Shown here: positions 1-64,000 of the stretch, piece by piece | Position numbering within the stretch: position 1 is the stretch's first letter | Layout: each line of letters starts with the position of its first letter | Virus record (IMG/VR): IMGVR_UViG_2687453683_000002 | Coordinates: 56,235-120,234 of that record | Direction: 5' to 3' (one strand) | Length of the DNA: 64,000 nucleotides | DNA from: a virus | Lineage: Duplodnaviria; Caudoviricetes | The notes under the pieces: generated by a model | The model's database searches: none | Seen by the model: only the letters and a program-made list of their open reading frames with translations | Told to the model about the DNA's origin: nothing | Made by a program: the position numbers and the translations under genes

Positions 1-1
1 A

Positions 2-1720
2 ATCTTTCCAGGCCCTTGGGTGCTTATGATTGTCATCATCTTCCCTTAGCGGTGGCATAGAATTAGAAGGGACATTCCAAGACAGATAATGCGCTTGATA
101 CCTTGCACCGAACTTATTTCGCTTGACCATAATGGAGTCAATACCGTTACTTGGGTAGTACGGATACTCCTTCATAACAGGAAGTAGAACCTCTTGCTTG
201 ATGCTTGCATCGTCATAATCGAATTGACCGGACTGCTTGAGAGCGGCTTCTACGGTAGCCCCGTTCTTGTTGTATGCGGTCCCTGAGAATAAGGCAGACG
301 GTGTGCCTTCTGCGTTCCGATTGGTCTCGATATGAATTTCAAGGAACATCCGACCGGATACCGGAGTGTAGCCACTCACTCCATCTCCACTCACTGCTTC
401 AATGGTCACAGAGGACATGCCCTCAATTCCAGTGATATTGAACTGCCCCATCAACTGAGCATCGTTCCTGTTACTTGTCGGCTCTACCGCCCCGATGGTA
501 TTGAATTTCCCAATTTCCTGTCCTGCGATGGTCAGTGTGACAGCTTCGTCAGGCATGTCGCCATCCGTGTCACCCATTAGCCATACCTTTACATACGACC
601 CTGCATTGACCATCGGTTTACCTGAGATAATGGTGGACGTTTTCGTTTGTTTCCGGTAGAAGTCAAACGTGATATCCCGATTAATAACCTCTTCAGTCAA
701 ACCGTTCACATCGAAGTCTCCCATGTAAAGAGGAATCGCAGGTACGGCGTTGTCATCCCAGACAGGAGCAGTGTCCGCAACGATAATCAGCATGAGCGAC
801 TTACCGTCCACGAATCCTTTGACGAACACCTTACTGTCGTCCCACCAGTTCGTAAATTTTACGTCAACGAAGGCAATTTTCTCTGTGTGCTCAAGCTGAG
901 GGATTCTTGTACGGGACGTGACTATTGGCGACTGATACATCTGAGGGAAAGAATCAGTAATCCGTGACTGAAGAGCGTTTGTATTGTCGTCCAGACCCCA
1001 CATGCTTGTCTGAACCTCAACATCCAAAGCCACCCGTTTCAATTCATTGACGTTCTCCCACCCAACCAACATCTTCCCGTTTCCAATCCACTTCTCAAGC
1101 TGGTAGAAGTAAAGCGTATGCCGCTCAAAGAGGGCCTCTTCGTTAGCTTTCTGAATTGCCCAAGAAAATACGCCGCTGTCCTGCGGTGTCAACTGAGTAC
1201 CGTAATCGGCATTTTTGTCATAGATTGCGAATGGTACTTTACAGTCCGTCCGTCCGATCTGCTCATTAATGTGAGCCAGCATCGCCATGCCGAACAGGTT
1301 TCCGGATATATTTTTGACGACGATGTGCTTGGTCACATAAAAGTCGAAGGTGTCCGCTGACCCGACTGTACTGTAGTAAATCGCTACCTGGCCGGATACC
1401 CCTGCTTCAAAAGTAATCGTGGTGGTTTCATCAGTGTTCTTGACCGCCGTGTAATAGGATGTTGGAGCAATCTCCCCATCAAGGTAGATGTAGTAATCAT
1501 CGTTAAGTACCTTCGGCAAGTCTATTTCAGGGTTAGCCAACGGAAGGTAGAAACGCTTGATTGTTGGCTTGGTCAGCTTGTTAGAGTAGGCTACTTTAGT
1601 AAACTCTGTTACCTTTGACCAGCCGTTGGTTGTCATAATTCCAGCAAGTCCTTCTAGCAGGAACTCTTCGTTTATGGTCGTGTCGAGCCACGGCGTTGGC
1701 TGATATGACGTATCTGCCAT
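2..1720 (-). CDS. Distal tail / putative receptor-binding or fibre protein, partial (3' end outside the window)
   Basis: ATG at 1720 after RBS AGGAGGTGA; reads MADTSYQPTPWLDTTINEEFLL... and appears open to the window edge (absent from the ORF track, presumably for lack of a stop codon); lies downstream of the tail hub. Confidence 0.6.
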   Translation of the reverse strand, partial: MADTSYQPTPWLDTTINEEFLLEGLAGIMTTNGWSKVTEFTKVAYSNKLTKPTIKRFYLPLANPEIDLPKVLNDDYYIYLDGEIAPTSYYTAVKNTDETTTITFEAGVSGQVAIYYSTVGSADTFDFYVTKHIVVKNISGNLFGMAMLAHINEQIGRTDCKVPFAIYDKNADYGTQLTPQDSGVFSWAIQKANEEALFERHTLYFYQLEKWIGNGKMLVGWENVNELKRVALDVEVQTSMWGLDDNTNALQSRITDSFPQMYQSPIVTSRTRIPQLEHTEKIAFVDVKFTNWWDDSKVFVKGFVDGKSLMLIIVADTAPVWDDNAVPAIPLYMGDFDVNGLTEEVINRDITFDFYRKQTKTSTIISGKPMVNAGSYVKVWLMGDTDGDMPDEAVTLTIAGQEIGKFNTIGAVEPTSNRNDAQLMGQFNITGIEGMSSVTIEAVSGDGVSGYTPVSGRMFLEIHIETNRNAEGTPSALFSGTAYNKNGATVEAALKQSGQFDYDDASIKQEVLLPVMKEYPYYPSNGIDSIMVKRNKFGARYQAHYLSWNVPSNSMPPLREDDDNHKHPRAWKD

Positions 1721-1735
1721 TTCATCACCTCCTTT

Positions 1736-2122
1736 CTATTTGAGAGTTTGGTAGTTTGCCCATACTACCTTAGGCTTGCCGCCTTCATTAAAGAACTCAA
1801 AGTGAAGTTGCGTTCCCTGTTTACACGGGATAATCGCCGTCAGGTACATACCCTCCGGTAAATCCTTCGTGTAAATGTTCTTACATACCAGCCGTTCCCC
1901 TACGTACAAATTCCAATAGTCTCTTGCTTCATAGTTGGATACGCCGACTGCAACGGAAAGCAGCTCACAATCCTCTTGAATGGTCAGCTTGTGTTCAACT
2001 TTGCCCGACATTTGGGACTCTATCATAATCCCTTCAATGTACGGGTTCGTTTTGGTAGGCATAAAAGGAGGGTCGAGTCTACCGCCTACCAAATAACTTG
2101 CAAAATTTGCTCCGCTAGACAT
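1736..2122 (-). CDS. Small tail-tip/baseplate-associated protein
   Basis: 128-aa ORF tightly coupled to its neighbours in the tail operon. Confidence 0.55.
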   Translation of the reverse strand: MSSGANFASYLVGGRLDPPFMPTKTNPYIEGIMIESQMSGKVEHKLTIQEDCELLSVAVGVSNYEARDYWNLYVGERLVCKNIYTKDLPEGMYLTAIIPCKQGTQLHFEFFNEGGKPKVVWANYQTLK

Positions 2123-2125
2123 TCA

Positions 2126-2542
2126 CTACACCGCCTTAATATATTCGAGCTCCAGATTCTTAAATAATCCGTTCTCTCTAATAATAGTCGCTCTAACTGT
2201 GCTGAAAGATGCGATATCCGTTTCCTCTTCTAATTCCTCATTGACCAAGGCAGGATATGTAATCTCTATCAGGAAGCCTTCCACAATTAAATTTGCATCC
2301 CTCTCAAGGGTCAGAACTTCGATTACACCGTTATCGTATGTGTATACCACAGAGGTTACAAGAGCAGTATAACCTGCCAATTCTCTGCGGGCTTCCACGT
2401 TAATTACATTCGGTTCTTCAAGTGCATCCATGACAGTTAAATCATCGCCGCCAGTGTACAGACCGGACTTCTTCATCTCCCTACGGATTAAATCGAGTAT
2501 GGGATAGATTTCATTCGCGTTTACAAAGTTCCTAGTGTCCAT
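2126..2542 (-). CDS. Phage tail-operon hypothetical protein
   Basis: ORF 2126-2590; start reassigned to ATG 2542 (MDTRNF) behind a GAGGTG RBS. Confidence 0.6.
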   Translation of the reverse strand: MDTRNFVNANEIYPILDLIRREMKKSGLYTGGDDLTVMDALEEPNVINVEARRELAGYTALVTSVVYTYDNGVIEVLTLERDANLIVEGFLIEITYPALVNEELEEETDIASFSTVRATIIRENGLFKNLELEYIKAV

Positions 2543-2627
2543 AGCATACACCTCACCTTCCATAGCATTATAAGAAAAAGCAGGGAACAATTAGCGCCTT
2601 AAGCGTAAGTGCTCCCTGCCTATGTGG

Positions 2628-5600
2628 TTATCCTACTTCTGATATAGACTGCCACGTCAACTCTAGGTAGTTGACGATGCCATCGCTGTTACCGACGATT
2701 CTGTTCCCTTTAACCAAGAAGTAATTGGCAGTGAACGTCTTGGAATCGTATACGTAGACAGAGTCCAGCAGTTCGATTAACGGATTACCTTTGACTACGA
2801 CGTTCTTCGTTCTTGCCTGACGTTTGTAATCGAAGAAAATCTTATTGGCTACATCCTCCTTCAAGTCTCTCATGGAGTTTCCGTCGATCTCTTCAATCCA
2901 ATCCAACTGAGCACCCGCCGTGCGGATATTCCCCTTGGTTGCGATAATCAGAGACTTGTCGAAGAAGTGTTCCACGATACCCGCTGTACCGGAAATCATC
3001 AAGTGGTTTCTGACACGAGAGTAATCCGTAGAAGAAGTAACTTCCAGTAGATTCTCTCCATCAATGAACTCCCACTTCATACCCGCTACCATAGCCCAGT
3101 CTGGTGAATCGAGGAAGTCCATCTTCTCCATTCGGAACGTCCCATACCTGTCGCAGTAGGCACGGTAAGGAATATCTTGAATAATGGACTGTACGGCATC
3201 TGAAGCGTTTGTACCTATTGAGAAGGATACACTTGCCACGAACGGATTCTGCCAGCCGCCCACTTCCATAATATTTTGTTGAGTCACGGCTTCAAGTTCT
3301 CCGCTCTCCTTGTTGAATTTCATGAAGGTGTTCTTCCCTTTGTTCACGTCAATGTAAACTGTATCCTCGATTACGTAGTCAGGATTGCTCATATCCTCCG
3401 AATGAAATTTCCAAGTGCTCATGCCTGCATGGACAACAATGTCTTCTACAATGCTTGATTTAATCCAGGAGAACGCCCCGCTATCTCCTGCATAAGCTTC
3501 TTCCGGTGGGTACTGCATAGGCTTGTAGAAGATAAATTCCTCAAGCATGTCGTACCTGTCCACGCAACTAAACGAGACGGTTTTCTCTTCGGAGTTCTCC
3601 GTAATCTCCCCTTTAATCATTCCAGTGAATACACGGACAACTTCTTCCCCATATCCCGCATAAATCCTGATTGGAGTGTACTCGCTAATAACATGTCGCA
3701 GTTCTCCTTCTTCGTAATAGCTCAACGGAGACTTGTCCGTCTTAAATGAGTCAGGGAACTCTGGTCTACGCTCCCAAGATGGAGAATAAATACCCGAAGA
3801 GTTGTCCAGCGTTAGCCGTGCGGTACTAATAGTCGTATCAAGGTGGGTGTTGATTTCCCAACTCATTACATCTTTCTCAATGGTGTACATGTCTTCATAA
3901 ACGAAGTCCCCAACTTCATACCACTTCTCGTCATACGTGTCACCGATGGCAGTAGCTAGTTGCTCGATGGCATAGTCGTTGGCAGCGTACTTCACACTGT
4001 CGAGATACATCGTTCCATCCGTCACTGCAAACAGAATTCTGCTTTGGTACGGATAGTCGAATGCCGCCCCACGAATTCCGGTGTTAACCCAGACATCATT
4101 TATCTTCACATATACATCGATATCCGTTTGGTCATGGCAGACTACAGTGTACTCGATAAAATCAGAAGTCGTGTTTAGCTTAAACGTGCCGCCACCAGAT
4201 GTATAAATTTGGTCATCCTTGATGTTCAGAAGAAACCCCTTCGTTCCATCACTAATAACTAACTTACCGCTGGTACCCGCCGCTGTCTTCAGGCTAAAGT
4301 TAATCGTAAACGGAAACTTCTTGATTTTACCTAGCCGCTCGATACCTGCTTCACCTCCGCTGGTCGAGATTGCTTGGTAATCTCCTTTGTCCTTCTGTAC
4401 AACCGTGCTGTACGGAGTCCAGTTGTTGGCACTATTCATTCCATCTTCAAAGTCCCACATTGCCTTCGATTCAACGGTTTCTACATCAAACTCTTTCGCT
4501 CTGAGCCACAAGATACCGAACTTTCCTCTCGACGCTTTCGAGGAATTGGCGAAAGTGAATTTCACCACGTTATGTCCTTTTGGCATCGGTATGGAAGGTG
4601 GGTATGCCACTCCGTTTTTAGCGCTCACCCCGTTGATACGCACTACTTCGTAATCATTAACTGTGACGATAATCGTGTCATCCAGTTCAAGGTCAGAGAA
4701 GTATGCCCAGCCAAGGTTTCCTGCCTTAAACCAATCGTGCTCGAAAATCAGCGTCTTTGCCTGGCCCGCCCCGCCCGTTCCGTTAAATCCGAGGACGTTC
4801 ATCGAAGTCTTGTCATCAACAACAGTCATTTGCACTGCACCGTTTGTCTCTGTGTACTTCTTGACATCAAGTGCAGTCTTCTTGGTTGTAAATTCCTTGA
4901 AGTAAGTTTGTTTAGTGGTTGTCCTGTTGTATTGGTACGTGACGATTTCCTTGTCGATGCTGGCATCTCCAGTCGAGTCTGCCGTTCTTGGTTTACCATC
5001 GCCCCAAGACTTGACTCGTACAACAACGGGCTGCCTTCCAAACTTGAGGGCATTCGCCTTCGTATCATAAAGAATGTCAATTCGGTTGCCTTTGATATCC
5101 CCGCCCGTGTCATCCGCAAGATACTCTCCCCAACTCGTTCCATTCACAATCAGTTCCACTTTGCTCTTCAAAGGGATGACAGAGGGATCTACCGCAATAA
5201 TCTTCCAGTTCTTCCATGTCCGTACGTCTGTACCGCCCCGTGTGATTCCAATACAGCCAGGGCAGTCTGCTACATATGCCGTTGCTTCCATGTTGTATTC
5301 CACGTAGGAGGTCGAGTCTGCCATTACTTCTGGAGCGTCCATTAGAACAGAAGCATCCTGAATGTTCCTTGGGTCAATTTTCTTGCTTGCTGTCTGAATA
5401 GTTTTCTTGCCCCGAAGGTACGGTTCAGGATTCTGTGCTACGTCGTTAAATCGTACTTCAAAGTGCAAGTGTGTTCCGTCACCACCACCGCTGGAGATGG
5501 AGTGTCCGGTATTACCTCCAAGACCTACAATACCACCTGCGTTAACCTTATCCCCCACACTGACACTGATTTTGTTTAAGTGGGCATACCTTGTCTGCCA

Positions 5601-6125
5601 CCCGTTTCCGTGATTAACGTAGACGACTTTACCGTACCCTCTTAAGGTGCTGGCGATGGCTACTGTACCTGCCCACACAGCGTAAACAGGGTCGTTCATC
5701 GCAAGGTCAAGGTCAATCCCTTTATGCTTTTTACGGGAACAGCGAGGGTCTGTCTCGAACCAATCGGTGATATACATCCCGTTGATGGTTCGCTCCCCAT
5801 TCTCCTTCCCGTGCATCGTTGAACTTGCTTTTATTGGCATGGAGAAGTCTGCGTTTCTCAGGTCGGTGCTGGTATCAATCAGCGTACCGTCAACGTAGTT
5901 CGTAATCTTCTCCGCTTTGTCGATGGATAGCATATCATTCACTGCACTGTCTACCACATACTGGACTGCATCGTATTTTCTACGGAAGCCCCGCACGTAT
6001 GATGTTTTGTCCAACTCTACGATTACCTTCGGCTCGTTCCCTAGCGCGTTTACACGCTCCATGATGCCTTGTAGCAACTGCCTTGAAGGGTAGTTAACGT
6101 TAGATACATAAACCACTTCAGCCAC
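2628..6125 (-). CDS. Tail hub / tail-associated lysin with M23 endopeptidase, 3D (MltA-like) domain, putative sugar-binding beta-sandwiches and a C-terminal Tal-like region
   Basis: M23 motifs HKGIDL, YAHL, HLHFEV; 3D motifs ATAY, IAVDP..IPL, ADDTGGDIKGNRIDI; position after tape measure and Dit-like genes. Confidence 0.8.
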   Translation of the reverse strand: MAEVVYVSNVNYPSRQLLQGIMERVNALGNEPKVIVELDKTSYVRGFRRKYDAVQYVVDSAVNDMLSIDKAEKITNYVDGTLIDTSTDLRNADFSMPIKASSTMHGKENGERTINGMYITDWFETDPRCSRKKHKGIDLDLAMNDPVYAVWAGTVAIASTLRGYGKVVYVNHGNGWQTRYAHLNKISVSVGDKVNAGGIVGLGGNTGHSISSGGGDGTHLHFEVRFNDVAQNPEPYLRGKKTIQTASKKIDPRNIQDASVLMDAPEVMADSTSYVEYNMEATAYVADCPGCIGITRGGTDVRTWKNWKIIAVDPSVIPLKSKVELIVNGTSWGEYLADDTGGDIKGNRIDILYDTKANALKFGRQPVVVRVKSWGDGKPRTADSTGDASIDKEIVTYQYNRTTTKQTYFKEFTTKKTALDVKKYTETNGAVQMTVVDDKTSMNVLGFNGTGGAGQAKTLIFEHDWFKAGNLGWAYFSDLELDDTIIVTVNDYEVVRINGVSAKNGVAYPPSIPMPKGHNVVKFTFANSSKASRGKFGILWLRAKEFDVETVESKAMWDFEDGMNSANNWTPYSTVVQKDKGDYQAISTSGGEAGIERLGKIKKFPFTINFSLKTAAGTSGKLVISDGTKGFLLNIKDDQIYTSGGGTFKLNTTSDFIEYTVVCHDQTDIDVYVKINDVWVNTGIRGAAFDYPYQSRILFAVTDGTMYLDSVKYAANDYAIEQLATAIGDTYDEKWYEVGDFVYEDMYTIEKDVMSWEINTHLDTTISTARLTLDNSSGIYSPSWERRPEFPDSFKTDKSPLSYYEEGELRHVISEYTPIRIYAGYGEEVVRVFTGMIKGEITENSEEKTVSFSCVDRYDMLEEFIFYKPMQYPPEEAYAGDSGAFSWIKSSIVEDIVVHAGMSTWKFHSEDMSNPDYVIEDTVYIDVNKGKNTFMKFNKESGELEAVTQQNIMEVGGWQNPFVASVSFSIGTNASDAVQSIIQDIPYRAYCDRYGTFRMEKMDFLDSPDWAMVAGMKWEFIDGENLLEVTSSTDYSRVRNHLMISGTAGIVEHFFDKSLIIATKGNIRTAGAQLDWIEEIDGNSMRDLKEDVANKIFFDYKRQARTKNVVVKGNPLIELLDSVYVYDSKTFTANYFLVKGNRIVGNSDGIVNYLELTWQSISEVG

Positions 6126-6130
6126 CTGCC

Positions 6131-7174
6131 TTATCTATATTTCTCCGTAATCCACTCTATAAATCTGTTGAGGAAGGTTACGGCTTCCGCTCTTGTAATA
6201 CACGCTTCCGGTTCAAACTGACCATCTTCATAAAGCGGGAACACATAACACCCGTCATGGAATTTTTCATCCAACAGGGTCAGTACGTCGTTCGAGTACC
6301 ATCTGGAAAGGATAACATCCTTATCCAGAATCGGTCTCAGCGGCGTATCATTGTATGTGAACGCACGATCGGTGTACCGATTATGCAGATTCTCGTAAAT
6401 ACGGCTCATAAGTGAGAAGAAGTCTCCGCGACGAATACGAACGTCTCCGAAAAATCTGTCGTTGTACGTCACTCGCCCTGATTCCACGACGACCGTTTCA
6501 CTTGTACGTCTACTCACCCCTTTAATTACGGCGTTATACCCTATGACAGCAGGGAAGCCATTGTACATGTATGGCAAGTAAACTTCACCCTTATGAATGA
6601 CAAACACGTCACGCTGAAATCCGATCGTGTTCCGGATGACCACGCCTGCATCACTTCCTGCGCCAACGGTGACGAGAAGTCTCTTCAGCTTCACCCCAAG
6701 GACTGTACAAGACTCCGGTTGGTTGCTGTAGCTGAAATGGTATGTTGAAGCATACTTCAGGGTTGCGTGTGGCATCCGGTAGTCGCCTACTCCATTGTAA
6801 GGGGTATTGACACACCCGATATCTTTCCGGTCAGGGATGCCATAAGCAATGACCACGACTTCGATGCCCGCCGACAGCGGGTTGGTCATGGTTACTTTTC
6901 CGTTCTCTACCTTCTCAGGAAGAACCTCCACTCCGTTCACGATAACGAACACCGGATTACTCAAGTGGTATTTGTAATCAGGTACAAGAAACTCTTGCTG
7001 TCCGCTTACGGTCACGAAGCGCTTGACCATTCGCTCGTACCCTTCTTTGAACACGTTGTACGTCATGCCGCTTAAGACTTCTACGTCACCTGTCAAATCC
7101 GTTCTCATACGGGTAATCTCAAGTGTGTCACGGTAATACCAATCCAGCGGATCTACGTCAATCCATCTTTTCAT
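6131..7174 (-). CDS. Tail protein with S-layer homology (SLH)-like motifs
   Basis: N-terminal WIDVDPLDWYY; internal IRRGDFFSLMSR; C-terminal YEDGQFEPEACITRAEAVTFLNR (SLH TRAE signature). Confidence 0.7.
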   Translation of the reverse strand: MKRWIDVDPLDWYYRDTLEITRMRTDLTGDVEVLSGMTYNVFKEGYERMVKRFVTVSGQQEFLVPDYKYHLSNPVFVIVNGVEVLPEKVENGKVTMTNPLSAGIEVVVIAYGIPDRKDIGCVNTPYNGVGDYRMPHATLKYASTYHFSYSNQPESCTVLGVKLKRLLVTVGAGSDAGVVIRNTIGFQRDVFVIHKGEVYLPYMYNGFPAVIGYNAVIKGVSRRTSETVVVESGRVTYNDRFFGDVRIRRGDFFSLMSRIYENLHNRYTDRAFTYNDTPLRPILDKDVILSRWYSNDVLTLLDEKFHDGCYVFPLYEDGQFEPEACITRAEAVTFLNRFIEWITEKYR

Positions 7175-7177
7175 TTC

Positions 7178-7798
7178 TTAGTACCCCCTCAGCAACTTGT
7201 CTACGTGTCGGTACGTCCGCATAAGAAACGTAATGGATTCTGCTCTTGTAGCCGCTTCGTCCGGACGGAAGTAAACCACAGACTCCCCGTCTGCTTCCCA
7301 GTTCGTGGCGATAAGTCCAAGCTGCTGCATATTGTCGATATACTTGTTTGCCCAATGATTTTCGATATCAATGAACTCTGTCATGTACTTGTACTCAAAA
7401 TCTTGCTTGCGGACGAGAGACATGCCGATGGTTACGATGTACTTCGTTTCCATCTCAGCGGTTTTAATATCGGGTTCTCCAGTTACGATGCCGATGTAAA
7501 CTGTACCTTTCTCGTCGTAATACTTATGTTGAGAGCCGATGAACTGAAGCCAGTCGGCATATTCCTTCTTAGAATAAAACAGCATGGTTAGGGTAGCGTT
7601 ATAATGAGACGTTCCGTTTTGCACAAGCCCGGCCGAAGAGGCCAAGGTCTGGTTGACATGGGTCTTCAGGTAAGGCGTTGGCGGTTTGTACTCCGTAATC
7701 AGCTTTGCCTTGACCTGATTAAACTGGACTCCGTTGTCGTAAAACAGTTTCTTCTTATACACCGAATCCTCTGACAAGAGGTTATTTTGTTGTGTCAT
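7178..7798 (-). CDS. Distal-tail (Dit)-position protein with a C-terminal SLH domain
   Basis: Immediately after the tape measure gene; C-terminus FIDIENHWANKYI...FRPDEAATRAESITFLMR is a typical SLH repeat; start set at ATG 7798 behind GGAGG. Confidence 0.7.
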   Translation of the reverse strand: MTQQNNLLSEDSVYKKKLFYDNGVQFNQVKAKLITEYKPPTPYLKTHVNQTLASSAGLVQNGTSHYNATLTMLFYSKKEYADWLQFIGSQHKYYDEKGTVYIGIVTGEPDIKTAEMETKYIVTIGMSLVRKQDFEYKYMTEFIDIENHWANKYIDNMQQLGLIATNWEADGESVVYFRPDEAATRAESITFLMRTYRHVDKLLRGY

Positions 7799-7855
7799 GA
7801 CCTTACCTCCTATAAAATAACTCCCCATCTCATTATAAGACGGGGAGTGGTTTCA

Positions 7856-10800
7856 CTAACTTCGGTAGTTGCTAGGATTCATCGCCTGTTGGCTACGAAG
7901 GCTTCCTACCCGCCCTACAGACAAGCCTTGTCCAATGGACTGTCCGACTTGTTGCAACTGGCGGTTTGTCATGCCGTTGGTGATGTTAGGAAGAGTGATG
8001 TTGACGGTGACATCTCCTGTACCGATCGTTGTCGTGTTATGAGTGTTGCCACGGGTAAGGTACTCGTAGCGGCTCATAGCACTTACTCCATTAGGCATGT
8101 TGAACGTTCCCGCTGTGGATTTCATTTCATCCAAGATGCCCAACTGAGCCTGTAAAGATTGCTTTTGCAAGTCACGGATTTCGGCGTTAATCTTAGTTGT
8201 TTCGTCCGCTCCCGCTGCAGGAAGTTTAGCTCTCAGATCGGCAATGACCTGGTTGATTTCAGATACCTCTTCCTTGGCATTGGCAATCCGCTTGTTACGA
8301 AGGATCGGCGAGGAGTCATCAGGGTTTCCAGTTCGTAGCTTGAGTTCCAGCAACTCATTCTCACGGTCAGAACTGTTGTCCTGAATCTTAGCCCTGCCAA
8401 TTCCGATGGAAGCAAGGTTGTACTCTTTAATCAGGGCTTGCTCATTGGCAATTGTATTCTGTAGCTGTAAAACCTGCGTTGCCTGGTCTTCGGAAAGGTC
8501 TCCGATGGCTTGGATTGCTTGAAGGTTTGCCAGCTCATTTTTCATCTGAGATAGCTTATTCAGTGTAATCTTCTTCATGGTGTCCAAGTATTCTTGAGAC
8601 TGAGTGTCCATGTTGTACGCAGCCGCCAATTCTTTTGCTTGAGCAATAAGGTCAATGCGAGACAAGCTGTTGTTAACCTTACGGACCTGACCTTGATACG
8701 TTTCTTGTTTTGTGTTCCACTCTTGCTGAAGAATGTCAACTTCCCCTTCGGATGCCACTTTATCTCTTGTCGAAGTAAGGTTATCATAAGCAGTTTTGGC
8801 ATCGGCGTACTCTTGCGACTCAGGGTCAGCGCTGTCCATGACCGCCTTGGCGTTGGCGATATACTTGTCAATGATATCCAGTTCTTCATTCAATACCTGT
8901 CGCATGGATTCGGTCTGATTCTTACGAAGTGCAATGTACTCGTCGGAATCAGTCTTCATTCCGCTCATTAGGGCACGAAGCGTGTCAATTTGACTGGTGT
9001 CCTTAATCTCATTGATACGGTCAGAGACACGGCTTAGAACAGAGCCAGAGTCGATGGAAGAGAACTCGGCTGCACCTTCCTTGTACTTCTCGTCATATTC
9101 CTTCTCCGCATTCTCTTGGAGTCTCTTGTCCTCTGCCTCTTTAAGTTTTGTTGCTTCGTACTGCTTGTTTATGGCTTTCTGTCGCATCTTTTCTGTTTCT
9201 GCAGCACGCCCAGACTTTGCATTGAACTCAGCAACGGCTTCCTCTACTGTCTGTCCACCGCTGGCTTCCCGTTGTTTGAGCCATTTTGAAAATTCTTCAC
9301 CAGTTCCTGAGAAATTGTAATAATTCATTATCTCGCCCATAATGCCAAGTTCCTCCGGTTTGTATCCTTTAGTCTTGAAAGGATTGGAAGGTCCACCTTG
9401 GGCTTCAAAGACACCGAGGTCGGATGGAGTTCCACCGAAAAAGGATGATATTCCGTTCTTTGCAGAGTAGAAAAGCCCCATCAAGTTATTCCGATTCTTA
9501 GCCCAACCGCCTTCAGCAAGCGCGTTAAACGTGTTAGCCATGCCTTTCAGGTCGTTGTCACGGTCGTCAGCCTGAGCAAGTAACCTTTCGTCATCTGTTG
9601 ACAGGTAGGACTCTGTCAATCCTTTAGCCGCTTGAGCGAGACCGATTGCCCCAGCAATCTCCATAGCCATCTTAGCGAAACCTCCCGCCAAGTTTTTAAC
9701 AGAAACCAGAGCCCCCTTGCTTAAGTCTGGAATATCCTTCAAGAACTGTTTGAACCCATTCTTGAGGGATGCCGTAGAAGACATTCCAGAGTTCATGCCT
9801 CGTACAGCATTGGACAGATCTCCGAAGGCAGGGGAGGCTTGTCGAGCAGAAGCAGCGGCTTCCCGCTGGGTCTTCTCGTAATCATCCATCGCAGTACTCA
9901 GTTTTTGGATATCGTCAATCGGAGGTAAGCCGTTTCGCTGTCTGTCCACCAAGTGGTCTTCAAATCCCTGGAAATCTCCTTGAGACATTTGGGACATCCT
10001 ATCGGACAATTTAGAGTAATTGCTATCGCTTGCTCTATGTGTATTAAACACTCCTTGATTAGCGGTACTGCTGTTCAGGGTGGTCAGGAGGCTAGGGGTA
10101 AGGACGGAAGCCAATTCAGTTCGGGTACTTAGGCGGCTGTTGTACTGCTTCGTCCGGTCGAATTTTTCATCATCCGTCAACTCCTTGCCCGGATTCCAAT
10201 TTTTAGCTTCGTCCATCGTGCTAAATAGAGTCGGCAAGTCTTTAACCTCTACCTTATTAGAATCCAGGTAGTTCTCATAGTGCTTGCGTTGCTTTTCCGT
10301 CAATCCGTTCAAATCACGTAAATAACCACCAAGTAATGGGTCTTTCTGCATCTCCCCGACCTCTTTACGCGTCATGTTCTTGATAGAATTATCAACATTC
10401 ATGCCCGATACGTTCTCCAGAAATGAAGTACGTGCAGACTCCCTCTCGAAGTTTGCACCAATCTTCCCAGCGCCCCACTTAACTCCCTTAAGCAGCATCA
10501 TCCCAATCAATACGTTAGTTAGCACGTCTCCTAACTTGACGAACAATTGGGCATTCTTTGTCACGTTTTCTGCCATGTTCATAAGTGCGTAGGACACTTT
10601 ATTGATGGTAGGGGTCATCTCCTGAACAAGAGCATCAAAGGCAATCGTTATGCTTTGCCCTGCCCGTTTAGTGTTGACGAGTGGGTTGTCTACAGATGAC
10701 TTAACCATGTTCTCATATTTAGATTTATCAAAGTTTCCACTAACTTCCATGACCTTAACGAACGTGTTCATAATTTCGTGCATCGTAGCCGCACCTTTGG

Positions 10801-13108
10801 AAGATTGATACGTGCCAAACAAAGCATCATTGGTATCGCGAACGGTAGGGCTGTCTGCACCGGACAACTTCTGAGCAATGGCCTTAAACAGTTCTTCCTC
10901 TGGAACAAGAATCTTTGCTCCTGTGTCATCAACTTTCGCTAGACCAAGTTCCTGCAATTTTTTCATAGCCTCAGGAGATTGAAGTCTGTTGGCTACTTCT
11001 GCACCGTCGTCGCCGTAGTATGGATCAACCTGTGATTTATCCATTTTGTTCAGTGCATTAGGAGACCGTAACCTGCTCAGAATGGAGTTGTAGAAGTTAC
11101 TGACATTCGCCCCTTCAAGTGATTTTGCTTGGAGAGTCGTACCCGCCATAACGATTGCCGTTTCAGGGTCAACTTTGGAACTTGAACTTTTCAGTGCATC
11201 AATAATTTGCTCAATACTTGTTTTAGTCACGTCAGATACAACCGCCAAAGGTTGTGCGATTCTATCCTCCAGGTCAGCCACCCCAAGTCCAAACTGAGCC
11301 TTCGTTGAGGCAAGACCATTGGCAATATTGCCAGGGCTACTTCCAGGGGCTAGTGCATTCAACTGTGCAGTTACGCGGACAAACTCCTTCATCTCTACAG
11401 GGTCATCAAGCAAACCAGAAGCCATGCCCCCTACTTGATAAAGCTGTTTGTAATCCGTGCCATAAAACATAGACTGCTGTCTGATAAAGTTTTGCAGATC
11501 GCTGACCGTACTCTCCACGCCAGCCATGTTCGTCTTTTCAAGAGAGTTGCCGTCTTTGTCTTGGTTATATTCGTCCTTCTGCTTCAAGTTCTGCATCATT
11601 TTAAGCTTTTCAGGCTGAATATTCTTAAACGCCTCAACCGCTTTAGACATCGCCATCATTAGAGCATTATCGAAGGCTCCCGAAATTCTTTGACGCATGA
11701 TGTTGATGATTGCCCCTTGTACAGCTTCGGCGTTAACCGCTCCCGATCCACTATCCTTTTCACTGTTACTGCTTCCTTTGGATGCAGTTCCTCCACCGTC
11801 GCTGTGACTGTCAGAAGAAGACGAACCAGAACGAGGAGTAGAAAGGCCAAGTCCTCCTGCATTCCGAATCTGAGTATCACTGTTAAGTCCACCTGGTCCG
11901 GATTGAACCTTATTAATCTCTTGGATGATCGACTGCACCTGAACGTTTACCTGCTCACGGATTTTGTTAATTAACGCTTTGTTGAGGCGGTTAATCTGAT
12001 TCACGAGGTGATGCTTCAGCTTAGTTTCAGGGGTGATTTGCACATCATTTATTGCCGTTATTAATTGGTCAATCTCTTCCTGAACATTGTTGCTCAATTT
12101 CTTGTCAAGAGTCTTTGCCACTCGTTCAAGTTGAGCCTTCAATCCAGCGCCACGAATAGAGCCTAAATCGACCGTGCCGAGCGCTTCCAGCTTGTCCACC
12201 GTAGTGTCAAGTTCCTGAGCAAGAATCTTCTTGACCTTCTTGCTCAGGTCGCCTAACGGAATCTGCATCTTGCCCGCCATTGCAGTGTTAATTCCTGCAA
12301 CGGTTTTGTTGACGTATTCATTCAGGCTTTGTTCAAGTTCGTTAGGGATTCTCTTTACCTTGTCCGCAACTTCCATTCCGCTCATGTCAGGAACTTCAAC
12401 ATCTATTGCCTTCAACAATTTTTCCTTAGCTTCCTTGATTACCTTGTTCAAGTCTGCCTTGGAAATTTTCATGTCGCTGGCATCGGCTACGTCAAGGTTC
12501 TGAAGCATACTCACAATCTTTTGTTTGATTTTATTGACGAAAGCGATGACCGTTTCCTTGCCAATCGTAATCTGTAAACGGTCAAGAGTTTCCGATTTCA
12601 TCAGATTGGATTTTTGCTTCTGGATAGCACTGACAAGGTTTCGAATTTGTAGATTGATGACCTTGGCTACTTCTTTATTAATCTCGTTAAATCCATCTTT
12701 ACTGATAGGAAGCTGTTGCCCGCCGGCGTAGTTAGGGTCGATCTCAATGTGCATGTTACGAACGTACGTCCGCAACTCTTCATTAATTTCATTTTCAACT
12801 TTGCCCAAGATACCTTGAAAAGTCTCAGGTTTAACCGTGAGCCCAGCAGAACCTAACTGCTCAAGAACAATCCCGTTCCCTGTGATGAAATTGTTGAGTT
12901 CATTTGTCAACGACTGACGGAGATTGCTTCCAGCCCCACGTGATACCTGCGATTGCAAACCGGACAGAGACGAACGCATTGCGTCAATCCGCTGCTCCAA
13001 TCTACCAAAACGAGAATCGAGAGTTTCCATCTCCTGCCCATATCGAGCCATATGATCTATGGATTTCTGCAACTCTAAAATCACGTCAGTTTGGATTTTG
13101 TTGTTCAT
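7856..13108 (-). CDS. Phage tail tape measure protein
   Basis: 1750 aa, helical/coiled-coil composition, TMP core-like segment (LFGTYQSSKGAA), directly after the G/GT chaperone pair. Confidence 0.85.
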   Translation of the reverse strand: MNNKIQTDVILELQKSIDHMARYGQEMETLDSRFGRLEQRIDAMRSSLSGLQSQVSRGAGSNLRQSLTNELNNFITGNGIVLEQLGSAGLTVKPETFQGILGKVENEINEELRTYVRNMHIEIDPNYAGGQQLPISKDGFNEINKEVAKVINLQIRNLVSAIQKQKSNLMKSETLDRLQITIGKETVIAFVNKIKQKIVSMLQNLDVADASDMKISKADLNKVIKEAKEKLLKAIDVEVPDMSGMEVADKVKRIPNELEQSLNEYVNKTVAGINTAMAGKMQIPLGDLSKKVKKILAQELDTTVDKLEALGTVDLGSIRGAGLKAQLERVAKTLDKKLSNNVQEEIDQLITAINDVQITPETKLKHHLVNQINRLNKALINKIREQVNVQVQSIIQEINKVQSGPGGLNSDTQIRNAGGLGLSTPRSGSSSSDSHSDGGGTASKGSSNSEKDSGSGAVNAEAVQGAIINIMRQRISGAFDNALMMAMSKAVEAFKNIQPEKLKMMQNLKQKDEYNQDKDGNSLEKTNMAGVESTVSDLQNFIRQQSMFYGTDYKQLYQVGGMASGLLDDPVEMKEFVRVTAQLNALAPGSSPGNIANGLASTKAQFGLGVADLEDRIAQPLAVVSDVTKTSIEQIIDALKSSSSKVDPETAIVMAGTTLQAKSLEGANVSNFYNSILSRLRSPNALNKMDKSQVDPYYGDDGAEVANRLQSPEAMKKLQELGLAKVDDTGAKILVPEEELFKAIAQKLSGADSPTVRDTNDALFGTYQSSKGAATMHEIMNTFVKVMEVSGNFDKSKYENMVKSSVDNPLVNTKRAGQSITIAFDALVQEMTPTINKVSYALMNMAENVTKNAQLFVKLGDVLTNVLIGMMLLKGVKWGAGKIGANFERESARTSFLENVSGMNVDNSIKNMTRKEVGEMQKDPLLGGYLRDLNGLTEKQRKHYENYLDSNKVEVKDLPTLFSTMDEAKNWNPGKELTDDEKFDRTKQYNSRLSTRTELASVLTPSLLTTLNSSTANQGVFNTHRASDSNYSKLSDRMSQMSQGDFQGFEDHLVDRQRNGLPPIDDIQKLSTAMDDYEKTQREAAASARQASPAFGDLSNAVRGMNSGMSSTASLKNGFKQFLKDIPDLSKGALVSVKNLAGGFAKMAMEIAGAIGLAQAAKGLTESYLSTDDERLLAQADDRDNDLKGMANTFNALAEGGWAKNRNNLMGLFYSAKNGISSFFGGTPSDLGVFEAQGGPSNPFKTKGYKPEELGIMGEIMNYYNFSGTGEEFSKWLKQREASGGQTVEEAVAEFNAKSGRAAETEKMRQKAINKQYEATKLKEAEDKRLQENAEKEYDEKYKEGAAEFSSIDSGSVLSRVSDRINEIKDTSQIDTLRALMSGMKTDSDEYIALRKNQTESMRQVLNEELDIIDKYIANAKAVMDSADPESQEYADAKTAYDNLTSTRDKVASEGEVDILQQEWNTKQETYQGQVRKVNNSLSRIDLIAQAKELAAAYNMDTQSQEYLDTMKKITLNKLSQMKNELANLQAIQAIGDLSEDQATQVLQLQNTIANEQALIKEYNLASIGIGRAKIQDNSSDRENELLELKLRTGNPDDSSPILRNKRIANAKEEVSEINQVIADLRAKLPAAGADETTKINAEIRDLQKQSLQAQLGILDEMKSTAGTFNMPNGVSAMSRYEYLTRGNTHNTTTIGTGDVTVNITLPNITNGMTNRQLQQVGQSIGQGLSVGRVGSLRSQQAMNPSNYRS

Positions 13109-13172
13109 AGTCTCACCACCCTCATAAAATAAAACTCCTGCCCCTCCCTAGAAGGAAGCAGAGCAGGAGGAT

Positions 13173-13517
13173 TTATAATAGCTGTGCAAGGTAATTCATA
13201 TCTTCCGCATCGGCTACTTTATAACCATTCACGTATTTACCGTCAGTTGTTACTTCCTCTTCACTGGTTGAATCACCAGCAGGAACGCTTCCGCCGAACA
13301 GGCCGCCAAGCGACATGGTAGAAACCTTGATCGTAAACTGAATGTGTTCGTTGCATTGTTCCAAGTAGTAACCTAACTGAGGTAAGGTTAACTGCCACAC
13401 ATCATGCTTTTTCAAGTGGCAGTAGTGGGCAAGTTTGAAGAAGATGTTAGCCCAATCGACAGGCGGCTGACTGTCATAGTCTTCTTCCTCTTCCAGAGTG
13501 GTTACATGGACTTTTTT
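13173..13517 (-). CDS. Tail assembly chaperone T portion (gpGT), reached by -1 frameshift
   Basis: The -1 frame continues KKVHVTTLEEE...VWQLTLPQLGYYL from the slippery site; no clear RBS of its own. Confidence 0.75.
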   Translation of the reverse strand, partial: KKVHVTTLEEEEDYDSQPPVDWANIFFKLAHYCHLKKHDVWQLTLPQLGYYLEQCNEHIQFTIKVSTMSLGGLFGGSVPAGDSTSEEEVTTDGKYVNGYKVADAEDMNYLAQLL

Positions 13518-13960
13518 AGCCCATTGAGACCAATCATGCAATCGATAATCTGTTTAGCCGTCTCCAAATCAACGTACTCTCCAAGATGCTCGACCGTCAT
13601 GTGTTTGTAATATGGCTTAAATGCCATAAGGAGCACTTCAAGCAATTCTTCAAATCTATCTTCCTCATCTTCAGGGATAAGGTTAGCGATGATTACACCG
13701 GAATCAATCGTATTAAGTCTCTTCATCAATCTTCGAGCATCAAGCAACCCTAGTGGTGGGATGTAATAGGTCTTACCGTCACGTAAGCGAACCTGTTCAT
13801 CTGTCTCGAAGAATACTTTCTCACGAATGTCAGCTTCCTCTTGGGTCAGTGGCTTCTTCTCTTCTTCAGCTGTTACCTGTGGAGTCTGCTCTTCTACTTG
13901 ACTGGCCACTTCTTCAGCGATGCCACCAGCTTTTGGAATAACTAAATCTCGTTCACTCAT
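13502..13960 (-). CDS. Tail assembly chaperone (gpG-like)
   Basis: Acidic ORF between tail tube and tape measure; start MSERDL at 13960 behind AGGGGG; ends GLKKSM. Confidence 0.8.
   Translation of the reverse strand: MSERDLVIPKAGGIAEEVASQVEEQTPQVTAEEEKKPLTQEEADIREKVFFETDEQVRLRDGKTYYIPPLGLLDARRLMKRLNTIDSGVIIANLIPEDEEDRFEELLEVLLMAFKPYYKHMTVEHLGEYVDLETAKQIIDCMIGLNGLKKSM
13511..13517 (-). other. -1 programmed ribosomal frameshift heptamer A AAA AAG
   Basis: CTA AAA AAG TCC ATG TAA at the end of gpG; a -1 shift joins the downstream ORF. Confidence 0.8.
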
Positions 13961-14119
13961 TTTAATAGCCCCCTTTATAATTCTCCCCCAAGAAAAGTGA
14001 ATCGAATTGACCACAGAGCGGGGGAAGTCCCTGCAATCAACTCACAGAACATTCTAAGGAAGTAAACCTAGACTCTAACATTAGGTATGTAAAAAGACTC
14101 CCCGAAGGGAGTCTAGTGA

Positions 14120-15178
14120 TTAGCAATCTTCCGCAGAAACAGAACCAACTTCGTAGCGCTTGATAGAACCAAGCTTACCGTCCGGACGTTCAGGGTCGAT
14201 TACAGTTAGCGTTACGCTATGCGTGGACGCTTGTTGACGTTGTGCGTCAAGCGTGAAGTTGGACTTCACACGGCATTGGAACAATTCGGTTTGATAACCT
14301 TGGATTGTACCGTCCTTCTGCTCGAACTGACCATCGTGAACAACGTGTACTGTCAACGGCATGTCCTTGTTTGTGATATCGAGGATATCAACAACTTCGT
14401 TCCGCTTGTAGTTGACGTAAATGTTTACGTCCTTGAGGGCCGAGTTGAACTTCAGAATGCCGCCACTTACTACGTACTGGTCTTCAGTAGGCGTAGAGCT
14501 AGTCGTTTTCTTCAGCAATTTGTTACCTTGCAGAGTACGAACAGAAATCTGAGGGTCAACGTTCAAGGATGCTCCGTACACAAGATCAACAGTAAAGTCT
14601 GAGCCGTTCTGTTTAACCGTGTGCTTTTCTTCCAGCACCCACACGAAGCCGTCAGGGTCTGGTGTAATCCCAGCCAGTGCCGCAGCATAAACGATAACAA
14701 CCGTTTTACCTGCCAGCGCCATATCGAATACGACATCCTGACCCGTTACCGTAACGTCTGCACTCAGGTCAGCGCCGCCCACAGCACCCTCGAAAGACTT
14801 AGGTTTTGGAGAAGCGAGAGCGACTTGGGTAAGTTTCGCTTGATACGGAGAAGCGGAAGGGACTACAAAGGTCTCAGTGACCATGCTGTAGGCCGAACCA
14901 GAAATACCTTCACGGAGTTTCGAGCCAGTAGCCAAACGTACAAGGTTAAGGTCGAACTTAGCGGATTCCGCTGTGATATCAATTGTCTTCTTACGAAGCA
15001 ACGTATCCAGTGCTACGCTAGAGTCGCCGCCCTCAATGTCCTGCATGTCCAGCTGAATATCCAGACGCATGTTGTTCAGCGTACCGATTGTAACGAGGTC
15101 GTCACAGTTCGGGATTTTCGCCATGAACTTACCAGCGCCCTTAATCAACATTTTTTTGTTCTTAGTAACCTTACTCAT
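14120..15178 (-). CDS. Major tail tube protein, probably with inserted Ig-like/beta-sandwich domains
   Basis: 352 aa; N-terminal LIKGAGKF and C-terminal beta-rich tube-like segments flank an insert; position upstream of the chaperones; followed by terminator GACTCCC-TTCG-GGAGTC-TTTT. Confidence 0.7.
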   Translation of the reverse strand: MSKVTKNKKMLIKGAGKFMAKIPNCDDLVTIGTLNNMRLDIQLDMQDIEGGDSSVALDTLLRKKTIDITAESAKFDLNLVRLATGSKLREGISGSAYSMVTETFVVPSASPYQAKLTQVALASPKPKSFEGAVGGADLSADVTVTGQDVVFDMALAGKTVVIVYAAALAGITPDPDGFVWVLEEKHTVKQNGSDFTVDLVYGASLNVDPQISVRTLQGNKLLKKTTSSTPTEDQYVVSGGILKFNSALKDVNIYVNYKRNEVVDILDITNKDMPLTVHVVHDGQFEQKDGTIQGYQTELFQCRVKSNFTLDAQRQQASTHSVTLTVIDPERPDGKLGSIKRYEVGSVSAEDC

Positions 15179-15640
15179 TCAGAAAACCTCCTTATATTCA
15201 TCTATCCCAATGGTGAAGCATATTTGGGTGAAATACTTGTAGGTGTTCTCTAGATCGATGTCATCTTCAGCACTAGTGACATACTCACCTTTGAACACAC
15301 TTCCTTTCGGCATCCAGAAGTAATGATCGTCGAAAATCTGGCAAATACGGTCAGCGATGTTCACTGCCAGTTCCACGTCATCCTGTGTATAGATATCGAA
15401 GTCAACGATGAACCTATACTCAAGGTGATTCTCGCCTCTTGCGCCGGGATTTTTGTAGAACGTCATCAAGGGCAAGTTGTGCTGAACGAAGTTCTGCGGC
15501 TTCTTTCTCTTCTGAATCTTCGTTCCCAATTCCTCCAGAGATGCGTCTGCCGCAAGCCCTAGCATGGCAAAAATCTCAGGATCTTGACGAAGCTTGGAAT
15601 GAATACAGGCGTAAACATCAGAGACGCTGATCTTTCCCAC
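15179..15640 (-). CDS. Tail terminator / tail completion protein
   Basis: GTG start at 15640; pattern VDFDIYT...AVNIADRICQIF typical of gpU/gp17-like proteins; directly upstream of the tube gene. Confidence 0.6.
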   Translation of the reverse strand: MGKISVSDVYACIHSKLRQDPEIFAMLGLAADASLEELGTKIQKRKKPQNFVQHNLPLMTFYKNPGARGENHLEYRFIVDFDIYTQDDVELAVNIADRICQIFDDHYFWMPKGSVFKGEYVTSAEDDIDLENTYKYFTQICFTIGIDEYKEVF

Positions 15641-15644
15641 ATCA

Positions 15645-15860
15645 TCACATCCTCTTATGAATGCTTCGTATACCAATATAAGTTGAAATGGGTATATTTC
15701 TAACCGCCCTGCGTACTGCGTTGTCCACCATTGAAATGAATTCATTAAGGCTATATTCGAACAGTGAGACGGTGGAATCTCTACCTAAATGGTTCTTTTT
15801 CATTCTATTAGGAGGGCTCCTGACGTTGAACTCATGGATGTTGTCGCCAAGTCTACCCAC
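15645..15860 (-). pseudogene. Probable 5'-truncated neck/tail-completion gene remnant
   Basis: Short 71-aa frame abutting the tail terminator gene, with no convincing RBS or start. Confidence 0.3.
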
Positions 15861-15934
15861 TGCCCATAGGGTTTTTAGAAGCTAAGTGGCTGGTGTGTGT
15901 TCTATCGAGGACCTTCCATCCCAAGCGTACTTCT

Positions 15935-16273
15935 TTACTTGATTTCGATAATGGATGCCACAGGCTGGCTACCCGAAGTCATAAATAGCTTCCGAGCCTT
16001 GAACGCCTTTTGCTCCTTGAAAAGCAAACGTTGATCTTCATTGCCCACTCGGAGATTCGGTTTGTCACTGACATAGATATCTCCGAAGCCCAAGTTCTCG
16101 ACAATCAAGGTGGTATCTTCTTCTTGAGCGTTATAAATGAACTGACCCATGATAGAAAGTTGTTGGGTAAACTCTGCTACTACGTCGCCCTTCAATCCAT
16201 CTAGGCTAACCGTTTCAGTCTCTTTCTCAGGGGCTTTAGAAGTCCTCTTCCGTTTGTTTGTTGTTCCTGCCAT
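15935..16273 (-). CDS. Hypothetical phage protein, first gene of the retained operon
   Basis: 112-aa ORF with a GAGGGGAG RBS. Confidence 0.6.
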   Translation of the reverse strand: MAGTTNKRKRTSKAPEKETETVSLDGLKGDVVAEFTQQLSIMGQFIYNAQEEDTTLIVENLGFGDIYVSDKPNLRVGNEDQRLLFKEQKAFKARKLFMTSGSQPVASIIEIK

Positions 16274-16599
16274 TTTTAAAACGCTCCCCTCATTGTGATA
16301 TGTAATAATTCAAACCAAGTAAAAAGTCGTCCACTAATTTCTGACCAGACTTGTGTTCAGACGGGTAAACATGTTCTTTCAGCATCCCAAACTCCTTACA
16401 CCTTTCTATCTTTGTCACAAGTCATTATAGGGTGTAGACCTTTCGTTAACTTAAAGTAGGTCGTATTTACCTGCTGTAAGTACATTATAGGTAGGTGGAG
16501 TCTCGCTTTAACCGAAAGCTTTTAAAAACAAATAGCGTGACCCGCAGGGTAACGCCAAGCTTTGCCATAGTTTTACTCAGTGAGTATTTTCACTACCCC

Positions 16600-17000
16600 T
16601 TGCCTATGTTTTATTATTCTATATATCTTTCTTTTATATCTCTTAATCTTTTATATCTCTTTATACGGTGTAAACTTTACAATACAGAACTCACAACAAA
16701 TGCACTTTTTACACTTCATAGGGGTCTGTATGGTAAAACATACACTTCAGACCTGAATGGTAAACTGTACACTTCAGACATAACATGCAGTAAGTATCTG
16801 GCGGCTGACCTATTCGAGAGAGGGTTGAATGCTTCGGCTATTACCACATACCTTGGGTGACTAAGCTTCTGAGCGATGGTAGGAAGGAGTTCCCGTTGCA
16901 AGATGAAATCGTAAAGCTGACTAAACTGAGCAGGAAAACAGTTGTCATATCGTTACAGGCTTTGGAGGATTGCGGACTACTGGTCTACGTTTATACCAAA
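16600..17000. pseudogene. Probable remnant of a phage replication initiator/origin with short iterons
   Basis: TACACTTCA three times (16710, 16741, 16768), two of them preceded by ATGGTAAA, next to a purine-skewed AAAGA/GATATA tract; frames are broken. Confidence 0.35.
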
Positions 17001-17084
17001 AGAAACAGAGCCACGGCGTAAGTTGCCTGTGGCTTTGTCTTTAGTTTCTGGATCCCCCCCATGAGGGAAGGCATTGGCCAGTGT

Positions 17085-17155
17085 TCCAGTTCTTCAGGGT
17101 CTTTTGCAAAGTCCATGTTCAAGTCTTCCCATTTGATGTTCGGGTTGATTTCCCT
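17085..17155 (-). pseudogene. Possible terminase large-subunit fragment
   Basis: Translates EINPNIKWEDLNMDFAKDPEE, resembling the (TW)E(I/V)NP...DF..DP motif of phage terminases; flanks disrupted. Confidence 0.3.
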
Positions 17156-17393
17156 CGATGCCCGATGACATTATCTCTGGAAACTCAGGGTCTTGTCCCT
17201 GCTTGTACTTGTACATCTCTTCCGAATCGGCAAATTCAGCTATATCAATCCATCCCTTCTAAGTGCATATCAAAACGTTCAATCATAAACTCGAAAACGG
17301 CAGACAGGTTTCCCTCAAAATAGTGGTCAGCTACCTCCTGCAAATACTTTTTATTCTCTGGAGTTGTTCTCAAGTAGATCCTCTCTGTTTTCA

Positions 17394-17654
17394 TCACGAT
17401 AACCCTCTCTCCTTCATACACGGTCTACAGCCAGTGAGTGTTTTTGGCAGAACTTGCATCCGCTGGTTAGAATCATCTAACTCTTCAGGCAAGACCAAGT
17501 AGCCATATCGGTTCATGACTTTTCCTGTAATTTTACCGATACAATGGAGACAAAGCAGGGGTTCTCCTTGAAGCCCTTCGGCAACAAAGTTCTCCCTTGC
17601 TTTATCTGTGACGTACCTGAACTCGCACTTAATGCACTTGACTAGCTTATCCAC
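17394..17654 (-). CDS. Small zinc-ribbon phage protein
   Basis: CxxC pairs (CIKC, CLHC, CRPC). Confidence 0.5.
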   Translation of the reverse strand: MDKLVKCIKCEFRYVTDKARENFVAEGLQGEPLLCLHCIGKITGKVMNRYGYLVLPEELDDSNQRMQVLPKTLTGCRPCMKERGLS

Positions 17655-18169
17655 TTTACGTCAATCCCTTTGTTCGACTTCTTACCGGAAAGAGTCAAGT
17701 GTGCTTGAGATGGGAACGATTCTTCAAAGCCATCACGCTCCGCGTACTCCGCAGTGTTAACAATCGTATTTCGGCAAACCAGCCAAGGCTTCTCTTCTCG
17801 AACCAACAATCCATTGTACGTGTCAATAGCGGATCTCTTGATTGGCTTACTAAATTCCTTGTGCCAATGCCTACAATATGTAACGTTTAAAGGTTTTACA
17901 GGCTCAAGCTTGTCCATTACAAAATAAATTGGTTCTCTTGGATACATATATTGTATATATATTCCACCTTTACCGAGTTTTATGACTCCTTCAATATAGT
18001 CACCGTTCAGTAGATTACGAATGTTATGTTCATTAGTCTTGGCGAAGTCAATCGCTCTATCAAGCAACCTAATATCAGCGGCTTCAGGCCCGATATGCGA
18101 ATCATTAAGTAATAGTACATTCAAGTTCTTCACCAATGGGGCGTTAAAACCTGATTTCAGGTATTTCAT
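17642..18169 (-). pseudogene. Calcineurin-like metallophosphoesterase, internally deleted
   Basis: LNDSHIG and NGDY motifs present, GNH(D/E) motif absent, protein too short. Confidence 0.5.
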
Positions 18170-18171
18170 TG

Positions 18172-18414
18172 TTATCCTCCTAGTCCAAGTAATTTTCTCC
18201 GTATCTCCGCTTTCTTCTTATCTTTAGCACAAGGTCGGCACTCGTAAATTCCCATGTACCTATCCACTAACTCTTGATAAGGAACATTCAAGGTATCCGA
18301 TAGACAGTGGATACATTTACTGCCTTCCGTCTCATAGATAGTGGCTAGAGCCTTTGCATTCTGCGTAATAAACCTTCCGCAACCGCATTTCAATATGACC
18401 ACCTCATTTACCAA
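18172..18414 (-). CDS. Small Cys-rich phage protein
   Basis: CGCG, CIHC, CRPC; similar in pattern to 17394-17654. Confidence 0.45.
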   Translation of the reverse strand: MVNEVVILKCGCGRFITQNAKALATIYETEGSKCIHCLSDTLNVPYQELVDRYMGIYECRPCAKDKKKAEIRRKLLGLGG

Positions 18415-18720
18415 TATAGGTAGGTTTGTTCGTACTTAAACTTTTTGTACGTACTAGACGCAACCTTTCACGTAGATGGCTCGACTGCTGAAAATGTATA
18501 GAGCAACCTAGTGAGATAATTGAAAAAGTTTTATTAACTAGAAAGTACAATCCTAGACGTACATATCAATCATGTGCAAGCCAACTGACCATTCTCGAAA
18601 TTGACTAGTGTGAAAGACTTGGTGTTCGTGGCGAAATAGTAAACTTGTGTGGGGGTTGCTAGAGTTAAATATGCGGTGAGAACAGACGGACCCGTGCCAA
18701 TGCGGGGGCGCGTGTTGATT

Positions 18721-18773
18721 CTCAGAGCGGTCTCATACGCCGCTTCTCAAGGGTTCAATTCCCGTCAAGACCA
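18721..18773 (+). pseudogene. 3' half of a tRNA with CAT anticodon (Met/Ile2)
   Basis: Anticodon arm GCGGT-CTCATAC-GCCGC, T arm GGG-TTCAATT-CCC, 3' CAAGACCA; the 5' acceptor strand is missing. Confidence 0.55.
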
Positions 18774-18779
18774 GCATAT

Positions 18780-18857
18780 CGGGATGTGGAAAAGTTTGGA
18801 GTTCTCGCTTGCCTTGGAAGCAAGAGAACGCAGGTTCAAGTCCTGCCATTCCGACCA
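18780..18857 (+). tRNA. tRNA-Pro(UGG), phage-type
   Basis: Acceptor CGGGATG/CATTCCG, anticodon arm CTTGC-CTTGGAA-GCAAG, T arm GCAGG-TTCAAGT-CCTGC, encoded CCA. Confidence 0.85.
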
Positions 18858-18858
18858 T

Positions 18859-18933
18859 CGGGAAGTAGCTGAAATAGATTAGCGGCGGTGTGAAATACCG
18901 TAGATATTGGTGCGTTACCAACCTTTTCGACCG
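18859..18933 (+). tRNA. Degenerate tRNA-like gene with GAA (Phe) anticodon, probably a pseudogene
   Basis: Acceptor CGGGAAG/CTTTTCG, D arm GCT..AGC, anticodon arm GCGGT-GTGAAAT-ACCGT; non-canonical T loop and CCG end. Confidence 0.5.
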
Positions 18934-19069
18934 TATGCTCTCTTAATTTAATGGAATTTTATGTTCATTTTTAAGTTATGCACTAATCTTAACTTCATTT
19001 ATTTTGTGAAGTAAAGATTAGTGCATAAAGAAAAATCCCTCACGCCATGTGGCGCAAGGGATTTGGGGA

Positions 19070-19122
19070 TTAGTACAACGTGATATATTGATCGCGTTCC
19101 CATTGGTGGACTTGTGTACGGT
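19070..19122 (-). mobile_element. glnA: Attachment-site core: duplicated 3' end of the glutamine synthetase gene
   Basis: Translates RTQVHQWERDQYITLY-stop, matching the type I GlnA C-terminus of bacilli, with no upstream gene body; terminator-like hairpin at ~19030-19065. Confidence 0.8.
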
Positions 19123-19224
19123 TTATGTTCCTAGCTTTCAAATGGAATCATTTACTGTACCAAATCCGTGTAAATCAGCTTTTTCTCCTGTTCATTTTTC
19201 AAAGGATTTCTTATTTTATTATAG

Positions 19225-19257
19225 TTTTGTGGGCATTTTGTGGGCGCTTTTGTGGGC
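19225..19257 (+). repeat. Three direct repeats TTTTGTGGGC, putative tyrosine-integrase arm-type sites
   Basis: Copies at 19225, 19236 and 19248, about 100 bp inside the att core. Confidence 0.6.
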
Positions 19258-19330
19258 GCCCATACCATTTTCAAATATTATCTAAACCCATTTTGTACAA
19301 ATAAAAAAAGTCTGTTTGAGTTTAGTATAT

Positions 19331-20737
19331 CTATTTCTCGTTGCCTATAAATTCGTCAAATGTTTCTTGGTTACAAAAGGCTACCTTCATATTTTGACGA
19401 TCATAATCTCTATAACGAATTATCCTATTTTGTACTTCAAATATAAAGTTATATTCAATGTGTAATTTACTCTCTGAGATTCTAATGTTCTTAATTAATT
19501 CTGAAATGAATTTACATACAAATTCGGTATCACTATAAATAAGTCTAGTTTTAATTTTTTCATTGAGAAATTTTTCACTTTCATCTGGGGTTTTCTCTAT
19601 TTCTTTATAGTATTGAATCTTCAAATGTTGCTTAAATTTATTATATTGAAAATCATTTAAATCTAAAAGATATTTTTCATAAGTTTCATAAATTCTGACA
19701 TTTTGGCTAATTAAACTATCAAAATCTCGCTCATTAGGCTTATATTCTCCCCTATCACTGTAAAGCCACTTCTTAAAATATGAGAAATTTCTAGCTAAAT
19801 CACTAATAATAACGTTGAACGCACTCCCGAATCCATACTCATATAAGTCAACTTTACGATCAGTCTTATCTAAAATTATATAAGTTATTAATGGATTTTT
19901 AATAAATGGCATTTCCATGCCCATAGTGGTTTGAAAAAAATAATCATGCGGGAGTTCAAAAATTTCTACTGCACGTAATAAGTGTTCAATTTTAGGAAAC
20001 CTTCTTCCTTCAAAATAATCATCAATAGCACTGATTTCAAAGCCCAATAAGATTCCTATTTCATACTTAGTATATCTTGATTGATGGAATCGATAAATGG
20101 TGTTCAACTTATCAGCAAATTTAGAAACAGTAAACTGGAATTCACCTCTGTAGAACTCATCTTCCTCTTTAAACATAAAGCATTCTGATTTTTTATCTTT
20201 TAAGAACTGTATATCCTCAGTTTTTAGATTGTATTTTCCTATAAGGCTAACTTTGTGAATCAACATATTAATATCATCAATGTTAGCTTTTATAGAGCTA
20301 GCATTTCGACGGAAATAAATGGTATATTCACTTATAATTGCTTTACCTTTTTCGTTAAATAAGTTTATTGGTGATACCATTACTTTGTCAGAATCATGTA
20401 CATACAATAAACCTACAACCTTTTCGCCCTCATCATGAATACTATAATAGTTCAAGTCAAATATAATTTGTTCACCTAACACACTTATAATTTTTTCACC
20501 TAGTGATGTAGGATCAATTTTTTTATCTACTCCTACAATTCCAGAATTATCATCAACACCTAGTACTAGCCAGCCACCTCCACTATTTGAGAAGGCTAAT
20601 ATATCTTTCAGCATATTTGCAAACGCAATATTAGGACTTATATGTATGTCTCTTTTGTAATCCCATTTATTATTCTCTGTTCCTAATCCAACCAACTCAA
20701 AAAATTTATCTTGAGAATTATACATGCTATCACTCAT
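19331..20737 (-). CDS. Schlafen/AlbA_2-domain protein with a central HTH-like region; candidate defence protein
   Basis: ENNKWDYK...KDILAFSNSGGGWLVLGVDD...YFRRNASS is the AlbA_2 signature; very AT-rich. Confidence 0.75.
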   Translation of the reverse strand: MSDSMYNSQDKFFELVGLGTENNKWDYKRDIHISPNIAFANMLKDILAFSNSGGGWLVLGVDDNSGIVGVDKKIDPTSLGEKIISVLGEQIIFDLNYYSIHDEGEKVVGLLYVHDSDKVMVSPINLFNEKGKAIISEYTIYFRRNASSIKANIDDINMLIHKVSLIGKYNLKTEDIQFLKDKKSECFMFKEEDEFYRGEFQFTVSKFADKLNTIYRFHQSRYTKYEIGILLGFEISAIDDYFEGRRFPKIEHLLRAVEIFELPHDYFFQTTMGMEMPFIKNPLITYIILDKTDRKVDLYEYGFGSAFNVIISDLARNFSYFKKWLYSDRGEYKPNERDFDSLISQNVRIYETYEKYLLDLNDFQYNKFKQHLKIQYYKEIEKTPDESEKFLNEKIKTRLIYSDTEFVCKFISELIKNIRISESKLHIEYNFIFEVQNRIIRYRDYDRQNMKVAFCNQETFDEFIGNEK

Positions 20738-20787
20738 CCTATAGATATAGTTTTCTTTATTAATAATTGTTTACAATTTACCCCTGT

Positions 20788-21360
20788 CTACTCAATAGCT
20801 AAAGAGAAAAAAGGATTAGGCGTATTAGCATGAAAATCTAATATGTACCCCTTACTATTCATCATCTCATTCAAAATTTTAAATGTATCGGTATTAATCA
20901 CTATAAACTCGGTTGTTTCAGCTAAACTAGGTCTTGATCTACCATCTCTCGATATATATTCAGAATAGGAGATATTTAATCTCCCGTACAAATCTAACCT
21001 TTGTGGTGTGGTCATATAGATTCTTGAATATCTAATAGCAGATTGACATCGTTCTTGTTGAGTACGACTCCACCAAAACTTTTCAAAATACTCAGATATC
21101 TCATGTTCATGTTCACTAAAAATACTAATTATACTCCAATCTTTTCTCAAGTAACAATCAGCAATATTGACCTTATCACTGTATCGCTCTCTTCTTTCCT
21201 GAAGTATTTGTTTTAACTTCGGTTCTTCACTTTTATTCTTTAACTTTTCAGTTAAAGAAGGTCGATGAGAGTTTCTTTTATTTTTATCATATGCTCTTAC
21301 AAGCTCTCTTGCTGTCGACCTAGCTAATGCCCTTGTTAAAATATCGATTAATTTTGCCAA
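20788..21360 (-). CDS. Hypothetical protein
   Basis: 190-aa ORF, GGAGG RBS, TTG start, AT-rich. Confidence 0.6.
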   Translation of the reverse strand: MAKLIDILTRALARSTARELVRAYDKNKRNSHRPSLTEKLKNKSEEPKLKQILQERRERYSDKVNIADCYLRKDWSIISIFSEHEHEISEYFEKFWWSRTQQERCQSAIRYSRIYMTTPQRLDLYGRLNISYSEYISRDGRSRPSLAETTEFIVINTDTFKILNEMMNSKGYILDFHANTPNPFFSLAIE

Positions 21361-22113
21361 ATTTATTCCTCCATGAATATATATTCTACACTTACGATAC
21401 CTGTTAAACCACTACTTAGTTTCACCCCCTCGTTCCACATTGATTTCAAATCCTCTGTAGCCGTTTCATTGGCTACCTCAAGATCTTTTATCGTATCAAT
21501 TGCCATAATTGTTGGCAAGGCGCACGATAACTTTTACCTTTTGTGTATGCCCCGTTGGATTATTATCCGCTTGGTGGTGTAAGGATACCCATGATTCTGT
21601 TCTCACCAGATGTGGTTGCTTCAAATTGGGAACTAGCTACATCCCATCCCACAAAAGTGCTAGTCGATGCATCATTACTGAGAATAGCTCCTGTAGTTGT
21701 TAGTAGTTCTAGGTCTACTGTAACTAATTCTTTTTGTATTATTCGAGAGATTTTGATCAATTCCTGTGTTTATCCTTTTTAAAAATTACCGTGCCTCATG
21801 AAAGTTTTTGTCCCAAAACACAGAAGCGCTCTAGTCCTCATTATTTCAAATTATTGCCGCTGTTCGGATGTAATGATGACAGGCTAGTTGGTTCATGGGC
21901 TTATGTTCTTGTCCCTCGACACCTTCTTTACCTATTCTAATGAAGAAACTCAATTTGGATATTCATCAAAGACCATCAAAATTATAGGATCGTAGTAGTT
22001 TTTCTTCACCCCAACAACACAAATTTTATAAACGAAAATCCGCAGTTTATATATCATCAGTTATTCGCAGCTATAACCTCAGATAATGAAATCCAACAGT
22101 AATCCTCATCGCC

Positions 22114-22284
22114 TCAGGAACGTTGCTTTGTTACGTTAACAGTATTCAATTCGTTTGAGGTGAAGAGATGAAAGATGTTATAGCCGTGATTAACACTCAT
22201 TGCCTGAAGATACGCCTTACGATGTTCTGGAAGAATTACTCGAGATCCCTCGAAAACTCCGTTCCCCGTCAATTCGCTTGTCAC
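22114..22284 (-). pseudogene. YolD-like protein, truncated
   Basis: N-terminus TSELTGNGVFEGSRVILPEHRKAY matches the YolD-like family start; the remainder is lost. Confidence 0.6.
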
Positions 22285-22297
22285 AATTCGTTTCTTC

Positions 22298-22591
22298 TCA
22301 ATATTGTGTCCAGTAATCCGTGTTCGCAGGTTTAAGCGTCGATTGTACCTTGGGAAGTTGTGGTTTCTCAGATTCGCGCTCCCAACCCTCAAGAATGGCG
22401 ATGTTAGATGTGTCTGACTTGTCATCCCAATATATGTATTCGGCGGCAATAAGGGCGTCTAAAGCAGCCATGACATCTGGATTAAGCTTCCCTGTCTTAA
22501 CCGTTAGCTCGTGAATTGTGGGAAACCTGCGCCGCCCACCTTTGTAGTTGTACAAGATCCGTAAGACCTTTCTTTGGAAATCCGTTAGCAA
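22298..22591 (-). CDS. Small winged-helix protein (LexA-DBD-like) of an SOS-type module
   Basis: LTDFQRKVLRIL...PTIHEL pattern; TTG start behind GAGGTGA. Confidence 0.6.
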   Translation of the reverse strand: MLTDFQRKVLRILYNYKGGRRRFPTIHELTVKTGKLNPDVMAALDALIAAEYIYWDDKSDTSNIAILEGWERESEKPQLPKVQSTLKPANTDYWTQY

Positions 22592-22609
22592 GTTAATCAC
22601 CTCGTCAAT

Positions 22610-22630
22610 ATTATACGGGAACGTAAGTTC
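22610..22630 (-). promoter_or_regulatory. LexA (Cheo) box within a sigma-A promoter
   Basis: GAAC-GTAA-GTTC at 22619-22630 next to TATAAT (22615-22610) upstream of the wHTH/YolD pair. Confidence 0.75.
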
Positions 22631-22844
22631 TTTTATCGACAACAAAAATACCCAGTCGCACAGACTAGGTACATTTATAAGGAATCTCATGGAGAGAGAG
22701 TTATATCATCATTCCCAATAAGGACAAGTTTCTTCTTCTACATAAACAATAAGTTCACCTGGCGTCACTACACGCTTTTAGAGCATCAGGTGAAGGAGTA
22801 TTTTAAGGAGTTGCCGAAGTAAACAAAACGGAGGTAATTAAATA

Positions 22845-23292
22845 ATGAAAAAGTTATTTTTAGCTATTATCGTATTTGGGATTATGTTTGCTGTAGTTTA
22901 TTTCAACCAAGAGCCTAAATGATTATCAGAAGAAGCCTGTCAAAGAAAGCACCCCAGCAGCAACTGGGCAAGTTGTAGAACTGCTCTTCCCCGCTGATCG
23001 TTATCCAGAAACAGCCAAGCACATTCAGGACGCCATAGACAGCGGTCATGCAGCAACATGCACCATTGATAGAAGTGGCGCTGATGAAAACCGCAAATTG
23101 TCCCTGAGAGGTGTAGAAACAAAAAAAGGATACGATCGTGATGAATGGCCTATGGCAATGTGTGCAGAGGGTGGAGAAGGAGCCGATATTGAATACATAA
23201 GTCCATCGGATAACCGAGGCGCTGGCAGTTGGGAAGGAAATCAGTTGGAGGAATATCCGGATGGTACATTAGTGGAGTTTATATTTGAGTGA
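22845..23292 (+). pseudogene. NucA/NucB-family secreted nuclease, frameshifted after the signal peptide
   Basis: [17 protein letters not shown]...[14 protein letters not shown]...SDNRGAG; the signal-peptide frame (ATG 22845) stops at ~22920 and the catalytic part is in another frame. Confidence 0.8.
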
Positions 23293-23300
23293 GGAGATAA

Positions 23301-23657
23301 ATGTTTATGAGTAAGAAGCTTAACGAAATTAGTGACTACATTGGCGTGTTTTGTTTGGGTACATTAACTTTATCATTTTTTGTATTATCAATCATATTTA
23401 TTATCAAGGCGTTCATCAATATTTATAAAAGATTGAAAGGTGTAAGAGTAAATAAAATGGTCCCTTGCACATCATGTAGACGTTCGATTTCAAACACTGC
23501 CATTATTTGCCCATACTGTGGTGAACATTATGGTAAAATGAATGGATTAGGCGATTCAATATTTATCTGTTTTCTTTTTGCCATAGGTCTTTTCGTGATA
23601 GGAATTGTAAGTCTAACAAAGTCTGTTGAATGGTTTGAACAAACTTATATGAAGTGA
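23301..23657 (+). CDS. Two-TM membrane protein with zinc ribbon
   Basis: TM-CxxC-x10-CPxCG-TM; paralog at 26400. Confidence 0.7.
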   Translation: MFMSKKLNEISDYIGVFCLGTLTLSFFVLSIIFIIKAFINIYKRLKGVRVNKMVPCTSCRRSISNTAIICPYCGEHYGKMNGLGDSIFICFLFAIGLFVIGIVSLTKSVEWFEQTYMK

Positions 23658-23719
23658 TCTCCATAACTTACCGCCTCAATCCTTATGGCAAAACGCTATA
23701 ATTGGATTGAGGTGTTTTT

Positions 23720-24577
23720 ATGTTCATTAGTCCTATGTTACTTGAAACAGCACCAGGTCCCTTCTCACATTCAGCATTCATTTTTGAACCTAAAGTAGAT
23801 GGGCACCGGTTGATATATTCGCAAGAGTCCGGCAATGTCCGGTTATACACACGTCACAATAATGAATGTACTCGTCAGTACCCGGAATTGCTTCTGCCGT
23901 TTGACTCTGATATTATCCTAGACGGCGAGGTAGCTTGCACTGATCCCGAAACCGGACTAAATGACTTCGAGGCTGTGATGAGCCGATTTAGCACACGTCA
24001 GCACTCCAAGGTACAGCAGCTTATCAAAACACTGCCTGCCACGTTCACCATATTTGATATTCTTTTCTACCAAGGACGGGATCTACGTAAGCTACCTCTT
24101 ATGGAACGCAAGATGATCCTACACAGTCTATCTCTTCCTTCCTCTAACTTTGGAATTGTTCCACATATAGAAGGCGCTGGAGAGGACTTGTACGCCCAAA
24201 TAGAGTCTATGGGCATGGAAGGTGTAGTTGGGAAGCGCAAGGACAGCCAGTACGTCAGCAGACGGTCCAAGAACTGGATGAAGATCATTAACTGGTCTTA
24301 CGCGAATGTATTCATTACCGGGTATCGCAAGGCTGAATTTGGATGGCTTGTGGCTGTTCGCGATCCGTCTGGAAAGCTCCGACCAGCAGGGATAATAGAA
24401 CATGGCCCGAGCCCAAAACATAAGCAGGCATTTCGTGGTGTATGCAAGCAGCTCGTAACGGGCCAGGACAAGGATTATGTGTACCTGGAACCAAAGATAC
24501 AAGCTCGCGTCAAGATGCGTAACTGGACCAAATCAGGCTTGTTGCGTATACCCGTGTTTGATCAATTTATTGTGTGA
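23720..24577 (+). CDS. ATP-dependent DNA ligase (LigD ligase-domain / SPbeta LigB-like)
   Basis: EPKVDGHR, LDGEV, FDIL, EGVVGK, WMKI, LRIPVF motifs. Confidence 0.9.
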   Translation: MFISPMLLETAPGPFSHSAFIFEPKVDGHRLIYSQESGNVRLYTRHNNECTRQYPELLLPFDSDIILDGEVACTDPETGLNDFEAVMSRFSTRQHSKVQQLIKTLPATFTIFDILFYQGRDLRKLPLMERKMILHSLSLPSSNFGIVPHIEGAGEDLYAQIESMGMEGVVGKRKDSQYVSRRSKNWMKIINWSYANVFITGYRKAEFGWLVAVRDPSGKLRPAGIIEHGPSPKHKQAFRGVCKQLVTGQDKDYVYLEPKIQARVKMRNWTKSGLLRIPVFDQFIV

Positions 24578-24631
24578 GCTAATGCAAAAAAAAGCTTCGC
24601 AATTCAATGCGGAGCCTTTTGTATTGACTGT

Positions 24632-25384
24632 TTAGTATTCGCTCACTTCAAATGTAAGAACTCGATCAAACAGGATATAGTCCTTGCGACTTTTGAACGG
24701 GCCTTTGTTGTTGTCATGTTTGTCAATAGCGTAAGATGCCTTTCCGCTTCCAGCTTGTTTTGTTTCATACCAGTCAATAAAGCTGTTAACTTCTTGCATA
24801 CTTAGGTCGAATTCTTTTTCAAGACCTGTGGTCATTGTGACTACCATGATGGCTCTGTTGCCAGATGGTTGCTCTGGTTGTGGTTCAGGTGTATATGCGT
24901 TAAATTCAAAAACCTTCAATGTTGAATTGGCGTTTGTGTTAACTAGGCTGATTTTACTTACACCATCTGCAGGCACTGGTAATGTCACTAAAGAGCCATC
25001 GGTAGTACTTACTTGAAAATATGTAACGTAATTTCCTTGACTATCTAAGAGCTCGATTACAATATTAGTACTTTTATCTGCCTTCAAACGGTAAGATACA
25101 ACGGTCTGAGGAGAATCAAAATCATAATAAATATGATCCAAGGTTCCTGTGGGACCCGGAGTACTTTTATCAACAAGAAAAGACGTATTCTCATTATTAT
25201 CAGTTGCTTCCGTACCTATTAAACTTCCTCCAGTGAATCCACCGCTATTATAAAGTTGCTTGCCATCAAGCAACCCACCACTGTAATCCACAGCAGCTTT
25301 CACGCTTGCATTTGGAACTACACTTAAAGCTAAAATAAATGCCCCAATCATTAAAACGATTTTCTTAAAAAACGTTGTTTTCAC
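24632..25384 (-). CDS. Secreted protein with a galactose-binding-like domain and a conserved C-terminal module
   Basis: Signal peptide ending VKA; EATDNNENT...FEFNAY discoidin-like segment; PEPQPEQP linker; GTG start at 25384. Confidence 0.6.
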   Translation of the reverse strand: MKTTFFKKIVLMIGAFILALSVVPNASVKAAVDYSGGLLDGKQLYNSGGFTGGSLIGTEATDNNENTSFLVDKSTPGPTGTLDHIYYDFDSPQTVVSYRLKADKSTNIVIELLDSQGNYVTYFQVSTTDGSLVTLPVPADGVSKISLVNTNANSTLKVFEFNAYTPEPQPEQPSGNRAIMVVTMTTGLEKEFDLSMQEVNSFIDWYETKQAGSGKASYAIDKHDNNKGPFKSRKDYILFDRVLTFEVSEY

Positions 25385-25599
25385 ATGAATCCCCCTAAGA
25401 TTATTATGTACATTCCCTACTTCTATTGTAGAATGAAGTTTATCCAAACGTCTAAACATAAACTTGCTGATCTATAAATATCATCTAATTTATTGCATAT
25501 TTATTTTTATTTGGATATGCACCCCCACATATTACCCGTTTCTATCTTTAAAGATTTGAGTTAAATTACATATAATAGCGTCTTTAAGGAGGCTTCGAT

Positions 25600-26271
25600 A
25601 TGTGCGGAAGATTCACGATTACAGATCCAATTGAAGAAATTATGGAGAGATACTATGCTTCTATAGCTGATGGATTCGAATACAAACCTAATTACAACGC
25701 TGCACCCATGCAATACATTCCGTCGATTATCGGGAGCAAAAACGGCAATGGACTGGGCTCACTCCGATGGGGTTTGGTACCCGTATGGGCCAAGGATGAC
25801 AAGATTGGTAATAAGATGATTAATGCTCGGGCAGAAACGATCGCGGAAAAGCCAGCTTTTAAACGTCTGATCAGTTCCAAGCGCTGTATTATCCCGTGTA
25901 GTGGTTTTTATGAGTGGAAAAAGGAAGGATCCAACAAGCAGCCGATGCGAATACTCATGAAGGATGATAGCATCTTTTCTCTAGCTGGCCTATATGACAC
26001 CTGGACAGACCCAGACGGGAATAAGCTCAGTACTTGCACCATCATTACTACTGAACCAAACAGTCTGATGGAAGACATCCATAATCGTATGCCGGTCATC
26101 TTGCGCCCTGAGGATGAGGAAGAATGGCTTGGAAGAGATAATGAAGATTTGCAGTCGCTGCTTGGATTGCTCAAGCCATATCAAGCGTCAGAGATGAGAG
26201 CTTACGAGGTGCCGAAGGAAGTCGGTAATGTGAGGAATAACAGTGTGGAACTATTGAAAAAAGTTAATTAG
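25600..26271 (+). CDS. SOS response-associated peptidase (SRAP/YedK/YoqW), abasic-site protection
   Basis: MCGRF N-terminus, NARAET, GFYEW, HNRMPVIL. Confidence 0.95.
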   Translation: MCGRFTITDPIEEIMERYYASIADGFEYKPNYNAAPMQYIPSIIGSKNGNGLGSLRWGLVPVWAKDDKIGNKMINARAETIAEKPAFKRLISSKRCIIPCSGFYEWKKEGSNKQPMRILMKDDSIFSLAGLYDTWTDPDGNKLSTCTIITTEPNSLMEDIHNRMPVILRPEDEEEWLGRDNEDLQSLLGLLKPYQASEMRAYEVPKEVGNVRNNSVELLKKVN

Positions 26272-26399
26272 AGATTCGACTAGAGTGATACCTTAGTGGT
26301 AGTCACTCTTTTTTTACTGTTCATAATACAGAAATATATGGAAATAGACGAATAACTTTGATAACATAAGTGGATTGATTACATAGATGGAGGAACAAA

Positions 26400-26729
26400 A
26401 TGTTTGATAATATGGCATCTTACTCACTTCTGGGTATTGCCGGTCTCATCACTACTTGTTTGTTTATATTTGGTATAGCCTGTTTAATAGCATTTTTTAT
26501 CAATATCTTTAGATTGATCAAAGGTCGATTTAACCGAAAGTTAGAACAATGCCAATCGTGTGGTAATACTATCTCAATATCAGCTATCATTTGCCCTAAT
26601 TGCGGCCACCACTATGGTAGATCTAATGGAGTTTTCAATTCAATTTTCGGGTCATTCGTTGGTTTCGTAATTTGCATTGGCGGTGGATTCATAGCATTAG
26701 CTGAACTTATGAAGATGATAAATAATTAG
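26400..26729 (+). CDS. Two-TM membrane protein with zinc ribbon
   Basis: CQSC...AIICPNCGHHYG; paralog of 23301-23657. Confidence 0.7.
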   Translation: MFDNMASYSLLGIAGLITTCLFIFGIACLIAFFINIFRLIKGRFNRKLEQCQSCGNTISISAIICPNCGHHYGRSNGVFNSIFGSFVGFVICIGGGFIALAELMKMINN

Positions 26730-27179
26730 GTGAGAAGGAGCCATAAAAGCCTCCTTTTTGGTACCTTAGATTCAAACACGTTAAAGAATTATTTACTGCC
26801 CATGATCTTAATTGATGCCTTTCTAATTTTAGAAAATTATACATAGGTCTGATAGACTATTCTGGGGTAAATTACATAGTTGGAGGGAATACATGGAAGA
26901 GAAAATAGGTATTATAATTACAGTCAGTTTTCATTCTAACAATGTTCTATTTGGCTACTCGTTTCTTTGGTAGAATGTTCGGAAATATAAGCTGTTTTTT
27001 GTCCTTATTGTGGTCAAACTTTCGGAAAAATCAATTCATTCTCTACCTCTATATTCGCCAACTTTTTTGCTGGAGTTGTAGCTCTTGCTGGAGGAATAGG
27101 ACTTTTATTTTATTTGTTAGACTTATTAAAGGATCAGTAATCTAGCTTTCAGCTACAAAGGAGCCATTAACCAAGGCTC

Positions 27180-27392
27180 CTATTTTTGTACCCTAAATTC
27201 AAATGTCTCACGAAAGTATCTCTTCCCCATGATCTTAATGGATACTGGGCTGTACTCCACCACCGGACCGCCATAGTCAATGATGTGCTCGTGATCATCC
27301 AGAACATGCCAGACGGATACGCGTACCTCAGTTAAGGCTGCTGTGAGGAAATCCATATCTGTAGATAATACTCTGTATGTATGATTCATCAA
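27180..27392 (-). CDS. Small conserved prophage-associated protein
   Basis: 70-aa ORF ending YFRETFEFRVQK; a decayed second copy lies at ~26755-26820. Confidence 0.6.
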   Translation of the reverse strand: MMNHTYRVLSTDMDFLTAALTEVRVSVWHVLDDHEHIIDYGGPVVEYSPVSIKIMGKRYFRETFEFRVQK

Positions 27393-27484
27393 ATCACCCT
27401 AATTGATAATTCAACTATCAAGTGGCGATACCTTCATCAAAAAAAAGAAGAACCCTGACAATATGTCCAGGATTCTTTAGTAAG

Positions 27485-28138
27485 TTACTTATAATGCGAA
27501 GTTGGCTGTACCACTAGTACTGTCTCTTTTTTAAAGTCGTCTGCCTCCATGTAAAGTTTAACTCCCTTATTACTAATACCAGTTACATTAATTTCTACAT
27601 TTTCTTGCTTACCCTCTTCTAAAAATAACGATTTGATATGCTCACCTGTATCTTCATCTTTCAATAATATTTGTCCAGATCCATCTACTAGTTTTAGATC
27701 AAGAACCAAGGTCTGATATTTATTATTAGGATAGAGCACGATATAACCTAAATTTTTAATTGTAACGACTTCTTTGTATTTATTCTCCGTATATTTCGAA
27801 TCTCTTGAAAGGCCAGCATATGTTGAAAAATAGTAAATTCTTTCTTTATCAAAAGGAGTTTTAGCAAGTTTTTCACCGAAACTCATTTTGCCTGATTTGG
27901 CGTCGACAGTTATGTTCGTCTTCGTTGCTTCTTTTGCTAGACTAACTGGTATGTACGTTTGTCCATTGATTACTACTGGTTGTGTTTTTGACTGCGGGGT
28001 CCAGTTGCTACCATTTAGAGCATACTTGAAATTACTAACCGTTGCCTGAACTGTTTTACTTTTTGATGCAGCAAATGCTCCCGTTCCTCCGACCACTAGA
28101 AATGCCAATAACAGTAATCCTGTTTTCTTAAATCTCAT
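27485..28138 (-). CDS. Secreted stalk-domain (copper amine oxidase N-terminal-like) protein
   Basis: Signal peptide ending AFA; PVVINGQTYIPV motif. Confidence 0.7.
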   Translation of the reverse strand: MRFKKTGLLLLAFLVVGGTGAFAASKSKTVQATVSNFKYALNGSNWTPQSKTQPVVINGQTYIPVSLAKEATKTNITVDAKSGKMSFGEKLAKTPFDKERIYYFSTYAGLSRDSKYTENKYKEVVTIKNLGYIVLYPNNKYQTLVLDLKLVDGSGQILLKDEDTGEHIKSLFLEEGKQENVEINVTGISNKGVKLYMEADDFKKETVLVVQPTSHYK

Positions 28139-28255
28139 TTTCTTCCTCCTCAGTACTATCTTGGTTTTGTACTACAATATTATCTCAAAACTTTCCTATA
28201 TAGTAAATAAGTATTATAATGATATAGATAAATTGACCCATATTCGGAGGTTATA

Positions 28256-28462
28256 ATGATTAAAGATCTTCTTTTGGCAGAAAATAAGGGATACTCAGTT
28301 TGCTTGGTTTTTGAAGATAATTCGAATTACATAGGAATCATTATGATGTCAACTGACAAAAAGAGGGTTAAGATTAAACATCAACATGGAGTTGAATGGA
28401 TTCCAGTTACAGATATAGTCAGCTGTTCAGTATCTATTCCATTTCAAAATACATCCGAGTAA
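28256..28462 (+). CDS. Small Sm/YolD-fold-like hypothetical protein
   Basis: 68 aa with GGAGG RBS; beta-rich EWIPVTDI ending. Confidence 0.5.
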   Translation: MIKDLLLAENKGYSVCLVFEDNSNYIGIIMMSTDKKRVKIKHQHGVEWIPVTDIVSCSVSIPFQNTSE

Positions 28463-28507
28463 AGTGACGATTTAATGATCGGATGTATTTTGATTATATT
28501 CACACGA

Positions 28508-28966
28508 TTATTCAAATCCATTTGTTAGAGATTTCATTTCATCAATTACTTGATAAAGTCTAATAATCGCTTTCTCATAAAGCTCTGCGATTGGTATTGC
28601 AATCGAACTGGCAACAAACAAAATTGCGAAGTTTACTATTATAGCTATTACGGTTATTGTTACCTTAACTTCAATAGAGTTTCCAAAATCTAACTTCAGT
28701 TGAAAATACTCTATTTTACTCATGAATATAATTGTATATATCGTTGCATACAAACTAACTGCTCGTGCAGTAAATACTACCAAATTGTTTACAGTCACCC
28801 CATCATTCATATAATAAATTAAAAAACCAATATCAAAAAACATCAACAATTTCCCCAGTATCGGTAAGTTGCCTAAAATACTACTTTCTAATAACCCCAC
28901 ACTTATTATTTGTAATAATATCGATCCTACAATACATACTAAAATCCAAACTAAAAATTTCGGCAT
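28508..28966 (-). CDS. Multi-pass membrane protein
   Basis: Four hydrophobic segments; GAGGAG RBS. Confidence 0.6.
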   Translation of the reverse strand: MPKFLVWILVCIVGSILLQIISVGLLESSILGNLPILGKLLMFFDIGFLIYYMNDGVTVNNLVVFTARAVSLYATIYTIIFMSKIEYFQLKLDFGNSIEVKVTITVIAIIVNFAILFVASSIAIPIAELYEKAIIRLYQVIDEMKSLTNGFE

Positions 28967-29081
28967 TTAACAATCTCTCCTCGTAAGTTCCCCATAAACC
29001 TACCTATCTCCCTAGATAAAAATACCTAGGTCTGATAGACTATTCATGTTGTTAATTATTACTATATCAGGAGGATGAAGA

Positions 29082-29789
29082 TTGAAAAAGCCTATTCAGA
29101 AAAAATGGTGGTTTTGGCTTATAGTTGTGATTATAGTGGGAGGTATCTTTGGAAACAAAGATGAGGAGAAAACTGAGAAAGAAGAAGTTGCGAAAACCGA
29201 AGTATCCACTCCTGCTGAAACCAAGCCGGGAACTGTTGTTGCTGAAAAATCTGCTAGTAAGACCCAGGATGTTAAGGTAGCCAAAGAGGACGTTCAGAAA
29301 CAAAAGGAAAAGATAGCAGAAATACCAGGAACTCTGGGAATGACTCCGGAAGAATTTCGTAAATCGTTCAATAAACGCGCAGATGTGCTTAATAACTCCA
29401 AACTGAAAATTGGCAAGAAATTAAACATTGAAACTGGACCAGCTCAAGATGTATTCCAGTATATGACCACAGATTACAAAGGCATAGCCGGATCAGTAAA
29501 CAAAGCAGACGGATCATTACGTGATGTAATGATGATAGGCCAAGGTAATGGTACTCTTTCATCTGGAACAGATCTTGTTTTAACTATTGGTTTAGTTATA
29601 CTCGCAACCAATCCAGACTTACCATCGAAAGCTGTTGGTAGTGTTCTTGATGATCTGGGTATCCTTAATGAAGGCGTGGATTGGACAACTGTAAACGAAT
29701 CAACAGAACTAAACGGAATTCGTTATAGCATAACTGGATCTGATGCTATTGGAATAATGTTCAGTGCTAGCGACGCAAATGATAAATAA
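29082..29789 (+). CDS. Membrane-anchored surface protein (prophage moron type)
   Basis: KKPIQKKWWFWLIVV anchor, charged linker, globular C-terminal domain. Confidence 0.7.
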   Translation: MKKPIQKKWWFWLIVVIIVGGIFGNKDEEKTEKEEVAKTEVSTPAETKPGTVVAEKSASKTQDVKVAKEDVQKQKEKIAEIPGTLGMTPEEFRKSFNKRADVLNNSKLKIGKKLNIETGPAQDVFQYMTTDYKGIAGSVNKADGSLRDVMMIGQGNGTLSSGTDLVLTIGLVILATNPDLPSKAVGSVLDDLGILNEGVDWTTVNESTELNGIRYSITGSDAIGIMFSASDANDK

Positions 29790-29807
29790 ATACGAAGGAG
29801 AAGCATC

Positions 29808-30362
29808 ATGAAAAGAATACTAGCTCTATTCTGTGCCATGGCGATGTTTGGGTTCGTATTAAGCCCATCTTACGTTGAAGCTGCTACTGTAAATCCAAAG
29901 ACTTTGTTAGAAAAGAAATTCCCTAGAGAGCGTGTAACAGTCAGTAAGTCAGTAGACCTAAACGGAGACAATAAGAAAGAACACTTGTTGATCACTGAAT
30001 CAGGCAACTTTTATCTTATTAATTCCAAAGGTGTCATAGTACTTATAGATACAAATTACTATAGCGATGAAGAACCAACAATCCATATCCTCAATGTTTC
30101 GGCTAAAGAAAAGCAAGTAGCTGTTACTCTTGACTATTTACCATCAAATACAGAACTGCTCGTTTATAAATATCAGAATGGTACTCTTAAAAAGAAGTTA
30201 TCTGTTATGGGTGATGTTGGAATAGAGATTTCGAAAACCGGGGAAATAATTCAAATGTGGAAGAATTACTATCCAGAAGGTGGTTGGAAGATCGCAGTTG
30301 CAAACTATAAGTGGAATAGTAAGAAAGATAAATATGTAGGTTCAGGTGAATTACCACGATAA
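29808..30362 (+). CDS. Secreted hypothetical protein
   Basis: Signal peptide ending VEA; DLNGDNKKE loop. Confidence 0.7.
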   Translation: MKRILALFCAMAMFGFVLSPSYVEAATVNPKTLLEKKFPRERVTVSKSVDLNGDNKKEHLLITESGNFYLINSKGVIVLIDTNYYSDEEPTIHILNVSAKEKQVAVTLDYLPSNTELLVYKYQNGTLKKKLSVMGDVGIEISKTGEIIQMWKNYYPEGGWKIAVANYKWNSKKDKYVGSGELPR

Positions 30363-30669
30363 GACAAATAAGACTCTTTCGACTTAGTTTCGTGAGAGTC
30401 TTATTTTTGTTCAATTATGCAAAGCTTAAACTAAGTATCAACTCCTCTTGCTTTGCCGACCTAGGGCATAAGCCGTCACATAATTGATCCTGTCGTTACC
30501 CAGTGCAGGTAAGTTTGTCTCTCCTGTTACGATAGAAAGTTTATTTGCGCCAGCCACGCCCATCGTAGTCGTTACTGTACTCTTCTTCCTAGTGACGACA
30601 GTACCTATTATTTCGTAAGCTGTGATGCACTTTTTTTTTACTCATAGTAAAAGGAACCCCAAACGAAGC

Positions 30670-31083
30670 TTATTTCAATACGATAAAGATATTTTCAATG
30701 TACTTCCCGTATGTATCTTCCCAATGATGATTTGAATCAGCTTTAGAATCAAAGAAAAAACTCTCTCCTGATCTGAGTTTTATTTCAAGTTGCCTCTCTT
30801 CTTGGCGCGAATTTGACTTAATAATCCTTAACGTCTCGACTTGAAAATTTTTATAATACATGACATCAGATGCTCTTGCGTTTTGCCTGAAACGAATAAT
30901 ACTTTTTTCTGTGAATATAAAAAACTCAACTTCTGCACTATCTGTAAAAAAATTTTTGGGATAGAAGGCTCTTACTTCATCATCGGTAACGTATTTTTGA
31001 ATATTTGATAAAATCTTCGTATATCCACCATACGAGATACTACCCATTTCTCTTTTGAAATCATGATAACTGTTCATTTTCAC
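30670..31083 (-). CDS. Hypothetical protein (DUF3908-like)
   Basis: 137 aa; FYPKNFF and FDSKADSN motifs recalled from this family. Confidence 0.5.
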   Translation of the reverse strand: MKMNSYHDFKREMGSISYGGYTKILSNIQKYVTDDEVRAFYPKNFFTDSAEVEFFIFTEKSIIRFRQNARASDVMYYKNFQVETLRIIKSNSRQEERQLEIKLRSGESFFFDSKADSNHHWEDTYGKYIENIFIVLK

Positions 31084-32338
31084 TCAACTCCCTCTTGATA
31101 CGATAGTTCGACAGGAAGGAATAATATCCCTCTTTTAACATCGTCTATGGGGCAATTGAAGAACGCCTTCCGGTTTAGTCCTTGTGACATATGGTTATTT
31201 TCGGTATACAATAGACTTTACTCCAAGAAAGAAGTGAAACCGGGTGAATCGACTGAGATTGAAGATTGAACTTTTGTTCAAAACATTCACAGTCCGTATC
31301 GTTATTTTTAGACGTTAATTGCGATACGGCATCCGGACCTGAAATAAAATAAATGCCCTAGAAAAGGTCGCATGTAAAAGTGCGTGAACCGATCAATGGG
31401 TCGCACTCCTATTGGAATGCGTAAACGAAATCTCTGACCCTAGGTTCAGCGGCTGAAAAGCCTCGTCCTAGGGTTTTATAAGTAAAAATAATACTTGTTA
31501 ATCTAATTCATAGAATTTCTAGCAATGGAACCTCCTAACGGGGAGCCATGTGATCAAAAACTTATAATCTGAATGTTGTACGTCAAGACCACAATCTCTT
31601 GACTGTCTTTGATCTGGTTTTTGAAATCTTATACTGTATTATGCTTTGCTCAACGCAACAAGTTCTTCGATCTCCGAAAGCTTGTACGAGATATTATGTT
31701 TTGAGTAACCCTTGAAATTTCCATATGGAATCATGTTAGATATATAACGTTATTTCGCTTATAAACTCAAAGCTCAATCTTTAAAATGTACTCATTTGAT
31801 GGTAAGACTAAATTAATCTTTACAGGCAAAGGTAATTCAAACTCTTTTATTATTGCTCTGACATAGCACTCTGCACTTCGCTTCTGTATATCCCATGGGA
31901 AATAAATTGTGTGATTGTTCATTTACTGTCCTCCATGTTGCCAGGCTTAGTATTTAGTCATGAGAGCATTACTTTTGCTATGAATGAAAAAACTTGCCTA
32001 CCCTTAAATACTTCAAATGAATGAAAGTTTTGTGGATCAATAAACGTTGAATCAATTAAAATTATGTAATCAGACCCGTATTAGAACTTATATTCAAACG
32101 ATAAACTGCACGATTCATGAGTAGTGAGTTTTTAACCATACTACTATCAATCATTTCTCACCATCCTTTATAAGTCATGAATAGTAATTATCCATTTTAG
32201 GATCATAGTTTTCTTTCATACAAATACACTTAAATTTATTTATGGCTTTAATCCTTTAAACTGAGCCGCAGTTAGATTTATGTTCCGCGATTCTCACGGC
32301 TCCATTACCTAATATCATAATTCACTAACCAGACGGAT

Positions 32339-32506
32339 CTAACTGGATGATGTTTTTGTATCATTGTTGTGTTGATTTATTAATTCATCTAATAGTTCGG
32401 ATTGACTGATAACCAGAGAATGTTCAATACCGTGGATGCTAACTAACTTGTTTAAGACATACCTCTCTTGTTCTATTTTTTCTTTAATTGTAGGATTAGT
32501 TGACAT
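32339..32506 (-). CDS. aloA: Spo0E-like aspartyl-phosphate phosphatase family protein (AloA-like)
   Basis: Hand-translated 55 aa MSTNPTIKEKIEQERYVLNKLV...VISQSELLDELINQH with a Spo0E-type S(Q/E)xLD motif; GAGGTG RBS; below the ORF-track cutoff. Confidence 0.85.
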   Translation of the reverse strand: MSTNPTIKEKIEQERYVLNKLVSIHGIEHSLVISQSELLDELINQHNNDTKTSSS

Positions 32507-32584
32507 CGCCAATCACCTCTATAACTAATCCTATCTCTTTCTATTCAAATTCAAGACTGGTGAATTTATACAAAAAAGACAATT

Positions 32585-32611
32585 AAAAAAACCTCCATTC
32601 CAGGAGGTTTT
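32585..32611 (-). terminator. Intrinsic terminator between aloP and aloA
   Basis: AAAACCTCC-TGGAAT-GGAGGTTTTTTT. Confidence 0.75.
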
Positions 32612-32629
32612 GGACATTATTATTCTGTT

Positions 32630-32782
32630 TTACCAACCGCCAGCACCGTGTGAGCTCGTTTTTATTATGGAAATATCTTTTTTTGGAATAACTTCGTTGT
32701 TACCAGCTGATACCTGATTAAGTGGAGCAATTACCAAAATTGCTAAAGTCACGGCCAAAGATGCGATCATCATCTTCTTCAT
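32630..32782 (-). CDS. aloP: Secreted signalling pro-peptide (AloP-like); predicted mature C-terminal peptide around SHGAGG(W)
   Basis: Hand-translated 50 aa MKKMMIASLAVTLAILVIAPLNQVSAGNNEVIPKKDISIIKTSSHGAGGW; ATGA overlap with the receptor stop codon. Confidence 0.85.
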   Translation of the reverse strand: MKKMMIASLAVTLAILVIAPLNQVSAGNNEVIPKKDISIIKTSSHGAGGW

Positions 32783-34170
32783 ATAACTAATTCTACCTCC
32801 TTTAAAATTGCTTTATACTTATCTAGTTGATCCTCTGTCGCTAAATGCCTCAATTTCTCAAATAAACAGAAGCATCTGACCAGATAAGTATCATTATTTA
32901 GTTTAGCAGATATTGCCAAACTATCTAACACAAAGATTATACCAATACTAGGACGCAGAGATCTAATATAATATTCAGCTAAATCAGCTAAGAAAATCAC
33001 AAATCTGTCGTTAATTACTTGCGAAGTGTACGTTCCCACCCTTTTTTGGGAGATTACCTGATTATGAATCATATCATGGTAACGCTCTAAAATGTGGTCG
33101 ATGTTGAAGGAGTATTTCAGCGCTGCTCTGACAACTTTGAATAGACCTAGAAGTATTTCGTTATCATTGTTAGCCAGGGAATCTACATACTTATCAATAA
33201 GATCGATATCCCCTGTCATTATTCTATAAAGCATTCTATTAGCGGCGGACCAGACTAAAAATTGTTTCTTAGTATGTTCAGCAGCAGCGTCAGTTTCAAC
33301 GATCCAACTGTGATCCTCATATTTTTCTAAATGGTAAAAAGCTTCATTGAAATCCTGAGCCTCTTCAGCGACTGTCCCTAATAGCAAATGTGAATACAAT
33401 ATATATCCAAACAACATTTTTTTGGGAGCAGTTGATTCTACCTTATTGCCTGTTCTTTTATGTTTTAGATCATATTGTATTCTAGCTATTCGACCCATTT
33501 CAGTGCTTAATTGTTTTGCCTTCTCCCACTTCTGCAAAGAAACGTATACGTTAGCTAGATCTTTCAACGCATCTAACTGTTCTGATTCACTTAGCCTTTT
33601 GACAAACGGCTCGAATACTAGAGCAAGCTCATAATTAATTTGCTGGTCATCCCCTAGTGATAATTTAAAGATTCTATATTGGCATATCGCCAACCTTTCG
33701 GCGTGCTGATAACGTTCTCCTTCTGAGACTTTTTTATAGATAAGAAGTGATGCCGTGGTGTTGCCTCCTTCAAACAGAGACTCAGCAAAATTAAATAAAG
33801 AAGAAATATAGTAAGATTTCTCCAACATAAGATCAACAATTTTTTCAATACAGGTTAGCTTATTTAACTGTGAGCATCTAATTAGAAACGGCCGTAACCT
33901 TCTCCAATCTGTTGATGGATCAATTAGCAGCTCATCTACATATAAATCATAAAAAGTGCCCTCTTCAAGTCCCATTGTGTATGTCATTCTATCAAGAGCT
34001 TTGATCGGAATGAGTTGAGAACCATTTATGAAACGACTCAGAGTTCCAGAATTAATACCCGATATTTCAGCAAAATGATAAACAAGCATTTGGTTTTCTT
34101 CTATGTAATTTAACAACTCTGCCCGAATTGATTGTTGAGTTATCACTTCCAAGGATGATTTCACCTCCAC
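32779..34170 (-). CDS. aloR: RRNPP-family peptide receptor, HTH plus TPR-like helices (AloR-like)
   Basis: N-terminal XRE HTH (FAEISGINSGTLSRFING), helical repeats, and receptor-propeptide-Spo0E synteny. Confidence 0.85.
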   Translation of the reverse strand: MEVKSSLEVITQQSIRAELLNYIEENQMLVYHFAEISGINSGTLSRFINGSQLIPIKALDRMTYTMGLEEGTFYDLYVDELLIDPSTDWRRLRPFLIRCSQLNKLTCIEKIVDLMLEKSYYISSLFNFAESLFEGGNTTASLLIYKKVSEGERYQHAERLAICQYRIFKLSLGDDQQINYELALVFEPFVKRLSESEQLDALKDLANVYVSLQKWEKAKQLSTEMGRIARIQYDLKHKRTGNKVESTAPKKMLFGYILYSHLLLGTVAEEAQDFNEAFYHLEKYEDHSWIVETDAAAEHTKKQFLVWSAANRMLYRIMTGDIDLIDKYVDSLANNDNEILLGLFKVVRAALKYSFNIDHILERYHDMIHNQVISQKRVGTYTSQVINDRFVIFLADLAEYYIRSLRPSIGIIFVLDSLAISAKLNNDTYLVRCFCLFEKLRHLATEDQLDKYKAILKEVELVI

Positions 34171-34988
34171 TGATAATCCATTTTTTATGTCTTTATTATC
34201 TATATAGGTATCATATGGATTATTCTACCATCGGTCAATGGTTTTTCTGCAATAATACTTGAACAATTGAATTTCGCAGAATTATTAGTTAACTTTTCAT
34301 ACGAACAAAAAAAGGTACCAAAGAACCCAGCCCATTTAGGAACTTCATCTAAAATTAGATTTGATGTTGAACCAGTAATCACTAGTATATTGGAAATTGT
34401 TTAAACAATCGACTTATCTAATCTTTCTAGAAGACTACTTACAACCAACACATATACAGTCTATGATTAGCTTCCTTGCGCTTGTATTTTTAAAGACAAG
34501 AACCCCGATCAAAATATAATGATTGGGGTTTGTGTAAAAATAATATTCTAATCACTTTATGAGTTTGTAATTATAGTTCCTACTAGGATGAATCACGAGT
34601 CATTCTCAAACTTGTGCAACTTTACTGGTAAAATTCCCTCTCCCTTCACATTACTCTGGTTGGCAAACTTCTCTAAAGCTTCCAAACATGCTTGTCTTTT
34701 AATTACGTCATTTCATTCTGATGGGCATAACTCTTTCTCCTCAGGAGACTGTCCATTTTTGGAAATGCATAAGTTCCTCTTCTTGATTCTCAACCCAACC
34801 TAGCCTCAAAATTTCCTTGTATTGTAACTATTATTATTTTTTAATGTAAAGACAAATAAAATCTATTACAATGGCGTTAGATCAGTATTTTGCAATTAAG
34901 ATTCTTTCATGAAAAAAGCCTTAGAGTTCTTAAACTCTAAGGCTAAAATTATTTTCACAAACACCACTTATTATAGATTCAGGAGTTA

Positions 34989-35513
34989 TTAGGTTATTTC
35001 ATTCAATATATTAAGGGTTTTAAAAGCTGTTAGAGCATTAGCTTTTGAAGCATATATCTGTGGGCTCTCCAAATTGCTTAACTGAAAAATCTCTCCTGAT
35101 TCAAAAACGATAAATCTTCTGAGTAAATCAACTAATCTCTCTTGATCTAGATCTTTATAAGCCTCTGATGTAAATGTTGCCAAAATATGATCAAAATCGA
35201 CTTGTTTACTCCTCGCTATATAGGCATTATAATCAAAAGCCGCAATCGTAAAATTTTCCGGTAATGCGTATATTTCAAGTGATTCTAAATATTCCGCTTT
35301 TTCGAAAGATTTTAATAGTTTTTTTTCAGTACGAACCAACGTCCTGAGCTTTCCACCTTGGAATGAATCACCTGAAATTCCGATATAATTAGGCTTAAAA
35401 TTTAAACTGGTAATAATCTCTTTTGAAATATGATAAAAATCATTCCACTGATTGATATTATTTGGTTCGATTTGCCCATATAATACTATCGATGTTGTTA
35501 ATCTTTCCTCCAT
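34989..35513 (-). CDS. Putative immunity protein for the Rhs toxin
   Basis: 174-aa AT-rich cytoplasmic ORF starting 12 bp after the toxin stop, followed by a terminator. Confidence 0.7.
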   Translation of the reverse strand: MEERLTTSIVLYGQIEPNNINQWNDFYHISKEIITSLNFKPNYIGISGDSFQGGKLRTLVRTEKKLLKSFEKAEYLESLEIYALPENFTIAAFDYNAYIARSKQVDFDHILATFTSEAYKDLDQERLVDLLRRFIVFESGEIFQLSNLESPQIYASKANALTAFKTLNILNEIT

Positions 35514-35525
35514 GTACTACCTCCG

Positions 35526-38500
35526 TTATTTTTTTGGTGGCAAAATATAGATGTCGCCTGCTCTATTCCCCATAAGTCTTTGATTGTCCTGCATCCGTTT
35601 TATTAAATCAGAAACTCTATCAGTTTTACTCGGAACCTCATATTGATCTATTTTACCGTCTCTTCTAACTGACATTATATCAGGTCTTCTATTAGGGCTG
35701 ATGCCCTTTATCTCATTCCCCATTCCTTTATTAAGATATACCTTAACAATATCCTTACTTTGAGCTAATTTTGTAGCTTTTTCGGTCATTGCCTCCCAGT
35801 GACCAGGTGTTTTGTTAGTATGCGGCTTGCTTGGATATACAATCTTAGAATTAGTTGTAGTAGATTTTACGGTTTGACTTACTCTCGACGCCTGAATTGA
35901 TCTAACTTCAGACTTCAGCGAATCAACAGATGGGGGCTTTACAAATTTTAAACTACTGGATGATCTTGAGCTATTCGGTGTTCTAAAAGTTATTCGGCTT
36001 ACTGGAGAAATCCCTCCTCCACCGCCACCTGGACTCATTTCTTCTCTATGACCACTAGGATCAACATAAATCAGTGGATTGTTCTTAACATACGCATACA
36101 AATTCAAACTCAGCGGATCGTTTAGCTCACCCTCAAAAGTGTCCTCATTAATAAACCTACCCGTATTCGGATCATACCATCGCGCACGCAAATACTGCAA
36201 CTGAGCCGTATCATCCCATAGCTCGCCAGAGTACAAGAAAGGATTATGAACTTTCTCCTCTTTCGACTCGACGTTCCCCCAGGCGTCAAACTCATACTTG
36301 TTCAGCAACGCACCGTTGGCATCCCGCAGCTCGGTAACATCTCCGTGTCCGTTCGTTTGCACATACGCCTTGCTACCAGTCGCATAGACAATAGCTTCCA
36401 GCTTAGCACCACGAATATAGTTGGCCTTTAGTTCCGGCGTGCCATTGCGCACCTCAGCTTCAGCAATGATCTGAGCAACATCATCATAGTAATAACGAGT
36501 GGTCACACCATTTTCAGCACGTTCAACCAGCAGATTGTCACCATTGTACTGATATCCCACTTTTGCTGTATCTGTGGTGACTTGAGTCAAACGATCTCGG
36601 GTATCATACTGATACTCGGTCTTCACCGTGTTAACTTCCTTGTCCGACTGCATCGTCAGGCGGTTGCCTTGTTTGTCATATGTGTACTGCTCGTTATTAC
36701 CACTTGCCGTAACAATGCGATCGAGCTGGTCATACGTAAAGTCATCTTGAACGCCCTGCTGTACACGCTTCGTTATATTTTTGTTGTTATCATAACTGTA
36801 GCTGTATACACCTAAAATAGCTTCATCACGCACTTGCTCCAGACCGACAAGATCCAGACCGTTATACGTTTTGCGATCTTTCACACCATTTTGAAACTGT
36901 GATGACTTAAACAATCCATTCAGGTAATACGAATACTGCGCATCTGGTGCATCCTTCTCTGTTCCCACCGAAGTCATTCGGTTCATTGTGTCATACGTGT
37001 AATAGACGGTGTTGCCAAACGGCCCCTTCATCTCGGTTCGATTGCCACTCAGATCATAGATGAACTCGATTGTAAGCCCATCCGGATAGGAGAGTCGTGT
37101 CAATTGTTCCGTCGCTGAATCATATTGATATCCTGTTGTACCCGTGCGGTCTGTCATACTTGTACGTTTACCTACAGCATCTACAGCATAACTGATCGTT
37201 TCGTCTGAGCTCACTTTACGGAGCAAGTTACCGCGCAAATCATACTCATATGTGAATGTATTTCCATTGCGATCCACATATTTCGTCAGGTTACCGCCAG
37301 GTGTATAGTAACTTTTCGTAGCGTTGCCTGACTTGTCCTTCGTCTGAATACGGCGATTAAGCTGATCATACCTATTCTCTTTGATGTTACCCGCTGGATC
37401 AATCGTCTTGAGTAGATTGCCTGCAAGATCGTAGCTGTATTGTGTCTGTTCCCCATTAGCGCTGGTCACTTGGCGAAGCTGCCCCATGACATCATAACTG
37501 AACGCGGTGATGTTACCGTTGCCATCCGTTTGCTCCAGCGTTTGACCGCTAATGTTATCGTATTTATTTTGCTCCAGTATTCGGGAAACTTGATCAATCT
37601 GTGTTTTCTCTTCTGTTTTGATATCTTTGCCCCACTTGTCGTAGGTGGAAATCTGGATGTAACCTTCGGCATCGGTACTTGTCGCTGTGCGAGCTACATC
37701 ATCATATTTCATGGATATGGACGTACCATCGGCTCCAGTGGTCATTACCACACGGCTCCAGTTATCGTACGTATTACGTATGCGATTACCCAGTGCATCG
37801 TCTGTCCAGGTAGCTCGGCCATACGGATCATACCCGGTACGCTGAGATACCACGTAACTGTTCCCTGAGAAATAACCGTTTTCGATCGCTTGACCTAGTG
37901 AATTCCATTTGATCAAACGTTGTTGTCCGAGCTCATCCGTCACTTTGATCGTATTGTTGATATCATCATAATCCGCGCGGAGCATGGTTCCGTCTGGTTG
38001 TGTCACTTCAGTGGTTCGACCAACGGCATCCAAGCGATATTTTGTTGTACGTTGCTCTGCATCCGTAGATGCAATTAATGCACCCGTAGACAAGTCATAT
38101 TCCGATAATGAGTTTATCTGTGTTGTTTGACCATCCACATCGGTTACCATCGTGCTTAGACGAGTTGGAAATGCGTTTTGATAACGACCATCATATTCGA
38201 GTGTCGCATTTCGTTCCTGTTTGCCATCCGATATCCGTTGAGTTAATAAGTTGCCATAGGCATCATAGGTGTAATCTGCCTGTGTCAACAGTTCACCACT
38301 GGTACTGTCTTTACGGTTCACAATTTGCTTAATTTTACCCAGGTTATCCCGTGTAAGAGCCGTATATTTCTTGTTGGTTGCATCCACCATGTCGGTGACA
38401 CTCATTAACCAGTGTCTGGTATCATCATACGTACTAGTGGTGGTGCGTCCCGTTGCATCCGTTACCGAGGTGATATTGCCGTAGTCATCCAACTGTACGG

Positions 38501-41500
38501 TGGTCGTTAATACGTCCTTAGCCTGGTTATCCGTTACAGTAGTGACCGTTGGTGTTGGTGCAGCATAACCACGTCCTTTGACGGTTTTACCATAGGTATT
38601 CGTTGTTGTTTGGGTCTTACCCTCTGCATTAACAATGGTTCCGTCCAGATAGAACTGGGCTGGTGTATCATTGTTAATAAAATCTTTACGGTAGTTATAT
38701 TGTGTGTTGGTTAATCCATTACTCACCGAGACAGCAAAAGTTGTGTCCTGTGAAAATGTTGCTCCTAGATCTGAGGTGTAGCTATACGTTTGACGGTTGA
38801 AATCCTCTGTTGTTCCATTTTCATACGTAATCTGATCTTTACGAGAAAGCACACGATAGGCATCATTGAACGAATCTTCACCAATGTAACGCTTAACTGT
38901 TCCATTCTCATATTCATAGAACGTTTTGGCCCCCGTGTTATGTTGTACAGATGTTAGCAAAGCATACGGATTAAGCGCCGCACGTTCCGGGCTGAATCCA
39001 GGTAGGTTAAACTTGGCATCAGCCAATTTGTAAGAATAGGTTGTTTTTCGTCCCAGCGGATCGATGACCGAATCGAGTAGTTCGATGCCATTTTTCGTTT
39101 GTTTGTTATACGTGACTGTACGGTTTCCTTGCACGATCGTTACAGTTGAAGAACTATAGCTGATACGAATGGTATTACCAATAGCATCCTTCACTTGGGT
39201 TAACAATTTGCTGTTATACACCGAATTATTTTCATAGAAAAATTGAACATCATTTTTCTGCCCATCGGAAATCTGGAGTAGATGTCCATCCACAGAAAAA
39301 TATTGCTTGGTTAATCCATCTGAAGAAGTCATGACGAGAGATGAGGTTTCACCATTTACCGTTACCGAGGTATTTGGATTTACTGTAATCCCTTCCCAGT
39401 CATAGCCTTTAAGCGTGTTACTTGCAATTTCATAGCGGCCCCCATCTGCCATGACCATATACGACTTGCCATTCTCCGTTTCAATGTAAGGCAGTTTCCA
39501 GGACCATCCCTTACCAAGTGGTGCTCGTTTGTCTGAAGCAGCAGGAACCGTTTTGTTGTAGTAAGTGACATCAAAGTTACTACCTACTTGATAAGCACGT
39601 ATCTCAGCAGATGGACTAGAAGCCAGATAATAGTTGTAGCTACTATCCATTGAAGTAGAGATCCCTTTTCCAGCATTACTATTTACGATATTTTTCAAAT
39701 CGTTAACTGCTGACCAATCGGGTGTACCATCCGTATATAAAGTGATAGTCTCAGCAGGACCTTCTGTTACTTCCTGCTCTACCCAAGGTTGCTCTCTCAC
39801 GGCATAAGCATAACGATACTGGTATGGAGCTTTACCTGCAATCCAAGAATCATAACGCTGTTGAGAATACTGCCCAGGCTTAACGACACTTCCTACATAA
39901 GATTGAGAGTATATTCGGGTGTCTGATTCTGGAATGGATACGGACCCGTTATAACGTGCTTCCCATGATTTAGTACACACATAGTTCGCTACCGATTTAT
40001 CTGGTGATGGACAAGCTTTCGTAGCCGTCACCGAGGAACGGGTTAGCGTAATCGTTTTGCCCTCAACGGTCGCTGTTTTCGTATCCGGACATGGGCTTCC
40101 TGACCCTGTCTGAGTCCAGACACCTTTGGAGTCATATTTTCCTGGAATAGAGTTCGTGCACGTCTGCGTTGGAGCAGTAATTGTACGTGCAGGTTGATAT
40201 TGGCCAGAAATGACCTGAGCACTGCCTGATTTGTTTAGAGTACCGCTAAATCCACCCTGATTATAACTTATACTCGAAGGTAGACTACTCAGGCTTCCGC
40301 TACGGGTTTGTTGCTCTGTACGGCTTTCCGATGGATTCCAAAATGCGATTTGTGTACTTGCTGCTTTCCGAGCCTCAGCTTCAGTTGCATACGTACCTTG
40401 CAGTACAGTTGGTGTTTCCACCACGATCGTGTCATTATCTTTTATACCGTCGCCATTGTAGTCTTCTTGGACCCACTTATTGAGTTTGTATTTGACATGA
40501 TATTTAGTAATAATTTTTTTCTTCACTGCCTGATAGGTGAGAAAATAATTGTAGACCGGATACTCATATGTATTCGTTCCCACGGCCGGATCATAAAACT
40601 GGGCTGAATTCGAGTTATATTGCCTTTCCAACGAAAAGGACATTCCCGCACGTCCAGGCAAAGACGCATCGACATGCTCCAACATAAGACCACCACTCAT
40701 AGTCGAAATGGTTTCTCCGTTTTCACCCACGGTATAAGGAGCCTCGTTAAACGACTTTTTACTATAGACTGGTGCTTTTTCAGCGATATGTTTCCCTGGA
40801 TCTGGGATACTCGTTTGTCCTGCAAGTGGTTTTACTTCTGATTTTGATTTTTGCTTTAATGTTGATGATGACTCGGATTGCTTTTTATTCGTAATTGAAG
40901 CATCATTGTTCTCCTTAACCTGTCCCTTTTCAGGCACAGGTTTGGATAACTTTTCCGAGATGTTCTTCGGTTCTGATTTCGATTCCATCGACGTAGGAGA
41001 TATACTTTCTGCACTTCCTTGTGATGATGGTGTTTCCTTGGACTCAGCAGCCGGCTTTCCTTCGAGATTAGAATTGTTGTCGCTTGAAGGTGCTGTCGGT
41101 CCTTGACCTACATCCTGATTTGTTTGAGGTGCGTTTTCATCATCAGTTGTAGTTTCTGTCGGTGGTGCTTTTCCTTCAGACTCTGTTTCACCTTCCAATT
41201 GCTCTTCTGCATCGATCTGTTCTTTTTCTTCACCCTCAACTTCTTTGTCTTCCTCTTCTTTCGATTCGTTCTCTTTCTCAAGGTCTGTACTTGGCGGGGC
41301 TTTCAGTTCCTCTTCCACCGCGAACGTTTCATACTGCTGCATAATGCTGGATTGGTCGGCTTCCACACCCGTGATTGGTGTTTCTTCAGCTACAGCTGAA
41401 TCCGTATAAACATCACTTGTGACCGTAGCGGATTCATTAACTTCCTGTGGGCGTACTGACTGCAAGGCTTCGTCGAATCCAATCTGTTCGTCTCTGGCTT

Positions 41501-41756
41501 TATATAAAGAACTAATGACTTCATTCAAGGTATAGCCCTGATCCAGGTAACCATGGATAAAACCTTCTGTCCTGTCAAACTGCTCTGCAATCAGAGAAAG
41601 AGACTCCAATGGAGAAGGATTTTGGCCACTAGAAACATCTGATTCGTTTTGCTCTTCTGCATATGTAATCGCCGGTATCCAGTTTCCGAAAAGTCCTGAA
41701 AATACGGACACGATGAGCAGGATGGATATATATTTTTTTGTAATAGATTGCTTCAA
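35526..41756 (-). CDS. Sec-exported Rhs/YD-repeat polymorphic toxin (WapA-like) with a C-terminal PD-(D/E)XK-like nuclease
   Basis: Signal peptide ending TYA; many YD repeats; core YLRARWYDP...NPLIYVDPSG; C-terminal RRPDI...YEVPS. Confidence 0.9.
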   Translation of the reverse strand: MKQSITKKYISILLIVSVFSGLFGNWIPAITYAEEQNESDVSSGQNPSPLESLSLIAEQFDRTEGFIHGYLDQGYTLNEVISSLYKARDEQIGFDEALQSVRPQEVNESATVTSDVYTDSAVAEETPITGVEADQSSIMQQYETFAVEEELKAPPSTDLEKENESKEEEDKEVEGEEKEQIDAEEQLEGETESEGKAPPTETTTDDENAPQTNQDVGQGPTAPSSDNNSNLEGKPAAESKETPSSQGSAESISPTSMESKSEPKNISEKLSKPVPEKGQVKENNDASITNKKQSESSSTLKQKSKSEVKPLAGQTSIPDPGKHIAEKAPVYSKKSFNEAPYTVGENGETISTMSGGLMLEHVDASLPGRAGMSFSLERQYNSNSAQFYDPAVGTNTYEYPVYNYFLTYQAVKKKIITKYHVKYKLNKWVQEDYNGDGIKDNDTIVVETPTVLQGTYATEAEARKAASTQIAFWNPSESRTEQQTRSGSLSSLPSSISYNQGGFSGTLNKSGSAQVISGQYQPARTITAPTQTCTNSIPGKYDSKGVWTQTGSGSPCPDTKTATVEGKTITLTRSSVTATKACPSPDKSVANYVCTKSWEARYNGSVSIPESDTRIYSQSYVGSVVKPGQYSQQRYDSWIAGKAPYQYRYAYAVREQPWVEQEVTEGPAETITLYTDGTPDWSAVNDLKNIVNSNAGKGISTSMDSSYNYYLASSPSAEIRAYQVGSNFDVTYYNKTVPAASDKRAPLGKGWSWKLPYIETENGKSYMVMADGGRYEIASNTLKGYDWEGITVNPNTSVTVNGETSSLVMTSSDGLTKQYFSVDGHLLQISDGQKNDVQFFYENNSVYNSKLLTQVKDAIGNTIRISYSSSTVTIVQGNRTVTYNKQTKNGIELLDSVIDPLGRKTTYSYKLADAKFNLPGFSPERAALNPYALLTSVQHNTGAKTFYEYENGTVKRYIGEDSFNDAYRVLSRKDQITYENGTTEDFNRQTYSYTSDLGATFSQDTTFAVSVSNGLTNTQYNYRKDFINNDTPAQFYLDGTIVNAEGKTQTTTNTYGKTVKGRGYAAPTPTVTTVTDNQAKDVLTTTVQLDDYGNITSVTDATGRTTTSTYDDTRHWLMSVTDMVDATNKKYTALTRDNLGKIKQIVNRKDSTSGELLTQADYTYDAYGNLLTQRISDGKQERNATLEYDGRYQNAFPTRLSTMVTDVDGQTTQINSLSEYDLSTGALIASTDAEQRTTKYRLDAVGRTTEVTQPDGTMLRADYDDINNTIKVTDELGQQRLIKWNSLGQAIENGYFSGNSYVVSQRTGYDPYGRATWTDDALGNRIRNTYDNWSRVVMTTGADGTSISMKYDDVARTATSTDAEGYIQISTYDKWGKDIKTEEKTQIDQVSRILEQNKYDNISGQTLEQTDGNGNITAFSYDVMGQLRQVTSANGEQTQYSYDLAGNLLKTIDPAGNIKENRYDQLNRRIQTKDKSGNATKSYYTPGGNLTKYVDRNGNTFTYEYDLRGNLLRKVSSDETISYAVDAVGKRTSMTDRTGTTGYQYDSATEQLTRLSYPDGLTIEFIYDLSGNRTEMKGPFGNTVYYTYDTMNRMTSVGTEKDAPDAQYSYYLNGLFKSSQFQNGVKDRKTYNGLDLVGLEQVRDEAILGVYSYSYDNNKNITKRVQQGVQDDFTYDQLDRIVTASGNNEQYTYDKQGNRLTMQSDKEVNTVKTEYQYDTRDRLTQVTTDTAKVGYQYNGDNLLVERAENGVTTRYYYDDVAQIIAEAEVRNGTPELKANYIRGAKLEAIVYATGSKAYVQTNGHGDVTELRDANGALLNKYEFDAWGNVESKEEKVHNPFLYSGELWDDTAQLQYLRARWYDPNTGRFINEDTFEGELNDPLSLNLYAYVKNNPLIYVDPSGHREEMSPGGGGGGISPVSRITFRTPNSSRSSSSLKFVKPPSVDSLKSEVRSIQASRVSQTVKSTTTNSKIVYPSKPHTNKTPGHWEAMTEKATKLAQSKDIVKVYLNKGMGNEIKGISPNRRPDIMSVRRDGKIDQYEVPSKTDRVSDLIKRMQDNQRLMGNRAGDIYILPPKK

Positions 41757-41821
41757 ATTGTTCTCCCCGTTCAGATAGTGTGTGTTTAACCTGCAATTTT
41801 ATATATTTGCGATAGGTGCTT

Positions 41822-42532
41822 TTAAGGAGTTATAATTGTAGTTCTTATCAAATTCCCGTTGGCATCATACGTGTATTCAATCTTCTTGCCGGAGATAAAT
41901 ACAATTTTCATCAGCCGACCAGCAGAATTATAGATATAACTTTTATAGTTCTTAATCGCTGTTTTCTTTACAGAGTTGCTTGGCAAAGACTCATTTCCAG
42001 CCCTATCCATTGAACGTATTGTAAACGTATATTCCTTTTTGGGATCATTCGGTAAGACAAGGCTGGTTGTACTCGTCGATCCAATTAAAACGTCGTCTTG
42101 ATATATGTTAAACATCGTTTCATATTCTTTTGATTCTTGTAGAGCGTCCCAGGATAATTCAATAAAAAAAAGATTGTCTACTTTGACTTTTAAACCTTTT
42201 GGGACTTCCAGAGGTTTACTTACAGGTGTAACCCCCAAAAAAATCCCCATAATACTAGAAACATCCTCTTCATCAATGACTCCATCGTTGTTCATGTCAG
42301 CAATATTGATTTGCTCAGGTGTAAGAGCTATTTTTCCTTTTATATATTTATTAACTACTACGGCATCCCCGGGAGTAATCACACCATCACCATTGACATC
42401 ACCTTTAAGAACAGTTAACTCTGCTGCATGAACTTCATATGAGAGCAAAGTAAAAGAAAAAGAAAATAATAAAATCCATATTAAGAAAAGCCTACTGCTA
42501 ATTTTTAATGAACATTGTTTTTCCCCACACAT
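41822..42532 (-). CDS. Secreted dockerin-Fn3-YD-repeat protein
   Basis: Signal peptide ending VHA; GDVNGDGVITPGD...ADMNNDGVIDEED dockerin duplication; Fn3 (LSW...YTFTIRSMDRAGNES); terminal YIYNSAGRL...YTYDANGNL. Confidence 0.8.
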   Translation of the reverse strand: MCGEKQCSLKISSRLFLIWILLFSFSFTLLSYEVHAAELTVLKGDVNGDGVITPGDAVVVNKYIKGKIALTPEQINIADMNNDGVIDEEDVSSIMGIFLGVTPVSKPLEVPKGLKVKVDNLFFIELSWDALQESKEYETMFNIYQDDVLIGSTSTTSLVLPNDPKKEYTFTIRSMDRAGNESLPSNSVKKTAIKNYKSYIYNSAGRLMKIVFISGKKIEYTYDANGNLIRTTIITP

Positions 42533-43165
42533 ATCAAGTTGTTCTCCTCTGTAATGATAAATTAATATAAAACTAATTCTGACAAATGAATTGAATCTTA
42601 GCTTTCTCTTTCCAATTAAATAAATTCAAATCACAAGCCAATTTCATCTGATACCAAGAATTTTTCCAACTCCTTTCTGTTTTTTTATTGATTAATATAA
42701 ATAGCTATCTCATTATCAGCGATTCTATACAAATTAGAAATAGGCTTTTTTTGTTTCATCTTGTCTTTTTATGTCGAATAATTTCCAGTTCACTTATATA
42801 AAAATAGAAATATTATGAGTTATACTTTTATTTGTAATATGTAAATCATTTAATGTAAATACACATATTAAATGAATCTATACTATTTTTTTATGAGAAC
42901 TGGTGATTTTCAGTTTGTTCTCATAAATAATCATTGGGTACCGCAGACAAGCCCCTCCTATCTTCATATGCATTTTCGGTTATTTGAAAAAAATATAAAT
43001 CCCCTTGTTTAATGCACAATAAACCTCGCTAGCTTAAGCCAGTGGGGTCACCTCTATCCATCTTAAAACCACTGAAATACTTGCTAAAAGTAGCAACATA
43101 TATATACACGAATACACAGTATTCAAATTATGTTTCAGACAATTCAATCTGCAATGGAAACTGCT

Positions 43166-44096
43166 TCATACCTCCCTCATTAAACCAAGTCTTTTTTCGA
43201 TAAACGCCCTACTAGTCGCACCTTTCTGGCAAAGCTGTCCATACGCTGTATCCACAGAATATCGATCAATCAAAAACGATTCTGTCCATGCTCCAAAATG
43301 ATCCTCAGACCAGTCATGCTGAATTGCATAGTCGGCTACTTGAAATAGACTTCCTACGTGAACCTTTTTCAAAACCTTGCGTTTGGCTTGATCCCAATTA
43401 CGAAAAGCAGCATCCGATCAACTCCGTCACTGGGGCTGGAACCTCTTCCAAGTTTGAAATGAACTTGTTTAAACTTGACCCACTAAAATCTATGTCCTGG
43501 TTAGAGGCCCAAGCAATGAACTTCCAGATCAGTTGCTCATCTACATACCGATTTCGATCTGCTTTGGTAAAAGCGATCTTCTCGAAGAACATGTGCTGCG
43601 CAAGCTCCTGTACCGTTTCTTTAACAGCAGGACTTACCTTGACCCTTGTTTTCTCTGTAGATGTTAAAGGCACAGACTGATTCACACGATAGAACATCTC
43701 CTCCACTTCTTCGAAAGTGCATTCACTAAACTCAGTCACCGTGAAGTTGTACGTAAGGAATTCGAATTGTGCATCAGAAGATAATTCATTGTATCGCTTA
43801 CCAGCAATCGACTCACCATTAAAATCCGCTGTTCCATTACTCAACTTATACTCACCATCCGCAAAGAAGAAAACAGACTCCCAACGTTGTCTGCCATCAA
43901 TAACCCAAATATACCCGTCTCCGTTATTCCAAACGAGAATATTAGGAATGTAGTGATCTCTAATGACAGAATCTACCAGGTACGAACGTCGATCATTCTT
44001 CCACACGCTGTTGCGTTGGAATGGCAGATCGAATCGAATACGGTCACGCATATTTAAAAGGCTTTTTGTAGTACGCTGAATGCTTGCTCTTTTCAT
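43166..44096 (-). pseudogene. DUF262 (ParB-like, GmrSD N-terminal) protein, probably split by a frameshift
   Basis: FQRNSVW, VIDGRQR, FYRVN motifs in 43398-44096; a short ORF continues at 43166-43372. Confidence 0.65.
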
Positions 44097-44154
44097 ACTT
44101 GTATCCTCCTTGAATTAAGAAAACAGGACGCACTGTGCACGTCCTGTTCTTTGG

Positions 44155-45522
44155 TCATATATCAAAAGCCTGCTGTATAGCTTGATCCTCAAATGACGAA
44201 GCTCGAACAATTCGATCAGAAAATCCATCTACTCCACGAATGGATTCTTTCCCTAATAACAAGGACAAGACAGAAAATCCTTTTTGTTCTTTCAAGCTAG
44301 TCCACGCTTTTAAAAAATCATGATTTACATGTGCTTCCCCATCAGTAACAAAAATAATATCCGCTTGATTAAATCGACTTTGTTTAATGATTTCGCTTGC
44401 TTTGTTTAAGGGCTGTACAAAATTCGTACCTCCGTCAAGAAAAACGGTAACAAGCTGGATCATATCTTGTACTTCAATTTTTCCTTGCTCATAGATGATC
44501 GCATCAGAAGCATGTGAGGAAAACGGAATCCACGCAAAATCCCTTCTCTGTTTCCGGGCGATACTCATGAGAGCTAAAGCAAATCCCTTAGAAATCGTAT
44601 CCTGACCCTTCATACTCCCGGATTGATCGAGACACAGGATAATGGGCCCTTTGCCGAGATGTTCTTTTCCCTTGGTATCATACTGAAGAGTTTGGCCTTC
44701 CGCATATCGGCGTAAGAAATCCAATTTGCTAATAGGGCTGGCGTAACTGCCTAGCTCCATCGGCAGCAGTTGCTCAATGTCACAGCCTTGCCGAATTCCA
44801 TTCCGATCAATCGCATCCTTGTGTTTAGAACGCTGTTTGCGATTGGCAATGACCTTCATTCTCCCTGCCCATTTTGCAATTTCTTTCAACTTCTTATTAT
44901 GACTCAACTTTTCAGCTAGAAATAATTGCTCTTTTAATGGAACCTTCTTCAGCTCACTATCACCACTTCCGGCCTGTATTCCACCTAAAATGGATTTCAC
45001 ATTTTCTTTAGTCTCTATCGCTTCATCCGCAGCCTCAGCGAGCAATTGAGATAATTGAGAACCGTTCTGATTAAGCGCTGCAGACAAAGCATCTGTAGCT
45101 TGCTGGGAAGCTTCCTGATCCCCTTGAATGAGGTGCTGCAAAGCTTCTGCTAAGTCTTGATCTTGCTTGGCTTGTTCTTTCAACCATCTAAGAACCGTCT
45201 CACTGTATTTCGTTGTTCCAATGGCTGCCGCCAGATCATCCAGGCGAGTAAATTCACGAAAATCCAGATATCCTTGATCAGTCATGATTCTTTCCATGAG
45301 CTGACGGTTCATTCCAAGTTCTTCAGGAACCTCATCAAGCAGCTCTGGCTTCATTTTGAACAATCCGGCCCATAGATCACTCATCAAAGGCTGGATCAAA
45401 GGAAAAATGTTCTTCCCCTCTTTTCCAATCTTCTTCAGCTTGCCTGACATTTCCATTAACTGTCCAAATCGTCTTCGATCATATGCATCTGTGTTTAAAA
45501 CAGATTTCATAGGTTCCTTCAT
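44155..45522 (-). CDS. vWA-domain protein (ViaA-like)
   Basis: MIDAS DQSGSM, GGTNF, FVTDG. Confidence 0.9.
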   Translation of the reverse strand: MKEPMKSVLNTDAYDRRRFGQLMEMSGKLKKIGKEGKNIFPLIQPLMSDLWAGLFKMKPELLDEVPEELGMNRQLMERIMTDQGYLDFREFTRLDDLAAAIGTTKYSETVLRWLKEQAKQDQDLAEALQHLIQGDQEASQQATDALSAALNQNGSQLSQLLAEAADEAIETKENVKSILGGIQAGSGDSELKKVPLKEQLFLAEKLSHNKKLKEIAKWAGRMKVIANRKQRSKHKDAIDRNGIRQGCDIEQLLPMELGSYASPISKLDFLRRYAEGQTLQYDTKGKEHLGKGPIILCLDQSGSMKGQDTISKGFALALMSIARKQRRDFAWIPFSSHASDAIIYEQGKIEVQDMIQLVTVFLDGGTNFVQPLNKASEIIKQSRFNQADIIFVTDGEAHVNHDFLKAWTSLKEQKGFSVLSLLLGKESIRGVDGFSDRIVRASSFEDQAIQQAFDI

Positions 45523-45525
45523 CTG

Positions 45526-46635
45526 CTACACTCCTAACACTTGTGACGCAATACCACTCAGAGTACTTTGAACAGTTGCAATGGTACTCTCAATTTCAAG
45601 TCTGTTTGGATTGTCTTTTTGAAGTTTTTTCATCTCATTGACCAACGATTTCAGTTTCTTCGTACTTTCAACAGCAACGTCTGTAGAATTACTGGACTGA
45701 TTCAAATTTTTCATAATATCTGCTGTTTCAGCTTCAATTTCTTGAATACGTGTCTTCACCGCATCCTGAGCATAATTCCGTACGATTTTCATGACCTTTT
45801 CGCGTTGTTCCGGTTTTTCCCACAAACTATTTTTGAGAATCATGAGGTCTTCCAAGTTCGCCTTATCTCTGCCACCAAGTACGGCCTTCGCACGGATTAC
45901 AGAGAGAGTCTGCTTAAAACGTCGATCTGAAGGATGAATCCCTTCATCCATCAGTTCTCTCCTAATTTTGCTCAAGGCATCAAAAACCTCATCAGGAATC
46001 ACTACGGTGTCACTAAAAAATTGAAGTTGAAACAGTTCTTCAATATTCATATCTGCAGGAGCTGGTGAAGATCCTTTCAACATGGATACAAAAGACTGAT
46101 CCTCTCCGATATAGTTAACCTCAAATCTCAGTAGAAATCGGTCAAACAATGCCTCCAATCCTTCCCCCTCCTCAGGATACTCATTCGAGCTGCCTATGAG
46201 TGACATGAGCGGAACTTGTGCTGGCGCACCATCATTGTAAAATATCCGTTCATTAATGAGTGTCAAAAGCGCATTCAGAATGGCACTATTCGCCTTAAAA
46301 ATCTCATCTAGAAAGGATGTATGTGCCGTTGGTAATTTGCCAGCCGTATTCCGCTTGTACACACCATGTTCCAGTTCCTTTAAGGATACAGGACCAAATA
46401 GCTCCTCTGGTGTACTGAAGCGTGTCAGCAGCCACTGAAAATAATTCGCTCCTGTAATCCGTTTGGTCAGATCACTCACCAATGCGCTCTTTCCCGTTCC
46501 GGGCGGTCCGATCAGCAACGCATGTTGACGAGCAATCATGGCTACCATTAGCCCCTCAATGACTTCTTCACGTTCTGCATATTGTTGTGACAACGCATGT
46601 TGAATGTTTTTAATTTTCATATTTAATTCCTCCAT
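45526..46635 (-). CDS. MoxR/RavA-like AAA+ ATPase
   Basis: GPPGTGKS, FLDEIFKA, ALFDRF, SDRR. Confidence 0.9.
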   Translation of the reverse strand: MEELNMKIKNIQHALSQQYAEREEVIEGLMVAMIARQHALLIGPPGTGKSALVSDLTKRITGANYFQWLLTRFSTPEELFGPVSLKELEHGVYKRNTAGKLPTAHTSFLDEIFKANSAILNALLTLINERIFYNDGAPAQVPLMSLIGSSNEYPEEGEGLEALFDRFLLRFEVNYIGEDQSFVSMLKGSSPAPADMNIEELFQLQFFSDTVVIPDEVFDALSKIRRELMDEGIHPSDRRFKQTLSVIRAKAVLGGRDKANLEDLMILKNSLWEKPEQREKVMKIVRNYAQDAVKTRIQEIEAETADIMKNLNQSSNSTDVAVESTKKLKSLVNEMKKLQKDNPNRLEIESTIATVQSTLSGIASQVLGV

Positions 46636-46714
46636 ATCTTAGTTTTAGAAATCAAAAAGAGCTGAACCTAAAGAGAAATAGGGTCAGCTCCGTTTCAACA
46701 AGAATATGTGAAAA

Positions 46715-47611
46715 TCAATCGGCCATATTTGCCAAAGCATCCGCGACTCTCTTACGAATGAGCGAAACATAAGCCTCCATTTCTTGCAAATTTCCTGTAA
46801 CAATACTTTCGTAGTCTTTAAAGTTGCTCACCACATTTTTCGCATCTTCAAGAATAGCTTTTAGATCATTCTTCTTGAGCTGATTCTCAACCCCGTTCTC
46901 ACAAGCAGCCAGCGTTGAACGCAGATGATCCATCAATTTCCGAGTCACCATGTTTTTCATATCCAACGTGTTCATGACAGGAACCTTCTCTGCTTCCCCT
47001 TTTTCAAGAGAAACAATAAATCGGATCAGTGCATCCAAGTTCCCATCAAATTGTGCCGGAACAAAGTAGACACCTCCAGTTGGCCTTACTGGGGTTGGTG
47101 ACATACTCTTTAAAGCATTCGTAATCACGGTTCGCAATGTCGTAGAACCATAGTTGTTTCGGAAGATATCAAATTGCAGGGCAGCATTACTAACGAGTTG
47201 TTGCGCCATGGAAGAGACGTAACTGGCATCTACCTTCTCCGTTTTCCGATCCAATACTAGCGATCCTACATCCGGGATGTAGTTTAATCTTCTCCCTTTG
47301 GTATCCACCGTTTCGCAAACCAAATTACGTTGCACGAAAGAACTTGTCGATGCCACCTCTCTAAACATGTAGTTCTCATATACACCTGGCGACATCTCCC
47401 GTTTAAACTTTTCACTGGTCGCTCTTCTAAAAGCATCTGGTAGACGGATTGCATTCGGCATCCACCCTTCTCCCAGCCCTGAATCAATGAGTTTCTGTTT
47501 CAAGTCGTCAGGCGTGATTAGCATATTAGATAACGAGTTCCAGGTTAAGAATCCAATTGCATCTCCTTGACCAGCCGGAACCACAACAGCATCTTTTAAG
47601 ATTGAGTTCAT
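46715..47611 (-). CDS. DUF6744-like protein co-encoded with AAA+/vWA
   Basis: DAFRRAT and VRPTGGVYFVP motifs. Confidence 0.6.
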   Translation of the reverse strand: MNSILKDAVVVPAGQGDAIGFLTWNSLSNMLITPDDLKQKLIDSGLGEGWMPNAIRLPDAFRRATSEKFKREMSPGVYENYMFREVASTSSFVQRNLVCETVDTKGRRLNYIPDVGSLVLDRKTEKVDASYVSSMAQQLVSNAALQFDIFRNNYGSTTLRTVITNALKSMSPTPVRPTGGVYFVPAQFDGNLDALIRFIVSLEKGEAEKVPVMNTLDMKNMVTRKLMDHLRSTLAACENGVENQLKKNDLKAILEDAKNVVSNFKDYESIVTGNLQEMEAYVSLIRKRVADALANMAD

Positions 47612-47690
47612 AGTAAAGGCCTCCTCGTTTTTGGAATAAAGAAAAACACTTGAAAGTTGCTCAAGTGTTCAGATCAGATTTTATACTTGC

Positions 47691-48242
47691 TTAGAGATAG
47701 TCTTTGGCTGGCTTACTGCCACCATAAAGTTCAAAGTTGCTTGTGATAAAGTGCTCCAACTCCTCACGGGTGACCCCATCAAACTCTTCAAGTCTTTCAT
47801 AAATGTACATTTTCTCCAATGCCTTTACGTATCGTGGGTAAGACTTTTCCACGATATGTTGAATCGTACTCCAGTGCTGAACAAACTCACAATCGTAGAA
47901 AACGTTATTCCCGACATCGAGTACACCAAGACCGGTAGCCCCAAATCCTCTTTTCTTGAAGTCAATTTCCAACTGCCTATAAACCTCTTGTTCAAAAATA
48001 ATTTCGAAGATGAGTTCACCATCTTGCTTCCAATTTGCCAATGTAATGCACTCAAGATTGAGTCGTTTCGTGTACTCCCTGAGCAAGTTTTCCAAAGATT
48101 CATCCGACAGTTTAGACAAGTATTCATAACAAGCAAATTGCTTTGCTTTATAAAACTTTCCTTGAATATTCTCTTCAACATGCCGCTGGAGGACAATACG
48201 TACATGCGCCAGCGGATCATATGTAAATTTCACTGTTTTCAT
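47691..48242 (-). CDS. Hypothetical protein
   Basis: 183-aa ORF with GGAGG RBS within the operon. Confidence 0.65.
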   Translation of the reverse strand: MKTVKFTYDPLAHVRIVLQRHVEENIQGKFYKAKQFACYEYLSKLSDESLENLLREYTKRLNLECITLANWKQDGELIFEIIFEQEVYRQLEIDFKKRGFGATGLGVLDVGNNVFYDCEFVQHWSTIQHIVEKSYPRYVKALEKMYIYERLEEFDGVTREELEHFITSNFELYGGSKPAKDYL

Positions 48243-48473
48243 CCTACCTTACCTCCTTTATCTGCAAAAGATATCCTACACGCTGGCAGTATTCCAAACG
48301 ACTCATCCTGCCTAACATGTAGTTATGAAAAACACGTTCAATTGAATGAGATACCGGCTCTGGACAAACTCTCCAATTATTTCTCACTTCATATCACTCT
48401 CCTTATTAAATTGAAAAGCCGATTTCTTCGCATGAGTGTACATGCATGAAATCGGCTTTCTGTATTGTTCAAG

Positions 48474-48914
48474 CTATACACGAAACATTTTCACTCTCGG
48501 TATAACGATTGAACTCTCATTCATTTGTTGTGTCAGGTCAGCAATATTGGATACCAACTGCTTTCGACCTTCTTCTCGTTCTTTAATGTCATCCAGCAAG
48601 TCTTGTCCAAAGACCATTACTTGCTGCACGCTTTGCCAAAAAGGTTGTCCTTTAAGGGCCTGCACATTCATTTCATTTCCGTCCGTTTTGTAGAAGAAAC
48701 TTTGAGTTGCCATATCGAAACGGACGGTATCACTGATTTTCACTTCTAGTTCAACGGTTCCCCATACTTCTCCAGCGACATAAACGGTTACTGCGGCCAT
48801 CATCTGAAGAAAGTCCACAGCATTTTTATGGCGTTTTTTCTCTTCATGAAGGAACCCACCTACTGCTGTATGAATCGCACTTTTCGCATTTTTACCTCTG
48901 AACAGATTAAACAT
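48474..48914 (-). CDS. Hypothetical protein, first gene behind leader copy A
   Basis: Start MFNLF at 48914 behind GAGAGGA, the same RBS context as the gene behind copy B. Confidence 0.65.
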   Translation of the reverse strand: MFNLFRGKNAKSAIHTAVGGFLHEEKKRHKNAVDFLQMMAAVTVYVAGEVWGTVELEVKISDTVRFDMATQSFFYKTDGNEMNVQALKGQPFWQSVQQVMVFGQDLLDDIKEREEGRKQLVSNIADLTQQMNESSIVIPRVKMFRV

Positions 48915-48918
48915 TTTA

Positions 48919-49268
48919 ACCATCCTCTCCATTTTTAATGAAACGCAAAAAAGCCGATCTCCGCACGGACGAATCCATGCAAAAATCGGCTTTTAGAACT
49001 CAAGTAACATTGCTTTTCCAAGAGCCTTTCGGTACTCTTCATTCCTTGTCTCCAGCAAACGGGAGTTGCGGAACTTCATTGGCCTTTGCCTTTTGTCCTA
49101 CATTTTTCCTCTCTTCATCAGAACGAAGCTGTAGGTTGAGGTAGTACTAAACTTGTTCTTTCGATACAAGTTACCCTGCTGTTATAAACCCTGTGAAGCG
49201 CAAAGTCAAAGCGTAGGGTATTCCCCTTGTCTCCAGCGAATGGGAGTTTAGGATTGAAGAATAATTAC
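48919..49268 (-). ncRNA. Structured 5' leader RNA with terminal attenuator hairpin, copy A
   Basis: Closely similar to 62889-63247; multiple stems, GAAA tetraloops, terminator before the RBS. Confidence 0.7.
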
Positions 49269-49274
49269 AATTTT

Positions 49275-49304
49275 ACTATACCATTGGAACACATGTTAGT
49301 TCAA
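49275..49304 (-). promoter_or_regulatory. Sigma-A promoter for leader copy A
   Basis: TTGAAC-18 bp-TATAGT with extended TG; the spacer contains GAACACATGTTA (one mismatch to a LexA box). Confidence 0.6.
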
Positions 49305-49401
49305 TAGTAAATCGAAATCATGCACATTCAGGATTTTTTTACCTGAACTCAAATGTTACGTCCGAGTTTCACATATTCTGGATCGCTAGACTGAAAGTCA
49401 A

Positions 49402-50058
49402 TTAGTAGTCATATGCTACTATAGTTAATCTGACCGATTGACACGACTCTGATTTCATTTCGATCACCTCAATTAGTTTATAGGTACAAAAAAAACGACC
49501 ACTAAAGGTCGTCTCTATCACAATTAATTCAATTTCTATTTGCTTATCCAAACTTTCCTTAACTTCGAGAGCAAATAAAGTCGCTTTCATTATCAAACTT
49601 TCTATATGCTTATATTCTAATAGATCTGGGTGATAATTTCTTGAGCTAGGGCTATCGGGATAAATATACGCATCATATATTAAGTCATGAAAGTGATGAG
49701 TTTGGTTTAGGAGTTCCTCAATCAAATTCATTGAAGGTTTAATAAAAAACTCGTTCACCCTAATATTTCGAATTACTGAACCACACTCATCTTGGACTTG
49801 ATCAGATATCTTTTGGAACTCTTCATGACTGATTTTTTTATTCTGAAACTCTTTTAAAGCTAAGCTTAGTTGCTCTAATTGTCTAGCTATAACATAAAGA
49901 CCGCGTTGTGTTTCCTGAATCTTATCAATTATGATCTTCTTCTTTATTAAGATCATCTCTGATCGATGACTCAGTTTATAGGTCAAGATACCACCAATTA
50001 ATACACCTACCACCCCTACTACTCCTGAGACCAATGCCCCTAATAACGTTATGTCCAA
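49402..50058 (-). CDS. Membrane-anchored helical hypothetical protein; native stop probably lost near 49510
   Basis: N-terminal TM; the frame runs through a terminator-like hairpin at ~49490-49515. Confidence 0.5.
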   Translation of the reverse strand: MDITLLGALVSGVVGVVGVLIGGILTYKLSHRSEMILIKKKIIIDKIQETQRGLYVIARQLEQLSLALKEFQNKKISHEEFQKISDQVQDECGSVIRNIRVNEFFIKPSMNLIEELLNQTHHFHDLIYDAYIYPDSPSSRNYHPDLLEYKHIESLIMKATLFALEVKESLDKQIEIELIVIETTFSGRFFCTYKLIEVIEMKSESCQSVRLTIVAYDY

Positions 50059-50282
50059 AAAATATCCCTCCCCCTTCTAATTCGACTTAAAATTTTTATT
50101 ATCCTTCTTTGAGTTAGTTTCAGTGTTTGGATGACCACTGTATTCGCGTGTACGCTCAATCAGTGCCTGTTCTACGCTCTCCAAATGACTGATCCCTGAA
50201 TCCGGACGTTCTCCATGACAAGAAGCTTAAAACGGCTGATAATCCATCATATGAGAGCAAAATAAGCACCACGATGGGTGCT

Positions 50283-51095
50283 CTACTTAGCAGGCAATTG
50301 GATCAAAGATTTCAAATCAAAAAATTTAATAAACTCTCTTCCAAATGGCGTTAAGACTATTTGTGTATTAGTAAGGGTTAGTCCTCTACCTTTCATCCCA
50401 CCTTTAGTTGAAACAACATTAGAGAAAGCAGAAACAATACTCTGTTGCACCTCACTAGTTGATCTAACTCCTTTATCAATAAGTCCTAATTTTTCGAGAT
50501 GATTCTCTATGTATTCATAGTATTTCACATCACTCCCTGGTACTTCTTCATACTCACTTGCTCTTCTTGCTGCTTGTTTCCCCTCTGATGAATATGTCAT
50601 TAGATGTTTAATTTCAGTAACTCTCAATTGCTTCAAGATATCAAAATGAATCAACACTTTATTTTCTTCAGTTATTTTCTGATCATAAATATATTCAATA
50701 CCATTCATAATCAAATCAGTTTTTTCTTCTTGTTGTTCTTCTAATAATTGATCTAACATGAATGGAAATGCTCTCTCCTTAAAAAATTGACTGACAAAAT
50801 CATCTGGTCTTTCCATCATGCTATCTGATAAGCGTTGAATTCTTAGTTCTAGATATTTTATTTTTTTTTGAAGTTCTCTCATTTTCAAAGAACTCAATAT
50901 CTTTCCCACTAAAGGTATATGATCCATAGTCCCCTCTATTGATACACCAAGAGCCGAGTCTGGGTCGATACCAAGAAATTTAGTTAGTGACGTTACGTTA
51001 TCCATCTCCATCTCCCTTTTCTTTATTTTATATCCTTGGAAACAAACCTGGTTTACTACAGAACTGCTTAACGCCGTCCCATCTACATTAAACAC
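50283..51095 (-). CDS. Hypothetical protein, Abi-alpha/DUF4393-like; true start probably near 51005-51011
   Basis: IPLVG near the N-terminus; C-terminal wHTH HLEKLGLI...LTPFGREFIKF. Confidence 0.45.
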   Translation of the reverse strand: MFNVDGTALSSSVVNQVCFQGYKIKKREMEMDNVTSLTKFLGIDPDSALGVSIEGTMDHIPLVGKILSSLKMRELQKKIKYLELRIQRLSDSMMERPDDFVSQFFKERAFPFMLDQLLEEQQEEKTDLIMNGIEYIYDQKITEENKVLIHFDILKQLRVTEIKHLMTYSSEGKQAARRASEYEEVPGSDVKYYEYIENHLEKLGLIDKGVRSTSEVQQSIVSAFSNVVSTKGGMKGRGLTLTNTQIVLTPFGREFIKFFDLKSLIQLPAK

Positions 51096-51385
51096 ATCCT
51101 TTGCATTTCTCTGGCTGCTTGTTTGGACAAATGCGATATTCTTACGCCCTATGCTGATACTTCAATTCCTCGACTAAAAAAGTCGATCCATCGAAGGAAC
51201 TGATATGTATGATGTTGGTGTTACGCTCTATAAGCATGCGTCCGAAAAGGTCGTAGCAAATGCGCAACGTTCTTTTCCTTAAAAGCAAACATACTTTTAA
51301 CTATAGAGGAAGCACAAGAGCATTAACTAGAAAAACAAAGTCAACTTATCAATTCATCTAATTCTCTCATGCCTTTCTAAATCAA

Positions 51386-51895
51386 TTATGCACTCGTCTT
51401 TACATCTCTCGGTTTCTTTGAAGCGGACAACTTTTCTTTCATTGTAAGCAACATCTCCACCAGTTCATCCCGAGCAATCAGCCTTACCCCATTTGATTTA
51501 GCAAGCTGATATGCCTGCTCAGTATAATTGCTATTCGTGACAACCCATGCTCCATTTGCTCTATAATGTGCCTTAGCTCCTTGAACCTCTTGAACAGCTT
51601 TTAAGCCAACATTTTTTTTATAACGTTTAGCTTGAACAACGATTCTTTTTCCATCTTTGGATATAACCAGATCGGCGCGATAATCACCTGCAGCTTTTGT
51701 CACTTCCGCCTTAAACCCTTGTGAACGGAATAGGTGCCCAAGATAGTGCTCAAACTGCACTCCATCCATTTTGTCGATCTCTGCAATACCTGATCTCTTC
51801 AGTCGTTCAGCATGCTTTTGTTGAATGATAACCGTTAAAACAATAATTCCAACAACTCCAAGAAATTCAACGACAAGTGAAGCTTGCCGTTTCAT
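51386..51895 (-). CDS. Mrr-like restriction endonuclease with N-terminal TM
   Basis: MDGVQFEHY, DYRADL, VVQAKRY, AVQEV, VVTNS. Confidence 0.85.
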   Translation of the reverse strand: MKRQASLVVEFLGVVGIIVLTVIIQQKHAERLKRSGIAEIDKMDGVQFEHYLGHLFRSQGFKAEVTKAAGDYRADLVISKDGKRIVVQAKRYKKNVGLKAVQEVQGAKAHYRANGAWVVTNSNYTEQAYQLAKSNGVRLIARDELVEMLLTMKEKLSASKKPRDVKTSA

Positions 51896-52235
51896 TCACG
51901 CCTTTTTCTATGCTCCTAATGTTCTGGGAGAATGTCTCGATACAACAACTAATAAGAATGAAAATGTAAAAGTGATGTACGTGATTCGGCAGATTAATAA
52001 GAGAGATTGGAGTATTTATACAATTGATTGAGAACTTCTTTATTTTTTTGTAAGAAAGCTTCTTAAAACGGGCTTTTATAATGTTATTTTGAATTTGGTC
52101 CAATGCTAATAGCTACCTATGTCGATTTTGCTGACTAATTAATTCTCGAAATTATTTTTTTAAAATACTTATCTATATGTGATTAAAAATGTAAAAAAAA
52201 GCCCATTCTGAGAAGAATGAACTTTTTTTTACATT

Positions 52236-52610
52236 TTACTCTTTCTTTCTGTAATCATAGACATCGTCAGGAACATTTAGTTTTACACCATTAATGGATA
52301 CAATATCGTTACTTTCCCAGATGATAGTCGCTTTTTCAACTTTATTTTGGAAATATATAATTTTATTTGGTTTTGAGCCATCATTGTACTGAAGTTCACA
52401 TAATATGGCTAACGAAGTTGTTGCTCCTGCATCAGAATTCATCGCCTTAATTGTAAATTTACCATCGGGTGAAACTGATTCTGATATAACTTCCCCTTTT
52501 GGAAGTCGTTCTAAGTCATAGTACCAATTCCACAAGGATACAAAAGCAATAGCTACTGCTAACACCAAAAAACTACTTATCAAAAAAACTTTTATCTTTT
52601 TACTTTTCAC
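52236..52610 (-). CDS. Membrane-anchored DUF5412-like protein, putative immunity
   Basis: N-terminal TM; SPDGK, AGATT, INGVKLN..D.YDYR; directly after the toxin gene. Confidence 0.7.
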   Translation of the reverse strand: MKSKKIKVFLISSFLVLAVAIAFVSLWNWYYDLERLPKGEVISESVSPDGKFTIKAMNSDAGATTSLAILCELQYNDGSKPNKIIYFQNKVEKATIIWESNDIVSINGVKLNVPDDVYDYRKKE

Positions 52611-52680
52611 TGAATCGTTCTTCCTCCAATCTCTACTAAAATAAAATATACCTCAAAAAATGAGGTATATTCCCATTATA

Positions 52681-53388
52681 TCATTTATTATCCGTATTAA
52701 ACATACTAATTCCCCATTCAATCATAGCTTGATCTTGGGGGTCGTCAAAATATGTTTTCCACCAAGAAGGGTGTGCTGTTCCTGAATATATCTGATAAGC
52801 ACCTGCTACGGACTTTAAAATGCTCGCTGGGAAAAGGTATCTACCTACATAGCCGTAGTGAATATTCCCAATATCCTCACCGGTGATAATCCTACCATTA
52901 AACTTATAACGTTTACTTACTCCATATTTAAGTTTGTAATCCCATGGGCCGCCACTCTTTACCTGAGAAGCAAAGTAAAGGCCAGCTCCAGCCAAATCAT
53001 TTGGATACATATACAACATTCGTAAGCCATTACCTCTCATTTGCTCCTTAAAAATATTCGTAATTTCTTGAATACTTCCCTCATCAGGATCTGCTTGAGG
53101 AGTTATTACACCACTACTTTCATACATTTGTATATAATTCAAAGTAGCTGTTGCTTCATCTAAAATTTTATTTATATCAAGGCCTTCAACATTACCATTA
53201 ATTAATGCTTGTTCTACTTGATTATGTTTACGTTGAACATCTTTTAACAATTTATCTGTAAAACGTTCAGAAACTGTGATATTTTGTTCTTTCGATTGTA
53301 AGTTTTGAGAAGCTGACACAGAATAAGGCGTGAGTAGAATTGATGCTGCGACTGTTCCAATAATTAAACTGGTAATTTTCTTTTGCAT
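52681..53388 (-). CDS. Secreted polymorphic toxin with Ntox44 domain
   Basis: Signal peptide ending VSA; GPWDYK, GNIHYGYVG, AGAYQ, DDPQDQ motifs. Confidence 0.85.
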   Translation of the reverse strand: MQKKITSLIIGTVAASILLTPYSVSASQNLQSKEQNITVSERFTDKLLKDVQRKHNQVEQALINGNVEGLDINKILDEATATLNYIQMYESSGVITPQADPDEGSIQEITNIFKEQMRGNGLRMLYMYPNDLAGAGLYFASQVKSGGPWDYKLKYGVSKRYKFNGRIITGEDIGNIHYGYVGRYLFPASILKSVAGAYQIYSGTAHPSWWKTYFDDPQDQAMIEWGISMFNTDNK

Positions 53389-53647
53389 TACAAAATTCCT
53401 CCTTATTAATTAATTACTTCATGTGTATTATAAACCAACTCATTTGTCGAAGTAAGGGGAATTTTGTATGTTTAACTCATAAATTTCATTTTTAAACTCG
53501 TTTATTGGAACGTTATTTATATTTAATTCTTTTTTATCATGACTTGCAAATGATTTGAGCAAACACCAGTTCCATTGTTATTTTCACAAACTTCTGGCAA
53601 TAAACCTTGACCATAAAATAATTGTTTATAAGTATTCAATGGTAACT

Positions 53648-54115
53648 TCAGAAATATAGCTTCTCCTTTCTCCATTGACCAGTCAAATCAATAAATGCTC
53701 CTTTAAATCTACCTAACTGAAGCTGGCGAATAGTCTCATCTTTGGGCATATGCATGATTCGTGACAAATCTCTGGATGTGTAGTAATCATCCACTTTAAA
53801 CTCCAGCGTAATTCCTACACTCATCTCATAAAAGAACATAAACAAGTGTTCACATGCTGTATGTCCTAATTTGCAGTTCCTCACTAGGTCGGTCCAATTA
53901 TATTTTGTTAGATCGCTTAATAAGATATTTACTCCAAAGGAACGTTGTAAGCACACCATAATTGACTTCGTTAATGGTGTAAGAAGCTGTTCACTACATC
54001 CATATAAATCCAAAGACATGAACGGGGCACGGAATGCAACGCTCTCCTGAATGGAAAACCCACGATCTGCCATCATTTTCAAATGAGATTTGAAAGCTTT
54101 GTACTCCATATCCAT
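53648..54115 (-). CDS. Putative regulator: RNA polymerase alpha-CTD-like domain plus C-terminal HTH
   Basis: LTKSIMVCLQRS...LSDL...DLVRNCKLGHTACEHL parallels the alpha-CTD helix-hairpin-helix; YTSRDLSRIM...GRFKGA...GQWR resembles HTH_17. Confidence 0.5.
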   Translation of the reverse strand: MDMEYKAFKSHLKMMADRGFSIQESVAFRAPFMSLDLYGCSEQLLTPLTKSIMVCLQRSFGVNILLSDLTKYNWTDLVRNCKLGHTACEHLFMFFYEMSVGITLEFKVDDYYTSRDLSRIMHMPKDETIRQLQLGRFKGAFIDLTGQWRKEKLYF

Positions 54116-54299
54116 CGTCGACCCTCACCTTACTATTTGTTTTTTTCCATATTCCATAACTTATGAATCTTCGCTTATAATGGTAAGTTATTACTGAATG
54201 ATATAGAAAAAGCGAAAGTAATGACGATACGACCTGTTGTTATTTGTAGCCGCATGCGTTACTCTCGCTTTTAACATAAGAACTTTCTTCTTCAGTTTA

Positions 54300-56300
54300 A
54301 AGTCTAATCGTTATTTTTATGGACTCCTTTTGCTTGATATGGCTGTAGGATTATTGAGCAACATCACGTATCCAATCCGCATTCATCGCAATCTCCTCAT
54401 CTGACATGTCAGCGATATTTTCCAGCCTCTTGAGCAATTCGTGTCGTTTCATAGTTTTCCTCATATTTCTTTTCCTTTGTTATACGCTTGCAATACCATT
54501 CGCGTTCGATGCCCACCATCCTGAATCACAGGAGTTTCCGGCCACCAACCAATGATATGATCCAGGTGATTACCGGGTTCTTCATAAAACTCCAATGTCT
54601 CATTCAACTGTGCAATGTGTGCAATGTTTCATTTATAACATCTAGCAGACATTCTCTTTCATCTAGCAGTTCTCCGACCATTGCGTTCCACGGTGCGCTT
54701 AAAAATGCATTTCTTAATCTCTTCTAAGTTTATACGGTATCAGTTCTAATTTCATACTCTGTCTCTCCATATTTTTCGGCAACTTCTCCCAAATGATTGC
54801 TCCTCGAGGATGTGTATAAGGAATCAGCTCCGGGTAAATTATTAAATTTTCAAATACCCATGCCCACGGTAACCAAGTATGCTGCTTCGGCACGCTGACG
54901 AGGCGTAGCTATGAACATACTTACTCTATGGTCTTGTGTATAAGAAACCAGTTCACCGTCACACACCCGATAGGATCATGCTCTATGATGTCACACTTAG
55001 ACACTCCAAATAGTGATGACTGTTTTTATTTATCGCAACCTCTGGTATAGCTAATGCATGGCTAGGATTCGTTGCAAAATCTCTTGCTGAAACGGAATAT
55101 GTTCCTTTAAGGATATTTCCCTTATGATGACGATCTTCTTTTGCACCCTGAAGCACTTCCATATATATTAAGTTTATTACTCATACCTTGTAGTTTACTC
55201 ATGGCCAGCCTCCGTTCTTTCTACTGACAGCAACGGAATATCAAGCACATCGTAAATATATATTTCAATATCACGGTATACAACCACGCTTTCATCGTCC
55301 GTACAACAATCCTTTGTTTTAAAAATTTTGGCTGAGGGTAAACGGGATGTGATCAGTTTGACCAGCTTGGAACGATTATTATCGTTGTCTACCAACTCCG
55401 GGCTACGTCCACCTTCTTTATAAACAATGTCCCAGTCCTCCTCGATCAGTTCCTGTATACGTTACTTGCGATTCTTTTTGTCTGTCTCAGGTGTCTTGCT
55501 GAACGTGTACAGGTGATCCAACATAAAGCAAAATCGAGCTTTATAGTGGCCGTATTCTGTAAATACCTCGTCAGACACATGAGGGAATCAGTATTGGTTC
55601 CACCAGTTAGAGACTGTAGATGCAAGAAACTGAAGTTGTTCCTTCAAACTGTCGATAGGTTTGTTCTCACCCAATTGTCTTTCAAGCTCACGAATACGGG
55701 CACTTGCCTCTCTAATCCGCAGATGTCGCTCTTCCTTCTCCTTAGTAAGACACTCTCATAGTTCAATTGCTTGGATACATCGCTGATATGACCTTCAATT
55801 AAACCGGACAGTATCCCGGCCATCTCCTGAGTCAAATTGTCCTTGCTGATCCAATCATGAAGTTGTTTGACAGCAAAAAACTTATACTTCAGCGTTTTAA
55901 TTGCAACTGACTTCTCATCAGCATTTAGGATAACTTTCATTTCATTTTCAATATTCAATCACCCTCCCTGATTTTGATGCTATATATTTTTCTTACTTTT
56001 AGACTGCGTTTGTATTCCAGCACGCTTATTTATGCTTTGGAGTTCTTTCATACTTAAAGCAATACTACTCGTCACTTTCCTATCTTCAATCTCGGGCAGC
56101 TTCACAAACTTCTGACTGCAAGGCACTTAGGCGAAAGTAGCGTTTTGACCATCATCTGCGATTACCTCATAGCCAATTGCTGTGTATCCATGTATCTTCC
56201 GACCATGCAATGTCTTCATCAGACTTACCACCTCTCTTTAAGACCGCCTAGCTGCACGCCACTCTGGTTTGCCGACAATATAGCCGACCAATCGCCCTCA
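54300..56300 (-). pseudogene. Tract of decayed genes (includes an ASCH/PUA-like fragment near 54780-54870 and a gene broken across ~55195-55958)
   Basis: Short broken frames; WVFENL..YPELIPYTHPRGAIIW fragment. Confidence 0.4.
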
Positions 56301-56303
56301 CGC

Positions 56304-56774
56304 TCACGTAAACGTTGTGACCCAAGTCTCCCTGATTGCTGTACACTCCACAACGGTTCTGTAGCAGCCCGTTCCAATTCCAACCGCAGTTTGTAACACG
56401 GTTATGGAAAGTGGCATAAGGAATCCCATTCTACTCAGCAAGCTGGACGTATTCTTTGGGAAGCACACGTACACATTCTGATGCTTAAGAGCTTGTTCTC
56501 GTATTTCTTCTGAAGTTTGTAGCAGCTTCATTGCTGCCTGCTCCATCTTCCACCCTAATCTGATCCGATTGTAGAACGTGTTCTTGTTTATTCCGTTTTC
56601 TAATGCAATCTGTAGCCACTTCCGACGATTCGTGAATCCTCGCAGTGGTGTTGTCATCGCACGTTCTTTCGTCCAGCCTTGTGCACGAATTCGACGATCC
56701 AGCATGGCAGGCTTTATTCCTATTTTCTCAGCCTCAACATATTCTTCAGGCGTGATGTAAAACCAATGACTCAA
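56304..56774 (-). CDS. Phage-type small repeat DNA-binding protein, probably frameshifted in the 3' half
   Basis: Repeated A..(N/I)GI......RIR..GW..E.A units. Confidence 0.55.
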   Translation of the reverse strand: MSHWFYITPEEYVEAEKIGIKPAMLDRRIRAQGWTKERAMTTPLRGFTNRRKWLQIALENGINKNTFYNRIRLGWKMEQAAMKLLQTSEEIREQALKHQNVYVCFPKNTSSLLSRMGFLMPLSITVLQTAVGIGTGCYRTVVECTAIRETWVTTFT

Positions 56775-56982
56775 CGTCTCGTCCTCCTTTTAAACTAAAT
56801 AAATCCCCAGTCTAAGCAACTGGGGATTTATACAATATTTCATCTTCACTTCACCTGTTTTAACTGACGCAATGTAATACTCTTTAAGACTTCAGAAGAA
56901 GCACTAAGCATCAAACCAGCAATCCAACGTTCCTTCGTTGTCTTACTCAAAAGCTGTTTCAAATACCGCTCCTTTGCTGACA

Positions 56983-57504
56983 TCACATCATCCCCAATTG
57001 CTTCAGGGATACAAATCCCTCAACACCAACGATAATATGGTCCAGTACGTTAATATCAACAATTGCACCGGCATCATATAACCGTTTAGTGACCTTGATA
57101 TCTTCCTGGCTCGGAGTTGGATCACCTGAAGGATGATTATGCACACAGATAATAGAAGCTGCATTCTTTAAAATTGCTTTTCTAAATAATTCTCTAGGGT
57201 GCACTATAGCAGCATTTAATGTCCCAATCCCTATCGTTTCCTTAGAAATAACACGATTCTTAACATTCAGCATGATTGCAACAAAATGCTCATTAGGAAG
57301 GGATGACATCTCAGCAGCTACGAGCTGATACACATCTTCAGGCTTTCTAATCTCACTAGGAACATCTTCTTGCATTACTCGCTCCACCAGTTGTAATAAC
57401 TTTTCAGCGTGTTCACGTCTTCGTCGAGGCAAAGAAGCCAATTGAGTTTCATTTACCGAGAAGTTTTTCATATATTCCCCTTTCTGTTTATCCCGACCCC
57501 GCAA
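56983..57504 (-). CDS. radC: RadC (JAB/MPN domain) protein
   Basis: EHF, VHPRE, HNHPSGDPTPSQED, LDHII. Confidence 0.9.
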   Translation of the reverse strand: MRGRDKQKGEYMKNFSVNETQLASLPRRRREHAEKLLQLVERVMQEDVPSEIRKPEDVYQLVAAEMSSLPNEHFVAIMLNVKNRVISKETIGIGTLNAAIVHPRELFRKAILKNAASIICVHNHPSGDPTPSQEDIKVTKRLYDAGAIVDINVLDHIIVGVEGFVSLKQLGMM

Positions 57505-57578
57505 TGGCGGTGTCGGAATTAAACACCGCCATTTATTGCCAGGCGAAAGGCTATTTTGAATTAGTTTGTCGTGTCGAA

Positions 57579-57857
57579 CTACACTTTGCGAGAAGCAAAA
57601 CGTTTAGTCTCTTTCAACGTACCATACCCGGACAAGGAAACGTCCTCCCAACCAAGTTTTTTCAGCGCAGTTGAAGAAAGACTCAGGTAATCCCAAGCAT
57701 TTTTCCCTTCCGCTGTGATCGCCACCGCAAGTTCACGCAATCCATCAGGTTTAAAAGACCAGCTTCTGGTATTGCTGTACTCCCAAACTTTATCCGCAGC
57801 TTGAAGTGCTCCATTTTCATCAACATAAGTCTTCAAACATTCTTTCATCTGTTTCAA
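57579..57857 (-). CDS. Hypothetical protein, possibly a gene fragment
   Basis: 92-aa ORF; the upstream sequence looks like a broken N-terminus. Confidence 0.4.
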   Translation of the reverse strand: MKQMKECLKTYVDENGALQAADKVWEYSNTRSWSFKPDGLRELAVAITAEGKNAWDYLSLSSTALKKLGWEDVSLSGYGTLKETKRFASRKV

Positions 57858-58023
57858 TGCAGCCTCGGTTCTTTCGATTTCTAACGCGATCTGGATTGCC
57901 TTCTCTATTGTTAATTTTTCATGTATTTGTATTTGTCATATATAACACTCCTCAAGTTTTTGTTTTTTTGTAATGCAGAAGACAAATATTTTCCAAGGGA
58001 ATAATTCGTCATTTTATACGCAC

Positions 58024-58245
58024 CTATAACTTTTTATAGATGTAGCCATTGGTGGAAAGGTGAAGGCCACAGGTTGTTATTGCAATCCCATTAAGACCCG
58101 TGTCGAAGTTCTGAACAACTTCAAACCCCTTACTTTCCAAATATCGCCTGGCTTCTGTCCCGTCGAGATCAGCAAAACATTGATAGTTATGATCTACAAT
58201 GAATTCTCCTGACTCAGCAGCATTAATGATTTCGTCTTTCGTCAT
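58024..58245 (-). CDS. Hypothetical protein
   Basis: 73 aa with GGAGGG RBS. Confidence 0.6.
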   Translation of the reverse strand: MTKDEIINAAESGEFIVDHNYQCFADLDGTEARRYLESKGFEVVQNFDTGLNGIAITTCGLHLSTNGYIYKKL

Positions 58246-58272
58246 ATTTTTATCCCTCCAAAATACATTTTC

Positions 58273-58974
58273 TCAAAGCTTTATACATTCCATTACAAAC
58301 GGGCAATGTTTGCAGGGACTACCCGGTGTAGGTCGAAAAAGCGAAGAAGCCATATCCGGGAATGATTCCAGACATGACTTCTTCATTTCAATCTGCTCCG
58401 CAAGCTGAATGGCCCATTCTCTAGCCTGGTTTCCATCAGATTCGTTGTAAATAAACGATTCTGCTTTCCGAAACCGTAGAAAAAACAATGTGCCTTTGAC
58501 TTGACGAAGACCTCTCATTTTCATAGTGGCCCATGCGTACAAAGCAAGCTGCCTTGTATCATGGACCCCGTAAAGTTTCCAATTCGACTTCCAATCCCAG
58601 AAATGTACTTCCTGAAGCAAATCAATGTACCCCTGAAGCTGGATTCCGGACGAAGAGTCCAACGGAAGATTAAAATGAATCTCCGTTTGACCCTTTACAT
58701 CAGGAGCCTGCTGAAGCAACTTCAAAACTTCTTCATAAGTCACTTCGGGATGAAAATCGGCTTCGATTATAGCTGCCAAGATCGCTTCATGTTCAGACAT
58801 ACCATTGATTTTTAGCTCAATCGCCTTATGCACTGCTTTACCGAGAGCGAGTGGTTTTGTAACCGGCTCTGGTCTACCCAAAATATACTTCATATAGAAG
58901 CGAAATGGGCAAGTTTCATACAGGGAAAGTCGTGAGTATGAGAAGATCATGTGATTCCCAAGTATGTTTGGCAT
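58273..58974 (-). CDS. PD-(D/E)XK (RecB/Cas4-like) exonuclease with Cys cluster
   Basis: SYSRL..YETCP, GKAVH, GYIDL, DWKS, QLALY, CKHCPF...C. Confidence 0.85.
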   Translation of the reverse strand: MPNILGNHMIFSYSRLSLYETCPFRFYMKYILGRPEPVTKPLALGKAVHKAIELKINGMSEHEAILAAIIEADFHPEVTYEEVLKLLQQAPDVKGQTEIHFNLPLDSSSGIQLQGYIDLLQEVHFWDWKSNWKLYGVHDTRQLALYAWATMKMRGLRQVKGTLFFLRFRKAESFIYNESDGNQAREWAIQLAEQIEMKKSCLESFPDMASSLFRPTPGSPCKHCPFVMECIKL

Positions 58975-59378
58975 AGGTTCTTAGCAGCATCCACCTTTTT
59001 AGCTACAACATCACTTTGAACAGTGATATCCTGCTGTAAATGATGCTTGGCAATGAGTAAGAAAGCTATGACGGCCTGATCATAAGGATATGCGCTTGTT
59101 TTACAGAACTGAAAATATTGATCATTTTCATCGGGCTCATTCCATAGATACAACACCCGTGGAAAAACAAAGTCTTCATACCTATCTGCACCCACACCAT
59201 TAAATAGCAGATTGTCTTCATTAATAACGGGATCTCCTGTTCCTCCTGGACCAGCAAGTAACACTCCTACCCCTGCGAATACAGGTAACAAACGTTTAAA
59301 GTCAGTCAGAATTTTAAGATACACATCGAGTTCGATCTCCCTTACTCGATACCAGAAATGGGTATATCCCATATTCAT
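58947..59378 (-). CDS. Conserved mobile-element hypothetical protein
   Basis: MGYTHFW N-terminus and FCKT..YPYD motif. Confidence 0.6.
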   Translation of the reverse strand: MNMGYTHFWYRVREIELDVYLKILTDFKRLLPVFAGVGVLLAGPGGTGDPVINEDNLLFNGVGADRYEDFVFPRVLYLWNEPDENDQYFQFCKTSAYPYDQAVIAFLLIAKHHLQQDITVQSDVVAKKVDAAKNLCQTYLGIT

Positions 59379-59410
59379 TCACTCCTATTTAAATGAGAGT
59401 TTGTCGGTTT

Positions 59411-59863
59411 TTAGAATGGTAAGTCATCATCTGGAATTCCCCAGTCATCGCTTGCCGTGTTCGTTCCACGACCGTTTCCACTGTTTCCGTTCTGTTGATT
59501 TCCTGTCCCCGGTCTTGAATCGTTTGAAGAAGTAGTACCACCAGACTGAGGAGTGAGGAATCTAACGTTGTCGGCAATGATTTCAGTTACATAAACACGT
59601 CTACCCTCGTTATTTTCATAGTTTCGTACTTGAATACGCCCTTCGACTGCAGCCATATGCCCTTTTTTCAAATGGTTTGCACAAGCCTCAGCAAGTTGTC
59701 TCCAAGTAACAACAGGAATGAAATCCGCTTCTCGTTCTCCACCTTGACTAGTAAAAGGTCTATCCACTGCCAAAGTAAATTGCGTAACGGCCACTCCAGC
59801 GGGAGTATATCGCAGCTCAGGATCACGAGTCAGACGACCAATCAAAATTACACGATTCAACAT
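59411..59863 (-). CDS. ssb: Single-stranded DNA-binding protein
   Basis: [20 protein letters not shown]...DDDLPF. Confidence 0.97.
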
Positions 59864-60549
59864 TTTTCTCCTCCGTCCATGCCTGCCTTTGTAGGTTCAG
59901 GACTTACAGGTTTCGTTTTAAACTGGTCCACAAATCGCTCGACATCCTCTGTCCACTTTGGACGGGAGGCACAAGAGTAGATTTGTAGTACACTTTCAAG
60001 GAGAGGCGATTCAATCTCTCGCTCTCGTTGTCTGATTTTTTCAATGTAGTTCTGATACGTACAGGTTTTGATCCCCACAATTAATTGAAAATAGGCATCT
60101 CGCTGCTCCTTCATCAGAAACTCTTTCCATGAGTCCCAAAACAGATCAAGGGAACGCATATAATACGAGAAATCCCGTTCCCTCATCTGCTTCCAGTTTG
60201 GTTCTCTCACGCCAGTATGTTCTCTCAGCAACCTTCGCTGATTTTGGCTGAGACGCTCGGCAGGATGAATAATTCTCCGTTTTCGGAATCGTTGTTTTAC
60301 GTTCTCCTCCGGGATATTTTCCAACAGAGAAATAAAGCGAAAAACACCACCACTCTCATTACAAAACCAGCATTTGAACACTTGGTCTTTGCTATTGAGA
60401 GAAAGGTAGTATCTTCGCTTTTTACTTGGCTTTGAATCCTCATGACAGAAAGGACACTTACACGCCACTTCTTCCCTTGATCTGGAGTGTGGATTGATCT
60501 GCAGACCATGTTGTTCAGCAATGGCCACAATATCAGGAAGCATGATCAA
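59857..60549 (-). CDS. CHC2 zinc-finger (primase ZBD-like) protein
   Basis: CPFCHED...FKCWFC..SGG; no TOPRIM domain evident. Confidence 0.75.
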
Positions 60550-60865
60550 TCACAGCTCGTATCATTTCCTCCTGGCTGGGCGGAAGCTGAATCTGTTCCC
60601 AATCCGGGGAAAGAACAATTTTGCGTGTAACCGTATGAATCGTTTTTTCTGGTTCCCACCATTGCCAACGGCGATATAGCTCGGCTGCCACCTGAACATG
60701 TTTACATTCCTTTTGTCCATAGTGACAAGCTGGGCAATCGTGAGTGATGATAAGGTCATTGAAATGAGGTTCAGCTTTGACCAAATAAACACCATTGTTC
60801 CGACTAGAAGGGAATACACAGATTAGTGTGTTCCCGTCTGTAAACGTAGCGTTCACTTTCGTCAT
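60533..60865 (-). CDS. SWIM-type zinc-finger protein
   Basis: HDCPAC...CKHV. Confidence 0.65.
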   Translation of the reverse strand: MTKVNATFTDGNTLICVFPSSRNNGVYLVKAEPHFNDLIITHDCPACHYGQKECKHVQVAAELYRRWQWWEPEKTIHTVTRKIVLSPDWEQIQLPPSQEEMIRAVIDHAS

Positions 60866-61773
60866 GCCGCTTCACCTACAATCGCAATTGATTTCACCAT
60901 CTTGAATCCATTGTTCATTTCAAATTCAATTTTGAATTGTGAGTTATTTGATAGTGCATTAATTTGTTCAATCGTCACTGGCGTATTGGCAAGTACCACA
61001 GACTCTTCACCCGTTGCAATATTAACCACTCGTAATTTAGCGAAGGTAACGCCTCCTGGAGAAACTCCTGTTGCCATATCCAGCATTCTATACAATTCTC
61101 CTGAACTTGAAGTAGCAGGCTTAGTCGAAGTCGCATCCTTCTGTCCTTTTTTCTCTGAAGAACCTGATTGGGTACTCGAAGTGCTACCAGAAGAAGGTTT
61201 CTTTTTATTTTGTTGAGTGGATTGAACAGGTTCCCCTACTTCGATTCGCTCCGCATCTTCAACGGTTTCAATCTCGCTTTCATCCATCATGCCAAGCCCC
61301 GATAGAGATAACGTTACTCTTCGTTTTGCCTTCGTTTCGGCCTTCATGATGGCGTTGGCAAGTTCATCTGCAGTTAATGGGAGAATTCGGCCTGTAGGTA
61401 CTTTTCGATTCCTCATCTCGTCCCATAACTTCTCTTCTTTGGTCAGCGAGACAGCACCAATGGATTCATCGGTCCGGCCATCTTGAGTTGTTCCGCGAGC
61501 GGTCACACAGTAAACGTCACCCACCTTTTCACGGCTTGTGATCGTAATACTGATATTTTGTATTTTACGAAGCTGGTCTGTAGCGTCACGCTTGGCATAC
61601 AGTACAAGCTTCCCGTCCAGTTTCAAATAATCGAATGGTTTTGTCAGGGGATTCAGTCCTACACTCTCACAAACCTTGGTATAGTACACAAACCTTTCCT
61701 CTGGTTTGAGTGATGATAAATCTCCTTGAATAACGACCTTTTCCATAATCGACAAATCCATAACTTCAGCCAT
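60862..61773 (-). CDS. Single-strand annealing recombinase (RecT/Bet-like)
   Basis: C...GLNPL.K, MKAETKAKRR motifs; located in an ssb/exonuclease operon. Confidence 0.65.
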   Translation of the reverse strand: MAEVMDLSIMEKVVIQGDLSSLKPEERFVYYTKVCESVGLNPLTKPFDYLKLDGKLVLYAKRDATDQLRKIQNISITITSREKVGDVYCVTARGTTQDGRTDESIGAVSLTKEEKLWDEMRNRKVPTGRILPLTADELANAIMKAETKAKRRVTLSLSGLGMMDESEIETVEDAERIEVGEPVQSTQQNKKKPSSGSTSSTQSGSSEKKGQKDATSTKPATSSSGELYRMLDMATGVSPGGVTFAKLRVVNIATGEESVVLANTPVTIEQINALSNNSQFKIEFEMNNGFKMVKSIAIVGEAA

Positions 61774-61787
61774 CGTTGCTCAGCTCC

Positions 61788-61976
61788 TTATTTTAATTTG
61801 GGATCTACAAACGTCTGTTGAACGAGCTTATCCAAATTACTCCAGATCGTTGTCACCTCACGTTTTAACGATTCAGGTGCTTCCGCGATTAAATCATCCA
61901 AGAGCGAAAGTGCTTCCTCCAAAGTGGCTTGAACATTTAAAACAACATTAGTATCAGGTTTCAACATAAGATTCAT
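61788..61976 (-). CDS. Small hypothetical protein
   Basis: 62 aa with AAGGA RBS, just after the terminator at 62001-62050. Confidence 0.55.
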   Translation of the reverse strand: MNLMLKPDTNVVLNVQATLEEALSLLDDLIAEAPESLKREVTTIWSNLDKLVQQTFVDPKLK

Positions 61977-62074
61977 CGTCCTTTCAAAGGTTTTATAAAA
62001 TGCAAAAAACCGAGCTTCACATGAAATGACTCATGCAAAAATCGGTTTTTAAATCAACATTATTCTATTTTGAA

Positions 62075-62419
62075 CTAACCCAGCATTGAGGTTGCAGCTT
62101 GCTCATCAATAATCGGCTGCACTCCAATAATCTTTAAGGCTTTAAATACTTTAGACAATGAATCAGGCTGTATGTCACATCCGAAATTCGAATGCACAAG
62201 TCCAGCTTGAATCACTTTAATGTCTTCTAGCGGAACTCCCGCAAGATCAGCAAGTTGTTGCTGCGTGTAACCCAATTCCAGTTGTCTTGCTAGAATCATC
62301 TGTCCGACAGCAACTTCAGGACCATCCAGATACTCTGTAGCTCCCGGAATTTCTCTAACCTCAGCTTTTAGCTGTTCAAAATCCCTTTTTAAATGACTGT
62401 ATTTATTCATCCATTTCAT
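62075..62419 (-). CDS. XRE HTH antitoxin (HigA-like)
   Basis: ARQLELGYTQQQLADLAGV; overlaps the toxin stop. Confidence 0.7.
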   Translation of the reverse strand: MKWMNKYSHLKRDFEQLKAEVREIPGATEYLDGPEVAVGQMILARQLELGYTQQQLADLAGVPLEDIKVIQAGLVHSNFGCDIQPDSLSKVFKALKIIGVQPIIDEQAATSMLG

Positions 62420-62885
62420 CCCCTTGTGAAAAAATGTGTTTCTCTGGAGATTTTATAAACGCAATATACTGTTCTTCTGACTTTTTTATTAATTGTTCAA
62501 ATTCTTCAGAGTAGGTCCTGGCTTTTACTGTAGCCTGAGTAAACACCAGCATTTGAACATCTTCTAACGAATATTCAAAACATATCGCTCTAAACGCTCC
62601 AGCACCTCTCCAGTTCACACGGAATTCAAGAAGTGGTGGATGATCTCTAAGCTCTTTGATGACTCGGATAGTATATAACGAGTTGCCTTCCAGGGAAGTC
62701 GTAAAAAATTCAGTCATGGAACGAATCATTCCCCTTTTTTCCACAAACTCAAGGGCTTGAAAAATAAGCTCAGCAAGTTGAGTGAAAAGTGGATCAGCTT
62801 TTGCTCTTTGAATCAATTCCTGCAAGCAAAGCTTAACCTGAGCCTTCCCTTCTTCATCCTTCAAAAACCAAATGACTGTCTCCAT
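62403..62885 (-). CDS. RelE/HigB (Gp49-like) toxin
   Basis: IKEL...LLEFRV...FRAICF...LVFTQATVK; toxin-first order. Confidence 0.6.
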   Translation of the reverse strand: METVIWFLKDEEGKAQVKLCLQELIQRAKADPLFTQLAELIFQALEFVEKRGMIRSMTEFFTTSLEGNSLYTIRVIKELRDHPPLLEFRVNWRGAGAFRAICFEYSLEDVQMLVFTQATVKARTYSEEFEQLIKKSEEQYIAFIKSPEKHIFSQGDEMDE

Positions 62886-62888
62886 TAT

Positions 62889-63247
62889 ACCATCCTCTCA
62901 ATTTTAATTAAAACGCAAAAAAGCCGATCTCCGCACGGAAGAATCCATGCAAAAATCGGCTTTAAAACTCAATAACATTGCTTTTCCAAGAGCCTTTCGG
63001 TACTCTTCATTCCTTATCTCCAGCAAACGGGAGTTGCGGAACTTCATTGGCTTTGCCTTTTGTCCTACATTTATCCTCTCTTCATTTCTGTCTTCATCAG
63101 AACGAAGGTGTAGGTTGAGGTAATACACTAGACTTGTTCTTTCGAAACAAGTTACCCTACTTTATAACTCTGTGAAGTGCATAGTCCAAAGCGTAGGGTA
63201 TGACCCTCTTCTCCAGCGAATGGGAGTTTAGAGTTGGAAAAATTAAC
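62889..63247 (-). ncRNA. Structured 5' leader RNA with terminal attenuator hairpin, copy B
   Basis: Closely similar to 48919-49268; closing stem TTTTCCAA/TTGGAAAA, several internal hairpins, long terminator. Confidence 0.7.
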
Positions 63248-63253
63248 AATTTC

Positions 63254-63282
63254 ATTCTAGCACATGTTTATGAGTAGTACAA
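63254..63282 (-). promoter_or_regulatory. Sigma-A promoter for leader copy B
   Basis: TTGTAC-17 bp-TAGAAT with extended TG. Confidence 0.65.
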
Positions 63283-63301
63283 GCAGCCATGTATTTTAAG
63301 A

Positions 63302-64000
63302 TCACTGCCATTTCCCTGCTCGATGACGCAAGAATTTATAATCCTCTCTTAAATCCTGATCCAGCAACAAATGTGCCGCTGTCAGTACATCATTGTATGG
63401 GATCACATTCTCCAGGTTTTCCGAAAGGACAATGATAGGTTGAGAGCAATATCGTAACTCTCTTTCTAGCGAAGCAGCATCCTCTTTGCCTCGCAGCACA
63501 AGTACGTATCGTATATGCTCTCCCATTTGCACCTTTCCAGTAAAAGGCCAAGCTGCCGGAAGTATTTGAAAACCCTTTTGTTTTTCTTGCAATGCACAAC
63601 AAAATTGAAAAAATACCAGTTTAGACAATACCGATTCAATGCTCCAGTGCCGCCAACTATTAACGGGCTGATCCATTTTAAAAAGATCAATGCTACGTGG
63701 GCCAAGTGTAAAAATAGGAATGGTATTCTTATTCTTTTTCAACTCGTGTTGAACGAGCTTTTGTTCGGCAAGCATTCGCCGGATTTGATGTCGTTTCCAG
63801 TGAAACAGACGTGCTATTTGCACGCTACCAATACAGCCAATATGTCCGATGGCTTGCAACCCCAATCCCTCTGTTGGCAAGCGTACTGGGGCATAACCTG
63901 CAACTATGGGATCCTCCAGAACAGTGGGTACAAATGTCCAATCAAAAGACAGAGAAAAAGGAGAACGAGCCAAAGCCCGATCCCCGGCCATGTTATCCAT
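63302..64000 (-). CDS. Winged-helix protein resembling the replication-relaxation family of ICEs; N-terminus may lie outside the window
   Basis: GCIGSVQIARLF...L...KL...IFTLGP pattern; ORF touches the window edge. Confidence 0.4.
   Translation of the reverse strand: MDNMAGDRALARSPFSLSFDWTFVPTVLEDPIVAGYAPVRLPTEGLGLQAIGHIGCIGSVQIARLFHWKRHQIRRMLAEQKLVQHELKKNKNTIPIFTLGPRSIDLFKMDQPVNSWRHWSIESVLSKLVFFQFCCALQEKQKGFQILPAAWPFTGKVQMGEHIRYVLVLRGKEDAASLERELRYCSQPIIVLSENLENVIPYNDVLTAAHLLLDQDLREDYKFLRHRAGKWQ

Follow-up and report, generated by a model that had tools for sequence, protein, structure and literature searches.

A duplicated, structured leader RNA ending in a terminator with a sequence-constrained 5′ arm heads long operons of giant temperate Paenibacillus phages

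Leaders, genes and terminators at the locus

The window, as the whole stretch of 64,000 nt that was analysed is called here, is part of a 120-kb phage record and carries on its minus strand two copies of a non-coding leader of about 330 nt. Each copy consists of a sigma-A-like promoter, a structured RNA of about 270 nt and a terminator, T1A or T1B (Table 1). The copies lie within a duplicated segment (48919-49261 and 62889-63241), the identity of which is 85–97% block by block and 88% overall. This conserved leader, overlooked in the original prediction, is previously undescribed and has no match in Rfam, riboswitches and T-boxes included.

Table 1. Positions of the leaders, their parts, and the adjoining genes and terminators in the window.
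Feature	Position	Strand	Details
Leader A promoter, predicted	49275..49304	-	TTGAAC, 18 nt, TATAGT, TG before the -10 hexamer; 9/12 matches in scan
Leader RNA copy A	48949..49268	-	about 320 nt, ends in T1A; putative start at G of TTGTAA
Unit 1	49224..49253	-	stem, internal loop, stem, loop, ends in GGAGACAAG; helices 1 and 2 paired 100%
Possible H-type pseudoknot	49097..49141	-	CCUC/GAGG crossing CCUACA/UGUAGG, enclosed hairpin, A-rich linker; covariation
Unit 2	49043..49072	-	second copy of the unit-1 architecture; helices 8 and 9 paired 100%
H5, near-invariant hairpin	49021..49038	-	AGAG-UA-CC GAAA GG-CUCU; GAAA tetraloop, UA bulge; helix 10
Terminator T1A	48949..48994	-	5′ arm 48990-48975 (GCCGATTTTTGCATGG), 3′ arm 48968-48953; fold −31.0 kcal/mol, 21 bp, 4 G-U; antisense −19.4 kcal/mol
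Operon a first gene	48474..48914	-	about 146 aa from conserved MFNLF start; homologues directly 3′ of a-type leaders in other genomes
Terminator T4	48412..48460	-	stem base AAAGCCGAUUU...AAUCGGCUUU common with T1, upper stem different; fold (approximate span) −24.9 kcal/mol, 19 bp, 2 G-U; antisense −23.0 kcal/mol
Terminator T5	47644..47670	-	sequence unrelated; followed after about 30 nt by the DUF6744 gene; from terminator scan
Leader B promoter, predicted	63254..63282	-	TTGTAC, 17 nt, TAGAAT, TG before the -10 hexamer; found by eye, under scan threshold
Leader RNA copy B	62919..63247	-	88% identical to copy A by alignment; ends in T1B
Terminator T1B	62919..62964	-	fold −31.2 kcal/mol, 20 bp, 4 G-U; antisense −18.7 kcal/mol
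Two genes between T1B and T2	62075..62885	-	160 aa (62403-62885); 114-aa HTH protein (62075-62419)
Terminator T2	62005..62052	-	relic 3′ end of a leader, promoter and body missing; fold (approximate span) −20.4 kcal/mol, 20 bp, 4 G-U; antisense −15.0 kcal/mol

The first gene of operon a, behind leader A, has no family match, and T4 is placed after it. Behind leader B, the two genes preceding T2 have their counterparts in genome G004, where they come first after the c-type leader (65% and 70% identity). About 18 nt upstream of T2 retain a likeness to a leader's 3′ end, and homologues of the 62-aa gene 3′ of it (61788-61976) come first behind b-type leaders; judged from this sequence context, T2 is the terminator that remains of a third leader. 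Having no leader of its own, it separates the leader-B promoter from the replication-gene operon.

A motif search of the window reproduced the positions of the 14-mer CCGATTTTTGCATG, exact on the minus strand at 48976-48989, 62032-62045 and 62946-62959, and of its variant GCCGATTTCATGCATG at 48441-48456. With up to two mismatches allowed, three matches to CCGATTTTTGCATG were obtained against 0.66 expected, a number reached in one of 100 shuffles. Each of the four sites forms the 5′ arm of a long hairpin, as had been proposed, and the 3′ arm sequences had been given correctly. The claim that these 3′ arms pair only on the transcribed strand holds for T1A, T1B and T2, the antisense folds of which are much weaker, but T4 is nearly strand-symmetric; similarly, the expected U-tract is UUUUUU 3′ of T1A, T1B and T2, whereas T4 has the weaker tail CUUUUCAAUUU. 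The terminator scan did not list T2 or T4. Four independent terminators with a common arm are not what the locus contains: T1A and T1B are not independent, since both lie inside the duplicated segment and are recent duplicates of one leader; T2 is, on the evidence above, a leader relic, and T4 belongs to another family. A second like terminator after the first gene or genes of each operon is present in the window. The four further related genomes that were searched have arm copies with 0–1 mismatch at leader terminators only, so this arrangement is specific to the lineage of the window and its near relative G001.

Terminators unrelated to the shared arm, absent from the original prediction, also interrupt the operons. 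In 7/7 a-type loci examined a hairpin with a T-rich run directly precedes the DUF6744 gene, some 25-30 nt separating it from the ribosome-binding site. As such unrelated terminators lie inside operons, directly before genes, their read-through is needed.

Structure and distribution of the leader RNA

Copy A contains no ORF, and the fold z-scores of copies A and B are −3.78 and −4.02. When copy A was aligned with 15 homologues, the promoters of the latter fell in the same place, and the structure was backed by covariation: 90.9% of the cells of the 16-leader alignment are paired, compared to 34-51% with the partners slid, 16 leader pairs change on both sides, and the covariation score was reached by none of 500 shuffles. 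In the region of the possible pseudoknot helices 6 (GC:7, AU:6 at one pair) and 7 covary; helix 5, being invariant, gives no covariation signal. In unit 2, five of the seven pairs of helices 8 and 9 change on both sides (UA:9/CG:7, CG:10/UA:6, and others). Helix 10 of H5 is paired in 100% of the 16 leaders, with 4/6 pairs invariant.

Searches with an H5 20-mer as an unbiased probe gave leader-type matches in 8/53 genomes of the genus and 11/401 of the family. Of 25 matches in metagenomes seven are leaders, and six of these are distinct. Altogether, 1-3 leader copies per element were found in 11 related Paenibacillus genomes and six metagenome contigs. Elements with 2-3 copies have all of them on one strand, and each leader stands at the head of a long co-directional operon, of which these giant temperate Paenibacillus phages have two or three. 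The terminator motif is thus kept in homologous elements, and the lack of conservation that would have spoken against the original prediction was not observed.

An RNA with a strong predicted promoter, a conserved structure and an efficient predicted terminator might be the product of a free-standing small RNA gene, T1 being just its terminator and the arm part of the functional RNA, e.g., a protein- or target-binding region. Three copies would then provide a high dose, and the body is much more conserved than a spacer requires. This is nevertheless very unlikely, since every leader runs straight up to the ribosome-binding site of a long operon's opening gene and leaves no space for another promoter, a 20-bp helix encloses the arm, and no complementary targets were found within the element (120-kb record).

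Constraint on the 5′ arm of the terminators

The original prediction held that the 5′ arm is constrained by a second partner, a trans-acting RNA or protein opening all these terminators together. Constraint beyond pairing is supported, and the contrast between the two arms is strongly confirmed across homologues. Among 28 unique leaders, parsimony assigns six changes to the 5′ arm and 49 to the 3′ arm, and there are six distinct 5′ arms versus 19 distinct 3′ arms. A neutral simulation of pairing alone on the same tree gave a mean of 23.8 5′-arm changes and a minimum of 10, six or fewer being reached in 0/3255 runs; with the hairpin energy also held in the observed range the mean was 22.7, and six or fewer were reached in 0/1258. 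Every 3′-arm change is A/G opposite U or C/U opposite G, all of them types that pairing alone allows, and the 3′ arm is proposed to drift in this way because it need only pair with the 5′ arm. The same changes would be expected if a U/G-rich arm, able to pair with either purine or pyrimidine, had no second function, perhaps with selection for stability added; this is highly improbable, considering that neither null model reproduces the asymmetry, that the two lineages of the T4 family (the window and L015) have diverged in both arms of the upper stem, and that the remaining leader helices change on both sides.

An antisense RNA acting in trans through the 5′ arm would fit an arm common to all leader terminators and constrained beyond pairing. 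The element-wide search for its complement, YYRTGYRRRRRTYGG, with G-U pairs tolerated, returned from the whole 120-kb record only the terminators' own arms and one extra exact match (0.2 expected), which lies on the strand opposite a 2227-aa ORF. With one mismatch there were nine matches against 5.05 expected, 7/9 being the terminators' arms or, on the opposite strand, the complement of the motif. Such a partner is extremely unlikely, the place left for it being the approximately 40 kb of the element missing from the record.

The leader might also act locally, as an attenuator or riboswitch in which a ligand or an RNA-binding protein, bound to the leader including the single-stranded 5′ arm, blocks the T1-type hairpin only, the other terminators being leaky or served by other promoters. 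The complex conserved RNA with its possible pseudoknot and invariant hairpin, the sequence-specific constraint on the arm, and the long G-U-rich stem, like those of switching terminators, are all consistent with this. One candidate binder is an element-encoded 288-aa S1-domain protein (E 1e-30 to bS1 chains), the gene for which precedes a leader by 1-3 kb in 7/10 genomes searched and in the query genome G004; it was not found in G062, G017, and G183. Local control of this kind appears unlikely, as no conserved leader segment is complementary to the arm (the truncated-alignment fold gives no antiterminator, and per-sequence partners differ among 23 leaders), T2 has no leader body but retains the arm, the T5 terminators, which lack the arm, would still block the DUF6744 gene in 7/7 loci, and Rfam offers no riboswitch or T-box match.

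Possible antitermination by a NusG-domain protein

An early paralogue with a NusG domain is encoded in seven of the ten leader-bearing related genomes tested (Pfam NusG domain, 30.7 and 36.3 bits; cut-off 22.2). It is about 277-283 aa long. Its gene, third in line behind a Cro-like gene facing a CI-like one, lies on the strand of the leaders, 38-78 kb upstream of them, and heads a syntenic co-directional array. The protein scores far under both the LoaP model (29.7 vs. 125 bits) and the NusG model (33.4 vs. 135.7), no KOW domain was detected in it, and its structure model is poor (pLDDT 50.7). It was not found in G004, G002, and G062, the first of which still has three leaders. The record of the window contains no NusG-domain gene; it lacks the head of the element, as it stops where homology with G001 still continues. 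Since the paralogue and the leaders are on one element, their co-occurrence is no independent evidence. Its presence in related elements makes the trans-acting protein of the original prediction plausible, probably acting via RNA polymerase and not by simply opening the hairpins.

The reading preferred here, tentatively and at somewhat below an even chance, is processive antitermination of the LoaP type, in which the leader would be a loading platform and its terminator a checkpoint. It draws on the leader family and its placement, the arm asymmetry, the internal terminators that have to be read through, the NusG paralogue of the relatives, and published parallels. The absence of a NusG-domain gene from the record of the window, the three genomes without the paralogue, its low model scores, undetected KOW domain and poor structure model, and T4, which lies in the same operon but does not keep the arm, run counter to this mechanism.

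In phage lambda (N/nut and Q/tR′) one signal is copied at operon heads, a nearby downstream terminator is passed only by modified polymerase, and the antiterminator gene adjoins the immunity switch. The signal copies, the terminator shortly downstream and the factor gene by the immunity switch have their counterparts here; unlike in lambda, there is no N or Q homologue, the candidate factor is NusG-like, and the RNA is structured and about 270 nt long. In T-box and RAT/ANTAR leaders many terminators share a conserved 5′ side, engaged in a second structure or bound by a factor. The phage leaders likewise share this side among several terminators of one genome but have no conserved alternative hairpin, and ANTAR-domain genes occur in only 2/5 related genomes, either on separate contigs or some 1 Mb away from the leaders.

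The put RNA of phage HK022 acts in cis on the very polymerase that has transcribed it. Factor-independent processive antitermination of this kind, or like that by conAn2 of pLS20, is quite unlikely for the phage leaders. They are structured RNAs immediately 3′ of a promoter, heading operons in multiple copies, with several terminators within the operons, and conAn2 is an RNA element of comparable size (PMC8191782); yet a constitutive cis antiterminator would make the leader's own strong terminator pointless, the constraint on the arm would be left unexplained, and long stems resist conAn. In pLS20 stems of more than 14 bp resist antitermination (PMC10325885), and the stems here have 16-20 bp, which also runs counter to the LoaP-like mechanism. 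According to PMC8191782 and PMC13401043, the conAn system of pLS20 and the zipper-type attenuator cATT resemble the phage system in that a long leader with an intrinsic terminator precedes the opening gene of a very long operon on a Gram-positive mobile element, and in the coupling to processive antitermination by a large RNA. They differ in arrangement, since conAn2 lies 3′ of the conAn1 gene and not before the first gene, and in that the zipper attenuator relies on a segment further upstream that can pair with the terminator; no conserved segment of that kind was found in the phage leaders.

NusG-family proteins read the non-template strand, RfaH recognizing ops and B. subtilis NusG TTNTTT, as stated in PMC7819879, which fits the proposed mechanism; with only five consecutive T, the phage arm matches the latter at 5/6 positions, which counts against it. 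As described there, RfaH is loaded in the leader via a short sequence of the non-template DNA strand at a pause and stays on polymerase along long operons; the phage sequence, should it be a signal, is part of a terminator hairpin. The LoaP system of the dfn and mln operons of Bacillus velezensis, as presented in PMC12691694, comprises a 417-nt leader with a pause site and a small tetraloop hairpin that hardly differs between the two target leaders, an intrinsic leader terminator before the first gene termed the 'initial regulatory checkpoint', further terminators read through inside very long operons, and a NusG-family protein encoded with the system. Apart from the length, score and domain content of the protein, the phage system, which belongs to a giant temperate phage and not to an antibiotic gene cluster, differs in its far more elaborate leader body of two repeated units with a possible pseudoknot, in the sequence constraint on the terminator's own 5′ arm, and in H5, which has a UA bulge and a GAAA loop as opposed to the UNCG of the LoaP targets, the loop running counter to the mechanism as well.

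If LoaP-like antitermination operates in these phages, RNA polymerase without the phage factor would halt at the long G-U-rich hairpin, and the leader alone would be produced. After induction, the early protein with the NusG N-terminal domain would join the polymerase during transcription of the leader, the T-rich 5′ arm being possibly read a second time within the loading step, either in the non-template DNA strand, as a signal for pausing or recognition, or as a signal in the nascent RNA. Polymerase loaded in this way would resist the leader terminator as well as the internal ones, T2, T4, T5 and others, along the long operons of the phage.

Terminator hairpins and the leaders they close

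The 14-mer CCGATTTTTGCATG occurs three times in exact form and once as a variant on the minus strand of the window, at all the positions claimed in the original prediction, and the 3' arms quoted there are also correct. With up to two mismatches allowed, three matches are found against 0.66 expected. Each of the four sites forms the 5' arm, that is, the first side of the stem, of a long sense-strand hairpin of 19-21 bp with 2-4 G-U pairs, and for three of the four hairpins the fold of the opposite strand is 5-12 kcal/mol worse. A U-tract had been predicted after every hairpin; UUUUUU does follow T1A, T1B and T2, whereas the tail of T4 is weaker. A stable sense-strand stem-loop followed by a U tract identifies these hairpins as sequence-predicted intrinsic terminators; a terminator scan picked up T1A and T1B, and neither T2 nor T4.

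The four terminators are not independent of one another, as had been assumed. T1A and T1B close the two copies, A and B, of a duplicated non-coding segment, 85-97% identical per block and 88% overall, in which no ORF was found. The start of this leader follows a sigma-A-like promoter with an extended -10 (found by a scan for copy A and by eye for copy B), its folds beat those of shuffled sequence (z-scores of -3.78 and -4.02), and it ends at the terminator, adjoining the ribosome-binding site of the first gene. Three leader classes, a, b and c, are defined by the gene that follows. T2 is best regarded as what remains of a leader that has lost its promoter and body and kept its terminator: the 62-aa gene 3' of T2 has its homologue in first place behind b-type leaders, and the 160-aa and 114-aa genes 5' of T2 are counterparts of those that come first behind c-type leaders. 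At T2 about 18 nt still resemble the flank of a leader; they match b-type leaders no better than other types, and T2 is therefore assigned to a b-type operon on the strength of the downstream gene. T4 has only the stem base in common with the T1 type, and its counterpart in a related locus (L015) differs on both arms.

The 160-aa/114-aa HTH genes that separate T1B from T2 resemble a two-gene cassette that has changed place; it heads a 12-kb operon in the related Paenibacillus genome G004, and neither protein has a confident family match. In a tree of leaders, A and B of the window cluster together, unlike the leaders of G003-G006, which group by operon class, which suggests that in the lineage of the window one leader copy has recently been converted by, or duplicated from, another.

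Coordinates of the features discussed (positions in the window unless another contig or locus is named)
Feature	Coordinates	Strand	Remarks
T1A, terminator of leader A	48949-48994	minus	14-mer exact at 48976-48989; fold -31.0 kcal/mol
T1B, terminator of leader B	62919-62964	minus	14-mer exact at 62946-62959; fold -31.2 kcal/mol
T2	about 62005-62052	minus	14-mer exact at 62032-62045; fold -20.4 kcal/mol
T4	48412-48460	minus	variant of 14-mer at 48441-48456; fold -24.9 kcal/mol
T5	47644-47670	minus	before the DUF6744 gene
Duplicated segment, copy A	48919-49261
Duplicated segment, copy B	62889-63241
Leader hairpin H5	49021-49038		GAAA loop
160-aa/114-aa HTH pair	62075-62885	minus
DUF6744, MoxR-type AAA+ ATPase and VWA-domain genes	44155-47611	minus	after T5
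2076-aa protein	35526-41756	minus	RHS repeats and DUF6531 domain; in the leader-A operon
468-aa protein	19331-20737	minus	Schlafen/AlbA_2 domain
Adjacent tRNA genes	18780-18854 and 18859-18930	plus	second barely above the Rfam threshold (32.8 vs 29 bits)
Weak BsrG match near the c-type leader of G003	L086 2267-2546	plus	E 0.0065; 26.4 bits vs 55
CI-like/Cro-like divergent region	G001:C6 358386-358606 (L142)		many GATTAAT-type repeats

A leader RNA family of giant Paenibacillus prophages

True virion genes, among them those for a tape measure protein (1963 bits) and structural proteins, are present in the record, a 120-kb provirus that has Bacillus phage 0305phi8-36 and Moorella phage MTATph1 as distant relatives. 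Its host is Paenibacillus. With the downstream DUF6744 gene, 12 loci in named Paenibacillus genomes were retrieved, and in nine of them the leader lies upstream of this gene with 68-91% identity. DUF6744 homologues in the two phages are 26-30% identical, and a literature search found no papers on 'DUF6744'. Related elements carry two or three leaders each, all on one strand. Leaders were sampled with the invariant hairpin H5, not the terminator, as the probe. They turned up in 8 of the 53 genomes of the genus, in 11 of the 401 of the family and in 7 of 25 metagenome matches, the remaining 18 metagenome matches to the H5 18-mer being without leader features. The sole viral-contig match to this 18-mer (L099) was set aside as a coding region that also lacks them. 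Viral contigs contained no match to the motif of the repeated leader units and no relative of the DUF6744 protein, and a DNA search with 48400-50400 gave no match among isolated phages or plasmids. No RNA sequencing run was listed as containing the sequence. In Rfam 15, two tRNAs were the only matches to the window at gathering score, and nothing relevant was found over leader A at E up to 10 or, at E up to 1, over five further leader loci; the BsrG match listed in the table was a side result near one of the leaders.

A hand-drawn structure was evaluated on an alignment of 16 leaders, from which the b-type leader of G001 was left out because of a run of N. In this structure 90.9% of positions are paired, compared with 34-51% when the partners are slid, both-side changes affect 16 pairs in 56 cells, and the covariation score was reached by none of 500 shuffles. 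The leader contains two similarly built units, each with a stem, an internal loop, a second stem and a loop followed by GGAGAYAAG, at least one variable hairpin, a covarying helix CCURYA/URYAGG and an invariant CCUC/GAGG that cross each other, with a linker rich in A, the near-invariant hairpin H5 (AGAG-UA-CC-GAAA-GG-CUCU), present in all 16 aligned leaders, and, as its last part, the terminator. The crossing helices could form an H-type pseudoknot, for which the covariation comes from CCURYA/URYAGG, the invariance of CCUC/GAGG giving no such test. In unit 2 five of seven pairs show both-side changes, while among the terminator pairs seven never vary, eight change on one side and two on both.

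These RNAs of giant Paenibacillus prophages constitute a new family of leaders, with terminators that would act as checkpoints. A literature search, which cannot prove an RNA undescribed, found no leaders of this type, including in the part consulted of the 0305phi8-36 genomics paper (PMC2147016).

One-sided conservation of the terminator arm

Arms were counted in 28 unique leaders, with M108 left out as a duplicate and L074, from genome G017, left out since its terminator is not alignable. Among them the 5' arm comes in six forms and the 3' arm in 19, and parsimony on the tree of leader bodies gives six changes in the 5' arm versus 49 in the 3' arm. When evolution was simulated on the same tree under pairing alone, accepting any change that keeps a standard pair, the 5' arm changed 23.8 times on average and six times or fewer in none of 3255 runs; with the hairpin energy also held in the observed range, the mean was 22.7 and none of 1258 runs reached six or fewer. 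Both null models fail, and the second constraint on the 5' arm that had been proposed is thus supported; the arm asymmetry itself is confirmed and stronger than the original prediction could know. Copies of the arm at 0-1 mismatch are confined to leader terminators in the four other related genomes searched. L074 is an exception, with a leader-like body and a different upper stem, and counts against a strict universality of the arm.

The constraint had been attributed to a trans-acting RNA or protein partner that opens all these terminators, which is right in part. No RNA partner emerged: a search for the G-U-tolerant complement of the arm, covering the 120-kb record, which ends before the head of the element, returned only the terminators' own arms and one exact extra site against 0.2 expected. 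A protein is the probable partner. Within the leader, the upstream segment complementary to the terminator that characterises the zipper-type attenuator cATT of pLS20 has no conserved counterpart; an alignment fold cut before the 3' arm gave no conserved partner, and the partners found in single sequences vary among 23 leaders. Pairing of the arm with the first 15 columns of the leader (8 of 23 leaders) was rejected, as the central G varies to A without compensation and is probably the transcription start, and as the helix would shrink to about 4 bp. A second pairing, with the AUGCAGGA block (5 of 23), was rejected since it is not kept in b-type leaders.

Several other candidates were discarded. 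A small ORF from an AUG inside the arm has 20 codons in copy A and stops, judged by eye, after 13 in the a-type leader of G003 and after two in that of G002. A UUUGC motif common to both unit loops and the arm is no more than a lead, with only YGC kept in b- and c-type unit-2 loops. An antisense promoter over the arm would have weak hexamers only (by eye). As for ANTAR/RAT antitermination, PF03861 is found in two of five relatives, either on a different contig from the leaders or some 1 Mb away from them.

A phage NusG paralogue as the candidate factor

The record stops at base 64000 of the window, and homology to G001 runs to this last base. In the P. barcinonensis contig (G001:C6 315600-359000; L132, L140-L142) the element continues past the window end to a CI/Cro-like head, and in both G001 and G003 the co-directional gene array extends upstream by about another 42 kb, as far as two genes that face each other, one CI-like and one Cro-like. 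The GATTAAT-type repeats between these two genes are likely operators. Third in order after the Cro-like gene is the gene for a protein of 277-283 aa, and the N-terminal part of the two proteins scanned matches the Pfam NusG domain with 30.7 and 36.3 bits (cut-off 22.2). Of 10 leader-bearing genomes tested, 7 have this paralogue, 38-78 kb upstream of the leaders and on their strand; it was not found in G004, where the array is cut short, in G002 or in G062. No NusG-domain gene occurs in the record of the window itself, as expected from its early end. Three of the six 5'-arm changes fall in the six leaders of G004 and G002 (L024, L028, L017), where no paralogue was found, a weak hint of a relaxed arm constraint. 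A conserved bS1-like protein encoded 1-3 kb upstream of a leader in 7 of 10 genomes searched, as well as in the query genome G004, is a second candidate factor. It is also worth mentioning that the corresponding upstream region of G004 combines genes for bS1-like, type IV coupling-protein-like, Replic_Relax-like, RecA and prepilin-peptidase-like proteins, an unusual mix for a tailed phage.

To our knowledge, NusG paralogues come from chromosomal gene clusters and plasmids, not from early phage regulation. In the LoaP system, as far as the part consulted of its description goes (PMC12691694), a long leader has a small tetraloop hairpin common to the target leaders and a pause, its terminator is the first checkpoint, and the NusG paralogue allows read-through of internal terminators. 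The anatomy observed here is similar, with a leader terminator before the first gene and more terminators inside the operon: T1 precedes the ribosome-binding site in all aligned leaders, T5, an unrelated hairpin with a T-rich stretch after it, stands 25-30 nt ahead of the DUF6744 gene in each of the seven a-type loci read, T2 and T4 are present in the window, and several more are predicted in the replication operon. Expression therefore needs an arm-independent read-through. The loop of H5 is GAAA, whereas that of the LoaP target hairpin is, in the same part of the source, of the UNCG type. NusG-family proteins can read the non-template strand, as RfaH does at ops and B. subtilis NusG at TTNTTT, according to the portion consulted of PMC7819879; the parallel drawn here with RfaH/ops is this principle. 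Such reading would constrain one arm only.

The data show the evolutionary signature and the anatomy; from the LoaP-like anatomy and this property of the NusG family we infer a link between protein and leader, processivity and a role of the arm: the leaders would be loading platforms for the phage NusG paralogue, the T1 hairpins its checkpoints, and the T-rich 5' arm part of the loading or pause signal. Several observations speak against this proposal. The paralogue is not a member of the LoaP family (29.7 and 28.6 bits under NF033641, cut-off 125), and its likeness to NusG and LoaP is weak and, over both models, falls far under the cut-offs; no KOW domain was seen in it, and an AlphaFold2 model from a four-sequence alignment (pLDDT 50.7) is too poor for a fold search. 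Its presence on one element with the leaders is no independent evidence, T4 does not keep the arm, and long stems resist the conAn system (PMC10325885).

In its complete form, to which we give only a small probability, the reading is that the conserved 5' arm is a one-strand loading signal inside a terminator hairpin, where a phage NusG paralogue boards RNA polymerase at its own checkpoint, through the non-template DNA or the nascent RNA; together with a new pseudoknotted leader of about 270 nt, it would let two or three identical gates turn on a giant temperate phage over a length of more than 100 kb. This would be a hitherto undescribed type of phage antitermination. The leader family itself is best classed as a variant among NusG-paralogue or phage antitermination systems. 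An arm with six changes beside a partner with 49 is a clean natural experiment that shows a second reading of the terminator sequence, and arm swaps and heteroduplex templates could tell whether a NusG-family factor is recruited inside a terminator. Leader, terminator and factor together could serve as a tight, orthogonal expression gate in Firmicutes. If the reading holds, a well-supported structured RNA family with 28 unique copies, which shows covariation and is unmatched in Rfam, acts as the gate to the long operons in a little-known lineage of giant temperate phages, distant relatives of Bacillus phage 0305phi8-36, and is linked to a phage-encoded NusG paralogue.
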